From an uncultured Candidatus Peribacteria bacterium (GTDB lineage Bacteria > Patescibacteriota > Gracilibacteria > 1-14-2-50-48-13): a stretch of 64,000 bases of DNA. This document shows positions 1 to 64,000 of this stretch, piece by piece. Made by a program: the position numbers and the translations under genes. Position 1 is the first letter of the stretch. Every line of letters starts with the position of its first letter. The stretch spans positions 4,261 to 68,260 of the forward strand of contig CAYGEY010000001.1 of the NCBI GenBank assembly GCA_964349065.1, given 5' to 3'. The notes below the pieces were generated by a model, which saw only the letters and a list, made by a program, of their open reading frames with translations, had not been told where the DNA came from and did not search any database.

Positions 1-270
1 ATCCTCAACAATAATATCTAAATATTCACCTTTTTTCAATTCAATTGTAACAGCGATCTCATCACTAGGAGCAGAGCCATATTCCACTGCATTACTACAT
101 AGTTCATCAACAACCATTTGCATTCGAGATCCCCATTTTTCTGGCAACTCTGTTAAATTTGTCACAACATGAAGCATAAACTCTCGAATACCTGACTGGA
201 AATACAGTGAACTTGAGATCACAATCAGTATCTTACCTTCCTTCATATTTTCCAATTTACTCATATCCAT
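1..270 (-). CDS. anti-sigma regulatory factor-like kinase (GHKL/HATPase_c, RsbW/SpoIIAB-like), N-terminal 90 codons; the rest lies beyond the window edge
   Basis: Own translation of the reverse strand from ATG (268-270): MDMSKLENMKEGKILIVISS...MVVDELCSNAVEYGSAPSDEIAVTIELKKGEYLDIIVED. It carries an N-box-like E-x-x-x-N-A-x-E-Y motif typical of small anti-sigma kinases. It is absent from the ORF track because it is truncated by the window. Confidence 0.45.
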   Translation of the reverse strand, partial: MDMSKLENMKEGKILIVISSSLYFQSGIREFMLHVVTNLTELPEKWGSRMQMVVDELCSNAVEYGSAPSDEIAVTIELKKGEYLDIIVED

Positions 271-279
271 AATACTTTT

Positions 280-843
280 TTAAGAATTTTGCATTGCATT
301 CCGACGAATTGTATTCCAATCATACGGAAATTTAAACACCTCATGTACTCGTATCAGATTAGCTAAGATATTCCATTCATTCTCCTCTTGGAAAAAAAAT
401 GTCTCACCCCTCTCCTTGTACGGGTTGTATTCAGTCAACATACCATCCTCCTTCAGAAGAACATTTGCAACTGAAACAACACCAAATCTATGCATCTCTC
501 CAACTATTTTACCTATCTTAGATGTATCATTATGTAAAAAGAGCATCACATCAAGACCGGAAAAAACTTGCGCCGTATTCTCTTCAGAGAGTACAATCGG
601 CGCTTTCTGCCCGACTACTACAATATCTATATAAGGAATATGTGTTGCGGCCTCAGAAAGTATATTCACAATATCCATTTGTGCCTTATCTAAATTATCT
701 ATATATATACCGACTAGCAATGATTTCGGTTTTTTTGCTAATCCAAACTGCTGAACAAATATTTCCCTGTTCACATTCTTTTTTGTGATACTTTCCGCTG
801 TATACGCCTCAAATGGAGTGGACAATTTTGAAGATGATATCAT
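280..843 (-). CDS. glycosyltransferase-like protein resembling only the C-terminal half of glycogen/starch synthase; appears catalytically degenerate
   Basis: 187-aa ORF. The pattern ...LLVGIYIDNLDKAQMDIV...VVVGQK...GLDVMLFLH...FGVVSV...GETFFFQEENEW...YDWNTIRRNAM parallels the GT-B C-terminal lobe of GlgA, but the E-P-C-G-L type motif is not conserved. Confidence 0.35.
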   Translation of the reverse strand: MISSSKLSTPFEAYTAESITKKNVNREIFVQQFGLAKKPKSLLVGIYIDNLDKAQMDIVNILSEAATHIPYIDIVVVGQKAPIVLSEENTAQVFSGLDVMLFLHNDTSKIGKIVGEMHRFGVVSVANVLLKEDGMLTEYNPYKERGETFFFQEENEWNILANLIRVHEVFKFPYDWNTIRRNAMQNS

Positions 844-970
844 GAGTTTTTAGTTGGTATTTGTTTTTGTCTAAGTATTATACCAAATCTCTTCAAAAAA
901 ATACAACAAGTTTTATGACACATTACATATTTGTTGTTATATATTAATAACAGAATCACTAGCCCTATTC

Positions 971-999
971 TTGACTTTTCACTCTTTAAAAATTACACT
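971..999 (+). promoter_or_regulatory. putative sigma70-type promoter of the infC-rpmI-rplT operon
   Basis: TTGACT (971-976), a 17-nt spacer, then TACACT (994-999), located about 40-50 nt upstream of the inferred infC start. Confidence 0.35.
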
Positions 1000-1050
1000 T
1001 TATATAGTACAATCAAAATATATTATTTTTAGCTTCTAATATTTGTACCT

Positions 1051-1557
1051 ATCGCTAAGTCTCACCGCGTCAATAAAGAAATTACAGCAAAGAAAATTCT
1101 CCTCATACTTCAAGATGAGCGACCTGTAGAGCTCTCCATTGAGGATGCCCTCAAGCGGGCTGAAGACGAGAACATGGATCTTGTAGAAATCAATGCAAGC
1201 AACAACCCGCCAATGTGCCGTATTATGGATTTTGGAAAATTTTTGTATAAAAAGAAAAAACAAGAACAAGACGCAAAGAAACAACAACGAGGTCATGAAA
1301 CAAAAACCATCAGATTCGGCTTTTTAACCGGAGCGCACGATATTGAAATCCGCGTTAATCAAGCAAAAGAATTCCTTCAAAAAGGTAATTCTGTGAAGAT
1401 TCAGGTTCTCGGAAGAGGGAGACAACTCGCCTATTCCGGCTCCGCTATGGAAAAAGTTCAAAATTTTATTGCACAACTCACGGATCTGGCTACAGTGGAA
1501 TCACCTCCAAAACAAAATGGGGGGATGATTATAGCTGTTATCAAGCCATCTAAGTAA
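1051..1557 (+). CDS. infC: translation initiation factor IF-3 (non-AUG start; ATC at 1051 or ATA at 1039)
   Basis: The track ORF (1174..1557) starts inside the protein. The frame is open back to 1033 and encodes ...IAKSHRVNKEITAKKILLILQDERPVELSIEDALKRAEDENMDLVEINASNNPPMCRIMDFGKFLYKKKK, matching the canonical IF-3 N-domain and linker. There is no in-frame ATG upstream of 1174. Confidence 0.85.
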   Translation: MAKSHRVNKEITAKKILLILQDERPVELSIEDALKRAEDENMDLVEINASNNPPMCRIMDFGKFLYKKKKQEQDAKKQQRGHETKTIRFGFLTGAHDIEIRVNQAKEFLQKGNSVKIQVLGRGRQLAYSGSAMEKVQNFIAQLTDLATVESPPKQNGGMIIAVIKPSK

Positions 1558-1568
1558 TTATATACTGT

Positions 1569-1766
1569 ATGAAACTCAAAACACATAGTGGAGCAAAGAA
1601 ACGAATCAGCTTTACTGGAACTGGAAAAGCGATGTTTAACAAGGCCGCAAAACGCCATCTTTTGATGAACAAATCAAAAGGAGCGAAGAGCACTGGGGCT
1701 AATGGTATTATCGTGAGCAAGGCTCATAATAAAAGAATGAAAAAGTTATTACCATACGCAAAATAA
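1569..1766 (+). CDS. rpmI: 50S ribosomal protein L35
   Basis: MKLKTHSGAKKRISFTGTGK...; 65 aa, basic, in the canonical position between infC and rplT. Confidence 0.95.
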   Translation: MKLKTHSGAKKRISFTGTGKAMFNKAAKRHLLMNKSKGAKSTGANGIIVSKAHNKRMKKLLPYAK

Positions 1767-1807
1767 GCAATTATTATAGCATTTATTTCACATAATTAAG
1801 AAAGTAT

Positions 1808-2152
1808 ATGGCACGCGTAAAAAGAGGAGCAACACAACACAAACGGCATAAAAAGATTTTGAAACTCGCAAAGGGTTATCGAAGTGTAAGGAGCACCAAC
1901 CACAGACGAGCTCTGGAGGCGGTGATGAAAGCGGGACGACAAGCTTTTGCGGATCGACGAAAAAAGAAGAGAGACTTCCGAAGTTTGTGGATAATTCGTA
2001 TGAATGCGGCTGTGCGGGAGCACGGATTGTCATATTCTGCGTTTATTATGAAAATGAAGGAGAAAAATGTGATGTTAAATAGAAAGGTGTTGTCAGAATT
2101 GGCGATACACGAACCGAAGACATTTGAAAGCGTGGTGAAGTTTGTGAAGTAA
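1808..2152 (+). CDS. rplT: 50S ribosomal protein L20
   Basis: MARVKRGATQHKRHKKILKLAKGYRS...AFADRRKKKRDFRSLWIIRMNAA; classic L20 sequence. Confidence 0.95.
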   Translation: MARVKRGATQHKRHKKILKLAKGYRSVRSTNHRRALEAVMKAGRQAFADRRKKKRDFRSLWIIRMNAAVREHGLSYSAFIMKMKEKNVMLNRKVLSELAIHEPKTFESVVKFVK

Positions 2153-2172
2153 GAAAATTAAACATATTGAAG

Positions 2173-2200
2173 AAACTGTCTCGAAAGTGGCAGTTTTTTT
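2173..2200 (+). terminator. rho-independent terminator after rplT
   Basis: AAACTG...CAGTTT stem followed by a T7 run (2194-2200). Confidence 0.5.
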
Positions 2201-2204
2201 GTGA

Positions 2205-2237
2205 TAAAAAAATGACCTTCTCCGGGGAGAAGGTCAT
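2205..2237 (-). terminator. rho-independent terminator for the minus-strand small-ORF operon
   Basis: Perfect 12-bp stem ATGACCTTCTCC/GGAGAAGGTCAT (2212-2237). On the minus strand it is followed by a T-run (plus-strand A-run 2206-2211). Confidence 0.6.
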
Positions 2238-2262
2238 TAAACTAAGGTTTATCTATTGATCT

Positions 2263-2397
2263 TCAATATTTTGCCCTAGTTCTGTATAACATGAATTCAA
2301 GGATTTCCTCAAGTGCAGACAGTTCTGCAACCGATTTCCCTGAATCTACATTATTTCCTTCTTCATCTTCTTCCTCTTCTTCTTCACGAATGATCAC
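2263..2397 (-). CDS. small acidic protein, 44 aa (below the ORF-track cutoff)
   Basis: GTG start (2395-2397) sits 7 nt downstream of a perfect AAGGAGGTG Shine-Dalgarno (2402-2410). Product: (M)IIREEEEEEDEEGNNVDSGKSVAELSALEEILEFMLYRTRAKY; TGA stop at 2263-2265; terminator 26 nt downstream. Confidence 0.5.
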   Translation of the reverse strand: MIIREEEEEEDEEGNNVDSGKSVAELSALEEILEFMLYRTRAKY

Positions 2398-2430
2398 AGA
2401 ATCACCTCCTTTCCTTTTTGTTTTATTTTT

Positions 2431-2721
2431 TTAATCACCTCGCAATAAACTTAAAATCACTTTTTCATGATCTTGTCTTAAATGCAAATATTCAATTGAT
2501 TCCAAAGACCTTCTCACTGAATCAACAAAGAAATACATGTGGGCAAAAAAGAAAAAAGCAATTACTAAGTTAAATCCTACAGCAACCCGTATATCTCCTG
2601 ATCCAATAATTGCACTATCAAACCATGAGGCTGTCAGTATATATAACAACAACCCAAGACTCAAAGTGATAATCGAATTAAAAATCAACTTAGTTATTAA
2701 CCAACCATACTGTACTATCAT
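2431..2721 (-). CDS. small integral membrane protein (hypothetical)
   Basis: 96 aa with two clear hydrophobic helices (LITKLIFNSIITLSLGLLLYIL; VAVGFNLVIAFFFFAHMYFF). Sits directly upstream of the 44-aa ORF. Confidence 0.5.
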   Translation of the reverse strand: MIVQYGWLITKLIFNSIITLSLGLLLYILTASWFDSAIIGSGDIRVAVGFNLVIAFFFFAHMYFFVDSVRRSLESIEYLHLRQDHEKVILSLLRGD

Positions 2722-2817
2722 AGGATAACCCCTTTTTTTGTTATAAATATTTATATCATATTTTTTTATTAAATCAACAATATATCAAATAACAGCACAA
2801 CAACCATTATTGACAGT

Positions 2818-4260
2818 TTACCTCTTCCTCACCACATACCCTTCCCCAGTATCCTCCACAACATACCCCATCACCTCAATCTCCCCCCTCAATCTATCCG
2901 CCTCTCCAAAATCCTTCTCCTTCTTGGCTTCCAACCTTTTTCTCGCCAACAACTCCACTGTATCAGGGACCACCGCAACTTCCCACGGAAACAACACTCC
3001 AAATACAGTATCAAGCGTCTTCCAAAGCTGCACCACCACTTTTGCCTCAGCCTCATTCAACTCCCCGGCATCCATCCGGCTATTGATCTTCGTCATAAAC
3101 TCAAATACATGCGCAAACGCTTCCGGAGTACCTAAATCATCCTCTAAACTCACCACAACATCTCCCAAAAAGCTATTTATCTCCTTACTAAACACCATAC
3201 TAATCACACCATCCCCTTTCACACCTTCCAACCTATCCACAAAACGATGTATCGATTTTAACGATTCCTTGGCACTACTCAGTTCCTTCCACGTAAAATC
3301 ACTTGAACTTCTATAATGACTTCTTAAATAAAAAAACCGCAACTCCTGCATCGTAAATCCCTGAGCCTCAACATCCCCCAACAAATACACATTCCCTTTA
3401 CTCTTGGCCATCTTCTCCCCTTCCACGGTCATATGCCCGGCATGCATCCAATATTTCACAAACGGCAGTTTCTTATTCGGCGCCGCGCACTCACTCTGCG
3501 CAATTTCACACTCATGATGTGGAAACTTGTTATCTATAGCCCCTCCATGAATATCAATATGCTCGCCTAAAAACTCATTAGACATCGCAGAACACTCAAT
3601 ATGCCAGCCCGGATACCCGCGTCCCCATGGACTATCCCACATCATACTTTGCTCTTTACCCAAAACCCACAATGCAAAATCATGCGGAGATTTTTTATCC
3701 TCCAAATCCTCCACTCGCCCACTCGCTCCCACAGCCAGTTCATCCAAAGTATTTCCAGAAAGTCTCCCATATTCCGGAAATGCCTGAATATCGAAATACA
3801 CTCCCGACTTGGTAACATACGCCTTTTTATTTTCTATCAATTTCTCAATCATCACAATCATCCCGGGAATATGATCCGTCGCTTTGCACACCGTATTTGG
3901 CATTGATACATGCAATTTCTCAAACCCCTCCAAAAAATCATCAGTATAAAATTTCGCCACATCCCACACTGTTTTATTGTCACGCTTTGCAGCTTTTTCC
4001 ATCTTGTCTTCACCCGCATCGCTCGAAAGCAAGTCATCTTGTGTTAAATGCCCCACGTCCGTAATATTCATCACATGATTGACTGTATAATCCGAAAATC
4101 GCAAAAATTTCACTAGTAAATCCCATGAAACATAAGTCCTATAATTCCCAATATGTTGAAAATGATACACCGTCGGACCGCATGTATAGATTGTAACTTG
4201 CCTATCTTTAAGAGTTTTGAATTTTTCCTTTCGACGTACTTCTGAGTTATAAAGCTCCAT
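2818..4260 (-). CDS. cysS: cysteine--tRNA ligase
   Basis: 480 aa with a HIGN (HIGH-type) motif in CGPTVYHFQHIGNYRTY, a KMAKSKGN (KMSKS) motif and WHIECS zinc-site context. Confidence 0.95.
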   Translation of the reverse strand: MELYNSEVRRKEKFKTLKDRQVTIYTCGPTVYHFQHIGNYRTYVSWDLLVKFLRFSDYTVNHVMNITDVGHLTQDDLLSSDAGEDKMEKAAKRDNKTVWDVAKFYTDDFLEGFEKLHVSMPNTVCKATDHIPGMIVMIEKLIENKKAYVTKSGVYFDIQAFPEYGRLSGNTLDELAVGASGRVEDLEDKKSPHDFALWVLGKEQSMMWDSPWGRGYPGWHIECSAMSNEFLGEHIDIHGGAIDNKFPHHECEIAQSECAAPNKKLPFVKYWMHAGHMTVEGEKMAKSKGNVYLLGDVEAQGFTMQELRFFYLRSHYRSSSDFTWKELSSAKESLKSIHRFVDRLEGVKGDGVISMVFSKEINSFLGDVVVSLEDDLGTPEAFAHVFEFMTKINSRMDAGELNEAEAKVVVQLWKTLDTVFGVLFPWEVAVVPDTVELLARKRLEAKKEKDFGEADRLRGEIEVMGYVVEDTGEGYVVRKR

Positions 4261-4324
4261 ATTTAGTTATTACAAAAAAGCTTCCATACATTATCAGAAG
4301 GTATTATAAAGTCAAAATCACAAC

Positions 4325-4618
4325 TTATTTCTTCTCCACACAAATTGGGCATGAATCATCTTTCCTTACCACAATAAGCGCCGAATGCAACAGTCCCATC
4401 CCCCAAAACGCCTCTAAAAGCAACGCATACGACACCAAAATCAAACTCCAAAACACCAAAGCATTGAGAGATTCTATCGCATATAACGTGCCAAGGTTAG
4501 TCAACACCCCCAAACAAATCCGAATCATACGACTCGTAAAATCAAGGTGGCAGACAAAAAATGATAATTTAGATCGAAAACCCATGTGTATATTTATGTT
4601 GTTCAAAACATTATACAC
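4325..4618 (-). CDS. hypothetical membrane protein
   Basis: 97-aa ORF with hydrophobic segments (LNALVFWSLILVSYALLLEAFWGMGLL). No recognisable family; start uncertain. Confidence 0.35.
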   Translation of the reverse strand: MYNVLNNINIHMGFRSKLSFFVCHLDFTSRMIRICLGVLTNLGTLYAIESLNALVFWSLILVSYALLLEAFWGMGLLHSALIVVRKDDSCPICVEKK

Positions 4619-4640
4619 TATGATTCTCTAATAACACAAA

Positions 4641-5681
4641 CTACGCCCCATACACCATCAAATCAGCCGTTACCCCACCATCATCAAAAATATTAATCTC
4701 CACAAATGACTTCGGTTTCGTCTTCTCCCCATCTGTCACATCAATTTCATTACGCCAAGTATCCGTCACATATCGCATAATACCGCTTTTTTTACTCGTA
4801 TGAAACACATGCAAATGTCCAAGCACTATAATATTTTTATCCTCATGCAAACTCTGAGCTGATTTCAAAAGATGCGGCAAAAACTTCGTATCATTAAGAA
4901 AATCAAATCCATGCCGCCATAAATGCTTAGAAATATTTTTCCACGGCACCGAATACGTCGGATCCTTCACAGCCATGAGGGATTTCACAATCATATCCTT
5001 AAAAATAATTTTCCAAAGTGTCTTCTTCTTCTCCCGTTTAATAATCGGAAACAATTCAGGAATCATCTTTTTCGGGAACACTTGTTCTGCCTCAGGATAT
5101 TTCTTTTTTAACGGATTGAGGTACTGGAAACAAACCTGTGCACCAAATGAAGTATTGAGATAGGTCTTACCCCTTCTCTGAAAAAAATTTTTCTCTATAT
5201 CTATTTGAAAAAAGGGATCGAATTGCTGACCATGCTCAATATGCACATACGGCCGGCCAAAATCATATCCAAAATCAACCTTATTACGAGAACCCAAAAC
5301 TTCTTTCAAACGGTTTTGTACCTCAGGCCAAGCCAGATCTGCATCGTGATTACCTATCACGAAAAAAATTGAATGCTTTTTATGATCCAAAAGCCGCTTC
5401 ATTGCTTCAAATACAAGAGTATGTGTTGTAAGTACCTCTTCCAATTTCCACATTGAGACTTCAAGCGTTATACTCCTAGGATATTTCCCCTTATAACTCA
5501 TTTTCAAAAAATCAAACGTATCCCCATTGCATACAAGCGTCATTGGAATATCCGCATGTTTATCTGTTTGTTCATCAATAAAAGCCGCCAACATCTCGTC
5601 GTCATAAAAATCATCCATGATATCCCCTCGACCCATCTCGATGTCACTGATTACAATGATTTTCTCTTGTACCTCTGCCAT
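4641..5681 (-). CDS. metallophosphoesterase (calcineurin-like phosphoesterase family)
   Basis: Motifs ISDIEMGRGD, NGDTFDF, GNHDADL and GHLHV. The track start (5711) is a TTG; the first ATG is at 5681 (MAEVQEKIIVISD...). Confidence 0.75.
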   Translation of the reverse strand: MAEVQEKIIVISDIEMGRGDIMDDFYDDEMLAAFIDEQTDKHADIPMTLVCNGDTFDFLKMSYKGKYPRSITLEVSMWKLEEVLTTHTLVFEAMKRLLDHKKHSIFFVIGNHDADLAWPEVQNRLKEVLGSRNKVDFGYDFGRPYVHIEHGQQFDPFFQIDIEKNFFQRRGKTYLNTSFGAQVCFQYLNPLKKKYPEAEQVFPKKMIPELFPIIKREKKKTLWKIIFKDMIVKSLMAVKDPTYSVPWKNISKHLWRHGFDFLNDTKFLPHLLKSAQSLHEDKNIIVLGHLHVFHTSKKSGIMRYVTDTWRNEIDVTDGEKTKPKSFVEINIFDDGGVTADLMVYGA

Positions 5682-5789
5682 GAAAAATAGTTTGAATACA
5701 AAAACTACCAAGTCCTATCAATCCTGCACCATTCTACTCAAACAGAGTGATCTGCAAACCTTTTTGTTGAGTAAAACTTTACTCATAAT

Positions 5790-6368
5790 TTATCTTTTGG
5801 ATGTACCGATTTCCTGCATGTAATCAAAGATTCCATCTTCATCTTCAGAAATTGTTGTCAAAGCAATATGGAGTTTTTGACCGAATTCAATTTTTTGATA
5901 AAGAACTTTTGCTAAACTTATAGCAGTAGCTCGATGGTGCCCCTCAATACAAACTACTTTTCCGAGTTTTTCACGAATAACACCGGTAAATAATGCTTGA
6001 GCCGGAAAGTTTTTTATCATATCCAAAACTTTGCCATGGTGGCTATAAAATTCTAAATTCTCCGGAAGCGCGAGCATTTCTTCAAAAGAATATTTATTGT
6101 GCTCCGGTACCTTCGCTTGCCACCCATTAAATGGTCCCATAAGCATCTTTGGAATGAATTCCATCTGATCATCAATACTATAGATCTTCCATTGTCTTTT
6201 TTCCGCTCCAAAAAGTGATAGTGTGTTTCTTCGCCAACTTTCCCAATCCGGCCACCCTTTAACATCTGTGGCACAGTGAATCCAGTCAGGGTTTTTTGCT
6301 TCGTTTTTTCGCCATTCATCGAAGAGTTCTTCAAAGGAAATGTCGCGGATTGGGGTGAGGTTGTGCAT
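5790..6368 (-). CDS. hypothetical protein with a C-terminal ParB/Srx-like (DGHHR-type) motif
   Basis: 192 aa with a Trp-rich N-terminal half. The C-terminal LGKVVCIEGHHRATAISLAKVL resembles the ParB N-terminal/sulfiredoxin fold motif. Its start lies 3 nt after the stop of the upstream 59-aa gene. Confidence 0.45.
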   Translation of the reverse strand: MHNLTPIRDISFEELFDEWRKNEAKNPDWIHCATDVKGWPDWESWRRNTLSLFGAEKRQWKIYSIDDQMEFIPKMLMGPFNGWQAKVPEHNKYSFEEMLALPENLEFYSHHGKVLDMIKNFPAQALFTGVIREKLGKVVCIEGHHRATAISLAKVLYQKIEFGQKLHIALTTISEDEDGIFDYMQEIGTSKR

Positions 6369-6371
6369 TGG

Positions 6372-6551
6372 TTATTTTTTTACTATATCTAATCGAGATG
6401 TATTCCTACTTTTCTGTCTCCGCATCTCATCAATATCAGATTCAGCTTGTTCAACTTTTTTATTTATTAAATTACTAAGTCTCTTCGAAATCACAACATC
6501 ACCCATATCTGTAATTATTATCTCACTCGGATCTATTTTTAGAACTTCCAT
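6372..6551 (-). CDS. small protein, 59 aa; paralog of 6759..6938 (possibly AbrB/MazE-like antitoxin)
   Basis: Own translation: MEVLKIDPSEIIITDMGDVVISKRLSNLINKKVEQAESDIDEMRRQKSRNTSRLDIVKK. Shares M..LK(I/L).PSE...GDV...DEMRR.KS with the other 59-aa ORF. One residue below the track cutoff. Confidence 0.5.
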   Translation of the reverse strand: MEVLKIDPSEIIITDMGDVVISKRLSNLINKKVEQAESDIDEMRRQKSRNTSRLDIVKK

Positions 6552-6578
6552 AATTACAAAATTTAATTAATACACACA

Positions 6579-6728
6579 TTACTTTTTAACAATATTCAAC
6601 TCAGAAGTATCCCAAACAACATGTATCCCCGTTTCTTCCTCAGCCTCTTTAATCATTTCTGTCATCAACTTATGTTGTTTTTTAGGCAAAGAAATAATTT
6701 CATACTCACTTATTTGGGAATTATTCAT
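6579..6728 (-). CDS. small protein, 49 aa (hypothetical)
   Basis: Own translation: MNNSQISEYEIISLPKKQHKLMTEMIKEAEEETGIHVVWDTSELNIVKK. Lies in series with the flanking small genes on the same strand. Confidence 0.4.
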   Translation of the reverse strand: MNNSQISEYEIISLPKKQHKLMTEMIKEAEEETGIHVVWDTSELNIVKK

Positions 6729-6758
6729 ATTATTGGGATTCTAAGATATAATAATATA

Positions 6759-6938
6759 CTACTTTCTCATTGAATTAACTCGGACAGAGCTCATAGATTT
6801 CATTCTGCGCATTTCATCAACTTGCGCATCAGCTTCATCCGTCATTTTATCTATAATTTTATTAATATAATCTGGAAAAATGACATCACCATTTTCTAGG
6901 TATGTTACTTCACTTGGGTTCAATTTGAGATCTTTCAT
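6759..6938 (-). CDS. small protein, 59 aa; paralog of 6372..6551
   Basis: Own translation: MKDLKLNPSEVTYLENGDVIFPDYINKIIDKMTDEADAQVDEMRRMKSMSSVRVNSMRK. Starts 11 nt after the stop of the 88-aa gene. Confidence 0.5.
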   Translation of the reverse strand: MKDLKLNPSEVTYLENGDVIFPDYINKIIDKMTDEADAQVDEMRRMKSMSSVRVNSMRK

Positions 6939-6949
6939 AATAACTCATT

Positions 6950-7216
6950 TTATAAAGTAAAACATGTAATAACCATTATTTTTCGTCTTCGTTGATCTAA
7001 CCAAAACCAGTAGAGCTGATAGTTAAACCAAGTAGTTTCATTCCGATTAAATCTCTCATTCCATATTGTAACTCCACCAAAAAATGTTTTTATTGATTCT
7101 TGGGTAGTAGTTCGATGTCTAACAAAAATATGTAGTAACTCTGGAAAATCCGGTTCATATTTGAAGTAAAAGTGGTGGCCCTTCTCATAAACATGCTTAT
7201 TTTTCTTAGGAGCCAT
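6950..7216 (-). CDS. hypothetical 88-aa protein, weakly BrnT/DUF497-like (possible toxin)
   Basis: LLHIFVRHRTTTQESIKTFFGG...WNERFN...RKIMVITCF loosely parallels the KHG(V/I)SFEEA...EERF...IRIISAR pattern of BrnT. Motif-level resemblance only. Confidence 0.35.
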   Translation of the reverse strand: MAPKKNKHVYEKGHHFYFKYEPDFPELLHIFVRHRTTTQESIKTFFGGVTIWNERFNRNETTWFNYQLYWFWLDQRRRKIMVITCFTL

Positions 7217-7579
7217 TTATGTTAATTAGAGTATAACTATTAGAGCAATGAAGCGCAATTCAAATTGCCTCAAACTATTTTATGTTGTCTAAGAAAATTT
7301 CAAACCAAAAATTTCCGATTGTGTTATAAATTTACTACTACAGAAGGCATAATCCACCACCTACTTCCCATCTCCCCAACAACATCCCCTTTACTTTTTC
7401 CAGAAATCACATATACTACCCACGATTTCTTACCCAATAAAGCCTGTTGTCACAACAACCCAGTGCTTAGCAGACCTCTCTGGTCCTCATAATTAGGACT
7501 ATAGCATTTTGTTAAGCAATGACCTGACAACAAGGCAAAGCGGAAAGAAACACCGTTTTATTTTGTTGTTATTTTTATT

Positions 7580-8164
7580 ATGGAAAAACTCGCAATTGTT
7601 CATGCTCATTCTGGACTACCAACTGGTACAGTTCTTACTCGAAAGGAGGTCATAGAAAACGAGGCTTGCTGTATGTGTACCAGTGTCTATGTTTTAAATT
7701 CAAAAGGAGAAGTTCTTTGCCACCAAAGATCTCTCGGAAAAGAACGTTTCCCTGGACTTTGGTACACACACGTAGGAGGACATGTCGGTCATGATGAAAC
7801 ATACCACTCCAATGCCGTCAAAGAAGTAGAGGAAGAGATTGGCCTCAAGGTTAACCATGCAAAAATTATTCCATGGCGAACGACAAAAAACACTGAATCA
7901 AATTTTTGGGTACGGGAATTCGTCACAATTATTGATGTATGTATTGATGAACTTACTCCACAGCCCGGAGAAGTAGAAAAATTTGAATGGAAAACTCTTG
8001 AGCAAATTGAAGAAGAATCCGCACAAGATCCACATAAGTGGAAAGCCGGTACGCATGATTTCAGAACAGAATACTTCTGTATGAGATCTGTACTCACCGC
8101 TATGGATCACAAAGGAATATTTGAGGTGCCGAGGGATCAGCAAATTTGGGGACATCAAGAGTAA
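7580..8164 (+). CDS. Nudix hydrolase
   Basis: Nudix box GGHVGHDETYHSNAVKEVEEEIGL (GX5EX7REUXEEXGU pattern). Confidence 0.8.
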   Translation: MEKLAIVHAHSGLPTGTVLTRKEVIENEACCMCTSVYVLNSKGEVLCHQRSLGKERFPGLWYTHVGGHVGHDETYHSNAVKEVEEEIGLKVNHAKIIPWRTTKNTESNFWVREFVTIIDVCIDELTPQPGEVEKFEWKTLEQIEEESAQDPHKWKAGTHDFRTEYFCMRSVLTAMDHKGIFEVPRDQQIWGHQE

Positions 8165-8169
8165 GTCCA

Positions 8170-16105: not shown

Positions 16106-16543
16106 CTATTCAACCTTTATAGGATAACTAAACAGTGGTTTTGCATTTTTGCCGTCCACTTCAATCATCAAAATATCTCCGTCAGTTACCGTGTGGTCTG
16201 TGATATAGCAAGCGTCTGCAAGTTTTATTTGAGGCAACTCTAGAGATGTAATCAAAGAATAATGTCTATCCTCAGGACACCCGACATTTCTTCCAAATAC
16301 TCCAGGACAAGCATCCCAAAACATATCTTCAAACCCGTCACTATCTGTATCCTGACACCCGACCACACCATGAAACCTTTGATCAAGATTATAATAAAAA
16401 GGACAGAGATCTGCATCATCTTGAAAACCGTCATTATCTATGTCACTACCGGCAGCATAAGTAAAATGACCTATACTCAGTAATAAACAAAGAAAGAGTT
16501 TAACGAGTACCCGAAGGATCTGCACAGTCTGCGCCTTGAACAT
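16106..16543 (-). CDS. secreted Cys-rich protein with thrombospondin type-3-like Ca-binding motifs
   Basis: DIDNDGFQDDADLCP and DTDSDGFEDMFWDACP (DxDxDGxxD). The track start 16564 is TTG and the first ATG is at 16543, giving a signal peptide. Overlaps the upstream gene's stop (16500). Confidence 0.45.
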   Translation of the reverse strand: MFKAQTVQILRVLVKLFLCLLLSIGHFTYAAGSDIDNDGFQDDADLCPFYYNLDQRFHGVVGCQDTDSDGFEDMFWDACPGVFGRNVGCPEDRHYSLITSLELPQIKLADACYITDHTVTDGDILMIEVDGKNAKPLFSYPIKVE

Positions 16544-18161
16544 ATTGGTGGTTATGACAAACAAAGTTTAATCTCTTATATGCCTCCTCTGCAAGTGAAT
16601 TAATTCCTTGGCCATCATGAAATGAAGAGAACATGTTTCTCCAATAACTATTATGAAAGAAAGATAATGTATCCTGTCCGGCATTCTCATATGAGCTTTT
16701 GATGGATTCATAAAGTTTCCTTTCCTGGCATCTAGCCTCACTGGTAGCCACTAATGAGGATGAATAAATCTGCGTATAAACCTCCTGCGGAATAAAAGAA
16801 GCATTCAATTCGGTTTTTAAACTACAAGAAACGTTACCACTTTTTTGGATATTCGTAGTACTTTCTCCAGCCAGTATACTATTTTTTTGTAAGGCAGATT
16901 TCATACTCATAAGATCCTGCAGTTTTTTCAATTGATCCTTCACATCATTAAAGGCTTTCGTCACTTTCGCAATCGAGCCCTCAACTGTACTACTAAGCGC
17001 CTCCCACGTCTTCGTCAAAGTATCTCCTGCCTTAGTCACAGACTCGGTAATATCCGTCCACGCCGTACCGAAGCTCTCCATCACCTTCCCGAATTCACTT
17101 CCGGATGTCAGAAGCGAATCCCAAGACGCCGTTAATTGCTCAAGTTGAAACCCTGCAGGGTAACAGGCAGATATTTTTCCATCTTGAGATCTGGAAGGTG
17201 GAATAGGATTTGTATAAATATTTGCGGTGAATGGATTAATAAGTAGTCCGACCTTCACGGCGATTCTGATTTGAGTATCCCCACAATCCCCATCCTCATT
17301 CTGACATTTTTCTAAATCTAATAAAAGTGATGCATCTCCCAGTGTTGTTCGAAGTGTCACCAGGTTAGGGTACATCGACGGCTGTCGAGTCTTATACATT
17401 TTTCCCAAAAGCATACCGTATGTTTGATACAAAGTTTTTTTATAAATCGACGCAACTCCTGAAAGCCGCTCGATACCCACAGGCGTCGGAGCCAAATCTG
17501 TTTTATCAAGAACTGCTTTTTTCGCTTTAATAAAATCAGCATACAACGTTGAATACATCAAATATCGACCTAAAACAGATTGGTAGAGTGGTAGTTTTTT
17601 GTTATTCACATCAACATCCAACCAAAGTAGTGGATCACCCTTGGTATCCGCCCTCATACTACAAGTGAGAGATGATCGGTACGCTAACTCGCGAAGTTTC
17701 TCAAATTTCTGTGTTATTTCATCATTATCCAGATCAAACATTGCTGTATTGCCACTAAATGTTATCGCTAAAAACGAATCCACCCCCCCGGAAACATTTG
17801 CATTATAATCAATTATTTTTTTCACTTCCTCCCAGTTGGACATCAAAGAAGTAGACAGGATATCGGGTATGGGCTCTGCGTTTAGATTCATCCTCTGAGA
17901 AAGCGGAACAGGATCAAATGGATCTTTATAAATATCAAAACCCAATATTGTCTCTTTTGAAACACCGCACTGTTTTATACGACTATCAGTATTGCTGTCA
18001 TACTGATCTTCCACTTGTGCAATAAATGTATCCATATCTTCAATAAAAGCACGAGTTGTCACAGGTGATATGCAGGCACTTTGAAAGGTACCGGCGACAG
18101 CTACCCCAGTGGTAATAAATAGAACACACAGAGAACAAATTATTTTTAGTTTATTTACCAT
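16500..18161 (-). CDS. orphan secreted protein (553 aa)
   Basis: Signal peptide MVNKLKIICSLCVLFITTGVAVA. The ATG overlaps the upstream gene's 3' end by 11 nt. No family recognised. Confidence 0.65.
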   Translation of the reverse strand: MVNKLKIICSLCVLFITTGVAVAGTFQSACISPVTTRAFIEDMDTFIAQVEDQYDSNTDSRIKQCGVSKETILGFDIYKDPFDPVPLSQRMNLNAEPIPDILSTSLMSNWEEVKKIIDYNANVSGGVDSFLAITFSGNTAMFDLDNDEITQKFEKLRELAYRSSLTCSMRADTKGDPLLWLDVDVNNKKLPLYQSVLGRYLMYSTLYADFIKAKKAVLDKTDLAPTPVGIERLSGVASIYKKTLYQTYGMLLGKMYKTRQPSMYPNLVTLRTTLGDASLLLDLEKCQNEDGDCGDTQIRIAVKVGLLINPFTANIYTNPIPPSRSQDGKISACYPAGFQLEQLTASWDSLLTSGSEFGKVMESFGTAWTDITESVTKAGDTLTKTWEALSSTVEGSIAKVTKAFNDVKDQLKKLQDLMSMKSALQKNSILAGESTTNIQKSGNVSCSLKTELNASFIPQEVYTQIYSSSLVATSEARCQERKLYESIKSSYENAGQDTLSFFHNSYWRNMFSSFHDGQGINSLAEEAYKRLNFVCHNHQYVQGADCADPSGTR

Positions 18162-19905
18162 CTTTATTTTTACTTTTAATTATGGGGCTATTTGGAATTT
18201 TACTTATATCATCAAACGTTTTCATAAGTTTCTTAAGTTTCTCAAAACCTACAGTCATAGCATTCAGCTGTGCACCAATCAACTTTTGAAAAATGGGAAC
18301 ACTTTCGAGATAACTTCTAACGAGCGCGGTTTTTTTCATATTTTCCAAAGTTTGTTCATTCTCTTTCTGATACTGCTCAATCATCGATGTATAGGTTGTA
18401 ATATTTTCAGAATAATCCTCTTTATTCAGAATAAGCGAAATCTTGTCACTCAGTGAATCAATATTCTTTTTTGCATCTTTCAAGGTATCTGTCGTAAATA
18501 TCTGCGACGGCTGAAGGTTTGAAAAAATAGGAACACTGACGATATCAAACCGTGGTGGAATAAGGGTGAGTTCAAGTGAAGTAAAGCCAAGATCAAACAC
18601 TGCCCTTGGATATGATCTCGTCATATTGTTCTTATCATTCATCTGATTCGCGATATTTTTGAGACTGTCAAAATTTGTTACGATAGCAAGCGGCCGCATA
18701 ACTAATCCATAATCCGCAGGTTTGGGGCTACTGAAGACAAACTCAAGTTTTGCACATATATCAGCAAGAGCGTCAAAATATTTCTTACCGTCAGGACCCG
18801 CCTGCGCTTCTGGCCGAATGCATGCATTTTTATTAAAGTTTTCCTGAAACGTACGAATATTATTTTCGCCGATAAGTGTACCAACACCTCCAGTCACAAG
18901 ATTCAAAGCACCGGATGCGACATCCGATGTAGCTCCTACAGGATTCGGATATGTATCAAGCGGCTGTTTAAATCCTTGGGATAATTGTAAAAACGCATTC
19001 AGCGCCTGTGCACTATCTTGGTATTCTACCAACTTCTCAGCAATTCCCTGCTTCAGATTTGGTAAATCTACAGTATTGGTCTTGAGTTCCGGATTGAGCA
19101 AACACGCAGGAGCCTCTTGCTTCAGAGCAGTTTTCAAAGTACCTGCGACATCATTCACCTTCTTTGTCTTATCGACATCAGTACTTACAATAGATCCAAT
19201 GGAACTAAGTGATTTCTTTCCAAGTAATGTATCAACCAAGCCGGAATTTTGTTTAAAAAAATCATTGATCGTAATAATATTCCCACCTGAAAAAGCAGGA
19301 CTATCCTTGAGAAATCCGGTACCCTTGCGAGTAAAAAGTGAATTCTCAAGATTCGTTAACTCCGCGATATAATCATACCCGGAGTTACCGCTATCCCCGT
19401 CATTAAATAGATTGATATACTTCGCGAGTACAAACGTTGTACCAAAATCAATATTTCGAGTAAGCATCTGCTTCTGATCAGCCAACTCATTGAGATATAT
19501 TGCAACGCGCTGGGCATCATTCTGCCCGGTAAATGTACAACTATTTGCATCACATTTTTCAATGCCTCCCGGAATCTCCGGATCAGATCTACCATATTTC
19601 CCCATAAACTCCAACTTAGTCTGCGTCTTCGGGAAGTCTTCAATATCATTATAAACCCGAAGATACACATCCTCCAATTGGTTATCCTGGTACGGAAACT
19701 GAGCCTGGACCGGGACATTTTGTATCTGATTATTATGAGACTTCTCAAAATATTGTTCCGAGTTATACATTTCAATAATGTGCTCCAACTCTGTGTAGGC
19801 TTCATATCTACTTTGCACAACATCCGTAGCAGCAAGAACACTACCTGACTGCAGCAATGAAAAGATAATGACACCCAAATTGAGAATATGAAGTTTTTTT
19901 ATCAT
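18151..19905 (-). CDS. orphan secreted protein (584 aa)
   Basis: Signal peptide MIKKLHILNLGVIIFSLLQSGSVLA; ATGA start/stop overlap with the upstream gene (19902-19905). Confidence 0.65.
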   Translation of the reverse strand: MIKKLHILNLGVIIFSLLQSGSVLAATDVVQSRYEAYTELEHIIEMYNSEQYFEKSHNNQIQNVPVQAQFPYQDNQLEDVYLRVYNDIEDFPKTQTKLEFMGKYGRSDPEIPGGIEKCDANSCTFTGQNDAQRVAIYLNELADQKQMLTRNIDFGTTFVLAKYINLFNDGDSGNSGYDYIAELTNLENSLFTRKGTGFLKDSPAFSGGNIITINDFFKQNSGLVDTLLGKKSLSSIGSIVSTDVDKTKKVNDVAGTLKTALKQEAPACLLNPELKTNTVDLPNLKQGIAEKLVEYQDSAQALNAFLQLSQGFKQPLDTYPNPVGATSDVASGALNLVTGGVGTLIGENNIRTFQENFNKNACIRPEAQAGPDGKKYFDALADICAKLEFVFSSPKPADYGLVMRPLAIVTNFDSLKNIANQMNDKNNMTRSYPRAVFDLGFTSLELTLIPPRFDIVSVPIFSNLQPSQIFTTDTLKDAKKNIDSLSDKISLILNKEDYSENITTYTSMIEQYQKENEQTLENMKKTALVRSYLESVPIFQKLIGAQLNAMTVGFEKLKKLMKTFDDISKIPNSPIIKSKNKDGK

Positions 19906-21128
19906 TTTGGTTTTTTTACGTCCTTCGTGGCCGGGAATTTATTCACTAATGTGAGCCAAATACGGGTAATCTTGTCTATAGATGATTCAAGTTTTGTCAC
20001 TTCTGTTTCCAGTTTTTTGATCATCAGGTGCTCAGGGTATGTCAAAAGAAAATCATCAAACACTATGAGAGAAATATCTTTTGCCATACGAGCCTTTTCG
20101 ATCTCTTGTGCTGTCGATGTAACATCAGTGATATTTTGAGTAGTCCGTATACCATCATCTGCAATACCCGGAAACTTCAGCGGAGATTTGTTATTTGGAG
20201 CATTGTAGGAAACATTTCTTGCGGTATTAAACCAATTCTCGAATTCTAATTGGAACATAGCAGGCTTATCGGCAATATCCCGATTTTGCGTGAGAAACTC
20301 TGCATACGAGAGAAACTCGGATTCAATGATCTGGCGGAGAAAGACACTGGGATTACTTGTAGAATTCGGCCCCTGAAATTGTTCCAATTTCTTCTGATAG
20401 GTGTTATAAAAATCCTCTTCGCCACTAAGCTCTTCAATAAACCGAGTTTTTATAGTTGGATCTGAATTATAAATGGTACTCACATTATCAATCACATGTT
20501 GATTGATTATCCCTTGTCCGAAATAATCACTAAGGTTTTTCGGGATCGGAATTTCTTGTCCACCAAGCATAAGTCGGTCCGACTTAAAAACAATTGGGGA
20601 ATAACAAAACGGATCTAATGCAAACCGCTTCAATGACGAATTCTTAAAATATTCATCTTTTGGTTTATTCTGAGTTCCCAATGCTAAATTTGCAATACCT
20701 GCATTTACATCTGCCACCGCACCTATAACCGCATTATTTTCCTTTGTGCTATTCCCGTTTATTTTCTTTTCCTTCTCCTCATAATACTGTGCCGTCGCCA
20801 ACATAGCTGCATTCAGATAACAATTGATAGCATAATGATACATTTTAGGAACAATCACTTCAGCCCCAAGTGAATCCATCACATAAAAAGTTTTTATATC
20901 AGAATCTTTTTTGATTTCATATCTTGGAATATACTCACCCTTTTCAGGATCAGACGCATAAAAACTAACAGTAGATGCATCTTTCTTCGCATTTTCGATT
21001 ATATTCGTCACTGACTCAGATGCCGGATACAAGGTATATGGATAAAATATCTCTTCTGCCAAAGCAAAAGTAACATTCATACAACCAAAGGAAATCATCA
21101 AACTAACAGACAATAATTTTTTTATCAT
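19902..21128 (-). CDS. orphan secreted protein (408 aa)
   Basis: Signal peptide MIKKLLSVSLMISFGCMNVTFALA; ATGA overlap with the upstream gene (21125-21128). Confidence 0.65.
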   Translation of the reverse strand: MIKKLLSVSLMISFGCMNVTFALAEEIFYPYTLYPASESVTNIIENAKKDASTVSFYASDPEKGEYIPRYEIKKDSDIKTFYVMDSLGAEVIVPKMYHYAINCYLNAAMLATAQYYEEKEKKINGNSTKENNAVIGAVADVNAGIANLALGTQNKPKDEYFKNSSLKRFALDPFCYSPIVFKSDRLMLGGQEIPIPKNLSDYFGQGIINQHVIDNVSTIYNSDPTIKTRFIEELSGEEDFYNTYQKKLEQFQGPNSTSNPSVFLRQIIESEFLSYAEFLTQNRDIADKPAMFQLEFENWFNTARNVSYNAPNNKSPLKFPGIADDGIRTTQNITDVTSTAQEIEKARMAKDISLIVFDDFLLTYPEHLMIKKLETEVTKLESSIDKITRIWLTLVNKFPATKDVKKPK

Positions 21129-21739
21129 AATGGATCTTTTACAAGCTCATGGATGGTCTGTACGCCTTTACTTAGAGTTGTAAGTATTTCTTGTTGAAAA
21201 AACGTCAAAAATGTCTGAAATTTTGAAACAAATAACTCCAACCTCTTTGTCATGAAATATGTTTTTTGTTGAAAGATAATTCGATACAGAACTTCCTGTG
21301 CAATTATTTCTTCACGTTGATTTAAAAAACGTGCCTTTTCCTGGCAGGCAGCCGTAGATGAAGCTGTTCCTTCATGAGATACATCGATTGATATTATATT
21401 CCCTGACGCATCATACGTATTATTTTTGGCATCCAATTGCTGACATTCTGCGAAATCAGTAGCGAGATTGTTACAGTAGGAATCCAGATCATTGTGCAGA
21501 TTGCTCAGAGCATTTTTTGTATGCAGAACAACTTCCTGAGCCGCCATTGTTATTTGAATGGTAAATTTTTCAAGATCTGATTCAAACACATTCACTCGAT
21601 CCTGTAACTTACCTATAGCAAGATTTGTGCATGTTTGCGTGTCAGCGAAAGCAACTTGAAAAGTAGATCCCACAAGAAATGAAATGAGGATAGTTGATAT
21701 GATGTACCGAACTGTATTTTTTGTGTTTATGTTGAGCAT
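21125..21739 (-). CDS. orphan secreted/membrane-anchored helical protein (204 aa)
   Basis: N-terminal hydrophobic anchor IISTILISFLVGSTFQVAFA; 4 Cys. An extended -10 (TGgTATAAT on the minus strand, 21766-21774) lies upstream. Confidence 0.6.
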   Translation of the reverse strand: MLNINTKNTVRYIISTILISFLVGSTFQVAFADTQTCTNLAIGKLQDRVNVFESDLEKFTIQITMAAQEVVLHTKNALSNLHNDLDSYCNNLATDFAECQQLDAKNNTYDASGNIISIDVSHEGTASSTAACQEKARFLNQREEIIAQEVLYRIIFQQKTYFMTKRLELFVSKFQTFLTFFQQEILTTLSKGVQTIHELVKDPL

Positions 21740-21892
21740 TTTTTATATTGTCCTGATGTAGGTACATTATACCATAAACAGTAGGTTTTTTGCGAGGATT
21801 TCATTTTAAAATCCCCAAGAATTATTCTTCTGTTTTTTTGTACTTAAAAATCATTTCTACCTAGGGAGAAATTGTCCCCAGGTAAAGATCAA

Positions 21893-22993
21893 TTAGACCG
21901 GTATATTTTTGTACTCAATTTGTTGTATAGTACTACTTAATTTCTTCGGAGTTTCAATCGTAAAAAAATCCGGAGCAATCGTAGAAAGTATGATTTTCAA
22001 CGTAAACAGAAGCGCCAAACCGCTGAGTATTCGGATAAGATTACCAATCGCCTTTTTTTGAGCCTCTTCACTCCCTCCCATGAACATCATCTGAATCCCG
22101 GAAACCACCACTCCAATAATAGCTATTCCGATGAGAAGTGTTTGAATCGTTTGAAATGCAAAAAGTGCAAAACCCGCAACGACACCAATACTTCCGGTGT
22201 GCGTGAGGATGGCTTGGCAGAGTTTATTTTTTTGAGAAGAGTCAGCTAAATTTACTTGAAATATGTCCATAACTTTTGATGGTGGCATTCCCTTTGTTGT
22301 AGGTACCGGGGTACGACCAGTAAGTATTTCTTGAGTCACACTGACACAATACGAATCTTTCATACTTCCACTCAGTAAACTGACAGGAACAGGATCCAAA
22401 AAATCTGTACACGCTAAATCGATGTTTGTAGTATTTTGAGATGTAGCTTTTTCATTTTGAGTTTTAGTTGTACTAGAATCGGGACTTGTTGAATCAACCT
22501 TTGGTGGAGTTTGATTCAGATACAAACCTGTAGCATTATCAATTGCCCCTTTACCCGCAACACACTGCACAGTACTACTTTCTGATAGTGATGCTAATGC
22601 TATAGAAGCTAGTTCACAAGGGGTACCAAGCACACCCATACTCTGCATTTTCCCACTTTTCTCACCATAGAGTTTAGTAAAATCACAAGTAATCCCTCCA
22701 CCATTGCCAGTACAGCCATTTTTGTCACATTTAAATGCACTTAAATCAATCTGACAAACAGCATCAGACGGCTTCCAAACGCTATTTATTGGGGCAAAAA
22801 GAGGAGCTAAATCTTTTGAAGTATCACAGGTGTTTGTTGCACCTCCTGCAGCACCGGTGGTTCCTGTGTTGGGAGCGATTACATCAGGCTTACAAGTCTC
22901 TATACCATCTTTAAGAACACAAGCAGCTTCTGTAACATTCCCACCCATCATCACCAAACTAAATACCACACCAACCAATACTTTATTTCTCAT
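21893..22993 (-). CDS. Cys-rich surface protein with a C-terminal TrbC/VirB2-like (T4SS-pilin-type) two-helix domain
   Basis: The track start is TTG; first ATG at 22993 (MRNKVLVGVVFSLVMMGGNVTEA). The C-terminus IGVVAGFALFAFQTIQTLLIGIAIIGVVVSGIQMMFMGGSEEAQKKAIGNLIRILSGLALLFTLKII matches the helix-loop-helix pattern of VirB2/TrbC-like pilins common in CPR genomes. Confidence 0.55.
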   Translation of the reverse strand: MRNKVLVGVVFSLVMMGGNVTEAACVLKDGIETCKPDVIAPNTGTTGAAGGATNTCDTSKDLAPLFAPINSVWKPSDAVCQIDLSAFKCDKNGCTGNGGGITCDFTKLYGEKSGKMQSMGVLGTPCELASIALASLSESSTVQCVAGKGAIDNATGLYLNQTPPKVDSTSPDSSTTKTQNEKATSQNTTNIDLACTDFLDPVPVSLLSGSMKDSYCVSVTQEILTGRTPVPTTKGMPPSKVMDIFQVNLADSSQKNKLCQAILTHTGSIGVVAGFALFAFQTIQTLLIGIAIIGVVVSGIQMMFMGGSEEAQKKAIGNLIRILSGLALLFTLKIILSTIAPDFFTIETPKKLSSTIQQIEYKNIPV

Positions 22994-23010
22994 AAAAAAA
23001 TTTATTAAAA

Positions 23011-25356
23011 TTAACTCCCCCTCACAATAACCCCAACCCGGACCCAACCATCTTTCCCTTGTGCCATCCCAACTCCGATATTCAGCGTCCCCGCCAACTT
23101 TTGCACATCCGGCAACAACTCAGTTACCAGATCACTAATACTTCCCATCTCAAAAACGTAAAAATGATAACTCCCCGGCACATTCAAACTCTTCACTTTA
23201 TCCGAAACCTGCCCTCCACCTTTCGTCAAAAACGTCATTGCTTCTATACTCGCCTGATAATTTGCCCACTCCTGAGCAATCCCTTCAAGTGACAAATCCC
23301 TCGTGGTTGCAACTCCGGAATTTTTCAAATCACTAAGCAACTTTACAATCAAACCATTAATATCAGTACTAAGCGTTCTTGCTGAAAAATGCTGTACAAA
23401 ATACCAACGGTCCTTCCCCTTTGCTATCCCAATCCCAATGAGTTCAGAGCTAGGATCCATGATATTCGCATAATGCCCTGGACTATTATGCCAGCCAGTA
23501 TACACATCTTCCACGACATTCTCCGTCGAGTACGCAATATTCTCGGAAATTTGAGGAATATATCCATATTGATCTTTCCAATCATTAACAAATTTTCCAT
23601 CAGGATCAGCATGATCAAAATAACTTCTCGCCGCCATATCCTCCGCTTTATGTTGGGCCAATTTTGAAAGATCACTACTAAATGTTAATGCCTTTACTGA
23701 CTTCTGAGAACGGTCTGCATTTGAAAGCGTGACTATCTTTTGAACATCCGTTTGTCCCGTGAGGTTCGGAGAAGACAATAAACTGCTCCCAATAGTACCA
23801 GTCCCCGTACTCCCCACATAAATCCCCCCCATATCTTTATATTCCGTGTAAGCATCATGCGAAAATACAGTCGATCTATTTGCGACATCCACTTGCACAA
23901 CAATTGGTTTCGTTACATCAACTGCTGTTACATAACTTTTATCAATATCTACGCCTGCCTCATTTGTTGTATAAAATACTTGAGACTTTCCATCTTGTTC
24001 CAAAGTAAGTTTCACCAACATAGGCTCCAACGTTTTAGTCCAATTTACAGAGAGAATGGCCTTAGTTGAATCATAAGATGCTGAAACTTCTCCTGAATAT
24101 GTTGATGAAGTCAAATGCTTATTTGACAATGAAATACATCTTATAGAAAGAGTCTGAGTATCATTATTATTTGTTGAGATTACCACACTGTATTGCCCCT
24201 CACTTACAAAATATAGTGGAATTTTAAAATTCACTGCACCTGTATTAAATGTTTTCTTAAAAATTTCCGTACTTCCTTTTTTAAACGTAACATACACACG
24301 ACTTACTGACGCATCAGTCGTACCGGAAAGTTCTAAAATTTCACCGGGAAGAACCATATTTGGCATGTCATGATCAAATGTCACACCAGTTATTACATTC
24401 CGAGAATAGACCTTTTTCTCCATTTTAGATAATGAACCGGAAACTTTATAAACTCTCCCTTTGAATGAACCCTTTTGCGTCGGAAAAAGAGAAGAAAAAC
24501 TACTCTTTGACATATCTAAGATTCCCCCCTTACTAAAGGGGCCGCGATCATTGATACGAACGAGCGTACTTTGCATTGTTTCTTCCGCAACCACTGAAAC
24601 CCATGTTCCAAAAGGAAATGTTTGATGCGATCCTGTGAACAAATCAGCATTATATACCTCCCCGCTTGATGTCTTTTTTCCAGCTAAACCATCTGCATAA
24701 TATGAAATCATGCCTCCTTCAAAAGCCGGAAATGAATTCAAATGATTATCAGCAATATACAAAACACGATAAAGCATATCCGCAACAATCCCGCGCGTAG
24801 CACTTTCCGTCAGTGGCAAATCGGCTTCGTACGAGCCATCAACTATATTTTTTTGAAAAGCAAAAAGCAAGTACGGGGCATACCATTCCTTTGTGTTGAT
24901 GGCATATGTTGCATAAGCACTATCTGACAATGATGGAATCCCGATATTCCCGACTGTCATCAATATTTTCATCAATTCCACCAATTTAATTGGATCATTT
25001 GGCCGAAATGTCTTGTCTGCATATCCCTTCACATAGCCCATAGCATATGCATTTGAAACATACGGCATATACCAAGCGCCTTTTACAAGATCCGAAAGAG
25101 GTGGCGTAGGACTGTTATCCGTCGATTTTTTATATCCAACATAGAGCATTTTCAATGCTTCCGCCCTATTTATTGATTGATCCGGCTTAAATGTTCCATC
25201 AGCATATCCTCCTATAACACCCTTTGCTTTTAATTCCTCAATTGCTGTAAAATACGGTGAGTTCTCAGTCACATCAGAAAACGCAGCGGCCTGTGCACTT
25301 CCAATACAAGTAAACAGAAAGAACAAAAATATCAGGAATTTTTTTAGATACACCAT
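23011..25356 (-). CDS. SLH-anchored cell-wall protein with RlpA-like DPBB (lytic transglycosylase-like) and CAP/SCP (YkwD-like) domains
   Basis: First ATG at 25356 (MVYLKKFLIFLFF...). SLH repeats: FSDVTENSPYFTAIEELKAKGVIGGYADGTFKPDQSINRAEALKM. RlpA-like: SYYADGLAGKKTSSGEVYN...VRINDRGPF. CAP: HKAEDMAARSYFDHADPDG...GWHNSPGHYANIMDP. Confidence 0.75.
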   Translation of the reverse strand: MVYLKKFLIFLFFLFTCIGSAQAAAFSDVTENSPYFTAIEELKAKGVIGGYADGTFKPDQSINRAEALKMLYVGYKKSTDNSPTPPLSDLVKGAWYMPYVSNAYAMGYVKGYADKTFRPNDPIKLVELMKILMTVGNIGIPSLSDSAYATYAINTKEWYAPYLLFAFQKNIVDGSYEADLPLTESATRGIVADMLYRVLYIADNHLNSFPAFEGGMISYYADGLAGKKTSSGEVYNADLFTGSHQTFPFGTWVSVVAEETMQSTLVRINDRGPFSKGGILDMSKSSFSSLFPTQKGSFKGRVYKVSGSLSKMEKKVYSRNVITGVTFDHDMPNMVLPGEILELSGTTDASVSRVYVTFKKGSTEIFKKTFNTGAVNFKIPLYFVSEGQYSVVISTNNNDTQTLSIRCISLSNKHLTSSTYSGEVSASYDSTKAILSVNWTKTLEPMLVKLTLEQDGKSQVFYTTNEAGVDIDKSYVTAVDVTKPIVVQVDVANRSTVFSHDAYTEYKDMGGIYVGSTGTGTIGSSLLSSPNLTGQTDVQKIVTLSNADRSQKSVKALTFSSDLSKLAQHKAEDMAARSYFDHADPDGKFVNDWKDQYGYIPQISENIAYSTENVVEDVYTGWHNSPGHYANIMDPSSELIGIGIAKGKDRWYFVQHFSARTLSTDINGLIVKLLSDLKNSGVATTRDLSLEGIAQEWANYQASIEAMTFLTKGGGQVSDKVKSLNVPGSYHFYVFEMGSISDLVTELLPDVQKLAGTLNIGVGMAQGKDGWVRVGVIVRGS

Positions 25357-25510
25357 ATGCACTAGGATAAGAAGATTACAAAAAGTATACGCATATTTTA
25401 TGTACTGACAAACATTGTATAACAAATAATATTGAAATGTTGCAAAAGACTTCCCTTGCAAAGTGTATTGAAGACTTTTACTCTAGAAGTCGAAATATTA
25501 AACCTACGTT

Positions 25511-26518
25511 ATGGATATCCAGTCTTTTCTAAACAGCCAATACGCAAATAATTCTATACTTATGTATCTATACGCTCTAGGCGTGTTTATTGTCTTATTT
25601 ATATTTTTACTCATCATACAAAAAAAGAGCGGAAATAAAACACTCATCCAAAAGACCCTGAAAAGACTCCGAATTGAATTCATTTTTGCAATCACTTTGT
25701 ACACCGCTTCAGGACTTCTTGTACTACACAATACCCTCACTTCTGTTATTTTCGTCATATTCGGCATTTGTACTACGAGACAAATAGCAACATATCTATC
25801 ATTTACTATCGCACATTTCGGCGAAAAATACACCAAAGAATCAGGCGGAACCGATGTTACAAAAATTATATCCACAGGACTGAATATCATAATATGGGGA
25901 TTTGCAATTTTGCTTATACTTTCAAATATTGGAGTCAACATTAATAGCCTCATTGCCGGACTCGGGATAGGCGGTATTGCCATTGCCCTCGCAGTACAAA
26001 ATATTTTAGGAGACCTCTTCAGTTTTCTCACAATCCATTTTGATAAACCATTTAAAGAAGGTGATCTTGTAAAAATAGGCGGAACACTAGGTACGGTAAA
26101 AAAAATAGGTATTCGTTCAACCAGAATCAAAGCTGTTTCCGGCGAGGAGATCATAATATCAAACAAGGAAGTTATGTCCGCTCAAATCACTAATTACAAA
26201 CATACCAATACCCGCAAAATTACCTTCACCTTTGGAGTCGATAGCGAAACACCAACTGCCACCCTTCGGGAGATTCCGGAAATGATGAAATTGATCATCA
26301 ATGATATCGCCAATATTACATTTGAGCGATGTCATTTTGTTTCTATGAATGAAAAATCTTGTACATTTGAATCCGTATATGCGGTTTCTCATACCGACTT
26401 TGAAAATTATTTAGATGCCAATCAAGAAATTCTCTTTTCACTTCGCGATAAATGCTCAACAAAAGGAATTACTTTAACTCCACCTACAGAGCATATTTTT
26501 GTTGATAAAATAAAGTAA
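25511..26518 (+). CDS. mechanosensitive ion channel (MscS family)
   Basis: GIGGIAIALAVQNILGDLFSFLTIHFDKPFKEGDLVKIGGTLGTVKKIGIRSTRIK is the canonical MscS TM3/beta-domain. Confidence 0.85.
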   Translation: MDIQSFLNSQYANNSILMYLYALGVFIVLFIFLLIIQKKSGNKTLIQKTLKRLRIEFIFAITLYTASGLLVLHNTLTSVIFVIFGICTTRQIATYLSFTIAHFGEKYTKESGGTDVTKIISTGLNIIIWGFAILLILSNIGVNINSLIAGLGIGGIAIALAVQNILGDLFSFLTIHFDKPFKEGDLVKIGGTLGTVKKIGIRSTRIKAVSGEEIIISNKEVMSAQITNYKHTNTRKITFTFGVDSETPTATLREIPEMMKLIINDIANITFERCHFVSMNEKSCTFESVYAVSHTDFENYLDANQEILFSLRDKCSTKGITLTPPTEHIFVDKIK

Positions 26519-26536
26519 GTTCAGTTGAAGGTAAAC

Positions 26537-27217
26537 TTATCTCTTCACCATCAAATCCTCAATAGAAATCCCAGTCAATTTTGTTAATTTTGAAATCACA
26601 TAATATGCCATCACCATCATAATCAAAAATGATGGTACCACAATCACAGGATACGAAAGTAAAGTCATTCTTCCCAGTTCCTCATTAAATGCTGAGCTTC
26701 CTGTAGGACTGACAACAATCCACTTTGCTAACAAAAAATTAAGAATACTGGAAACAAAAAAACTAAGAGAAAAAATAAGAGTCGCCTTCGTCAACACAGA
26801 GTCAAATTCTATATTTTTTTTATGTTCGTGCAATTTTTTATCTACTGCATCAAAATCAAGGCCACTCTGAAGTAACGACCTGATGACAGGAAACGGGGTC
26901 CAAATTGAAATAAAAATACAAAGTCCTAGTAATCCAGGAATAAGAGCTTCTTTTATTGCTAAATATTCAGAAGGCAATTTCAAAAGCCCAACTCCACCGG
27001 TAAGCAGAATTGAGACAATACCTATGACAGAAAAAAAACTTAATTTTTGAGCCAAAATCATCTCATAGATCCCATAACATAAAGGGAGACTAAGCGCTAA
27101 AATAAGAGCTCCAACCTCAGTCAATGTTCCTGACAATTTTGATAAAATAAGTGATGGTATTACCACATTGATTAATATTCCTAATAACAAATTTTCTCTT
27201 TTCTTCGTATTGTTCAT
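26537..27217 (-). CDS. polytopic membrane protein (VC0807 / septation-protein-A-like family)
   Basis: First ATG at 27217 (MNNTKKRENLLLGILINVVIPSLILSKLS...); multiple TM helices; KEALIPG motif. Confidence 0.5.
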   Translation of the reverse strand: MNNTKKRENLLLGILINVVIPSLILSKLSGTLTEVGALILALSLPLCYGIYEMILAQKLSFFSVIGIVSILLTGGVGLLKLPSEYLAIKEALIPGLLGLCIFISIWTPFPVIRSLLQSGLDFDAVDKKLHEHKKNIEFDSVLTKATLIFSLSFFVSSILNFLLAKWIVVSPTGSSAFNEELGRMTLLSYPVIVVPSFLIMMVMAYYVISKLTKLTGISIEDLMVKR

Positions 27218-27293
27218 TTGATAAGTAATATTTTTCAAAAATAAAATATCACACAATTACCCACCTTGTGAAGCTTGTTTTTATATAAGAAAC

Positions 27294-29105
27294 ATGGTAA
27301 TATACTGCGATTACTTTGACTACTCAATGGAAAATATCTTCCAAGATTTAGGCCTCGTCATAATAACCGCATCTGTACTAGGTGTTTTAGGTTACTTTTT
27401 CAAACAACCTCTCATCCTAATGTTCATCGCGGCAGGAGTTATTCTAGGCCCATCAGTTTCCGGACTTATCCATGATATTCATTTCATAGAAGAAATCTCA
27501 CATTTCGGAGTAATGCTCATGCTTTTTTTGATCGGTCTTGAAATGAGTACATCAAGGCTCAAAGATCTAGGTTTCATTGCACTTGCAGTTGGATTTGGAC
27601 AAGTTGTTTTTACTGCAATTGCAGGATATTTTTCTGCTATTGCATTTGGATTTTCTGGATTACCGGCCATATATATTGCGCTGGCCCTCACATTTTCAAG
27701 TACTGTCATCGCCGTCAAGCTCCTCTCAGAAAAACGTGATATACATTCATTTTACGGACAGATAACCATCGGAATATTGATTGTTCAAGATATTCTTGCA
27801 ATTATTGCACTCCTCACTTTGAGCGGTATCAGTACAGGAAGTTCATCAATTGATATAGCAAAATTTGCTCCACTTTTATTAGGAGGTGCATTTCTTGCTT
27901 TAGTGAGTATGGTATTTGCAAAACATGTTCTTTCGCTGCTTTATGCAAAAATCGCCAGTTCACAAGAACTCCTCATTCTCTTCAGTCTTGCATGGTGTTT
28001 TATTATTGCCATCACAGCTCAATCAATCGGTCTATCTATTGAAATGGGTGCCTTCATTGCAGGTCTCAATTTAGCAAATCTCCCATATACATACGAAATC
28101 AATGCAAAGGCCAAACTTCTTCGAGATTTTTTCATTACCATTTTCTTTGTCGCACTGGGTGCTGGAATGAAGTTTACGGGTATAGAAACCATGATGTTAC
28201 CAATAATTCTTTTCAGCTTATTTATAATTATCGGTAATCCAATAATTGTCATGACTATCATGGGACTCTTTGGATATGATAAACGAAACAGTTTCTTCAC
28301 GGGTATCGCTATTGCAAATGTCTCCGAATTTTCACTCATTTTGCTAACTCAAGGTGTCACCAAAGGCCACATTCCTGAGTCACTTGTCTCAATGCTCACC
28401 ATTATCACCATCATTACTATGGTGTCCTCATCATATTTAATTACGTACAATGCAAAATGTTATGCGTATATCAAAAAATATTTAGATATTTTTGAAAAAA
28501 AGAAAACTGCAAAAACAAAGGCAACAGAGGGTATGAGAAACCATATTATTCTCCTTGGATATGATGACACGGGAAAACAAATTCTAAAACAAATTCAATC
28601 CTTTAAAGACGACTACATCGTTGTTGACCATGACAATAATGCTATTAAGTCGTTGATCGAACAGGATGTACCTTGTGTCTTTGGTGACGTCGAGGATGAA
28701 GATCTCCTAGATGAATTAAGCCTTGAGGACACGGAGATGATTATCTCAACACTACCGAATACTGAAGACAATCATTTTATGTTTAAAAAGATTGCAGAAC
28801 TTCCTGCAAATAAACGGCCAATCGTAATTGCAGTAGCAGACACCGGTAGAAACGGTTTTGAGCTCTTTAATAAGGGGGCTGATTATGTGATCGTAAAATC
28901 ATACCTAGGTGCGACCCAAATGGGTGCTATTAACAAAGTGATATACAATTTACCGGACATCACACAAATCGCTCCGCATAATATTGCGATTGATCCAACC
29001 AAGAACAAATTTGCAAAAGACATAGATTACTCAAGCTTCCTTGAAAACCTCAACGCAATTAGACTACATGAGTTAAAGGATAGATTTGCGAAGAAAAGTA
29101 AATAA
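27294..29105 (+). CDS. cation:proton antiporter (CPA2/Kef-type) with a C-terminal RCK/TrkA-N domain
   Basis: About 12 TM segments followed by HIILLGYDDTGKQILKQI (Rossmann GxGxxG-like). An alternative start at 27327 (MENIFQDLGL...) is plausible. Confidence 0.8.
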   Translation: MVIYCDYFDYSMENIFQDLGLVIITASVLGVLGYFFKQPLILMFIAAGVILGPSVSGLIHDIHFIEEISHFGVMLMLFLIGLEMSTSRLKDLGFIALAVGFGQVVFTAIAGYFSAIAFGFSGLPAIYIALALTFSSTVIAVKLLSEKRDIHSFYGQITIGILIVQDILAIIALLTLSGISTGSSSIDIAKFAPLLLGGAFLALVSMVFAKHVLSLLYAKIASSQELLILFSLAWCFIIAITAQSIGLSIEMGAFIAGLNLANLPYTYEINAKAKLLRDFFITIFFVALGAGMKFTGIETMMLPIILFSLFIIIGNPIIVMTIMGLFGYDKRNSFFTGIAIANVSEFSLILLTQGVTKGHIPESLVSMLTIITIITMVSSSYLITYNAKCYAYIKKYLDIFEKKKTAKTKATEGMRNHIILLGYDDTGKQILKQIQSFKDDYIVVDHDNNAIKSLIEQDVPCVFGDVEDEDLLDELSLEDTEMIISTLPNTEDNHFMFKKIAELPANKRPIVIAVADTGRNGFELFNKGADYVIVKSYLGATQMGAINKVIYNLPDITQIAPHNIAIDPTKNKFAKDIDYSSFLENLNAIRLHELKDRFAKKSK

Positions 29106-29106
29106 T

Positions 29107-29228
29107 AAACTTTAAAAATACATGTATAGTTCTAGGAGACGAGAATTTTACGACGCAACTGTATGTTTTATACAGTGAGAAGTAAAATTTGAAGTCGACA
29201 ACGAAATATACTTTGTATTTTCAAGTTT
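29107..29228 (+). repeat. family-2 structured hairpin repeat, copy F (122 nt)
   Basis: Outer stem AAACTTTAAAAATACATGTATAGTTC / GAAATATACTTTGTATTTTCAAGTTT. Core TCTAGGAGACGAG-AATTTTAC-GACGCA-ACTGTA-tgtttta-TACAGT-GAGAA-GTAAAATT-TGAAGTCGAC. Fills the gap between the stops at 29105 and 29228. Confidence 0.8.
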
Positions 29229-29770
29229 TACTTGCCCTTTAGTTGCTTCTGCATAAGATCTAGTATCCCATCCGTTGACAATCTCTGCTCCATTTCATGG
29301 AGCACTTCGTCATCTTTCGTATCAATCCCAACCTTATTCGCTATGCTATCAAGCAATATCAATATCTTCGTAATTTCCTGCTCAGCTCTAATATTGATCT
29401 GCAGATCCACTTCCTCACGGATTTCTGCAATATCCTCAGCCCTATTCTGACTAATCAATACAAAAACAGAAAGAAAAATAGCTTCAAGAGAAACGATCAT
29501 GGTCAAAAGCCCAAACGGAAACGGATCAAAAGGCACAACACCCGGTATAAGTCCGGTATTCCAAAGCATCCAACCAACAAACCAGAGTGTATTCAAAAAA
29601 AAGAATGCCATACTCCCAAAAAACTTAGTGACACCATCGGCAAATTTATCAACAAAAGTACGCTCTTTATCTAGTCTAGATCGTATAGCCCCGAGTTGCT
29701 CAACTCTTTGTCTGTAGAGAGAAGTATTGGTATCAAGAATAATTGATTGCTTCTTTGTTTGAAATGCCAT
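29228..29770 (-). CDS. DUF1003 family membrane protein
   Basis: FFGSMAFFFLNTLWFVGWMLWN...FDPFPFGLLTMIVSLEAIFLSVFVLISQNR is the characteristic DUF1003 core. Confidence 0.7.
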   Translation of the reverse strand: MAFQTKKQSIILDTNTSLYRQRVEQLGAIRSRLDKERTFVDKFADGVTKFFGSMAFFFLNTLWFVGWMLWNTGLIPGVVPFDPFPFGLLTMIVSLEAIFLSVFVLISQNRAEDIAEIREEVDLQINIRAEQEITKILILLDSIANKVGIDTKDDEVLHEMEQRLSTDGILDLMQKQLKGK

Positions 29771-29797
29771 AAAGATTTATTATTTAATTAAATGTAA

Positions 29798-29885
29798 CTC
29801 TTGGAAAGATAAATGTACCCTAGGATCGACTTTTGCCGTAACGAACGTGAGGCAATGAGAGCCGGGTACTTTATCTTTTCAAGAG
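29798..29885 (+). repeat. family-1 structured hairpin repeat, copy C (88 nt, most diverged)
   Basis: Outer stem CTCTTGGAAAGATAAATGTACCC / GGGTACTTTATCTTTTCAAGAG; core GGATC-GACTT-TTGCC-GTAACGAACGTGA-GGCAA-TGA-GAGCC. Lies between two minus-strand genes. Confidence 0.8.
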
Positions 29886-29894
29886 AAGTTGTAT

Positions 29895-31163
29895 TTATTG
29901 TATAGCCTGATAAATAATTTCCGCCATATGTCCTCTTGTCACCTCATCTTTTGCATTGATACTCATTCGTGATAACAATTTCAACTCATTCGCCTTATCA
30001 ATATATGGCTGATACCATACTTCCACCCCATCATCTACTTTCGCCAAATTCATTACATTAATACTCATTTTTAAAGCTTCTGCGAAGTTTATCGTGTTGT
30101 CCGGATGAAAATTCCCATCCTTATACCCTTTCACAAAATTATTTGCTTTTGCATAACACACATAACCGTTAAACCACGTTCCCCCTGTCACATCGGTAAA
30201 ACAACTCTCGTTTTTACGTTTTTCAATTTCATTACGAGAACTATCACTCGACAGTAATAATATCTTCAGAAACTCTGCACGATTTACCTTAATCCCCGGC
30301 TTATAAGTACCATCTGCATACCCTTGAATTATATTTTTTTCTTTCAGATATTTCAAACTATCTGAATATGCATATGATTTCGGTACATCCATAAAACCGT
30401 AAAACTCATAACGGGAAGCCAAAAATGAAACAATTCCATTCATAATATTTTTGATTTTCTGGTCCGGTAATAATGTATCTGCAACATACATATGAAACGT
30501 TTTTACATACTTCTCTTCAGTGTATTTCGTACCAAGGGTCTTGGTCGCATATGCATTCCATGCTCCACTTTTTCCACTCTCAATAAAATACTTTATTCCT
30601 CCGAATATCCCCTTGGATGAATCATAAAACACCATCTGATAATAGATATCACCTGGAAAACTTTCACCGGACATATGAAAAAACCCAATCCCCTTTTTCT
30701 CTCCGGAAATCTCTATAAAATGAGCATTACTTGAACGCATATCCAAACTACCGTCCGGTAAATATATTTCCCGGCCGTCACTTCCTACTGACGAAAGAGG
30801 ATACCCACCTGAGATAAATTCACCATACGCCCTTAAAATTCCCAACATTTTATCAAGCTCAGGGTATTTAAAAACTAGCTCCTTAATATCTGCAACATCA
30901 TATAAGCGTATCTTCATACTATCTACTGTAAAATTCTTCCCATCCGGCATAAACACATACTTTTTTCCAGAAAGAAGATGACATATATTCGTATCTTGCA
31001 ACAGATCGTCACTATAGAGATGCGGTGAACATTCATACGATGAAGAAACTTTTCCAAAAATATCCAATACTTCAAAGGCCGTAGAATCTTTAAACGAGAC
31101 TATTTCTTTAGCAAAAGTCGTTGGCACGAGAAGAAGCAATAGTACGAGAAGTACTTTTTTCAT
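29895..31163 (-). CDS. SLH-domain surface protein
   Basis: Signal peptide MKKVLLVLLLLLVPTTFA. C-terminal SLH repeats FMDVPKSYAYSDSLKYLKEKNIIQGYADGTYKPGIKVNRAEFLKILL and FTDVTGGTWFNGYVCYAKANNFVKGYKDGNFHPDNTINFAEALKM. Confidence 0.7.
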   Translation of the reverse strand: MKKVLLVLLLLLVPTTFAKEIVSFKDSTAFEVLDIFGKVSSSYECSPHLYSDDLLQDTNICHLLSGKKYVFMPDGKNFTVDSMKIRLYDVADIKELVFKYPELDKMLGILRAYGEFISGGYPLSSVGSDGREIYLPDGSLDMRSSNAHFIEISGEKKGIGFFHMSGESFPGDIYYQMVFYDSSKGIFGGIKYFIESGKSGAWNAYATKTLGTKYTEEKYVKTFHMYVADTLLPDQKIKNIMNGIVSFLASRYEFYGFMDVPKSYAYSDSLKYLKEKNIIQGYADGTYKPGIKVNRAEFLKILLLSSDSSRNEIEKRKNESCFTDVTGGTWFNGYVCYAKANNFVKGYKDGNFHPDNTINFAEALKMSINVMNLAKVDDGVEVWYQPYIDKANELKLLSRMSINAKDEVTRGHMAEIIYQAIQ

Positions 31164-31241
31164 AACAAGTGAGGATAGGTATTTTGATTATAAACGGAAG
31201 GAATTAGGAAGCAATTATATTGAAAGTGTCGATGAACACAA

Positions 31242-32093
31242 TTATTGAGAAGTAATACTTTTCTTTGGGTTATTCATTTGTAAGTAATTTTCCTTAGAAA
31301 TAACACTTCTTTTTATCTCACTTTCTGTTTGCTTTCTAGCATTACCCGCGACTCCTCCACCTCGTTTTGCAACTTTTTTATTTTCATCTATCCCTTTTGG
31401 TTTTTCAAGAAATGAAATTTCAGTAGTAACTTTTTCACCAAGCATCGTAAAAATAAGTTCCAGATCAGTCATATTGTCTCTCAAATTTGCTTTAGATTTT
31501 GTGGGTATATTTTTGTATTTCTTATACTCACTTGGCGTCATTCCAAAAGTCGCTTTAGAAATCTCAGCCGTCAAAATCGAATAATCTTTTTCATGAGTAA
31601 TGCCTCGTTCTTTCCATTCACTTGTTAAATTTTGGTGAATAGCAATTCCTCGCAGACGCTTATCAATCCAATCTTTTGAATAGCCTTTCTGCTCATATAG
31701 TCTTTTCATCCGATCTTGTGCTAATTCTGGATTTTCTATTTCATCTAATCGTTCTTTTCCAACTTCTGCTAACCACATTTTGAAGGGTTCAGCCTTTTTG
31801 CTTGGGATTGATTGAATAAGTCGAAAAGCATTTTTAGTATTTACACAATCAGTAAAGCGTTTTTTTCCATCCGCACTCACTAACTTCAACTGTCCCCAAA
31901 TTGGGGACAGTTGAAGTTCAATAAATTCCCTTTGTTTCAATTTCTCCCAATATTTCCTTGGATGTGGGCTATCCGTTAGTGCCTCAATTATATCCACAAC
32001 AGAATAAAACCATTCTTCATTATGCCAAATTCTACGAATTTCCTTTGATTCAAACAGGGCAAGTTGATTCTGTTTTTTAATCTTTTTAATCAT
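31242..32093 (-). CDS. BRO-N domain / DinD-like (phage antirepressor-like) protein
   Basis: FESKEIRRIWHNEEWFYSVVDIIEALT...FRLIQSIPSKKAEPFKMWLAEVGKERLDEIENPE is typical of Bro-N/DinD-like proteins. Confidence 0.65.
   Translation of the reverse strand: MIKKIKKQNQLALFESKEIRRIWHNEEWFYSVVDIIEALTDSPHPRKYWEKLKQREFIELQLSPIWGQLKLVSADGKKRFTDCVNTKNAFRLIQSIPSKKAEPFKMWLAEVGKERLDEIENPELAQDRMKRLYEQKGYSKDWIDKRLRGIAIHQNLTSEWKERGITHEKDYSILTAEISKATFGMTPSEYKKYKNIPTKSKANLRDNMTDLELIFTMLGEKVTTEISFLEKPKGIDENKKVAKRGGGVAGNARKQTESEIKRSVISKENYLQMNNPKKSITSQ
31882..31918. repeat. 37-nt perfect palindrome inside the BRO-N CDS
   Basis: AACTTCAACTGTCCCCAA-a-TTGGGGACAGTTGAAGTT (18-bp arms) encoding LQLSPIWGQLK. Confidence 0.9.
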
Positions 32094-32261
32094 AGATGAA
32101 AAGTTATTATCTAAATATTCCTAGTCTCATATTAGAATATCCACATCAAATATCATAATCAACTCATTTTTTTCGATTGTGTAAATAAAATATAACAGGA
32201 CAACGATTTCATTGCAGAGAGTTCTTTAATTAATGTATAATAGTGTGAATAAAAAATCATT

Positions 32262-33515
32262 ATGAACAATTTTATCGGAATCATAGGGGACGGAATTATG
32301 GGCAGAGGTATTACTCAGCATCTTGCAGATCAACAAGTATCAGTGTGCCTTTTAGGGCATCATTTAGAAAAAATTGATAAAATAAAATCAATAAACATTC
32401 AAGCTACAACAAACGAAAAAATATTTTTACAATCACTTCCAAAACAAAAGATAATTTTCCTTTTCCTCCCTTGGTCTCCTCGCACAATCACGTACATAAA
32501 AAAACTTTCCAAAAAACTCCAACCAAAAGATATCATTGTTGATTTCGCTAATGCAAAATATGAGGAGTCAGCATTACTACAAAAATATCTCAAAAAGAAT
32601 GAAATAGATTACATTGCATGCGGCATCTCCGGAGGAGAACAAGGCGCTCTGCGTGGCACATCTCTCATGGCGAGCGGAAACAAAATTGCATACAAAAAGG
32701 TTGAACCAATTCTAAATAAACTTTCTGATAAAGATAAAAGTAATAATCCCACCCTTGGCTATTTTGGATCAAACACAGAAGGACATCTCATAAAAACTCT
32801 CCACAACACAATTGAATACACCCTTCTAGATAGCATCGGAAGTATTATACTTTTCCTCAGAAAACAAGGTATGCAAAGCAAAAACATTGCGGAATTATTC
32901 CCAAAGAAACACAGCTATCTCTCAGATCTCACTATTAAAGTTCTAGAGACAACTAAAAACAACACCCCCCTTTGGGAACTCATTGATCCCACATCAGAAT
33001 CCAAAGGAACCGGTATTTGGGGAGTACAAAATTCTATAGATGTCTACAGCCCAGCCATGGGATCCACGGGGGCATTAGCCACAAGATTTGCTTCACAAAA
33101 TAAGAAATATCAAGAAATGACCTACAAAACAACGACATATACTTTCAACCATCTGGAAAAAATACTAGATCAAATATTCTCACTCGCATATGACGAAATC
33201 CTCGACGTTTGTACATCTCTTAAATTAAATACAAAAGAAATTCTTCGAGTTTGGGAAAACGGATGTATTATTAGATGGAACAAACCAATAAAAAATCTCA
33301 AAGAAATCAACGCACTTCGGAAACTCGCTACAGACATGATTAATAACGGTCACCCCTGCCCCGCAATTCTAGGTCTCATAAGCTACTACGACCTAAAAAA
33401 TTCACCAACCCTGCATACAAATTATATTCAAGCGATGCGTGACGCATTCGGTGCTCACACCTACAAACGTATAGGTAAACCAGGCATATTTCATTCTTTA
33501 TGGAATCAATCATGA
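32262..33515 (+). CDS. gnd: 6-phosphogluconate dehydrogenase
   Basis: GIIGDGIMGRG NAD(P) fold; HNTIEY; SKGTGIWG; the C-terminal IQAMRDAFGAHTYKRIGKPGIFHSLW matches the 6PGD C-terminal domain. Confidence 0.8.
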   Translation: MNNFIGIIGDGIMGRGITQHLADQQVSVCLLGHHLEKIDKIKSINIQATTNEKIFLQSLPKQKIIFLFLPWSPRTITYIKKLSKKLQPKDIIVDFANAKYEESALLQKYLKKNEIDYIACGISGGEQGALRGTSLMASGNKIAYKKVEPILNKLSDKDKSNNPTLGYFGSNTEGHLIKTLHNTIEYTLLDSIGSIILFLRKQGMQSKNIAELFPKKHSYLSDLTIKVLETTKNNTPLWELIDPTSESKGTGIWGVQNSIDVYSPAMGSTGALATRFASQNKKYQEMTYKTTTYTFNHLEKILDQIFSLAYDEILDVCTSLKLNTKEILRVWENGCIIRWNKPIKNLKEINALRKLATDMINNGHPCPAILGLISYYDLKNSPTLHTNYIQAMRDAFGAHTYKRIGKPGIFHSLWNQS

Positions 33516-34867
33516 AAACACTCCCCCCATTCTCAAGTATAGTCTTCGGTGCATTCGGTCACTTAGCGGGCAAAAGTATTTACCCTTCTCTATTCAAACT
33601 CGCTGAACTCGGCAGACTCAATGAAGATTTTCAACTTGTCGGTTTTGGAAGAACCAAAAAGAATACTGACGAGTTTCAAGAATACGTCCAAAAAAGTATC
33701 AAACAAATTTATCCAAAAGCCAAAGAAGCAACTATCGAAAAATTTCTCAGTAAATGCAGTTACATCTGCGGCGAATACGACCGACCGGAGGGATTTTTTA
33801 CACTTGATAAAAACCTGGAAAACTCTCCCACATGTACCAAAAAGAAAATATATTATTTTGCTGTACCCTCAAGCACATACAAATCAATAATCAGCAATTT
33901 GGGATCCTCCATGAAATCCACCAATTGCGCTGAGCTCCTTTTCGAAAAACCGTTTGGTCTCTCTGAAGCGGACGCCCGTGATCTGTATTTTTACATATTG
34001 CGGTATTTCACTGAATCCCAAGTGTATATTATAGACCATTACCTCGCCAAATCAGGTGTTATGAACATCTTATTTCTTCGAGAAGCAAATCGTCTCTTGT
34101 CCCACGTACTTCGCGGAAAAGAAATTGCACACATCGAAATCGAATCTTTTGAAAAATCCGGGATCGGCGAACGAGGCGGGTATTTCGACGCTGTCGGTCT
34201 GATCAAAGACATGATCCAATCTCATTTGATGAGCATTTTCGCCCTCGCCACCATGAATGTTCCGATTGAAAAAAGTGCAAAAAGTATTCAGCGAGAAAAA
34301 ATTTCTATCTTAAATGCACTTCGAGTCATGGAGGATGTCAGTCTCAAAACCGGACAATACAAATCATACCTCAATGAAAAAGACGTCCCAAAAACATCTA
34401 CTATAGAAACATTTGCTTCGTTCCGTCTTCATCTTGATTTGGAGGAATGGTGCGATACAGATATCCTCATCACTGCTGGGAAAAATATGAAAGAAGACGT
34501 CTCTCGCATCATATTCACCCTCAAATCCCTCCCATTTGAAAAACAATCCAACCGCGTTATTTTTGAAATAAAACCTGAGCCAAAACTCATTTTGCAAATA
34601 GTTGCAAAAAGCATCCATGGCGAAAAATTTGAAACACGGGACCTGTTTATAGAGACTCCTGTTGCGTGTTATGAGGATGATTGCCTGCCGGAACATACTA
34701 AGATTTTTGAGCATCTTCTGATGAACAATCATTTATATTTCGTAAATATCCACGAAGCTTTTGCATCATGGAAAATTATAGATGAGGTCATGACACATGT
34801 AAAAAAACCGTTTATCTACAAAGACGGAAGCACTCTCAAAGAGATTTATAACAAGCACGGAAGATGA
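33512..34867 (+). CDS. zwf: glucose-6-phosphate dehydrogenase
   Basis: FGAFGHLAGKSIYPSLF and IDHYLAK motifs. The start at 33512 gives an ATGA overlap with the gnd stop; the track alternative is 33500. Confidence 0.85.
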   Translation: MKTLPPFSSIVFGAFGHLAGKSIYPSLFKLAELGRLNEDFQLVGFGRTKKNTDEFQEYVQKSIKQIYPKAKEATIEKFLSKCSYICGEYDRPEGFFTLDKNLENSPTCTKKKIYYFAVPSSTYKSIISNLGSSMKSTNCAELLFEKPFGLSEADARDLYFYILRYFTESQVYIIDHYLAKSGVMNILFLREANRLLSHVLRGKEIAHIEIESFEKSGIGERGGYFDAVGLIKDMIQSHLMSIFALATMNVPIEKSAKSIQREKISILNALRVMEDVSLKTGQYKSYLNEKDVPKTSTIETFASFRLHLDLEEWCDTDILITAGKNMKEDVSRIIFTLKSLPFEKQSNRVIFEIKPEPKLILQIVAKSIHGEKFETRDLFIETPVACYEDDCLPEHTKIFEHLLMNNHLYFVNIHEAFASWKIIDEVMTHVKKPFIYKDGSTLKEIYNKHGR

Positions 34868-35715
34868 AATATACAATTGGACTAGATATCGGTGGAAGTA
34901 AAATATTTGGAGGCTTGTTTGACGCGAAGTACAAACTCGTGAATTCAAAAACAGTCGCTACTCCTGTTGGGGTCACAAACAAAATGCTTATCTCATTAGT
35001 AACTGAGATGATTCACAGTCTATGGCGAGATGGAGTTGAAAAAATCGGCATCGGCGTTGCGGGATTCGTGCAATATGAAGTTCTCATCAAGTCACCAAAT
35101 ATGCCAAAACTCAGCAAACTTGATTTTAAAAAAGCACTTCAAAAATCATTTCTCATCCCCATATCTGTAGAGAACGACTCGCGACTCTTCACCTTGGCTG
35201 AAAGTATCATGGGTGCCGGCAGAACAGTGAAAGTTGTCGCTGGAGTCACATTCGGCACAGGAGTGGGGGGTGGGTTGGTGGTGGATCGCGAGGTCTATCA
35301 TGGCGGGAGTGGGCTGGCCGGAGAGATCGGACATTTATATTTCTCAGGCGAGTCTTTTGAAAAAATGTTCGGGGGTCACAATATGGTCAACCAGATCAAT
35401 TCCATTTTTAAAACAAATTTCAGAAATCCGACGGAACTTGAGAAAACAACCCTCTCAAAAACAAAACTCGGAAATGAAATTCGCGAAATACTTGTATATT
35501 TTTTAACAAAATTTTTCTTCAACCTCATCCTCATGTATGACCCGAATATGATCGTAATTGGAGGAAGTATAGGCAAAAAACTAATGAGCAAGTTACTCCC
35601 GGACATAAAGGCAGAGCTAAAAAAATACTACAAAAATCTTGGTATTCCTGCACATACTCAACTCAAAATTTCAAAATTAGAAAACAGCACCGCTATAGGC
35701 GCAATACTCTTATAA
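34864..35715 (+). CDS. ROK family glucokinase
   Basis: GLDIGGSKI, GTGVGGGLVVDREVYHGGSGLAGEIGH; ATGA overlap with the zwf stop. Confidence 0.8.
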   Translation: MKYTIGLDIGGSKIFGGLFDAKYKLVNSKTVATPVGVTNKMLISLVTEMIHSLWRDGVEKIGIGVAGFVQYEVLIKSPNMPKLSKLDFKKALQKSFLIPISVENDSRLFTLAESIMGAGRTVKVVAGVTFGTGVGGGLVVDREVYHGGSGLAGEIGHLYFSGESFEKMFGGHNMVNQINSIFKTNFRNPTELEKTTLSKTKLGNEIREILVYFLTKFFFNLILMYDPNMIVIGGSIGKKLMSKLLPDIKAELKKYYKNLGIPAHTQLKISKLENSTAIGAILL

Positions 35716-35802
35716 AGAATTCATCATCCAAATGTTTGTAAAAATGGTGACAATCATGGTATACTCATACGATATCAAATTTATCATCAAACAAACACAC
35801 AA

Positions 35803-38800
35803 ATGGACTCATTACTTCGGACCATGCGAACAAAGCTAGGAATGCTCATCAGCATACTAGTCTTAGCAGGAATAGCCTACCTCGGCGTACAGTTTTTAGG
35901 AGGCGGGTTACGATCAAGTCTCATATCGGATATGCCAGTATTGGAAACAGGAAAAGATCAAATTAGATTTTTCCGATCCTACTTTTTTGAAGGAGCAAGC
36001 TTAAAATCTCCAACAGGACAGAAATGGGAGCGAACTGCACAGAACATTGTTGAGAAAACTCCAACAGCTTCCGATCCAACATATACCATAACTACCAACC
36101 AAAGTGTGTCTGGTCAAGGAAGTTCAGAGAGAATTTTCAGAGATTGGAATATCTCAACAGATGATAATTTTGAAATTGAGGCAAAACTCAAAGTAAACAC
36201 TTCCCCATGTAAGATCCAAGGTGGAAGTTACATTTCATTTTCAAATGGAACGTCTATTAGTTATGTTCTCTTTTGTACAGATAAGATCTATGTTGGAGAT
36301 GCAACTCATCTCTTTAGTAGTGGATTTGATATAAATGCCACAACAAAAAGTGTGCCTTCAACTCTTAGTGCTGAAAAAACAATCCTTGTTCGTGTAAGAA
36401 ATGCTGATATTGAAATTCTTGAAAAACAAGGTGAGATATTTGTAAGTAAAGGAGTATTTGCAGGTGCTTTCTCTGCAACATCTTCAGGACAAAACCGTAT
36501 TGAGTTTGGTACTGACGTTCCATCCGGAACGGAGCATACATATTCAACAACATGGAATTATGTAAAAACGAAGGTATACCCTATAGATCAGTCAAAAGGA
36601 ATTACGTATTCTTATGATGCAACTAAGGGAACTTCTCCGATCAAACAAGGTTGGATCACAAGTGATACAACTCCCGCGGCTTCAAGTGGATCATATGCAC
36701 TTACTAGTACTGACTATGTCTTAAATGCAAATATTTCTGATAAAGATAAAGTAGTTATTGATACAGACCTGTCGGTTAATACACCTTGTGAATCAAGTAC
36801 AACAATACCATATCGAGCTGCTAATTTAGTACATGGATGGAGTAGAGCAAGTAGTAGTGTACCTTTAAATTTTAGTGGAACATTGTATATGCCTATGTGG
36901 GACGCCAATCAAGCATATTCTAATGGTGCCGGTACAGACTATACCTTTAATGCAAATTTTTCCCACTACAATTATGATCAGTTACCAAAACTCCAGATCA
37001 GTAATGGTCAAAATTTTACTGAATTACTATTTTGTAATAATCAGATTTTACTCTCTGACGGATATGGTACTAGGACAATTGATAATGCAGATTCTCTCAT
37101 AAAAACTTATCAAGAAGCATCCGCAACTACTCCAAATGGTACTTGGGATAACTATGGAAAGTTTGCTTATTGGATATATTCAAATAATTGGACATATAGA
37201 AACAATCATAAAATTATTTCAACCGATATTGATCTATCAACAAAAACAAATTTGAAAATTACACTTGAGAACAATCGACTGGAAGTCTATAAAAATGGTA
37301 TTTTACTTGCTGATATTCCATCAGGATATACTCAAAACATTCCTAATAATGTTAATAATGGGACAATTAATAAAGATAATAACTTTATCAGATTAGCTAA
37401 CTTCACAAATAAAAACTTTGTACTCTCCAAGCTAACAGCACAAATCACTGCTAATGAAGGTATACTTACATCATATTTCTTACAAGATCCAATCAAACGT
37501 GCATTTACAAAAGAAATAGGATATGATTTAAGAAATAATCTATCTGCTCCACTTGCCAATGCTCTTCCGGATTCTCAAAGTTTTACAATAGAAAAGGGCG
37601 CAACGGATATAACACAAACTATTACAGAGACTTCAGGAGTACGTAACCTAGAAGTTCGTGCTTCTGCAAACTCGTATGCAACATATTCATATCCATGGAA
37701 TACAGCAGATGGAGATATCATAGATATTGAAGCAAAATTTCAGGTGACAGATACAGCTTGCTCAACAACAGAATCAAATTACATTTCATTTTCTAATAGT
37801 GTAGGTAAGGGGTTTATAACCTTGTGTAAAGATAAACTTTATGTGGGTAACAAAGATCTTCCACTCAGCTCAACAAGCTATATCCCAACAACAGTTGCAG
37901 ATCAATATAAACTAACATTAGATAACACAAAACCATTCCAAACTCTATATATTCAAGTAAGTGGAAACACAATCGAAATATTTGCTGATAAAGAACGTAC
38001 TACCTCCCTCTTGAAATCAACAAATGCATTTATTCCTGAACTTAACACAACATCAGAAAATAAATTTACATTCGGTTCAAAGGCAATATCTGCAATAAGT
38101 ACTCCATCTGCTATCAAATGGTACTATGTTACATCATACATACGTCCAAAAGTAGCAAATAATACCAATGTACAATTTAATTACAATGCCAGTAATAGTA
38201 CAAAACCAACACCTCAGGATCAAGGATGGATCAATACACCTAACTTATTAGGTACAGTAAATAATGGGGCATATATTCCAAAACCGGATGAGACAAACAC
38301 ATTAGTGTGGGATGCAAATAACAAAGATGCATTAACTATAAATGTTGAAGTAAAAACCACAAGTACTTGTCCTGATCTCGTAAATGATAACTCGCAATTT
38401 GGTACTAAGCTTGCGGCGCTACCTTTCATACGTTTTTCAAACAACGACTCCCAATCATACCTATATTTTTGTAATAACAAAACTTATTACATAGATCCGA
38501 ACAAAGACAATGAAGAATGGTACACAGGTCCTACATTCCAGATGAATACTGACTGGATATCAAGATATTGTGGTTACTGGGGTGGTTCATGCGGATCGGT
38601 ATGGTATCTTACTCAAGCAATAGCCGGTACATTCTCCAGTTTATACCCTATTTCCTACCAAAACCTCAACTCATTCAACCGAGATAATACACAATTCCAA
38701 AAGTACACCATCAATATAAACAATGGTGACATCACTATTATAGATGCTACTTCAGGTGCTATTCTTGCCACATCACGAGGTGGCATGCTCATGAAGAACA

Positions 38801-41800
38801 CTCTCACCGATCAAAAGAGCCAACTCTCTTTCGGAGGAACACAACCTGCATCATGGAAATCAATCTCTGCTCAAATCACTCAAAAGATCCCTGTACCAGC
38901 AGGAATGCTTGAACTTAAAGTTGATGTAACAAAAGATAATTTAACGCTATCTCCACAGACACCTATTACTGGAACTGATGGAAATGTTAAATTTAAAGCT
39001 TCACTCAACCTTGCAAATATCCCAAGTCACATACCTGTGTACTTCTGCCAGACTGCAAGCGGAGCGGCTGAAGTTTGTCTTCAAATGATAAAAGACTCAA
39101 CCACATCTGTCTATACACTCGCGGATACGCAAATCCCGGTAGCAAAAACTGCTTCTTATGCATTTAGCATCAAGATCGACGAATCAAAAAAAGATACAGG
39201 AAACAATGGAACTATCAATGTTCAATACAGAAACAAAACTGATGCAAACAATGGAACAGACACCCCTTCCGGGTTAAAATCAACTATTACAACAAGTGGA
39301 ACTTCTACCACAGCTGTTGCCGATATTGTTACTCCATTTACCAGCATGTCAAAAATCTGTATTGCTAAAAAGACATCAGATACAACTTTCGATGCCGAAA
39401 TTTGTAAATCAGGTACAACGGATATTACCGAGAGAAATGACGGCGTCACTCATACATTCACTGCAACATTCAGTAGTTTGGTACCTGCCGCGCAATATCA
39501 AGTCATCTATTATGCAACTCGTAATGATGCAATATCCGGTACAGAAAAAAGACAAATCTTTACAATTGCTCAAACTGCTGAACTCATTTATGAGCCACTT
39601 ATCTTCATTCCAAATACAAACAAACCACAAGTATTTGTCTCTGAAAAATTACCGGTTCCTGTACCTACAACTGAACTTCCAGCGACAATGACATACACAA
39701 AGGTAAAAGATACGGCCGGAAATGATGTTTTAGAATGGACAGAAACGTGGACTACCGGTACAACCGAAGTTACATTATCTGACGGCTCAAAGAAAACAAT
39801 CACACGGGAAGGTGTGCCAGCAGATAGTGTCATATGGCTTTGTGTAACAACTTCTGCAGACACAACATATAAAAATAAAAAATGCAGCCAATTGAAACGA
39901 AAAGTAGCAACTGATGCATTTACATACACTACTGTTACTGACGGATCTATCCTCCCTCTCAACAAAACAGAAAACTACATTTGGAGAGTTGAGCAAGAAC
40001 CAGATCATCAAATATTACATACGATTGATCCAACCAGTCCTATCAAGATCACATATACTGCTCCAGTAGACCCTACCGCCGCCATTGTGCCATCTTATAG
40101 TATCTCCATTCAAGATGTGACTAATGGTTCAGCGAAAATAGTAATTGAAACAGTGAAGTACTATGCTCTTTCACAACTAATCTATAGTTTCAAAGACGCC
40201 GATGGATTAGACAATCCTACTACTATTGGAGGAACAAGCAGTAGTGTAATTAAAACAACGCGAACTGTAGAAGGAGCAGAGCCTACTACCGTGTACACAA
40301 TTACATTAAATAGCTTGTCGGCTTCAACAAATTACTCACTTACAAAAATAGCACTGAAAAAAGATGCTACTACAGCCGCAGTACTCAGTGATGTTCTCCC
40401 AGCCACTTCATTTACTACCCTTCCTCCAACCCCTGTGGTAGTTGCTCCAACACGTGAAGTACCAACTTCCGGTGGTACAACTCTTTCTACAGGAGCGGAT
40501 ATCATCGCACCAAGTGTTGCCATAACTAGTCCAAAAGCAAATATTACCTATGCAACAACACCTTCAATTACTGGTACAGCTACGGATAATGTGGAAGTAA
40601 CAAAAGTAGATCTAGAACTACGAAAAGATACACAATATCTTTCAGCAACAGGAACATGGAGCACAACGAAAGAATCTATCCCAGCAATCCTAGATAAAGT
40701 AGCTGGAACTTGGACCTATGCCCTACCTTCTACCGCACTTACCTCAGGTTCTACCTATTATCTCAAAGCAATTGCTACAGATAAGAGTAATATCGCTGCA
40801 AATACTTCTGAACTTCAGTTTGTTTACAATGCAGCATTTACTGACACAGAAAAACCAGTTGTGATGATCTTAGATCCTATTAATTCACAACATGTGAAAA
40901 CTCTTACTGATGTTACACTTTCTGCTACTGATAATACATTTATTGACACAGTAGAAGTAAGTATCAAAGACTCATCTACTGCGACAGATAGTTGGTCACC
41001 TACTATAAAAGCAGGTTCTACCTGGAAAGCTGATACTTCAAAAATTGTACTTACCTCCGGTAGAACATATGATGTCACTGCTAGAGCAAAAGATGCATAC
41101 GGGAATTATTCAGACATTACAGTTACATCAAAAATTAGTATTATCGCTGATAGCACGACTAATGACACTACTGCTCCAAAAGTAGGAATCAAAAACATCA
41201 CCGAAGGTTCAACGGTTGAATTAAAATCTCTGCAAGGATATGCATATGATATCCCAACATATGGTGTGATCAAAGAAGTAAATCTTTCAATTCAACAAAA
41301 AGTATCGCCTCAGGCATTCTTTAACCCGGACACAAATAAGTTTGATTCTTCTACTCCAAAAAATATTGTGGTAACTCTTACAAAAACTTCTGAACTAGCA
41401 ACCACAATCAAATCAGATGAAACAAATGGTGGGTTGGTATACACATGGAATTACAACATCCCAGCTACAGCTCTTTCTGACAATACTGATTATGTAATTC
41501 ATTTACTAGCTTTCGATGCGGTCAACACCACTCCGGGAAGTCTTGATGTTAATGTGAAACATAAGATTGCTCCTGTTGATACTGCAAACCCAACTGTTAC
41601 GATCTCCCCTGTAAGTGACGGAGTTATCAGTACAATATCTGGAACAACTTCTGATGACCTTTCAGGTGTTGTATCACTTGGTTATACCTTAGAAAAATTT
41701 GGTACCGGTCAATTCTACAATGCAACAACAAAATCATATGGAGTTACTATATCAAATCCTATCAATAAAATAAGTGATTCATACAACAATTGGTCAATTG

Positions 41801-44196
41801 CTTTCCCTACGGAAGCATTCACTAATGATACTAAATATACACTTGTGATCAAAGCCACTGATGGTATTAGCAAAACCGGAACTTCTACAGCAACATTTAC
41901 ATTCAAAACTCCGGTCACAACAGCAACAGCTCCTACGACCACAACTCCAACAGTAACTTTAGCACCAGCTACGACAACTACAACAACTGTGACGACACCT
42001 TCAGTGTTACCTGGAACAATAACTCTCCCTGCAGGAACGACTCTTCCTGTAGGAACAGTATTACCTGGAACAACAACGCCTACAACCGCAGTTACAACTA
42101 CTACAACACCAATTACATTTAGCACAGGAGCTACTCTCCCTGCAGGAACTATTCTTCCTATTGGAACTGTTCTTCCTACAGGAATTGTCACAACTGTTTA
42201 CACTGCACCAACTACTACAACGCCAACAGTTACGAACGCTCAAGCAACAACCACACCTACATCTGTGACTACTTCAACTGTACTCACTGCACCGGTAACT
42301 CTCCCTGCAGGAACTATTCTTCCAGGAACAACAACACCGACAACTACTGCAACAACACTTCCAGTAGGAGCTACTCTTGCGGCAGGAACTATTTTACCAG
42401 TAGGCACAGTACTTCCGACAATAATTGCAGTCACAACCGTTGCCTCAAGCGCCCCTGTAACAACAACTCCAGCAACAACATCGACCCAAACAACCATGCC
42501 AGCCGGCACTTCAACATCTACTACATTAAAACCAGCTGCATCTGGCTCAACTCTTTCAGGTTCTACCCTCACTGGCAGCACCATGACCGGCTCGACTCTC
42601 AAATCTGCAGTAGTAAAGGATAATGGCAACAACACTATTTCATTCCCTATTACATTTAGCGCTGTCACATTTGCAAAAGATGCAGTAAATGCATCAATCA
42701 ATGCAACTGTCACTACAACTGAGAGACTCCCTACAGGAACTCCTCTCAAAATCTGTTATCAAAAATTGAATTCTAATGCAGATGCAGTCTGTGCAGCAGG
42801 TACACAAAATACCAACGGAACATTCACTTTGAAAACAACTATCCGTTCAGATGAGGCAGCTAGTTACAACTGGATCCTCGCTGTTGGAGACACTCCAACA
42901 TTAACGTACGGAACACTTGATGTGAAAGTAAATAACGGCGTTTCAACTGTTGAATCAAAAATCCTCAAAAATGATCCAATGCTTTCTGTGACAGTAAGTA
43001 AAGATGTACTTGCAGGAACAGGGGTTACGTTGAAACCCGCAGGGCCAAACCAAATTGCTATTGAGATCTCTGTAGACAAAGTAACTTGGACAGCAAAAGA
43101 TAAGATGATGTTAGCAGAAGTTACATTTACCAACGCATTATCTGCAAATCTACCAGTTGCTATCTGTTACACTGAAAAAGTTACAAATGCAAAACAAGAA
43201 TGTATCACTCTAACCAAAACAGCAGATAAAGTCTACAGCGCTACAACAAACATCTCAGCTGAGGTGGTAAAAACGTATGTTTGGCTCGTAGCAGTCAATA
43301 ATACTCCACTGAACACAGACGGTATTCTTACAATTAGTCAGAAAAATGGTGTATTTGAAGCTCTCGCACAAACATTGAACAATACAAAAACAACTATAAA
43401 TGTAGATAAAAATCTCTTAGTCACAGCCACAGGAGCACTACTTACTTCAACAGGAAGCACTCTCACATGTCCTCCGCGATGTATTGTTTCTTCAAGCCTA
43501 GTCAGTGATGTCCCAGTGGACAACTTCGCATTCACACCGATTGCAAAATTGATCGCACGAGGCATCATGAGCGGATACGCAGACGGATCATTCAAACCTG
43601 CAAACCCAATCAACCGAGCTGAGTTCTCTAAATTGACTAAGAATACATTCTTGATCCCAACTCTTGATAAGAGTGCAGCATTAAGCTTCTCAGATGTCAC
43701 ATCAACCGCATGGTTCTACAGTTTTGTACGAAGCCTCTCACAAGTTGGTCTCATCAAAGGATATGCAGATGGTACATTCAGAGCCGGAAATAATATACTC
43801 CGATCTGAAGCTGCGAAAATCATTGCTCTCGGGCACAGAATGCAGGTTGTACGAAATGCAAACCCAAATATGACACTCACAGCAGTACTTGAAAAAGCAG
43901 ACCAGGACATCACTGCATCGTTCATTGCCTTTACAAGCGAGAACCCAACATATACTTACATATTGCTTTCTGATGTCCCAACCAACAGCTGGTATGCAAA
44001 ATACGTATATTACGCAGTACGAAATGATCTTATCAAAGGTCGTGAGGTAGGTGGAAAGAAACTCTTTGCACCTGGAGCACAAATCCTCAGAGGTGAAGCA
44101 GCAACTTTGCTCTCTCGAGTCATCGACAATCTTGACATTCGATACCCTATAAAAGAGGAGTCTACGGGGGCTGTTACAGTGATCTTCCCTGAGTAA
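35803..44196 (+). CDS. giant (2797-aa) SLH-anchored surface protein with repeated Cys-modules, Ig-like repeats and a Thr/Pro-rich region
   Basis: N-terminal TM/signal anchor. Four copies of a (I/L)xFSN...(L/F)(F/L)C(T/N/K)(D/N)(K/Q)... module. At least 4 'D-T-x-x-P-x-V' Ig-like repeats. TP-rich tract. Three C-terminal SLH repeats (e.g. FTPIAKLIARGIMSGYADGSFKPANPINRAEFSKL). Confidence 0.85.
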   Translation: MDSLLRTMRTKLGMLISILVLAGIAYLGVQFLGGGLRSSLISDMPVLETGKDQIRFFRSYFFEGASLKSPTGQKWERTAQNIVEKTPTASDPTYTITTNQSVSGQGSSERIFRDWNISTDDNFEIEAKLKVNTSPCKIQGGSYISFSNGTSISYVLFCTDKIYVGDATHLFSSGFDINATTKSVPSTLSAEKTILVRVRNADIEILEKQGEIFVSKGVFAGAFSATSSGQNRIEFGTDVPSGTEHTYSTTWNYVKTKVYPIDQSKGITYSYDATKGTSPIKQGWITSDTTPAASSGSYALTSTDYVLNANISDKDKVVIDTDLSVNTPCESSTTIPYRAANLVHGWSRASSSVPLNFSGTLYMPMWDANQAYSNGAGTDYTFNANFSHYNYDQLPKLQISNGQNFTELLFCNNQILLSDGYGTRTIDNADSLIKTYQEASATTPNGTWDNYGKFAYWIYSNNWTYRNNHKIISTDIDLSTKTNLKITLENNRLEVYKNGILLADIPSGYTQNIPNNVNNGTINKDNNFIRLANFTNKNFVLSKLTAQITANEGILTSYFLQDPIKRAFTKEIGYDLRNNLSAPLANALPDSQSFTIEKGATDITQTITETSGVRNLEVRASANSYATYSYPWNTADGDIIDIEAKFQVTDTACSTTESNYISFSNSVGKGFITLCKDKLYVGNKDLPLSSTSYIPTTVADQYKLTLDNTKPFQTLYIQVSGNTIEIFADKERTTSLLKSTNAFIPELNTTSENKFTFGSKAISAISTPSAIKWYYVTSYIRPKVANNTNVQFNYNASNSTKPTPQDQGWINTPNLLGTVNNGAYIPKPDETNTLVWDANNKDALTINVEVKTTSTCPDLVNDNSQFGTKLAALPFIRFSNNDSQSYLYFCNNKTYYIDPNKDNEEWYTGPTFQMNTDWISRYCGYWGGSCGSVWYLTQAIAGTFSSLYPISYQNLNSFNRDNTQFQKYTININNGDITIIDATSGAILATSRGGMLMKNTLTDQKSQLSFGGTQPASWKSISAQITQKIPVPAGMLELKVDVTKDNLTLSPQTPITGTDGNVKFKASLNLANIPSHIPVYFCQTASGAAEVCLQMIKDSTTSVYTLADTQIPVAKTASYAFSIKIDESKKDTGNNGTINVQYRNKTDANNGTDTPSGLKSTITTSGTSTTAVADIVTPFTSMSKICIAKKTSDTTFDAEICKSGTTDITERNDGVTHTFTATFSSLVPAAQYQVIYYATRNDAISGTEKRQIFTIAQTAELIYEPLIFIPNTNKPQVFVSEKLPVPVPTTELPATMTYTKVKDTAGNDVLEWTETWTTGTTEVTLSDGSKKTITREGVPADSVIWLCVTTSADTTYKNKKCSQLKRKVATDAFTYTTVTDGSILPLNKTENYIWRVEQEPDHQILHTIDPTSPIKITYTAPVDPTAAIVPSYSISIQDVTNGSAKIVIETVKYYALSQLIYSFKDADGLDNPTTIGGTSSSVIKTTRTVEGAEPTTVYTITLNSLSASTNYSLTKIALKKDATTAAVLSDVLPATSFTTLPPTPVVVAPTREVPTSGGTTLSTGADIIAPSVAITSPKANITYATTPSITGTATDNVEVTKVDLELRKDTQYLSATGTWSTTKESIPAILDKVAGTWTYALPSTALTSGSTYYLKAIATDKSNIAANTSELQFVYNAAFTDTEKPVVMILDPINSQHVKTLTDVTLSATDNTFIDTVEVSIKDSSTATDSWSPTIKAGSTWKADTSKIVLTSGRTYDVTARAKDAYGNYSDITVTSKISIIADSTTNDTTAPKVGIKNITEGSTVELKSLQGYAYDIPTYGVIKEVNLSIQQKVSPQAFFNPDTNKFDSSTPKNIVVTLTKTSELATTIKSDETNGGLVYTWNYNIPATALSDNTDYVIHLLAFDAVNTTPGSLDVNVKHKIAPVDTANPTVTISPVSDGVISTISGTTSDDLSGVVSLGYTLEKFGTGQFYNATTKSYGVTISNPINKISDSYNNWSIAFPTEAFTNDTKYTLVIKATDGISKTGTSTATFTFKTPVTTATAPTTTTPTVTLAPATTTTTTVTTPSVLPGTITLPAGTTLPVGTVLPGTTTPTTAVTTTTTPITFSTGATLPAGTILPIGTVLPTGIVTTVYTAPTTTTPTVTNAQATTTPTSVTTSTVLTAPVTLPAGTILPGTTTPTTTATTLPVGATLAAGTILPVGTVLPTIIAVTTVASSAPVTTTPATTSTQTTMPAGTSTSTTLKPAASGSTLSGSTLTGSTMTGSTLKSAVVKDNGNNTISFPITFSAVTFAKDAVNASINATVTTTERLPTGTPLKICYQKLNSNADAVCAAGTQNTNGTFTLKTTIRSDEAASYNWILAVGDTPTLTYGTLDVKVNNGVSTVESKILKNDPMLSVTVSKDVLAGTGVTLKPAGPNQIAIEISVDKVTWTAKDKMMLAEVTFTNALSANLPVAICYTEKVTNAKQECITLTKTADKVYSATTNISAEVVKTYVWLVAVNNTPLNTDGILTISQKNGVFEALAQTLNNTKTTINVDKNLLVTATGALLTSTGSTLTCPPRCIVSSSLVSDVPVDNFAFTPIAKLIARGIMSGYADGSFKPANPINRAEFSKLTKNTFLIPTLDKSAALSFSDVTSTAWFYSFVRSLSQVGLIKGYADGTFRAGNNILRSEAAKIIALGHRMQVVRNANPNMTLTAVLEKADQDITASFIAFTSENPTYTYILLSDVPTNSWYAKYVYYAVRNDLIKGREVGGKKLFAPGAQILRGEAATLLSRVIDNLDIRYPIKEESTGAVTVIFPE
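41920..42610 (+). repeat. Thr/Pro-rich low-complexity tandem repeat region within the giant CDS
   Basis: The DNA unit ACTCTCCCTGCAGGAAC(G/T)A(C/T)TCTTCC recurs at about 42022, 42134 and 42298. The protein shows repeated (T/A)LPAGT(T/I)LP(V/I)GTVLP and TTTP runs. Confidence 0.8.
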
Positions 44197-44210
44197 CATA
44201 ACTACAAATA

Positions 44211-44245
44211 AAAAAAACCATTGGTGAAAGCCAGTGGTTTTTTTG
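44211..44245 (+). terminator. rho-independent terminator after the giant gene
   Basis: AAAAAAACCATTGG-tgaaag-CCAGTGGTTTTTTT. Confidence 0.7.
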
Positions 44246-44337
44246 TAGGATACGGAAATCATTTACAGCTTTTTATTCTCGTGGTAAGCTCCCAATTAGA
44301 ATTTATCGAGGTTTACTCTACATTTTATACAAGGCAT

Positions 44338-44862
44338 ATGAATGATCGCCTTCAGAATGAAAGTAGCCCTGACCATGACATCTCCGAAATCATCGTAAGA
44401 AAATCAATATTTTTCTTGTTTTTAAAATTCATATTAGTATTTGGACTACTCTCCATACTATACTTTATGCTGTATAGATTTTTCCAACTCCTCGATATAG
44501 ATCACCATTCTTGGATTTTGCTTGCACTCATGCGCATCATTGAGCTCTTTGCCGGTCTATACATTTTCCTCGACTGGCATTTCGCATTTTACAAAATCAC
44601 GCACGACCATATCATCTATAATGAAGGCGTATTTCTCATAAAACGACACATGTTTTCTGTCAGAAATATCGAATCCGTCTCGCTTCGACAAAGTATCCTT
44701 GGTCGAATCTTCAAATTCGGAGATCTCAAACTAACCGCACCCACAATGCAAGAAAGTATCTCACTCAAAATGATTCATAAACCATGGAAATACCTCAGAG
44801 TGATCCATGAGATGGTACCTAAACTGCGTAGTACAAATATTTTTGTGAAGGAGCCAGTATAA
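44338..44862 (+). CDS. membrane protein with a bacterial PH (bPH_2, YdbS/YdbT-like) domain
   Basis: The track start 44221 is TTG inside the terminator; first ATG at 44338. Two TM helices followed by YKITHDHIIYNEGVFLIKRHMFSVRNIESVSLRQSILGRIFKFGDLKL. Confidence 0.65.
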   Translation: MNDRLQNESSPDHDISEIIVRKSIFFLFLKFILVFGLLSILYFMLYRFFQLLDIDHHSWILLALMRIIELFAGLYIFLDWHFAFYKITHDHIIYNEGVFLIKRHMFSVRNIESVSLRQSILGRIFKFGDLKLTAPTMQESISLKMIHKPWKYLRVIHEMVPKLRSTNIFVKEPV

Positions 44863-44866
44863 GTCT

Positions 44867-44949
44867 AGGAATAAGTTCAGTACCCTAGGCTCGATCTCTT
44901 GTCGTAACGAACGTGAAGACAATGGAGAGCCGGGTATTGAACTTTTCCT
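44867..44949 (+). repeat. family-1 structured hairpin repeat, copy D (83 nt)
   Basis: Outer stem AGGAATAAGTTCAGTACCC / GGGTATTGAACTTTTCCT; core TA-GGCTC-GATCTC-TTGTC-GTAACGAACGTGAA-GACAA-TGGA-GAGCC. Spans the gap between the convergent stops at 44862 and 44948. Confidence 0.85.
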
Positions 44950-45946
44950 AGACGACATACTCCCCACCCTCAAAAATAACTTCCCCATCAACCAATATTT
45001 GATCAGCATCCACAAACACATCAATATGATACCGACCATGCTTTTTATTAAACCCGGGCTTTTTAAAAATACTATGCTTCCCCCCAAGAGATAAATGTAA
45101 TCCTGTCATACGTTCACATGCAGTAATATCATCGAGCAAACGTCCTTTGCGAATTGCAGGATTCATCCCAAGCCCAAACTCTCGAACATACACTGATTCA
45201 GTTTCTTTGATGAGAGCAATAATCTCAAGAAACTCATTTGGTGCATCCTTCCCGGCAGACAAAATCCCATCTTTTACTATCACTTCAAACGGCTCGTATG
45301 TACGGACCACATGATCCATGCCTGCGAAAGCAAATATGAGTGCCGATCCATTCACTCTTGAAAGTTCTGTAGATTCAGTAAATATTTCCCCTATCGGAAA
45401 CGTCCCCCCGACATTTTTTGTGTTTCGATAATCACCAATATTGAGCTTTGGCTCTTCAAATGGTACATCATAGACTAATGAAAGATCCTTGCACTTTACC
45501 TCAGTCCTTTTTCCCTCTTCTAATTTCCCCAAAACACTCTGCCCCAACCTATGAAAAAACAAAGGATCATATTTAAGGGCCTCAATATACGTACCCCATT
45601 GATCCTGGGGCATTCGTCCCAAATGAGTATGCTCGATAGTTTTCAGCCCCATTCGAAACAAAAAAATCCGAATACGAAAATCGTCCAACCGGAAATTACT
45701 CGATTGCACCAACACAACTAGATCTCCGGGAGAAAGTTTCTCAAACTCTACAGAGATATCCTCTTTATTCAATCCTTCAATATCCAAAAACTTTGCATCC
45801 GGGAGTGCAATTCTGTATCCTTCAGTGATAATCTTTGTTAATTCCGCTTCATCATCAAAAATCACTAATGCTTTTCCAGTATGTAAAATAGCCCTTTCAA
45901 GAGTCTGAGATAGGGCTTCATACGCCTGTTGATGCAATTGTTCCAT
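44948..45946 (-). CDS. M29 (aminopeptidase T/S)-like protein
   Basis: First ATG at 45946. The C-terminal ...LHLSLGGKHS...HGRYHIDVFVDADQILVDGEVIFEGGEYV resembles the C-terminal metal-site region of M29 aminopeptidases. Moderate support only. Confidence 0.4.
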   Translation of the reverse strand: MEQLHQQAYEALSQTLERAILHTGKALVIFDDEAELTKIITEGYRIALPDAKFLDIEGLNKEDISVEFEKLSPGDLVVLVQSSNFRLDDFRIRIFLFRMGLKTIEHTHLGRMPQDQWGTYIEALKYDPLFFHRLGQSVLGKLEEGKRTEVKCKDLSLVYDVPFEEPKLNIGDYRNTKNVGGTFPIGEIFTESTELSRVNGSALIFAFAGMDHVVRTYEPFEVIVKDGILSAGKDAPNEFLEIIALIKETESVYVREFGLGMNPAIRKGRLLDDITACERMTGLHLSLGGKHSIFKKPGFNKKHGRYHIDVFVDADQILVDGEVIFEGGEYVV

Positions 45947-46018
45947 ATAACTCAAAATTTTGATTTAAATTACCAATTCATGTATAATATACCGATATAA
46001 AAAATAATCACAAACCAA

Positions 46019-47437
46019 ATGAGACCAAATCCAAAAGTACTTTCAGCCACGTTAGCTGGACTATTACTTATTCTGGGAATGAGTTTTTCTTCAATAAGTA
46101 AAGATGCATCCAAATATGTCCAAGCTGCTACGATAAACACAAAACCCGGAACTATCAAACCGGTTACGAAACCTACAACAAATGTAATATCTGGGACAGA
46201 ACTTGGAGAGACCTTTAAAGTATGTAACAATTCAACTAAAATAACACCTACAAAATCCTCAACAATCAAAGTATTTTCCTCGTTACCAACAATCACTTAC
46301 AGCACAATTGCAAGCGCTTTAGATGCGGCAGAAAAAAGTAAAAAATCTATTGTAACAATCTCCATTTGCGAAGGTACATACACCGAAGACATAGAGATAA
46401 GCACAACAAAAAATGTGACATTCAAAGGTGAAGGGAAAGGAGTTACTATTAAGGGAACTGGTGATAAATATAGTATTTTTACTATCCAAAATGCATGTGG
46501 TTCAACTGATGCATTTTGTTACGGTAAAACGAATTTTGAGAATATTTCTCTAACGAAAGGAACAGCGCTTGCCACAGGCACTATAAAAACCATACCAAAA
46601 ACAACTAAGACAACAAAGACAACTGATGAAAGAACTGTTGTAAAAGAGTATCCAAAAACCGGTATTATGATTGATAGCCCGGGATGGTGCAATACTGAAC
46701 CTTGTTCAATTGATACAGCATATCTTAATATAAAAAAAGGTACCTTTAGCGGACTTAATAATGCGATTTATGTAAGAGGAAAGGTAGAAGTTACCGTTGA
46801 TGGAAGCACATTCACAAACTTCCGAGGAGACTCGAAAGGAGTAGAAACCTCAGTAATACACGCCAATAGTGGTGGTGAAATCTCCGTAGCATCAGGCACT
46901 GCCGCAGAAACATGCGATTATTCGCTTAGTCCATTGATCACTCTCAAAAACGTATCTATGTACAATAATTCAGCTGGGATTGGTGCACTGTTTTTATCTG
47001 AAGGTTCAAGAATAATTCTCGATGGAGCAAAAATTTACAAAAACAAAGGTGCAATGCTTGGATATATCAATTCATGTAGTACTATCACTCTTACAAATAA
47101 AACAGAGTGGTACAGCAATACACCGACAAGTAATAGCTTGGCTTTATCAGGAGATTCTGAAGCTGTTATTGAGAATTCCACATTAAAAGATAATACCTCA
47201 GGTTGGTACGGTGCTGCACTTATGGGAGGTAGAAAAGTTACAATCTCAGGAAGTACATTCAGCAATAACAAGTCAGATAAAACTGGAGGTGCTTTATATT
47301 TCTCAGGGACATCGCTCACCAGCACAGGATCAATATGGTCAGGAAACTCACCGGACGATGTATTTCACAAAACTGAGAATAAAGCATATACATTTGGAAC
47401 AAGCGACTTTAGTTGTGATACGAGCGGGTGTAGATAA
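46019..47437 (+). CDS. secreted right-handed beta-helix protein with Pmp-type (GGA(I/L/V) / FxxN) repeats
   Basis: N-terminal anchor; FSNNKSDKTGGALYFSG, NTSGWYGAALMGG and NNSAGIGALFLSEG repeats. TGTATAAT -10 region at 45981-45988. Confidence 0.6.
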   Translation: MRPNPKVLSATLAGLLLILGMSFSSISKDASKYVQAATINTKPGTIKPVTKPTTNVISGTELGETFKVCNNSTKITPTKSSTIKVFSSLPTITYSTIASALDAAEKSKKSIVTISICEGTYTEDIEISTTKNVTFKGEGKGVTIKGTGDKYSIFTIQNACGSTDAFCYGKTNFENISLTKGTALATGTIKTIPKTTKTTKTTDERTVVKEYPKTGIMIDSPGWCNTEPCSIDTAYLNIKKGTFSGLNNAIYVRGKVEVTVDGSTFTNFRGDSKGVETSVIHANSGGEISVASGTAAETCDYSLSPLITLKNVSMYNNSAGIGALFLSEGSRIILDGAKIYKNKGAMLGYINSCSTITLTNKTEWYSNTPTSNSLALSGDSEAVIENSTLKDNTSGWYGAALMGGRKVTISGSTFSNNKSDKTGGALYFSGTSLTSTGSIWSGNSPDDVFHKTENKAYTFGTSDFSCDTSGCR

Positions 47438-47439
47438 AA

Positions 47440-48759
47440 CTACACTCCGACCTTCTCTTTCACCTCAATCGTCTGACTCCCCCGCCTCACATCTCGATCA
47501 TCAGGACTTAAGTCTGAATGTAGTAAAAGCTGAGGGAACTCCGCCTGTAATAAATGATGCATTTGATGGATCACTGCTCGCACTGTCGGATGCACTGTGC
47601 GCCCACTTCGAAGCTCAATCATATACTGCAATCCCGGCAGACCATACGTCCCCCGTACCCATACATTAAATCCCATTGCGACATAGTATTGTTTTATTTC
47701 CAAAGAACAATCGAGTGTATCAATCATCGCTTTTTGCTCGATGATAAGTTTCTCAGCCATTATCCTTGTTCCTTCAGGAAGCTGACTCAAATACCACTCA
47801 CTAAATCCATGTTCAGTGGTCAAAAGTGGCATGCGGCAGACACCATTTCGATGCCGTTGCAAATCTCGAAATGATCCGAAATCAATTTTATATGTATATT
47901 GCACATCCCCAAGTTCACGCATAGAACCAGGCAACATACATTTACGCGGCCTACTTGAAATAGTGTCTTGATACTGGGCTAATTCCTCTGAACTAATATT
48001 TGTAGAGAATATCATATCCTCAGGTATAACTTTCGGCACAAAGTATGTATGTTCCTCAGCCATTGCTTTGGCATATGTATCTTCAACCTCAGTTGATTCA
48101 AAACAGAAACTACTTTGATATTTTTCTCGCAGTAGTTGAAGTAATTCTTCAGCCAAATTAGAAATCTCCGGCAATGGATGCCACCTCATTTGCGATAATT
48201 TATCCCACGCTTGCCGCAAATTCGTATGCCAACTGAGCTGTGTTGTAACCCCTGCCGGGAGAAATCCTCGCATAATATCAAAAGCCCAAGCCGCAAGAGC
48301 GCGTTCATACATACCCTCCTTTTCAGCCTCTGTTCGAGGACACGTCACCCTCAAATGTGCTTTCACGTTCTCCATCTGACTACAATAAAATGACATCCAC
48401 CGCTCCATAATCGTATTAGAAATCGGCGTATTCAGTGGGTCGACAATTGCCTGCTTTGCATAATCAATATACCTCGAGCTCGTCTCCTGACCACAATAAA
48501 GAGGATTGTCCTGAACAGCCTTTGCTGCAAGCATACTCACACCCTCAATGAAGAGAGTTGTAGAGCCACAATCTGCAATACTTTTATGCCCATACCCAAC
48601 ATAGAACTGCGCCATAAACTTCCCAGATCCCACTTCTCTGACTTTCTTCGCATGTTCCTCAGCGCTCTGACTACTGCGTGAATACAAAGCTTGCATCATC
48701 GCAAGATCCTCAGGCGAGAATTCATCATATAAAAAGATGCGGGGATTTGGGGTGGTCAT
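47440..48759 (-). CDS. ThyX-like protein with two tandem Thy1-like halves
   Basis: The N-terminal half GYGHKSIADCGSTTLFIEGVSMLAAKAVQDNPLYCGQETSSRYIDY parallels gHgS..E...f.iegvSr...q..RHR..s.sqqSqRY but lacks RHR. The C-terminal half contains DLQRHRNG. Confidence 0.5.
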   Translation of the reverse strand: MTTPNPRIFLYDEFSPEDLAMMQALYSRSSQSAEEHAKKVREVGSGKFMAQFYVGYGHKSIADCGSTTLFIEGVSMLAAKAVQDNPLYCGQETSSRYIDYAKQAIVDPLNTPISNTIMERWMSFYCSQMENVKAHLRVTCPRTEAEKEGMYERALAAWAFDIMRGFLPAGVTTQLSWHTNLRQAWDKLSQMRWHPLPEISNLAEELLQLLREKYQSSFCFESTEVEDTYAKAMAEEHTYFVPKVIPEDMIFSTNISSEELAQYQDTISSRPRKCMLPGSMRELGDVQYTYKIDFGSFRDLQRHRNGVCRMPLLTTEHGFSEWYLSQLPEGTRIMAEKLIIEQKAMIDTLDCSLEIKQYYVAMGFNVWVRGTYGLPGLQYMIELRSGRTVHPTVRAVIHQMHHLLQAEFPQLLLHSDLSPDDRDVRRGSQTIEVKEKVGV

Positions 48760-48835
48760 TGGTGTTTTTTATAAAAGTAACATATAGAAATAATCACTAT
48801 GACAAATCAATGTCAATGAGGGTGTGGAAGAGTGG

Positions 48836-48863
48836 TTGACAAATCATATATATTTGTTAAAAT
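48836..48863 (+). promoter_or_regulatory. putative promoter of the 699-aa gene
   Basis: TTGACA (48836-48841), a 16-nt spacer, then TAAAAT (48858-48863). It lies inside the track's GTG-started ORF, arguing for the ATG at 48889 as the start. Confidence 0.45.
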
Positions 48864-48888
48864 AAGCTATAAATTTTACTGCCAACAA

Positions 48889-50988
48889 ATGCTCTTCTCA
48901 ATGAAAAGAGTGCCTTCGATATTATCTAACACAAAACCTAAAGAAAAGGCTGTTATTCAACAATCACCTATTTCAAATTTTTCAGAAACTTTAAAAACAT
49001 ATTTTGCACCAAGACTGATTAATTCTGACACATATGTTCAAGTGCAACCGGAGAAGAAAATAGACACACCAATTAAATTCACATCAAATAATCATGCACT
49101 TTGGTTAGGCAAGTTTCCTAACTCAATGAAAAAACGGAAAGGAAAAGAAGGGATATATTCTAAAACTCTTTTTCAAGCAGGTCTAACATATCTGAAACAA
49201 CACATCACTAATCATGAAGATTGTGTTGTAATTATAAGTAGTTCTCTCAGTGAGATTATGAATGGGAAAGATGATGTGAAAGGATCTCTAACAGAAGAAG
49301 AAGCTAAGCTTACTTTAAAAACACTCTGGAAAAATATAGGGAAAGATCCTAAAAGTCTTACAGTTCATACCTTAGAAGAGCTCCACCCACATCTATTTTC
49401 TGAGCTAAGAAAACATTCTACGAATACCGGCACGGATTTATTTGCAGTATTTGCAGGCGATCCTCCTGAAACTTTATCTATTTCCGATGATAACCTAAGC
49501 TTTAAAATTGCCCATCTATTATTTCATGCAACTCAACAGGACCTATTTTTTCAAGGACTTTTTACTAATATGGTGCCTGAAAAAATAAAACATGATCTTG
49601 GCCCGCTCTTAGAACAAAGTTCTTCCGGTTATTATGGACTTATTGAAATTGCATGTCGATTAGCGGAGATTGCACAGGGACGGATTTATAATGGAGGTGC
49701 GGATAGGCAGAAACGTTATGACAATATTATCACAGCTATTTTATCAAGAAGTAATCAGAAGAAATGGAACACAGCATATAAAATGCTTTCGCCAATTCGA
49801 GATCTCATTGAAAATTATTCAACCTCTAATATTCGAAAAGACTTTTATATACTCGAAAAAGAAAATCCATATGAGAAGAAACATAATCTCATAACAAAAA
49901 CAACACGAATAGCCCTTACCTCACTCCTTGGTGGAACTCTACTAACCGGTGTATATTTTCAAGGTCGAAAGGATGCCATCACAGAAGAATCAAAACTAAG
50001 CACTGCCATGATGGATGATGCTATTAATAAATATAAATATGCACATATCAGTGCCTCCGGATTTACCTATGCGTCAGACATAAGTTTTGCAATTAAATCT
50101 ATCGAAGTTGAAAATCTAACCAAACAAATGGTTCAAGAATGTATTGCAATATACCATATACAGAAATCACAACGTGAAACAGCATCAATGCTATTAGATG
50201 CAATGATCAGACAATATATTCAAAGGTACCCTATTCTTTCGGCAGTCATGAAAGACACTACCAGTTCAAGACATTCACACCTTTTTAAAATAATCGAAGA
50301 AAACAGAACAACATTTTTAAATCACAATATTTATTTAGAGAATCCATTTGAAAGTTTTTTGCCTTATCTTGATGAGATTATTCATATTGACTATAAAAAA
50401 GAGACAGAAATTCCAAATACATCATCTGAAATACAAAACCGTGGTCTTAAATTGATTGGCCAATTTATAAAAGGAGATGAAAATCATAGTATATCTACAA
50501 CAATAGACGGAAAAACAATCTATAAAGAGATTCATAAATTTAGAAAAAACAATCTATATCGTGATAAAACAGGAAAGTATTATTCATCATTAGAAGAGGA
50601 TGATTCATTACTAACTACCCTTTCTACCATATTTGTATTTGATTATTTGATAGATGATATCAATGCCTATGATTTGAGATTCTTTACAAAAGAAATGGAA
50701 AGCCAAATGGTTGATTTTCAAAGTAAAGCAGAAGATTTACCTCAGATAAAAAAAACATGGAAAGATATGCAATACTACAATAATAAGATAATTTCTTTCA
50801 ATGATACATTTGGCACATTCTCATACGAACTTGCATTTTATGAATATTATGATGAAAAAAAGTCACCCAATAGAGTACTCTTATCTCGAAAAAAAGGTGA
50901 ATCAGAATTTCAATTAAAATTAACACTTGAAGTGTATAAACAGTATATGAAACACAATTCTACCAGAGTAAGCTATTATGGACCTTAA
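48889..50988 (+). CDS. orphan 699-aa protein with one central TM helix
   Basis: Long ORF; ATG at 48889 (or 48901). TM helix IALTSLLGGTLLTGVYF mid-protein. No confident family. Confidence 0.55.
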   Translation: MLFSMKRVPSILSNTKPKEKAVIQQSPISNFSETLKTYFAPRLINSDTYVQVQPEKKIDTPIKFTSNNHALWLGKFPNSMKKRKGKEGIYSKTLFQAGLTYLKQHITNHEDCVVIISSSLSEIMNGKDDVKGSLTEEEAKLTLKTLWKNIGKDPKSLTVHTLEELHPHLFSELRKHSTNTGTDLFAVFAGDPPETLSISDDNLSFKIAHLLFHATQQDLFFQGLFTNMVPEKIKHDLGPLLEQSSSGYYGLIEIACRLAEIAQGRIYNGGADRQKRYDNIITAILSRSNQKKWNTAYKMLSPIRDLIENYSTSNIRKDFYILEKENPYEKKHNLITKTTRIALTSLLGGTLLTGVYFQGRKDAITEESKLSTAMMDDAINKYKYAHISASGFTYASDISFAIKSIEVENLTKQMVQECIAIYHIQKSQRETASMLLDAMIRQYIQRYPILSAVMKDTTSSRHSHLFKIIEENRTTFLNHNIYLENPFESFLPYLDEIIHIDYKKETEIPNTSSEIQNRGLKLIGQFIKGDENHSISTTIDGKTIYKEIHKFRKNNLYRDKTGKYYSSLEEDDSLLTTLSTIFVFDYLIDDINAYDLRFFTKEMESQMVDFQSKAEDLPQIKKTWKDMQYYNNKIISFNDTFGTFSYELAFYEYYDEKKSPNRVLLSRKKGESEFQLKLTLEVYKQYMKHNSTRVSYYGP

Positions 50989-51710
50989 GAAAACATTTCC
51001 CAATTCATTTCAAACATTTGCCTCTGCATACTGGCAACTAATGGATTAGAAATACGAATCCCTCGAATCTCATGTTTCGTATCAAAGAAACAGATTTTTT
51101 GGTTATAAAGGAAACATGCACTTTCAAACATAAATTTCTCCGGCAGAAGGATCGTTTTTCTTAAATTAGTCTTATCTTTTTTCTGGAAATCACGAGCCTC
51201 AGGGGTATCTTGCATAAGTAACCTTACAGTAATGCCTTTCTTTACACGCCTTTTTGTCCACTGCATTTCGTATTCAGGCTCAAATACATGTAAGAAAGTA
51301 TCAAGATGTACCCATACAAGGATTTCCTTAGGTTCTTCTCTCAGTTGTTCCTCATACATTTCTCTTACACCTTCCTTTCCAACATAATAATGAAGCCCAA
51401 TTCCCTCGCCTTTTTGCATTGACGTAAGATCATCTACGAGTTGAGTTGCAAGTCCTAATTGTTGTTTTTTTGTATGAATCAATTTACTCACATCATCCAC
51501 AACATAGAAAGTATCTTTCCCCTGTTGAAAACGAATTATGTAATTTTGCTTTAAAAGGCTTTCCAGCACATCATACATGGTTGTACGATTAATATGTGTG
51601 ATACGTGCAATTGTTGAGCTTGCCGCAGCACCTATAGTATTGAGCGCAACATAAACTTTTGCCTCCTTTTCTGAGAAGCCAAGTAATTGAAGTGATTGTT
51701 CTGTATGCAT
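50985..51710 (-). CDS. TrmB family transcriptional regulator
   Basis: First ATG at 51710: MHTEQSLQLLGFSEKEAKVYVALNTIGAAASSTIARITHINRTTMYDVLESLLKQNYI (TrmB wHTH). Confidence 0.75.
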   Translation of the reverse strand: MHTEQSLQLLGFSEKEAKVYVALNTIGAAASSTIARITHINRTTMYDVLESLLKQNYIIRFQQGKDTFYVVDDVSKLIHTKKQQLGLATQLVDDLTSMQKGEGIGLHYYVGKEGVREMYEEQLREEPKEILVWVHLDTFLHVFEPEYEMQWTKRRVKKGITVRLLMQDTPEARDFQKKDKTNLRKTILLPEKFMFESACFLYNQKICFFDTKHEIRGIRISNPLVASMQRQMFEMNWEMFS

Positions 51711-51731
51711 AAATCGTATTAGTGTCGAAGG

Positions 51732-51837
51732 ATTTCCACACAAATATTATACAACATATATTGATAAATTGTCAAAAAACTATTACATTAAAGTCAAATA
51801 AAGTTAAGAAAAATAAATTCCGCATTAGTGTGGAAAT
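51732..51837. promoter_or_regulatory. divergent overlapping promoters plus a pair of inverted 10-nt motifs (candidate TrmB operators)
   Basis: Minus strand: TTGACA (51770-75), 18-nt spacer, TATAAT (51746-51). Plus strand: TTGATA (51761-66), 17-nt spacer, TACATT (51784-89). ATTTCCACAC (51732-41) and GTGTGGAAAT (51828-37) put the same motif in both 5' leaders. Confidence 0.5.
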
Positions 51838-51861
51838 AAATCGACAAAAAGGAGAAAGTAA

Positions 51862-52452
51862 ATGTTACGCAGTATCATTCTCAGTCTATGTATCCTCTCT
51901 GGAGTATTTGTTTCAGGAGCCTCCGCCCAAGAAACATATAGATTCGGAAGTCTGGATTCAAATATTGTATTTCGCATTACTGCTCCACTAAACAATGGAG
52001 ACAGTATTAGTTTTACAAACCTGAATCTGTTTCGTGGCCCAAAACCTTCAAGCACGTACCTATATGCGCACTACAACTTTAAATTGGGAGATATCACAGT
52101 TTCCCCTGGTATTGGAATAAGTGCCGATGGATATGAACAAGGTTATAGCCCGATTCTCTCTGCAAGAGTTTTTGGAAAACTTGGCCCAGTTTTCTTACTG
52201 GGACAGGCAGATGGGTATTTACTTCCATCTGGGAAACTTAGTGGACTCTTGGTTGCGTATGCTAGTTGGAAACCGTTTGACGGGATCCCACTACATATTG
52301 GAAGCGAAAACGCACTCACGGAAAGGATGGCATACCTTGGCCCAGAAATCGGGTATACAATAGGCTCCGTAAGCCTTGTGTACCAACATGTCTTTGGGGT
52401 CTGGAACTTTCCTCAAAACAATCCACGTTTGATTATGCGGATTGTGATGTAA
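51862..52452 (+). CDS. secreted beta-strand-rich protein (small beta-barrel-like)
   Basis: Strong SD AAAGGAGAAAGTAAATG; signal peptide MLRSIILSLCILSGVFVSGASA; about 10-12 amphipathic alternating strands (e.g. TYLYAHYNFKLG, ITVSPGIGISAD, LSGLLVAYASWKP, VSLVYQHVFGV). Confidence 0.5.
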   Translation: MLRSIILSLCILSGVFVSGASAQETYRFGSLDSNIVFRITAPLNNGDSISFTNLNLFRGPKPSSTYLYAHYNFKLGDITVSPGIGISADGYEQGYSPILSARVFGKLGPVFLLGQADGYLLPSGKLSGLLVAYASWKPFDGIPLHIGSENALTERMAYLGPEIGYTIGSVSLVYQHVFGVWNFPQNNPRLIMRIVM

Positions 52453-52492
52453 ATATGGTATCTTACCCGAAAACAAGGGTAAGATACCATAT
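52453..52492 (+). promoter_or_regulatory. perfect 16-bp intercistronic hairpin (no T-tract)
   Basis: ATATGGTATCTTACCC-gaaaacaa-GGGTAAGATACCATAT begins 1 nt after the stop at 52452 and ends 36 nt before the radical SAM start. Confidence 0.6.
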
Positions 52493-52528
52493 CAATAAGA
52501 TATTTGAAATAAAGGAGAAAAAACCATA

Positions 52529-53920
52529 ATGATAAGCATAGATTTTGTGTATGCTCCATCCAAGGACAAAAACGAAAATTGGTCGATGGAGGCACCATTA
52601 GGTCCACTTGCTGTAATTTCTTCATTGCCGCAAGATCTACGAAAAAATGTGAGATTTCTCGATAGTACGATCTTAACAACAACAGAAATTAAACAGTCGT
52701 TAATCCAAAGAAAGGCAGATGTTGTTGCATTTAGTTGTACAACATTTAACTATGAAAAATCTCTTGATCTTGCTGATATTGCGAAGAAAAACGGCTCAAC
52801 GACAGTATTTGGAGGAATCCATATTACTTACCGTTGGACTCAAATTTTAGCAAAGATGTTAGCTGGAAAACGTCCAATTAACTTTCTTATCCCAAATTTT
52901 GGAGAACCTACATTTTATCCACTGATCAGATCAATTCTTGGAGAAATACCAATAACTGATGTTCCGGGAATAATGTATATAAATAATGGAAAATCAATTA
53001 TCCAAAATCCAAAAAAAGTGAGCCGAAGAGAGGATCCTCTTCAAGAACCATTAGATTTTAGTCTCATTGATTTTCCTTCATATCATAAAAAGTATGTAGG
53101 AATAGGTAATCTAAAAAATGTCTCAGCGCCTAGTAGCACCTATACAGAACGTGGCTGTGCTTATTCTGGCGCTGTAAAATGCACTTTTTGTTCAATTGAA
53201 GAAATTAATCAGAAACGATCGGCACGTTTAGTTTCTGCGGATGTGAAAACATTAGTAGAGACATATCATGCAGATCACATCAGGATTAATGATGGAGATT
53301 TTACTGCCAGTTTATCACATATGAAAAATATGGCTGTAGCAATAAAAACTGCTGTTTCAGATTTTGAAAATCCGCCTAGCTTCTATTGTTTTACACGAGC
53401 AGACGAATTGAATATTGAACGAATAGAAATTTTAAAAAGTTTCAATGTTTGTTCTGTATTCATTGGATATGAATCCGGAAGCAAGGAAATGTTAAAAGCA
53501 ATGCACAAAAACACAACACCCGAACAAAATCTGCAGGCAACAATATTACTCAAAGATTATAATATTGATGTGGCTTGTGCGGGTTTAGTCTTGGGTGGAG
53601 TTGGTGAAAACCAAAAAACCTTAGATGAAACCCTAAACTTTGTCCAAGAGTTATCACTTGTGAAAAATACAGTTTCGTTGGTGGCAACACCACTTATTCC
53701 TCTGCCGGGAGCACCTGATTTTAACAATCTCATTAAAACTATTAAAATCCATAATCCAAGTAGGGGTATTGAGTTAGAAAACGAAGATATATTTGACTTA
53801 CGAGAATTGATCGAACTGTGGAATAGACATTTCTGTTCTACGAGTTTATCAAATGTTATACAAGTTTCAAAACAAATCGAAGAAATTTTTCCCATTGGGA
53901 TAAGATTTCTTAAAATGTGA
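52529..53920 (+). CDS. B12-binding-domain radical SAM protein (class B-like) with atypical Cys spacing
   Basis: SD AAAGGAG. N-terminal ADVVAFSCTTFNYEKSLDLADIAKKNGSTTVFGGIH (cobalamin-binding-like). The cluster motif ERGCAYSGAVKCTFCS is CX7CX2C rather than CX3CX2C. Confidence 0.7.
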   Translation: MISIDFVYAPSKDKNENWSMEAPLGPLAVISSLPQDLRKNVRFLDSTILTTTEIKQSLIQRKADVVAFSCTTFNYEKSLDLADIAKKNGSTTVFGGIHITYRWTQILAKMLAGKRPINFLIPNFGEPTFYPLIRSILGEIPITDVPGIMYINNGKSIIQNPKKVSRREDPLQEPLDFSLIDFPSYHKKYVGIGNLKNVSAPSSTYTERGCAYSGAVKCTFCSIEEINQKRSARLVSADVKTLVETYHADHIRINDGDFTASLSHMKNMAVAIKTAVSDFENPPSFYCFTRADELNIERIEILKSFNVCSVFIGYESGSKEMLKAMHKNTTPEQNLQATILLKDYNIDVACAGLVLGGVGENQKTLDETLNFVQELSLVKNTVSLVATPLIPLPGAPDFNNLIKTIKIHNPSRGIELENEDIFDLRELIELWNRHFCSTSLSNVIQVSKQIEEIFPIGIRFLKM

Positions 53921-53934
53921 ATTTTGGAAACTAC

Positions 53935-53964
53935 ACAGCGACTAGCAATAGTCGCTGTTTTTTT
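53935..53964 (+). terminator. rho-independent terminator after the radical SAM gene
   Basis: ACAGCGACTA-gcaa-TAGTCGCTGT followed by a T7 run. Confidence 0.7.
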
Positions 53965-54127
53965 ATTATTTTTTACTATTCTCATTAAATATCAATGAGT
54001 TTCACTATTATTTAAATTTCCGAAACGGATATTTCCCAATACCTGTATTTATCTATTACTATACTGTATACTTTTACCATATCAGATATTTTTGCATTTC
54101 AAAAGAAATGTCCTAAACACCATAAAC

Positions 54128-55399
54128 ATGTCATTTACCGCCATGGGGCTCTCAGCTCCACTACTCCGCGCCCTTACAGAAAAAGGATATGAAGTCCCGA
54201 CACCGATTCAAAAAGATTCCATTCCGCATATACTCAAAGGAAAAGATGTCCTAGCCAGCGCTCAAACCGGTACAGGAAAAACCGCAAGTTTTACCCTGCC
54301 CATGTTGCAAATTTTGAGCGAACGCCCAATGCACAATACACAAAAACGCCCCATTCGAGCGCTTGTTCTTACTCCCACAAGAGAACTCGCAGCACAAGTG
54401 GAAGAAAGCATTTATACGTACGGGAAATATCTGCAACTGCGCTCTACTGTCGTCTTTGGTGGAGTTGGAATTGTGCCACAAATTCAAAAACTCCGAAGTG
54501 GTGTTGATATCCTCGTTGCTACTCCAGGTCGCCTCATGGATCATATTTCTCAGGGGAATATCAATTTGAGAGAAATTGAATTTTTTGTTCTCGATGAAGC
54601 AGATCGCATGCTCGATATGGGATTTATTCATGATATCCGAAAAATCCTGAGGTTATTACCGGTCAAAAAACAGACCCTTCTTTTCTCTGCGACTTTTTCA
54701 AAAGAAATCAAAACATTGGCAAATGGGCTCCTGCACGCGCCTGTTACAATAGAAATCTCACCAGAAAAAACCACAGCTGAACGTGTTTCGCAGATTATAT
54801 ACAAAGTCGATAAAAAAAATAAGCGAGCGTTACTTTCCCACCTCATTCGCACGCACCATTGGAAACAAATACTTGTGTTTATGCGAACAAAACATGGAGC
54901 TAATAAGTTGGTCACCCAACTTGAGCAAGATGGTATTACAGCTTTGGCGATTCATGGGAACAAAAGCCAAGGCGCGAGGGTGAAAGCGCTGAGTTCATTT
55001 AAGGACGGGAAGATTCAGGCGCTGGTAGCAACTGATGTTGCTGCAAGAGGACTCGATATTGATGACCTGCCTCATGTGATCAATTTTGAACTCCCGAATG
55101 TCCCGGAGGATTATGTCCATCGAATTGGGCGAACCGGCCGTGCCGGAAAAGAAGGAATCGCTATTTCACTGGTTTGTGTGGATGAATTCGAGTTTTTAAG
55201 AGATATTGAGAAATTGTTAAAAACGAGTATTCGTAGTGAGGTGTTGAAAGGATTTGAGCCGGACCCGAGTATTAGAGCGGAACCTATTGTTATGGGCGGT
55301 GGTAGAGGTGGAAACAGAGGGGGCCATCATCAACAAAGAAGGTCTTTTGAGAGACCGAAGCAAGTGCCAAATAATAAAAATAGGTTTGGGAGGAGATAA
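54128..55399 (+). CDS. DEAD-box ATP-dependent RNA helicase (RhlE-like)
   Basis: Q-motif [34 protein letters not shown], and an RG-rich tail. The track start is TTG; first ATG at 54128. Confidence 0.9.
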
Positions 55400-55435
55400 G
55401 TTTGTTGTTACAATTTTACAACAGAATCGCTACAG

Positions 55436-55740
55436 AAAGCCTTTTTTAATGTTGGAGATGTGGTACTTTCTTCTGAGTATTAAATTACTCATAACGAAAT
55501 GAAGAAGAATTATTGGAAAATGAATACATGTTCTGGGGAATACCAATAACAAGAAATACAAAAACAGGACTGTATTACTTTCCTTTCACGTTTCAAAAAA
55601 GACTCAATAACAATGCATTACTGTCACAAATGAGACTTTTTGACAGTAAGAGATTATTACAAAAGATAGGTACGGTTGATAAAAAAACTTTTCAAAATAT
55701 AAAACAAAAGATCAGAGAATTTCTTTCCTCCAATCTTTAA
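55436..55740 (+). pseudogene. PemK/MazF-family toxin remnant (disrupted N-terminal part)
   Basis: The ORF 55513..55740 (TTG start) encodes ...FWGIPITRNTK...ALLSQMRLFDSKRLLQKIGTVDKKTFQNIKQKIREFL, matching the C-terminal two-thirds of MazF/EndoA. An upstream out-of-frame fragment ...FFNVGDVVLSSEY* resembles the MazF N-terminus but has no start codon, ends in TAA (55481-83), and the RP-containing loop is missing. Confidence 0.5.
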
Positions 55741-55880
55741 TCTTAAATTGTAAGGGGAACGAGATCTTTCCCCGAGGCCGAAGCCCATATTAATGAGAGG
55801 AAGAAAATAATTTTCTACTCCCAAGATCCAATGAATTGGATGATTGTAGTCTATACAGATTTATAATGTTAGCAAGAATT

Positions 55881-56609
55881 TTATTTTCCATTTTTCTTCA
55901 TCTCCCCCTCCACCGCCTCCAAAGTCAACTGCAACAACTCCACCTCTGTCTCCCCCTCATCAAAATTATGCCCGGCACCTTTCACAACATGCGACGTGGC
56001 ATTTTTCGCAACGCTCTGGTACGCCTTCATCCCATTTAACAACTCACCATCTCCCGCATAAATCAAAGTCAACGGCACATCAAGTTCAGAAACTTTTTTT
56101 TCATAATCCATCAAAGACACTTCCTTCAACATTTTTTTCGACAGAAGAGCCCCAAATCCACAATCAAGCAAAACAGCATCAAACTTAGGGACATCCGGAC
56201 CCTCAAGATATTTAGTAATATTATGCGACCCGTCCCAAAAAATCACCTGATCAAACCCCGTTTGATTCGCATGAACAATACACAGCGCCCCCATACTATG
56301 CCCCACTACAACAATATGCGAACTTCCTTTTTTCCTCACATAACTACAGAGAACATCAATATCATGCCCCTGATCTTTCATAGACGAAGTATGTAGCTTG
56401 CGCGCATCGTGTTCCCAAGAATACAGATTGTACCGAACAGTTGCGATCTTGTGCTTCTCAAAAAGCCTCGCTGCATTGTAATATTTGGACTCGAGAGAGG
56501 AACTGGTAAGACCATGCACAAAAATCACCGTCGGCCAGGAGTATTCACCGCGGTGAGTGCCGTAGATTTTCTTTTTGGATGAGGTTGGGATGTTGAGGGG
56601 GTGGGACAT
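55881..56609 (-). CDS. alpha/beta hydrolase
   Basis: Nucleophile elbow VVVGHSMGA; VIFVHG oxyanion region; first ATG at 56609 (the track start is TTG). Confidence 0.7.
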   Translation of the reverse strand: MSHPLNIPTSSKKKIYGTHRGEYSWPTVIFVHGLTSSSLESKYYNAARLFEKHKIATVRYNLYSWEHDARKLHTSSMKDQGHDIDVLCSYVRKKGSSHIVVVGHSMGALCIVHANQTGFDQVIFWDGSHNITKYLEGPDVPKFDAVLLDCGFGALLSKKMLKEVSLMDYEKKVSELDVPLTLIYAGDGELLNGMKAYQSVAKNATSHVVKGAGHNFDEGETEVELLQLTLEAVEGEMKKNGK

Positions 56610-56770
56610 TGGAGAGAAAAATATTATATTCGCGAATATTGTAGTAGAATTATGAAAAGAAAAAAGTTGGAAATACAAAATTCACATGCATTTATTTACT
56701 CAAATTTATTGACAAAGAACTAATAAAACATTTAAATACTATCAATATAAAAATTGAAGGAAGTACATCT

Positions 56771-57085
56771 ATGTCACTCTCTTGCGATGAAACTGGAAAA
56801 ACAATTATGGGTGGAGACACCTTCTATGCTGGAACTAGAGACGATGTTCGCTGGTATAAAGCTTTAAGTGCTAGTGTTATTGATTCAATACCTACTAGCA
56901 AAAGAAGTTCGACACCAAGAAAAAAAGGAGAACTTGGTGCAGATATCCATAAAGCAAGTGGTGAAGGAGGTGGGTTCACTGGTGCTGTACAAAATGGTGC
57001 TTGGAGTCTTGATGAATTTTTATTCTCAATTGATACCGACACTGTAAATGAATTCCTACCTAGAAGCTACAGAGCCTATACGTAA
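56771..57085 (+). CDS. hypothetical protein (104 aa)
   Basis: ATG-started ORF followed immediately by a 44-bp perfect palindrome. No family recognised. Confidence 0.45.
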   Translation: MSLSCDETGKTIMGGDTFYAGTRDDVRWYKALSASVIDSIPTSKRSSTPRKKGELGADIHKASGEGGGFTGAVQNGAWSLDEFLFSIDTDTVNEFLPRSYRAYT

Positions 57086-57088
57086 CTA

Positions 57089-57132
57089 GGTTCTGATTGG
57101 GTAATTATCATGATAATTACCCAATCAGAACC
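57089..57132. repeat. 44-bp perfect palindrome (bidirectional terminator candidate)
   Basis: GGTTCTGATTGGGTAATTATCA|TGATAATTACCCAATCAGAACC between convergent genes; no flanking T-tract. Confidence 0.85.
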
Positions 57133-57199
57133 ATTTCCCTATGAAAGAAAAAATAATTTCAAATAGCCCCATTCCGAGGCTATCAATATGAGAAACTAT

Positions 57200-57412
57200 T
57201 TAAGTGCTTATTTCAGCAATAATTTTCTCATCTTTTTTGAGTTTAAACGAACGCTTTTTATATTGGTAAATCAAATGTCCCCAGAATCTAATTGCTATAG
57301 TGGGATATTTGTCCTTCGCAGCATCATCTGATTCTGCATCAAAATAATGTAGATCATTTTTTGCATCAGAAGAGTCATTTCTCAGACTCATTTCTATACA
57401 GTATTTTGGCAT
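57200..57412 (-). CDS. hypothetical small protein (70 aa)
   Basis: ATG preceded by the SD CAGGAGAT and a consensus promoter (see 57453..57480). Confidence 0.5.
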   Translation of the reverse strand: MPKYCIEMSLRNDSSDAKNDLHYFDAESDDAAKDKYPTIAIRFWGHLIYQYKKRSFKLKKDEKIIAEIST

Positions 57413-57452
57413 TATATCTCCTGTCCTATATTTTTTAATTTATTTTAAAAAC

Positions 57453-57480
57453 ATTATATAATTAAATTATATAATGTCAA
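57453..57480 (-). promoter_or_regulatory. near-consensus sigma70 promoter (copy 1 of a duplicated promoter/leader cassette)
   Basis: Minus strand TTGACA, 16-nt spacer, TATAAT. The about 70-nt leader is roughly 85% identical by eye to 58786..58853. Confidence 0.6.
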
Positions 57481-57577
57481 ACAACAATAAACCTCAGAGC
57501 GAAATGCTGTATTGCAACATTACAAGAACATAGTAGATTAATTTAAAATAACTTAAGAAATAAAAGGAAAAATAGAA

Positions 57578-58015
57578 ATGCTACGTATTCCAAAACCATG
57601 TGTCCCAACAAAGAATACTCCATCCAGTGTTTATTCACTTCGTGGCAAAGTGGTGGAACACAGTGTGAAAGTGTCAGGATGGTGGATTTTTAAAACAAAA
57701 ATACCAATTTGTATCATTCAATTGAATGAAGAACAAGTGTCAATCTTCAACAAGATTGCGCAAACAACTATGTTAGGCTATGGAGGAGATGAAAGAAATT
57801 ATCACAAAGGAATTGAATCACTGCTAAAAATCGGTATGCCAGTAGAACAATTAGGAGAATACGCGGTTGGAGCTGAGATTGGAATTTCTTTTAAGTACAG
57901 TGGCCCATTAGAGCAATTCTTTAATGGAAGTGAAACACTGAGGGTGATCAAGTTCAAAGTAATTGATTCCGATGCTATACTTGAAAACGAAATACAAGAG
58001 AAGCCACCAGCTTGA
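57578..58015 (+). CDS. hypothetical protein (145 aa)
   Basis: ATG with the SD-like AAAAGGAAAAATAGAAATG; followed by a terminator. Confidence 0.5.
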   Translation: MLRIPKPCVPTKNTPSSVYSLRGKVVEHSVKVSGWWIFKTKIPICIIQLNEEQVSIFNKIAQTTMLGYGGDERNYHKGIESLLKIGMPVEQLGEYAVGAEIGISFKYSGPLEQFFNGSETLRVIKFKVIDSDAILENEIQEKPPA

Positions 58016-58030
58016 TAACGATACAAATAA

Positions 58031-58069
58031 AAGGGACTGATACCATTGGTAACAATCCCTTATTTTTTT
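58031..58069 (+). terminator. rho-independent terminator
   Basis: AAGGGA...TCCCTT stem (with an inner TACC/GGTA helix) followed by a T7 run. Confidence 0.55.
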
Positions 58070-58105
58070 ATTAACTCAAACAAATGAATTTCGGTTTTTG
58101 TAAAT

Positions 58106-58294
58106 TTAATATGACTGTCCAATGATAAGATGCTCTAAACATCTGAGACAAACCCATATTTTATCAAAACTTCTACTACGCATAGCGGGAATTGTAGGAA
58201 TATCACACCTGACACAATGTCCCTCTCCACACCGTTTTTGTTTTTCCCAATGTCTTTCCCTCATTTGCTCTTCTGAGCGTGTGTTTCCAGCCAT
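58106..58294 (-). CDS. small zinc-ribbon-like protein (62 aa)
   Basis: Two Cys pairs (CGEGHCVRC ... CLRC). The ATG overlaps the upstream stop (TAATG). Confidence 0.5.
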   Translation of the reverse strand: MAGNTRSEEQMRERHWEKQKRCGEGHCVRCDIPTIPAMRSRSFDKIWVCLRCLEHLIIGQSY

Positions 58295-58785
58295 TATTTA
58301 TTTTCTTTCTGTTCTATAATTTTTTTAAGATTGTATTCATGTTGAGCTTTATAATTTTTAATCAAAAGCATCATTATTGTTTTTGTATCTTCATTAAAAT
58401 TATGACAATCATTTGTAATATAATTCTCTGTTTTTTCAGCATCATCCAGAGATCTAATTTCTGCGTTGGTAAACATATAATCTGCAAAAGAATTATTCGT
58501 ATTACATAATACACTTAATTCATAATAGGATATATCCTCACCTGTTAAAATTGATTCTAGATGCAATGAAAATGGTGTGCCTCCATCTAATACCGCTACC
58601 AATCTCAGGGCGATAAGTAGTGCATCCAAATGGCTGGAAAACATATCAAAAGGATTCAGAAAATTAACGGAATTATTCTTTTCCACCATTGCTAGTAGGA
58701 ACCGAATATCTCCAATGTTAAAGTTTTGAGAAATCTCAAGACTTGGTAATGAATACCCTTTCCCTAATTCAAGAAATTTTGACAT
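58294..58785 (-). CDS. hypothetical protein (163 aa)
   Basis: The ATG at 58785 aligns with the start of the 70-aa gene in the duplicated leader; the track start 58827 is a GTG inside the promoter. Confidence 0.55.
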   Translation of the reverse strand: MSKFLELGKGYSLPSLEISQNFNIGDIRFLLAMVEKNNSVNFLNPFDMFSSHLDALLIALRLVAVLDGGTPFSLHLESILTGEDISYYELSVLCNTNNSFADYMFTNAEIRSLDDAEKTENYITNDCHNFNEDTKTIMMLLIKNYKAQHEYNLKKIIEQKENK

Positions 58786-58825
58786 TATTATACCTGTCCT
58801 ATATTTTTTATTTACTTTTAAAAAC

Positions 58826-58853
58826 ACTATATAATTAAATTACAAAGTGTCAA
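58826..58853 (-). promoter_or_regulatory. near-consensus sigma70 promoter (copy 2 of the duplicated cassette)
   Basis: Minus strand TTGACA, 16-nt spacer, TATAGT, directly after the stop of the upstream gene (58855). Confidence 0.55.
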
Positions 58854-58854
58854 T

Positions 58855-59436
58855 TTAAAGAATAATCCTTTCCAGCAATTCAGGAAACTCCTCTGTACCC
58901 ATATCGCCAAGCGTATAATGCCCACGTCCCTTCAATTCTATAACCTCCCCGCCTAATGCTTTGTGAAAAATTTTCAAACTTTCCTTTCCTTCATCTTCTT
59001 CGTCATCGGCAGTAAACATGATAATCTCAACTACGCGAGATTTTATACTCTCATCTATAGGATAGGTGTAAAACTCTTTTTTCAACTCATCGTCTTGATC
59101 TGGTATTTTCCACGGTGCAACAAGGACAAGTTTAAAAATTTTCTTCTTTGTTTCCCCGAGCCACCGAACAAGAAAAGCACATCCGCAACTATGACCAACC
59201 AAAATCGTCTTCTCACTAACTTCATATTTTTCAAATTCTGTTTTGAATTTTTGATAATCCGGTTCCCATGGATCAGGCATGAGCGGCGTTTCAGTTTCAA
59301 TCCCTGCAGATATAAGATTACGTTTAAGCCACGGAATCCAATGTTTATTGTATGTCCGAGTTGCAGGATTCATTGCCTTTTCAGCATTTGACGGACAGCC
59401 ATGAATGATTATGCAATTTGATTTATTATCTTCCAT
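58855..59436 (-). CDS. RBBP9/YdeN-like serine hydrolase (alpha/beta fold)
   Basis: IIIHGCPSN..., HWIPWLKRNL, and a nucleophile elbow-like region in ILVGHSCGCAFLVRWL. Size and motif order fit the Ser_hydrolase family. Confidence 0.65.
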   Translation of the reverse strand: MEDNKSNCIIIHGCPSNAEKAMNPATRTYNKHWIPWLKRNLISAGIETETPLMPDPWEPDYQKFKTEFEKYEVSEKTILVGHSCGCAFLVRWLGETKKKIFKLVLVAPWKIPDQDDELKKEFYTYPIDESIKSRVVEIIMFTADDEEDEGKESLKIFHKALGGEVIELKGRGHYTLGDMGTEEFPELLERIIL

Positions 59437-59522
59437 ATTTTTTTATACTAAATGAATGTATACACTATCAACACTTGTTAGTATACTTCACTCTGGCGCG
59501 ATGACAATAACACCCCTCCCCT

Positions 59523-60209
59523 TTATTGAAAAGCTTCAATTGTCGGTATTAATTTTTTACGTAGTTCCTCCTCAATACTCTTATGATCTTCTGAAAAGAA
59601 CTCAATAATCTCAGAAGTATTTTTTACCTCCTTCACTATATGAAACCTTCTATAGTTATCTCTATAATAAATTCTACCCGTATCTCTTGCATACTCATCA
59701 TCAATAATTTGAAATGATAGCGGATCTGCATTTGCTATAACCCTTCCATAAAAGTAAACATGACTCTTATCTTTCGCATAGTAGTCACCTGAATAGTCGA
59801 ACCCACTCTTAGGATCACCGATCAGCACAAAAGAGTTATAGTCTATATTTTGTATTGTTTCACATTTAGTCGATATTCTAAAGGCGTCCGGCCCTGTCCA
59901 ACTACAAATATAAACATTATTTTTATCTTTTACATAATCTCTGTTTAAGACTTCAAAAGTTTTTGGGTCAGCTCCTAATATCTCTTGCTTTTCAACAGCA
60001 CAATTATCACACCCACGCCCTCCATGAACCTCATAAAAAACATGATGATTATTCTTAAAATAATGCTCTCCTGTTAGCGGATACACAGATAATTCCACAG
60101 TTGGTCCCTGGAAGGGATCTATAAAAAAGAAGAGTCCAAATACCAACAAACAGAGGATACTTACTCCAATAATTTTAAGCTTTTTTTTCATGATATTGAG
60201 AATATTCAT
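59523..60209 (-). CDS. DKNYY-repeat family protein, membrane anchored
   Basis: Repeated D-K-N-x-V-Y type motifs: VKDKNNVYI, YAKDKSHVYFYG, YARDTGRIYY. N-terminal TM helix. Confidence 0.6.
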   Translation of the reverse strand: MNILNIMKKKLKIIGVSILCLLVFGLFFFIDPFQGPTVELSVYPLTGEHYFKNNHHVFYEVHGGRGCDNCAVEKQEILGADPKTFEVLNRDYVKDKNNVYICSWTGPDAFRISTKCETIQNIDYNSFVLIGDPKSGFDYSGDYYAKDKSHVYFYGRVIANADPLSFQIIDDEYARDTGRIYYRDNYRRFHIVKEVKNTSEIIEFFSEDHKSIEEELRKKLIPTIEAFQ

Positions 60210-60258
60210 TCAGTCCTAATAAGGAAACTATAATGCGATTATTGTTTAAATCTAGTTT

Positions 60259-60683
60259 TGGTGGAGATGCCGAGAATCGAACTCGGGTATAACAATGCCC
60301 CATATATCCTTCTACAATCATAGTTTACTTTGGGTGAAAGACAGAGGGATAAAAAGAAAACAAAAGCCCCAATATCTTCTATGAGAAAAATTGTCGATCA
60401 TGCATTCTCCCACAGCATAAATGCAGACCTATCCTCTGTGTTGCGCCTGTACGAATCAGAGGAGTCGTAAGTACAGACGTTGCCGAAATTAATCAGCGTG
60501 AGTTAAAACTAATTAGGCAGCAACTGGAGAATATCCAAATGCAGACGCTAAAAGGTCATTAGCTCGAGCAAAAGTGTTTTTTGCGTTTAGGTTTGTTATT
60601 GATAGTTATGGTGTTCAATAACAGAAAACACCAGATTGCGAGACATACAGTTACAGCGTTGCCAGCGAAACCATGTCATCCCC
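60259..60683 (-). ncRNA. ssrA: tmRNA (SsrA), about 425 nt
   Basis: 5' end GGGGATGACATGGTTTCG...; 3' end ...CCGAGTTCGATTCTCGGCATCTCCACCA. Acceptor stem with a G3-U pair. Tag reading frame 60513..60584 (GCA resume codon) encodes AKNTFARANDLLASAFGYSPVAA followed by TAA. Confidence 0.9.
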
Positions 60684-60841
60684 ATATTTCAATGAACATG
60701 TGTATTGTAGTACAAATTGAGGAAAAAGCAACACAAAATAAGAACTTCCATTCTTAAAACTAATGATATTTCGCTATATTTAAAGCCATGTTTCATACAA
60801 ATATATTTTAGTGTCAATTTGAATTTACATCAAATGCATAT

Positions 60842-61021
60842 TTAATGTAAATTCAAATTATCATTATTTTTCAAACACAAATACAGTACATCCTGAAGAT
60901 TCTCTAACATTTCCTCCTCAGTCCTACCCGCCGCATAGCAACTCTGAACAGCAGAAATAGAGCCAATAAACATACCATCTTCATCTTGTTCAACAACTAT
61001 TTCAAATAATTGTTCCTTCAT
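60842..61021 (-). CDS. HicB-like (UPF0150) antitoxin-family protein, 59 aa
   Basis: Own translation: MKEQLFEIVVEQDEDGMFIGSISAVQSCYAAGRTEEEMLENLQDVLYLCLKNNDNLNLH. It matches the HicB N-terminal pattern (..e.deDG.y.a.vp.l.gc.a.G.T.eEal.n..dal.l.l). One residue below the track cutoff. Confidence 0.6.
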   Translation of the reverse strand: MKEQLFEIVVEQDEDGMFIGSISAVQSCYAAGRTEEEMLENLQDVLYLCLKNNDNLNLH

Positions 61022-61040
61022 GCTTTTAGTAATTAGATCA

Positions 61041-62477
61041 TTATCTCACCTTCAATAACTTCACCCCACCTCTCTGAACTACACTCGCCATCATCCCTTT
61101 CTGGATCTTGATCCTCCCTCCCGGACCCACAACCACATCCCACTTCCGCCTCTCATCCACATACAAAATCCCGCGTTCCATAAGCTCTTTTGGCACGATC
61201 TCCGTACTCTTCCTCCCTTGCACCACATCAAACTTCACCGAAACCAGCTTGGACAAATCCATCCCCTCTTTCTTTTGCACATCAATATGAATCCCCAGCG
61301 TCTTCTCGAGTTTCTGAATATTCGCGCCACCCTTCCCGATAAACGAAGGAATCTCTCGATCATCCATCCGGAGTGAAATACTACTCGCGCCCAAAACCTC
61401 AATATCATACGGCGTCCCGATGATCTCCGATAACTTACGCTTAATCTCCGGCAACTTGTGAGAAAGCTCAGCAATCCCCTCCTCAGACTGTTTTTTCGCC
61501 TTTGGAATATCAATCACCACAACCTGATCACTAAACGTATAAATCTCAAACAATTCTTTTTCAGTAAAGAAATCATAAATCATAATACAAGGCCTCGCCA
61601 TATCCGAGTCCGTCATCCCCACCGGCACTTTCACAGTGGATGTGAGCGTGTACACCTCCGCAATCCCACCATCTTTAATAAAAATCACCGTATCAATAAC
61701 ATGCGCGATCATACCAAGCTCAATCTTGCCAATACACCTCTGGATCGCATCTATAGCTCGTTCCGCATGCACCACACCGACCATTCCTATCCCCGTCAAA
61801 CGAAGATCTTTAAACAACACAAAATCCTCAGGGTTTCGGATCTCATCAAAAAACGTATAATCCGGTCTCGTCAGAAGGAGCAAATCCCGAATCGTATTCG
61901 TCGAAGAATGGCTCAAACTATACTGCGTCACTCCTGCCGGAACATGCAAGTCCCTCGGAACCTCTATTGTTTTAATAATTTTATTTTGTGCATAATACAG
62001 CTCGCAAAGCGCCTGTGCAAAAGTTGATTTCCCATTTCCGGGGGCTCCTGCAATAAGCACTCCTTCAGCTTTCCCTTTAAATCTCTCCAAAAGCTTAGGA
62101 TCCAAATCATAATCCCCAAGTGCCAATCGCTTAATCGGCCGCACTACGGTAATCTCAATCTCTTTTGAAAGTGGTGGAAACGTAATCACTGTTCGCATAT
62201 CATCGATCTGCAGTACTTTCACATACTTGCTTTCTTGCTCCAAAAATGCGGTATCAGAATGTTCTACAACGATGAGTAGCTCTGAAATCAACGCCTCTAA
62301 TTCAGCCCTTGATAATGCTTCTTCATGTTCCAACACCTTCAGATCCCAAGCACCGGGACGACCCACCTTAACCAATGGCTTCATATTTTCCTTCAAATGC
62401 ACACTCATCACTGATTCAGAGAAATATTTGGAAAGTTGAGATTTCATAAATTCATAAATAGTTATTATCAAAACCAT
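61041..62477 (-). CDS. PilT/PhoH-like P-loop ATPase with a C-terminal KH domain (COG1855-like) lacking the usual N-terminal PIN domain
   Basis: Walker A in LIAGAPGNGKSTF; TRPDYTFFDEIR; LRLTGIGMVGVVHA; the KH motif FIGKGGANIQKLEKTLG. Start uncertain: ATG at 62477, 62447 or 62408; the track start is GTG. Confidence 0.7.
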   Translation of the reverse strand: MVLIITIYEFMKSQLSKYFSESVMSVHLKENMKPLVKVGRPGAWDLKVLEHEEALSRAELEALISELLIVVEHSDTAFLEQESKYVKVLQIDDMRTVITFPPLSKEIEITVVRPIKRLALGDYDLDPKLLERFKGKAEGVLIAGAPGNGKSTFAQALCELYYAQNKIIKTIEVPRDLHVPAGVTQYSLSHSSTNTIRDLLLLTRPDYTFFDEIRNPEDFVLFKDLRLTGIGMVGVVHAERAIDAIQRCIGKIELGMIAHVIDTVIFIKDGGIAEVYTLTSTVKVPVGMTDSDMARPCIMIYDFFTEKELFEIYTFSDQVVVIDIPKAKKQSEEGIAELSHKLPEIKRKLSEIIGTPYDIEVLGASSISLRMDDREIPSFIGKGGANIQKLEKTLGIHIDVQKKEGMDLSKLVSVKFDVVQGRKSTEIVPKELMERGILYVDERRKWDVVVGPGGRIKIQKGMMASVVQRGGVKLLKVR

Positions 62478-62728
62478 ACCCTCTTTTTTTAAAGAATCAA
62501 GAAAGGTTTTGTATACAATTTGTATGCAAAATATAAAATAATCTGAATACAATTTTTTAGCAATGAACACTTTTTTGACTCTAAAAAATCATTACCAATA
62601 GATAATATACGAAGATGTTATGAAAATAATCTAAGGCTAAAAAGCGCTTTTCCCTTTTGTTCTTGCACACTCTCAATTCGCAAACTATACTCTTGATATA
62701 ACCTCTTCAACTTAAAAATAATAATCAT

Positions 62729-63967
62729 ATGTCCAAAGAAAGAACCATAGCGAGTATAGACATCGGTAATTATAAAATACGCACAGCCATAGGTGTGCTG
62801 ACACAAGACAAAAAAGTGCCGAGTGTTGTGGGTGTTGGAGTTTCTCCTTCTACAGGTATGCGAAGGGGGCAGGTAATAGATGTAGAAGAAGCTATCAACA
62901 ATATAACAGCTTCACTTGAGGAAGCAGAGCGGATGGCAGGTGAACCAATCAATCACGTATTCATAGGAATAGGTGGTCACCATATTGACGCTGTTGAAGC
63001 CAAAGGTGTCATCGCAACACAAGGTGAAGAAATCATTGAATCAGACGTAGCACGAGTATTAGAAACAGCCCAAGCAATCTCCATCCCTTCCAACAAACAA
63101 GTTATTAAAATCATTCCAAAATTCTTCTCAATCGACAACCAAAGAGGTGTCAGATATCCGGTTGGAATGATCGGACGAAAATTAGAAGTGGAAGCACACA
63201 TTATATCAGGCCAATCTGCAACTATAAAAAATATTGAAAAATGCGTTCACGAAGCAGGAGTTGATATCGATGATATTGTACCAAATACACTAGCCGCCAG
63301 TGAAGCAGTTCTCTCCAAGAGACAAAAAGAACTTGGAGTTGTAGTAATAGATATCGGTCACGGAAGCACAAGTATGGCTGTGTATGAAGAAGGATCTTTA
63401 ATCCACACCGCTGTCCTCCCCCTTGGTGGAGAAAACGTCACCAATGACATCGCTATTGGAGCAAGAACAAGCTTAGACATGGCTGAAAAACTTAAAAACG
63501 AATATGGTACATGTGCAATCAAAGAAGTCGACCCAAAGCAAAGCATCAACATGAAAGATCTTGGAGGAACTGATGAAAAAATAGAACGATCATATATAGC
63601 TCAAATAGTCGAAGCGAGATACTACGAAATATTGATCATGGCCCGCAATGAACTACGAAAGATCCGACGTGAAGGAATGCTCCCAGCAGGAGTAGTCTTC
63701 ACCGGAGGAGGATGCAAATGTCATGGTCTACTTGACCTAGCCCGAGATCTCCTCTCCCTCCCTGTCCAGATCGGATTCCCACACGAAACATCAAGTGTTA
63801 TTGAGCAAGTGGACGATCCATCTTTTGCCACCTGCGTCGGCCTTCTCGTATGGGGAGCGCGCATGGAGCCTGCCAAGTATGGCTTCAACTTCTCAATGAA
63901 AAACTTCGATGCCGTAAAGGGCGCCTTAGGCAAAGCGAAGAACATGTTTACAAAACTTTTACCTTAA
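62729..63967 (+). CDS. ftsA: cell division protein FtsA
   Basis: IASIDIGNYKIRTAIG, VVIDIGHGSTSMAVYEEGSL and GGENVTNDIA actin-fold motifs. A C-terminal amphipathic tail is present. Confidence 0.9.
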   Translation: MSKERTIASIDIGNYKIRTAIGVLTQDKKVPSVVGVGVSPSTGMRRGQVIDVEEAINNITASLEEAERMAGEPINHVFIGIGGHHIDAVEAKGVIATQGEEIIESDVARVLETAQAISIPSNKQVIKIIPKFFSIDNQRGVRYPVGMIGRKLEVEAHIISGQSATIKNIEKCVHEAGVDIDDIVPNTLAASEAVLSKRQKELGVVVIDIGHGSTSMAVYEEGSLIHTAVLPLGGENVTNDIAIGARTSLDMAEKLKNEYGTCAIKEVDPKQSINMKDLGGTDEKIERSYIAQIVEARYYEILIMARNELRKIRREGMLPAGVVFTGGGCKCHGLLDLARDLLSLPVQIGFPHETSSVIEQVDDPSFATCVGLLVWGARMEPAKYGFNFSMKNFDAVKGALGKAKNMFTKLLP

Positions 63968-64000
63968 CCATAAATATTTCTTTATTATTATTTAACTTTA

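Follow-up and report, generated by a model that had tools for sequence, protein, structure and literature searches.

What a chain of genes for exported proteins, encoded directly behind a pilin-like protein and a cell-wall protein, might build at the cell surface is the question raised by this locus of an uncultured Candidatus Peribacteria bacterium (contig CAYGEY010000001.1). The window, that is, the whole stretch of DNA analyzed, comprised 64,000 nucleotides. A previous sequence-only reading had pointed out four translationally chained secreted proteins of 204, 408, 584 and 553 aa (here A to D). These four minus-strand ORFs were found at exactly the coordinates given there, and the two ATGA overlaps and the 11-nt overlap joining them were confirmed as well; nevertheless, the chained exported proteins numbered five, as a last one (E) had been overlooked. 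The features of the locus were the following:

23011–25356, minus strand: S, exported wall protein with SLH repeats, DPBB and CAP/SCP
21893–22993, minus strand: P (P2 type), pilin-like protein, upstream of A
21886–21856, minus strand: terminator-like hairpin of 12 bp followed by a T-run, directly after P
21774–21766, minus strand: extended -10 element TGGTATAAT, 26 nt before the start codon of A
21125–21739, minus strand: A, exported protein of 204 aa with four conserved Cys
19902–21128, minus strand: B, exported protein of 408 aa
18151–19905, minus strand: C, exported protein of 584 aa
16500–18161, minus strand: D, exported protein of 553 aa
16106–16543, minus strand: E, exported protein of 145 aa with a TSP_3 match (Pfam, E=0.001)
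15441–16103, minus strand: YgjP-like gene (PF01863, 8e-33), metallopeptidase domain with HExxH, no signal peptide
14849–15430, minus strand: EngB/YsxC-type GTPase (MMR_HSR1, 1e-16), with which the conserved block ends

The A/B and B/C junctions were 4-nt ATGA overlaps, the C/D overlap spanned 11 nt, and an overlap of 44 nt between D and E made the latter part of the same chain. In each of the A–D proteins, one hydrophobic segment was present, at the N-terminus, together with an AxA-type cleavage motif; the same was true of the orthologues, nearly all of which had signal peptides. No second 19-residue window above a Kyte-Doolittle value of 1.6, the criterion for any further membrane segment, was detected in A–D or in any orthologue, so that the topology previously proposed, an N-terminal signal with no other transmembrane segment, was borne out by hydropathy; E also lacked membrane segments beyond its signal peptide. 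The four proteins were not paralogues of one another, and their cysteines, described before as scattered pairs, proved to form a conserved set in each family. The orthologues of A were P0013 and P0028–32, and P0033 corresponded to A fused to B. The B family (P0009, P0015, P0023, P0025, and P0026) was characterized by the conserved motif VP(R/K)xYHxAxNCY(L/V)xAAML, two conserved paired Cys and, at the C-terminus, a long predicted helix that terminates in K(L/F)PxA, and the C family (P0007, P0010, P0011, P0012, P0014, and P0022) by the conserved motifs AKYxxxFxDGDxxNSGxD and VPIF plus a conserved Cys pair. An N-terminal motif CxxP(P/V)xT...M, an NPFxxxxY motif and cysteines including a C-terminal Cx10C loop were conserved in D (orthologues P0003, with 54% identity, and P0016–21). 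E carried thrombospondin-type-3-like DxDxDG calcium-binding repeats and a small Cys-containing C-terminal domain, also conserved, which was retained alone in forms of 77–79 aa. Judged by sequence comparison, A–D are real genes, given that orthologues of 20–30% identity preserve length, order, signal peptide and cysteines. A–E are probably Sec-exported, disulfide-stabilized, largely alpha-helical proteins produced from one transcription unit.

A HMMER search among 1.84 billion representatives yielded relatives of A–D at 20–30% identity, in a family as small as 11 matches. With eight or so related lineages, A–D could no longer be regarded as the strict orphans that they had been taken for. The block S-(P1)-(P2)-A-B-C-D-E-YgjP-EngB recurred in seven contigs of 38–55% G+C, and hence in at least seven uncultivated bacteria only distantly related to one another, with E in 7/7 of them, one or two pilin-like genes always directly upstream of A, and protein identities of about 20–40% across the blocks. 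The homologues were not scattered: gene order was kept across the seven loci, and the genes beyond the block were shuffled among contigs while the ten-gene block was never broken. The suggested linkage of A–D to a pilin-like gene and an SLH wall protein was reinforced by the invariance of S-pilin(s)-A-B-C-D-E. Co-production of A–D also gained support, since the overlaps or gaps of a few nt recurred in the seven genomes; at the junctions of all seven loci, neighbouring genes mostly overlapped or were no more than 12 nt apart. Furthermore, A and B formed a single ORF of 614 aa in one locus (L006), which argues for a physical association of both proteins and points to a direct A–B contact.

The S protein at the head of the block had 781 aa according to the gene callers, its ORF reaching position 25461, and matched SLH (8.8e-26), DPBB_1 (1.3e-15) and CAP (1.3e-20) in Pfam. 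The DPBB domain corresponded to the RlpA-like lytic-transglycosylase fold, and relatives in the PDB were PA4485, the Sap SLH and an SCP protein. S headed the block wherever its 5' end lay on the contig (L005, L006, L011, and L015), and the CAP end was present in L007. Besides S, two other proteins of the window carry SLH. The distance between dnaA and the block is about 20 kb.

The pilin-like protein P consisted of a signal peptide, a Cys-rich ectodomain and a Ser/Thr-rich linker, followed at the C-terminus by two membrane helices (hydrophobic segments within 279–364) resembling VirB2/TrbC-type pilins. Its match to T4SS_pilin (PF18895) had E=0.005 and 17 bits, below the cutoff of 26.6. Orthologues of this P2 type were found in L004, L005, L006, L011, and L015, and P2 aligned with the short P1 pilin family by hhalign with E=0.001. 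Six of the ten P1/P2 members matched PF04956 (TrbC) and/or PF18895 with E values between 1.9e-5 and 0.09; none attained the gathering score, the best match having 25.2 bits against a cutoff of 27.9 (E=1.9e-5). Hence, the VirB2/TrbC-like label proposed for P is tentative: the topology of P1/P2 fits, with two hydrophobic helices in addition to the signal peptide as in VirB2/TrbC-type pilins, but the Pfam matches behind the label never reached the gathering score. P1 surpassed all other proteins of the block in conservation (44–67% identity), which would suit a major structural subunit.

The region between P and A contained the terminator-like hairpin and, downstream of it, the extended -10 promoter anticipated by the sequence-only reading, which was verified at 21774–21766. 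A good -35 for TGGTATAAT was not found, and for this reason the element was absent from the listing of the consensus promoter scanner. Hairpin and extended -10 recurred in the relatives possessing a spacer between pilin and A: the same extended -10 element was present in L004 as TGTGGTATAAT, and in L014 as TGGTACAAT, where a comparable hairpin with a T-run precedes A. With an internal promoter behind the hairpin, pilin could be produced in large amounts and the accessory proteins in smaller ones.

At the other end of the chain, the YgjP-like gene started 2 nt after E and followed it in 7/7 loci, and EngB, 10 nt after the YgjP-like gene, was located behind it in all loci. By this spacing the YgjP-like gene belongs to the A–E transcription unit, yet its product probably lies outside the extracellular set. 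Since the chain also takes in YgjP and EngB, which are cytoplasmic housekeeping genes, coupling alone was weak evidence of a common function.

The searches of Pfam, NCBIfam, PHROGs and PDB sequences with the window proteins A–D, each orthologue and the family profiles were empty, in agreement with the previous statement that no domain was recognizable in them. The AlphaFold models were weak (mean pLDDT 57.8 and 49.4, the latter for D) and largely helical; the long helical C-terminal stretches predicted before drew their support from these models of low to moderate confidence. The model of A, with a pLDDT of 60–89 over most of the protein, predicted a helical bundle together with a small beta hairpin; one helix extended over about 74 residues. 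The Foldseek comparison that had been proposed matched no pilus, T4SS, adhesin or S-layer component with these low-confidence models. With models this weak, the null result does not count against a shared fold, and A may be a remote fold relative of VirB5. Among the scanned window ORFs of at least 120 aa, the 10 kb beyond the left end and the 10-kb flanks of six related loci, the latter judged from precomputed Pfam lists, no match to VirB4, CagE, AAA_10 or DUF87-type proteins was obtained. The VirD4, VirB6, VirB3 and VirB8 families were absent from the window, the same 10 kb and the same flanks, and the channel parts VirB3/PrgI, VirB6/PrgH and VirB8/PrgL were not found by Pfam in the block or its flanks. 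The filament, adhesion or secretion role suggested earlier was therefore backed neither by a fold match, the models being weak, nor by VirB4, VirB6 or VirD4 genes nearby.

Several known systems were compared with the block. In type IV pili, minor pilins and tip adhesins are encoded in operons of the fimU-pilVWXY1E type, and class III prepilin leaders have the form G/F-T-L-x-E. The block shares with these operons several co-translated exported proteins of graded sizes beside a major pilin. However, the N-termini of A–E were of the ordinary Sec type (positive charge, hydrophobic stretch, AxA site) with no class III leader, and the upstream pilin was of the two-helix VirB2 kind; A–E were thus discarded as type IV pilus minor pilins or tip proteins. 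They were also discarded as subunits of sortase-assembled pili, as their C-termini lacked an LPXTG motif with a hydrophobic segment and a charged tail and no sortase was found in the window or the loci, and as SLH-anchored S-layer or wall proteins, no SLH being present in A–E or their orthologues.

In diderm virB operons (Agrobacterium VirB, pKM101 Tra), VirB1 is a lytic transglycosylase, VirB2 the pilin and VirB5 a minor pilin or tip protein. The block follows a similar order, from a wall-lytic protein to a pilin and then to an exported helical protein of about 200 aa (A), whose predicted helical bundle with a small non-helical appendage would be reminiscent of VirB5. Nevertheless, S has DPBB and CAP instead of SLT or CHAP, and VirB3, B4 or B6–B11 do not follow. 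No comparison identified A as a VirB5/TraC minor pilin: no Pfam VirB5 match was obtained in six A-family members, the PDB profile search was empty, and the Foldseek comparison of a moderately confident A+B model with the PDB (best E 0.42) recovered no TraC/VirB5 among the top 50.

According to excerpts of one publication (PMC12102498), VirB2-like pilin arrays of 2–11 genes are widespread in Patescibacteria and often distant from virB4, T4SS genes often lie near dnaA, and the outer part of the T4SS in single-membrane bacteria is undescribed, with no adhesin identified. The block resembled the MPF-FATA-related patescibacterial T4SS of these excerpts (PMC12102498) in its one or two tandem genes for proteins with a signal peptide, two C-terminal hydrophobic helices and TrbC/T4SS_pilin matches, in its chromosomal position, not on a mobile element and ~20 kb from dnaA, and in pilin genes apart from any virB4, as reported there for many genomes. 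It differed in its pilin matches below the Pfam gathering score, in the lack of VirB4, TrsD, VirB3 and VirB6 within tens of kb, and in that A–E have no counterpart among the components described in the excerpts (PMC12102498). In the monoderm conjugation system pCF10, the elongated helical exported proteins PrgA, PrgB and PrgC are likewise encoded beside T4SS-type machinery, and the surface accessory protein PrgA displays a CAP domain (bioRxiv 10.1101/2020.06.18.156562). In the block the CAP domain sits on the SLH-anchored S, which lacks a coiled-coil stalk, and A–D showed no CAP domain, LPXTG anchor or detectable similarity to the Prg proteins.

A–E probably build part of a cell-surface structure. 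We tentatively propose, with a likelihood somewhat short of even, that these proteins serve outside the cell as lineage-specific accessory subunits of the pilin-based, type-IV-secretion-like surface appendage found in many Patescibacteria-type bacteria. This proposal is based on the conservation and tight spacing of the block, the A–B fusion, the export signals, the pilin neighbours, the recurring hairpin and -10 element and the literature on patescibacterial pilin arrays. In such an appendage, S, with its SLH, DPBB and CAP domains, would open and anchor a site in the wall, P1/P2 would form or anchor the fibre in the membrane, and A–E would assemble onto them outside the membrane, with A touching B, as base, stalk, or tip and adhesin subunits. 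That A–E physically assemble, associate with the pilin or take part in cell–cell contact is inferred, and on an episymbiotic lifestyle of the host one may only speculate. Several observations count against the proposal: by sequence and Foldseek, A–D resemble neither adhesins nor any part of a T4SS, pilus or S-layer; genes for a T4SS ATPase or channel were not found near the block, and the pilin matches are sub-threshold; E, YgjP and EngB are spaced equally tightly, so that compaction may explain the coupling; and the terminator-like hairpin of the window stands between the pilin gene and A. If the proposal holds, A–E, whose genes are locked to those of the pilins and of a wall-anchored protein with lytic and CAP domains, become concrete candidates for the missing outer T4SS parts, and their tiny families, with no detectable relatives outside the block-bearing lineages, mark a lineage-specific solution. 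Should the pilin link prove mistaken, the locus would remain a clear-cut case of a conserved operon for envelope proteins of novel fold, with an importance local to the clade.

The absence of T4SS ATPase and channel genes nearby and the sub-threshold pilin matches would also fit a constitutive wall module unrelated to a T4SS pilus, in which A–E form an envelope or S-layer-associated scaffold, for example in the zone from membrane to S-layer, made along with the SLH-anchored S, and the two-helix pilin-like proteins are merely membrane anchors. Constitutive expression is suggested by the setting of the block, which lies between housekeeping genes of the core chromosome and, by spacing, shares an operon with the essential GTPase EngB; SLH proteins are abundant in the genome, and calcium-binding TSP3-like repeats such as those of E are typical of matrix and envelope proteins. 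Nevertheless, A–E carry no SLH or other wall-binding domain, the TrbC/T4SS_pilin matches arise independently in 6/10 P members, and so small a clade (11 matches in 1.84 billion representatives) is unusual for a basic envelope component. We consider this scaffold doubtful, although a real possibility.

The rapid divergence of A–D (~18–29% identity, compared with 33–40% for S, 38–43% for E and 29–35% for YgjP in the same genome pairs), their Cys-rich, exported nature and their lack of a recognizable fold could instead indicate fast-evolving host-interaction or effector proteins (adhesins, toxins, nutrient scavengers) acting singly, the pilin neighbourhood reflecting co-regulation only. This is unlikely, as all four occur as single copies in a fixed order throughout the genomes, none having been gained, lost or expanded into paralogues, their genes are joined by the A–B fusion and by stop/start codon overlaps, and the conserved motifs consist only of structural Cys and aromatic residues, none catalytic-looking. 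The fusion also speaks against A–E being functionally unrelated exported proteins whose order was inherited in a compact, collinear clade, where synteny and overlaps would be uninformative about a complex. The flanking SNase, AHSA1, DUF4352 and Na/H exchanger genes do recur near the block in some relatives, and E, YgjP and EngB are linked by equally tight spacing; however, the flanks are rearranged around an intact ten-gene block, and at 20–35% protein identity an unselected order of ten genes is normally broken by random rearrangement, which makes this explanation improbable. Quite unlikely, too, is that the ten-gene block constitutes a self-contained, undescribed surface appendage with which a rare, uncultivated and probably Patescibacteria-like lineage contacts a partner cell, with a pilin-like fibre or stalk and four or five novel-fold subunits assembled through Sec and disulfides without a VirB4-type ATPase. 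With regard to the window as a whole, for which neither ATPase nor sortase had been noted before, no sortase was indeed present, but an ATPase domain of the T2SSE type was encoded together with KH by the ORF at 61041–62570, 40 kb away from the block.

The sequence-only reading had claimed four coupled genes for exported proteins, here named A to D; they were confirmed as long minus-strand open reading frames with exactly matching coordinates, but a fifth exported member of the set, E, had been missed. The five reading frames are the following:

21125-21739, minus strand, A, 204 aa
19902-21128, minus strand, B, 408 aa
18151-19905, minus strand, C, 584 aa
16500-18161, minus strand, D, 553 aa
16106-16543, minus strand, E, 145 aa when read from the ATG chosen by gene callers, sharing 44 nt with D

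The overlaps described earlier were also found: A/B and B/C are joined by ATGA, with the stop codon inside the start, and C and D share 11 nt. A gene with a YgjP-like metallopeptidase domain starts 2 nt past E, followed 10 nt further by an EngB-type GTPase gene. The A-D products each carry one hydrophobic stretch, which lies at the N-terminus and leads into an AxA-type site; no second hydrophobic 19-mer was found in them. Their pI values are 5.3-5.4, and the cysteines outside the signal peptide number 4 in A, 2 in B, 5 in C and 10 in D. The possibility that these proteins were lipoproteins was rejected, since a conserved lipobox cysteine was missing; type IV prepilins and sortase substrates were rejected too, the N-termini being of the Sec type and the C-termini lacking an LPXTG sorting signal. 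E has a signal peptide, thrombospondin-type-3-like (TSP3-like) DxDxDG repeats of the calcium-binding type and a small conserved C-terminal domain.

The earlier statement that A-D had no recognisable domain was borne out by searches of Pfam, NCBIfam and PHROGs, all of which remained at noise level. No recurrent family emerged when the orthologues of A-D were each scanned separately, and neither the single proteins nor the family profiles matched any PDB sequence. The idea that A-D are paralogues of one another was rejected, as no significant match came from BLAST, phmmer or hhalign; the best was that of A with C (33 columns, 3% probability). A phage origin was also rejected, PHROGs yielding only weak tape-measure-like helical noise. 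A-D are four new families in the sense that they have no match among described families and solved folds, and the gene block that contains them is, to our knowledge, apparently undescribed.

In a word-indexed homologue search, C retrieved only itself, and D retrieved itself and one homologue, P0003 (54% identity), in which 10 of the 10 mature cysteines are kept. HMMER, run exhaustively against 1.84 billion cluster representatives with A+B+C as a single query, returned 11 proteins at E <= 0.001: five relatives of C, two of B, one of A, two matches to the query itself and a 40-aa fragment with exactly the sequence of B's C-terminal end. The same block was observed on seven contigs from different samples (G+C 38%-54.5%), drawn from ENA, Logan, JGI and one NCBI assembly, GCA_030430105.1, and two further fragments carry part of it in the same order. 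It is composed of S, a wall protein with SLH, DPBB and CAP domains, one or two pilin-like genes (the short type P1 and/or the long type P2), A, B, C, D, E, YgjP and EngB. Identity to the window proteins is 18-27% for A, 21-26% for B, 21-30% for C, 21-26% for D, 38-43% for E, 29-35% for YgjP and 33-40% for S. E is found in all seven related blocks, three of which have a 77-79-aa form with the C-terminal domain only. In 7/7 loci, neighbouring genes of the block either overlap or lie a few nucleotides apart. Signal peptides were present in nearly all orthologues, the few exceptions resembling truncated gene calls, and no internal membrane segment was detected in the orthologues; cysteines and short motifs were retained family by family. 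In the NCBI assembly (locus L006, JAUIFW010000007.1, 8156-10000), A and B form a single 614-aa reading frame, P0033, in which a linker of about 90 residues, rich in Ser and Thr, connects them. A-E are restricted to a very small clade. A mobile-element origin of the block was rejected, given its core-gene surroundings and uniform composition.

Two elements were located between the pilin-like gene and A in the window:

21886-21856, minus strand, 12-bp hairpin followed by a T-run, past the stop of the preceding gene and directly upstream of the promoter
21774-21766, minus strand, extended -10 promoter element TGGTATAAT, 26 nt upstream of the start of A

The element TGGTATAAT has no good -35 and was for this reason not listed by a consensus promoter scanner. 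The same extended -10 occurs as TGTGGTATAAT in the pilin-A spacer of locus L004, and in L014 this spacer contains a hairpin and T-run followed by TGGTACAAT; in L011 and L015 the spacer measures merely 5-6 nt. These comparisons indicate that in some genomes the unit from A to EngB is served by a separate promoter and that in others it is continuous with the pilin unit. Pilus operons commonly have a terminator or attenuator behind the gene of an abundant pilin and accessory genes after it, and the arrangement of hairpin and promoter lends weak support to the proposed link of A-E with the pilin.

P, the 366-aa pilin-like protein encoded upstream of A in the window, carries a signal peptide, an ectodomain rich in cysteine, a linker rich in Ser and Thr, and a C-terminal pair of hydrophobic helices. 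It matched T4SS_pilin at a sub-threshold E=0.005. In the related loci, six of ten P1/P2 proteins matched TrbC and/or T4SS_pilin, the best with 25.2 bits where the gathering score is 27.9, and P1 and P2 aligned over the two-helix region (hhalign E=0.001). The sub-threshold matches and this alignment make P1 and P2 plausible but still putative members of the VirB2-like pilins. P1 (150-178 aa) is the best-conserved protein of the block, with 44-67% identity between genomes; it is absent from the window, which has the long P2 type only, and is the only type in L007. Its genes are located as follows:

L005, 7249-7701, P1
L007, 326-832, P1
L011, 6996-7484, P1
L015, 7902-8438, P1

S combines SLH repeats with DPBB (RlpA-like) and CAP/SCP domains. 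In the monoderm conjugation system of pCF10, the PrgA stalk also displays a CAP domain (bioRxiv 10.1101/2020.06.18.156562), a likeness that is an analogy only. According to a recent survey, VirB2-like pilins are widespread in Patescibacteria, often in arrays of 2-11 genes, a pilin gene is near virB4 in only ~60% of pilin-bearing assemblies (1,135/1,948), T4SS genes are frequently close to dnaA, and no adhesin was detected in its dataset (PMC12102498). A dnaA gene lies about 1.2 kb beyond position 1, the left end of the window (L016, ENA contig k141_940037, 11720-13210), so that some 20 kb separate the block from the probable origin of replication. The cumulative GC skew drops monotonically over the entire window.

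Structure models were also obtained. In the model of mature A joined to mature B (alignment of 13 rows, mean pLDDT 57.8), A was of moderate confidence, with blocks of 60-89, and was modelled with three helices (2-29, 35-58, 60-74), a small hairpin and one helix of about 74 residues; B showed islands of confident prediction and, at its C-terminus, a helix of about 59 residues. The D model (8 rows, mean pLDDT 49.4) exceeded 70 only in parts of the N-terminal 250 residues. The Foldseek comparison with pilus, T4SS or S-layer components proposed earlier gave only generic long-helix matches at E >= 0.07, both in PDB (A+B and D models) and in BFVD (A+B model), and no TraC/VirB5, PrgA or pilus protein was among the matches of these models. 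Since model quality was low, this result is read as no evidence for a known fold and not as proof of a novel one.

Export, co-production, the tie of the block to pilin-like genes and a wall-anchored lytic/CAP protein, the single fusion and the small clade led us to propose, tentatively and as the most likely of the readings considered, that A-E may be extracellular accessory subunits, specific to this lineage, of a T4SS-like surface appendage of the VirB2 type. Against this proposal stand the sub-threshold pilin matches, the equally tight spacing that joins E to the genes of the cytoplasmic YgjP and EngB, and the lack of similarity to any known component. A further point against it is that neither the window, nor 10 kb past its left end, nor the flanks of six related loci contained VirB4, VirB6 or VirD4. 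A constitutive envelope or S-layer scaffold without relation to T4SS is an alternative that we consider unlikely.

Of the single observations, the A-B fusion hints most strongly that A and B, at the least, function in contact. Secreted host-interaction proteins acting individually appear rather improbable. The genes outside the block vary by contig (ABC transporter, MscS, photolyase, MgtE, Mrr and prephenate dehydratase among them), so that conservation of the block exceeds background collinearity; a gene order that was merely inherited is a quite improbable explanation. The most economical placement of A-E, an unproven candidate assignment, would be as an accessory module of a pilin-based T4SS-like system and not as something categorically new. 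They are concrete, testable candidates for outer parts of a patescibacterial-type apparatus, with a narrow phyletic range.

The earlier remark that the window had no ATPase was not strictly correct. A 509-aa protein (61041-62570, minus strand), 40 kb from the block, carries a KH domain and a T2SSE-type domain, which belongs to the secretion/pilus ATPase superfamily.

Other features of the window were also recorded. In a giant 2797-aa protein (35803-44196, plus strand), SLH repeats at the C-terminus and a bacterial Ig domain were the sole Pfam matches, and another SLH protein is encoded at 29895-31163 (minus strand). A 283-aa protein with a BRO-N domain, often associated with phages or mobile elements, lies amid a core-gene region (31242-32093, minus strand). 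A 718-aa reading frame (48832-50988, plus strand) has no Pfam family at E <= 0.001. The 220-aa reading frame at 25504-26166 (minus strand), antisense inside an MscS-type channel gene (25511-26518, plus strand), is almost certainly not a gene. The sole tRNA in the 64 kb is tRNA-Pro(TGG), at 10157-10232, and a tmRNA gene (60259-60683, minus strand; Rfam 90 bits) encodes the tag peptide AKNTFARANDLLASAFGYSPVAA.
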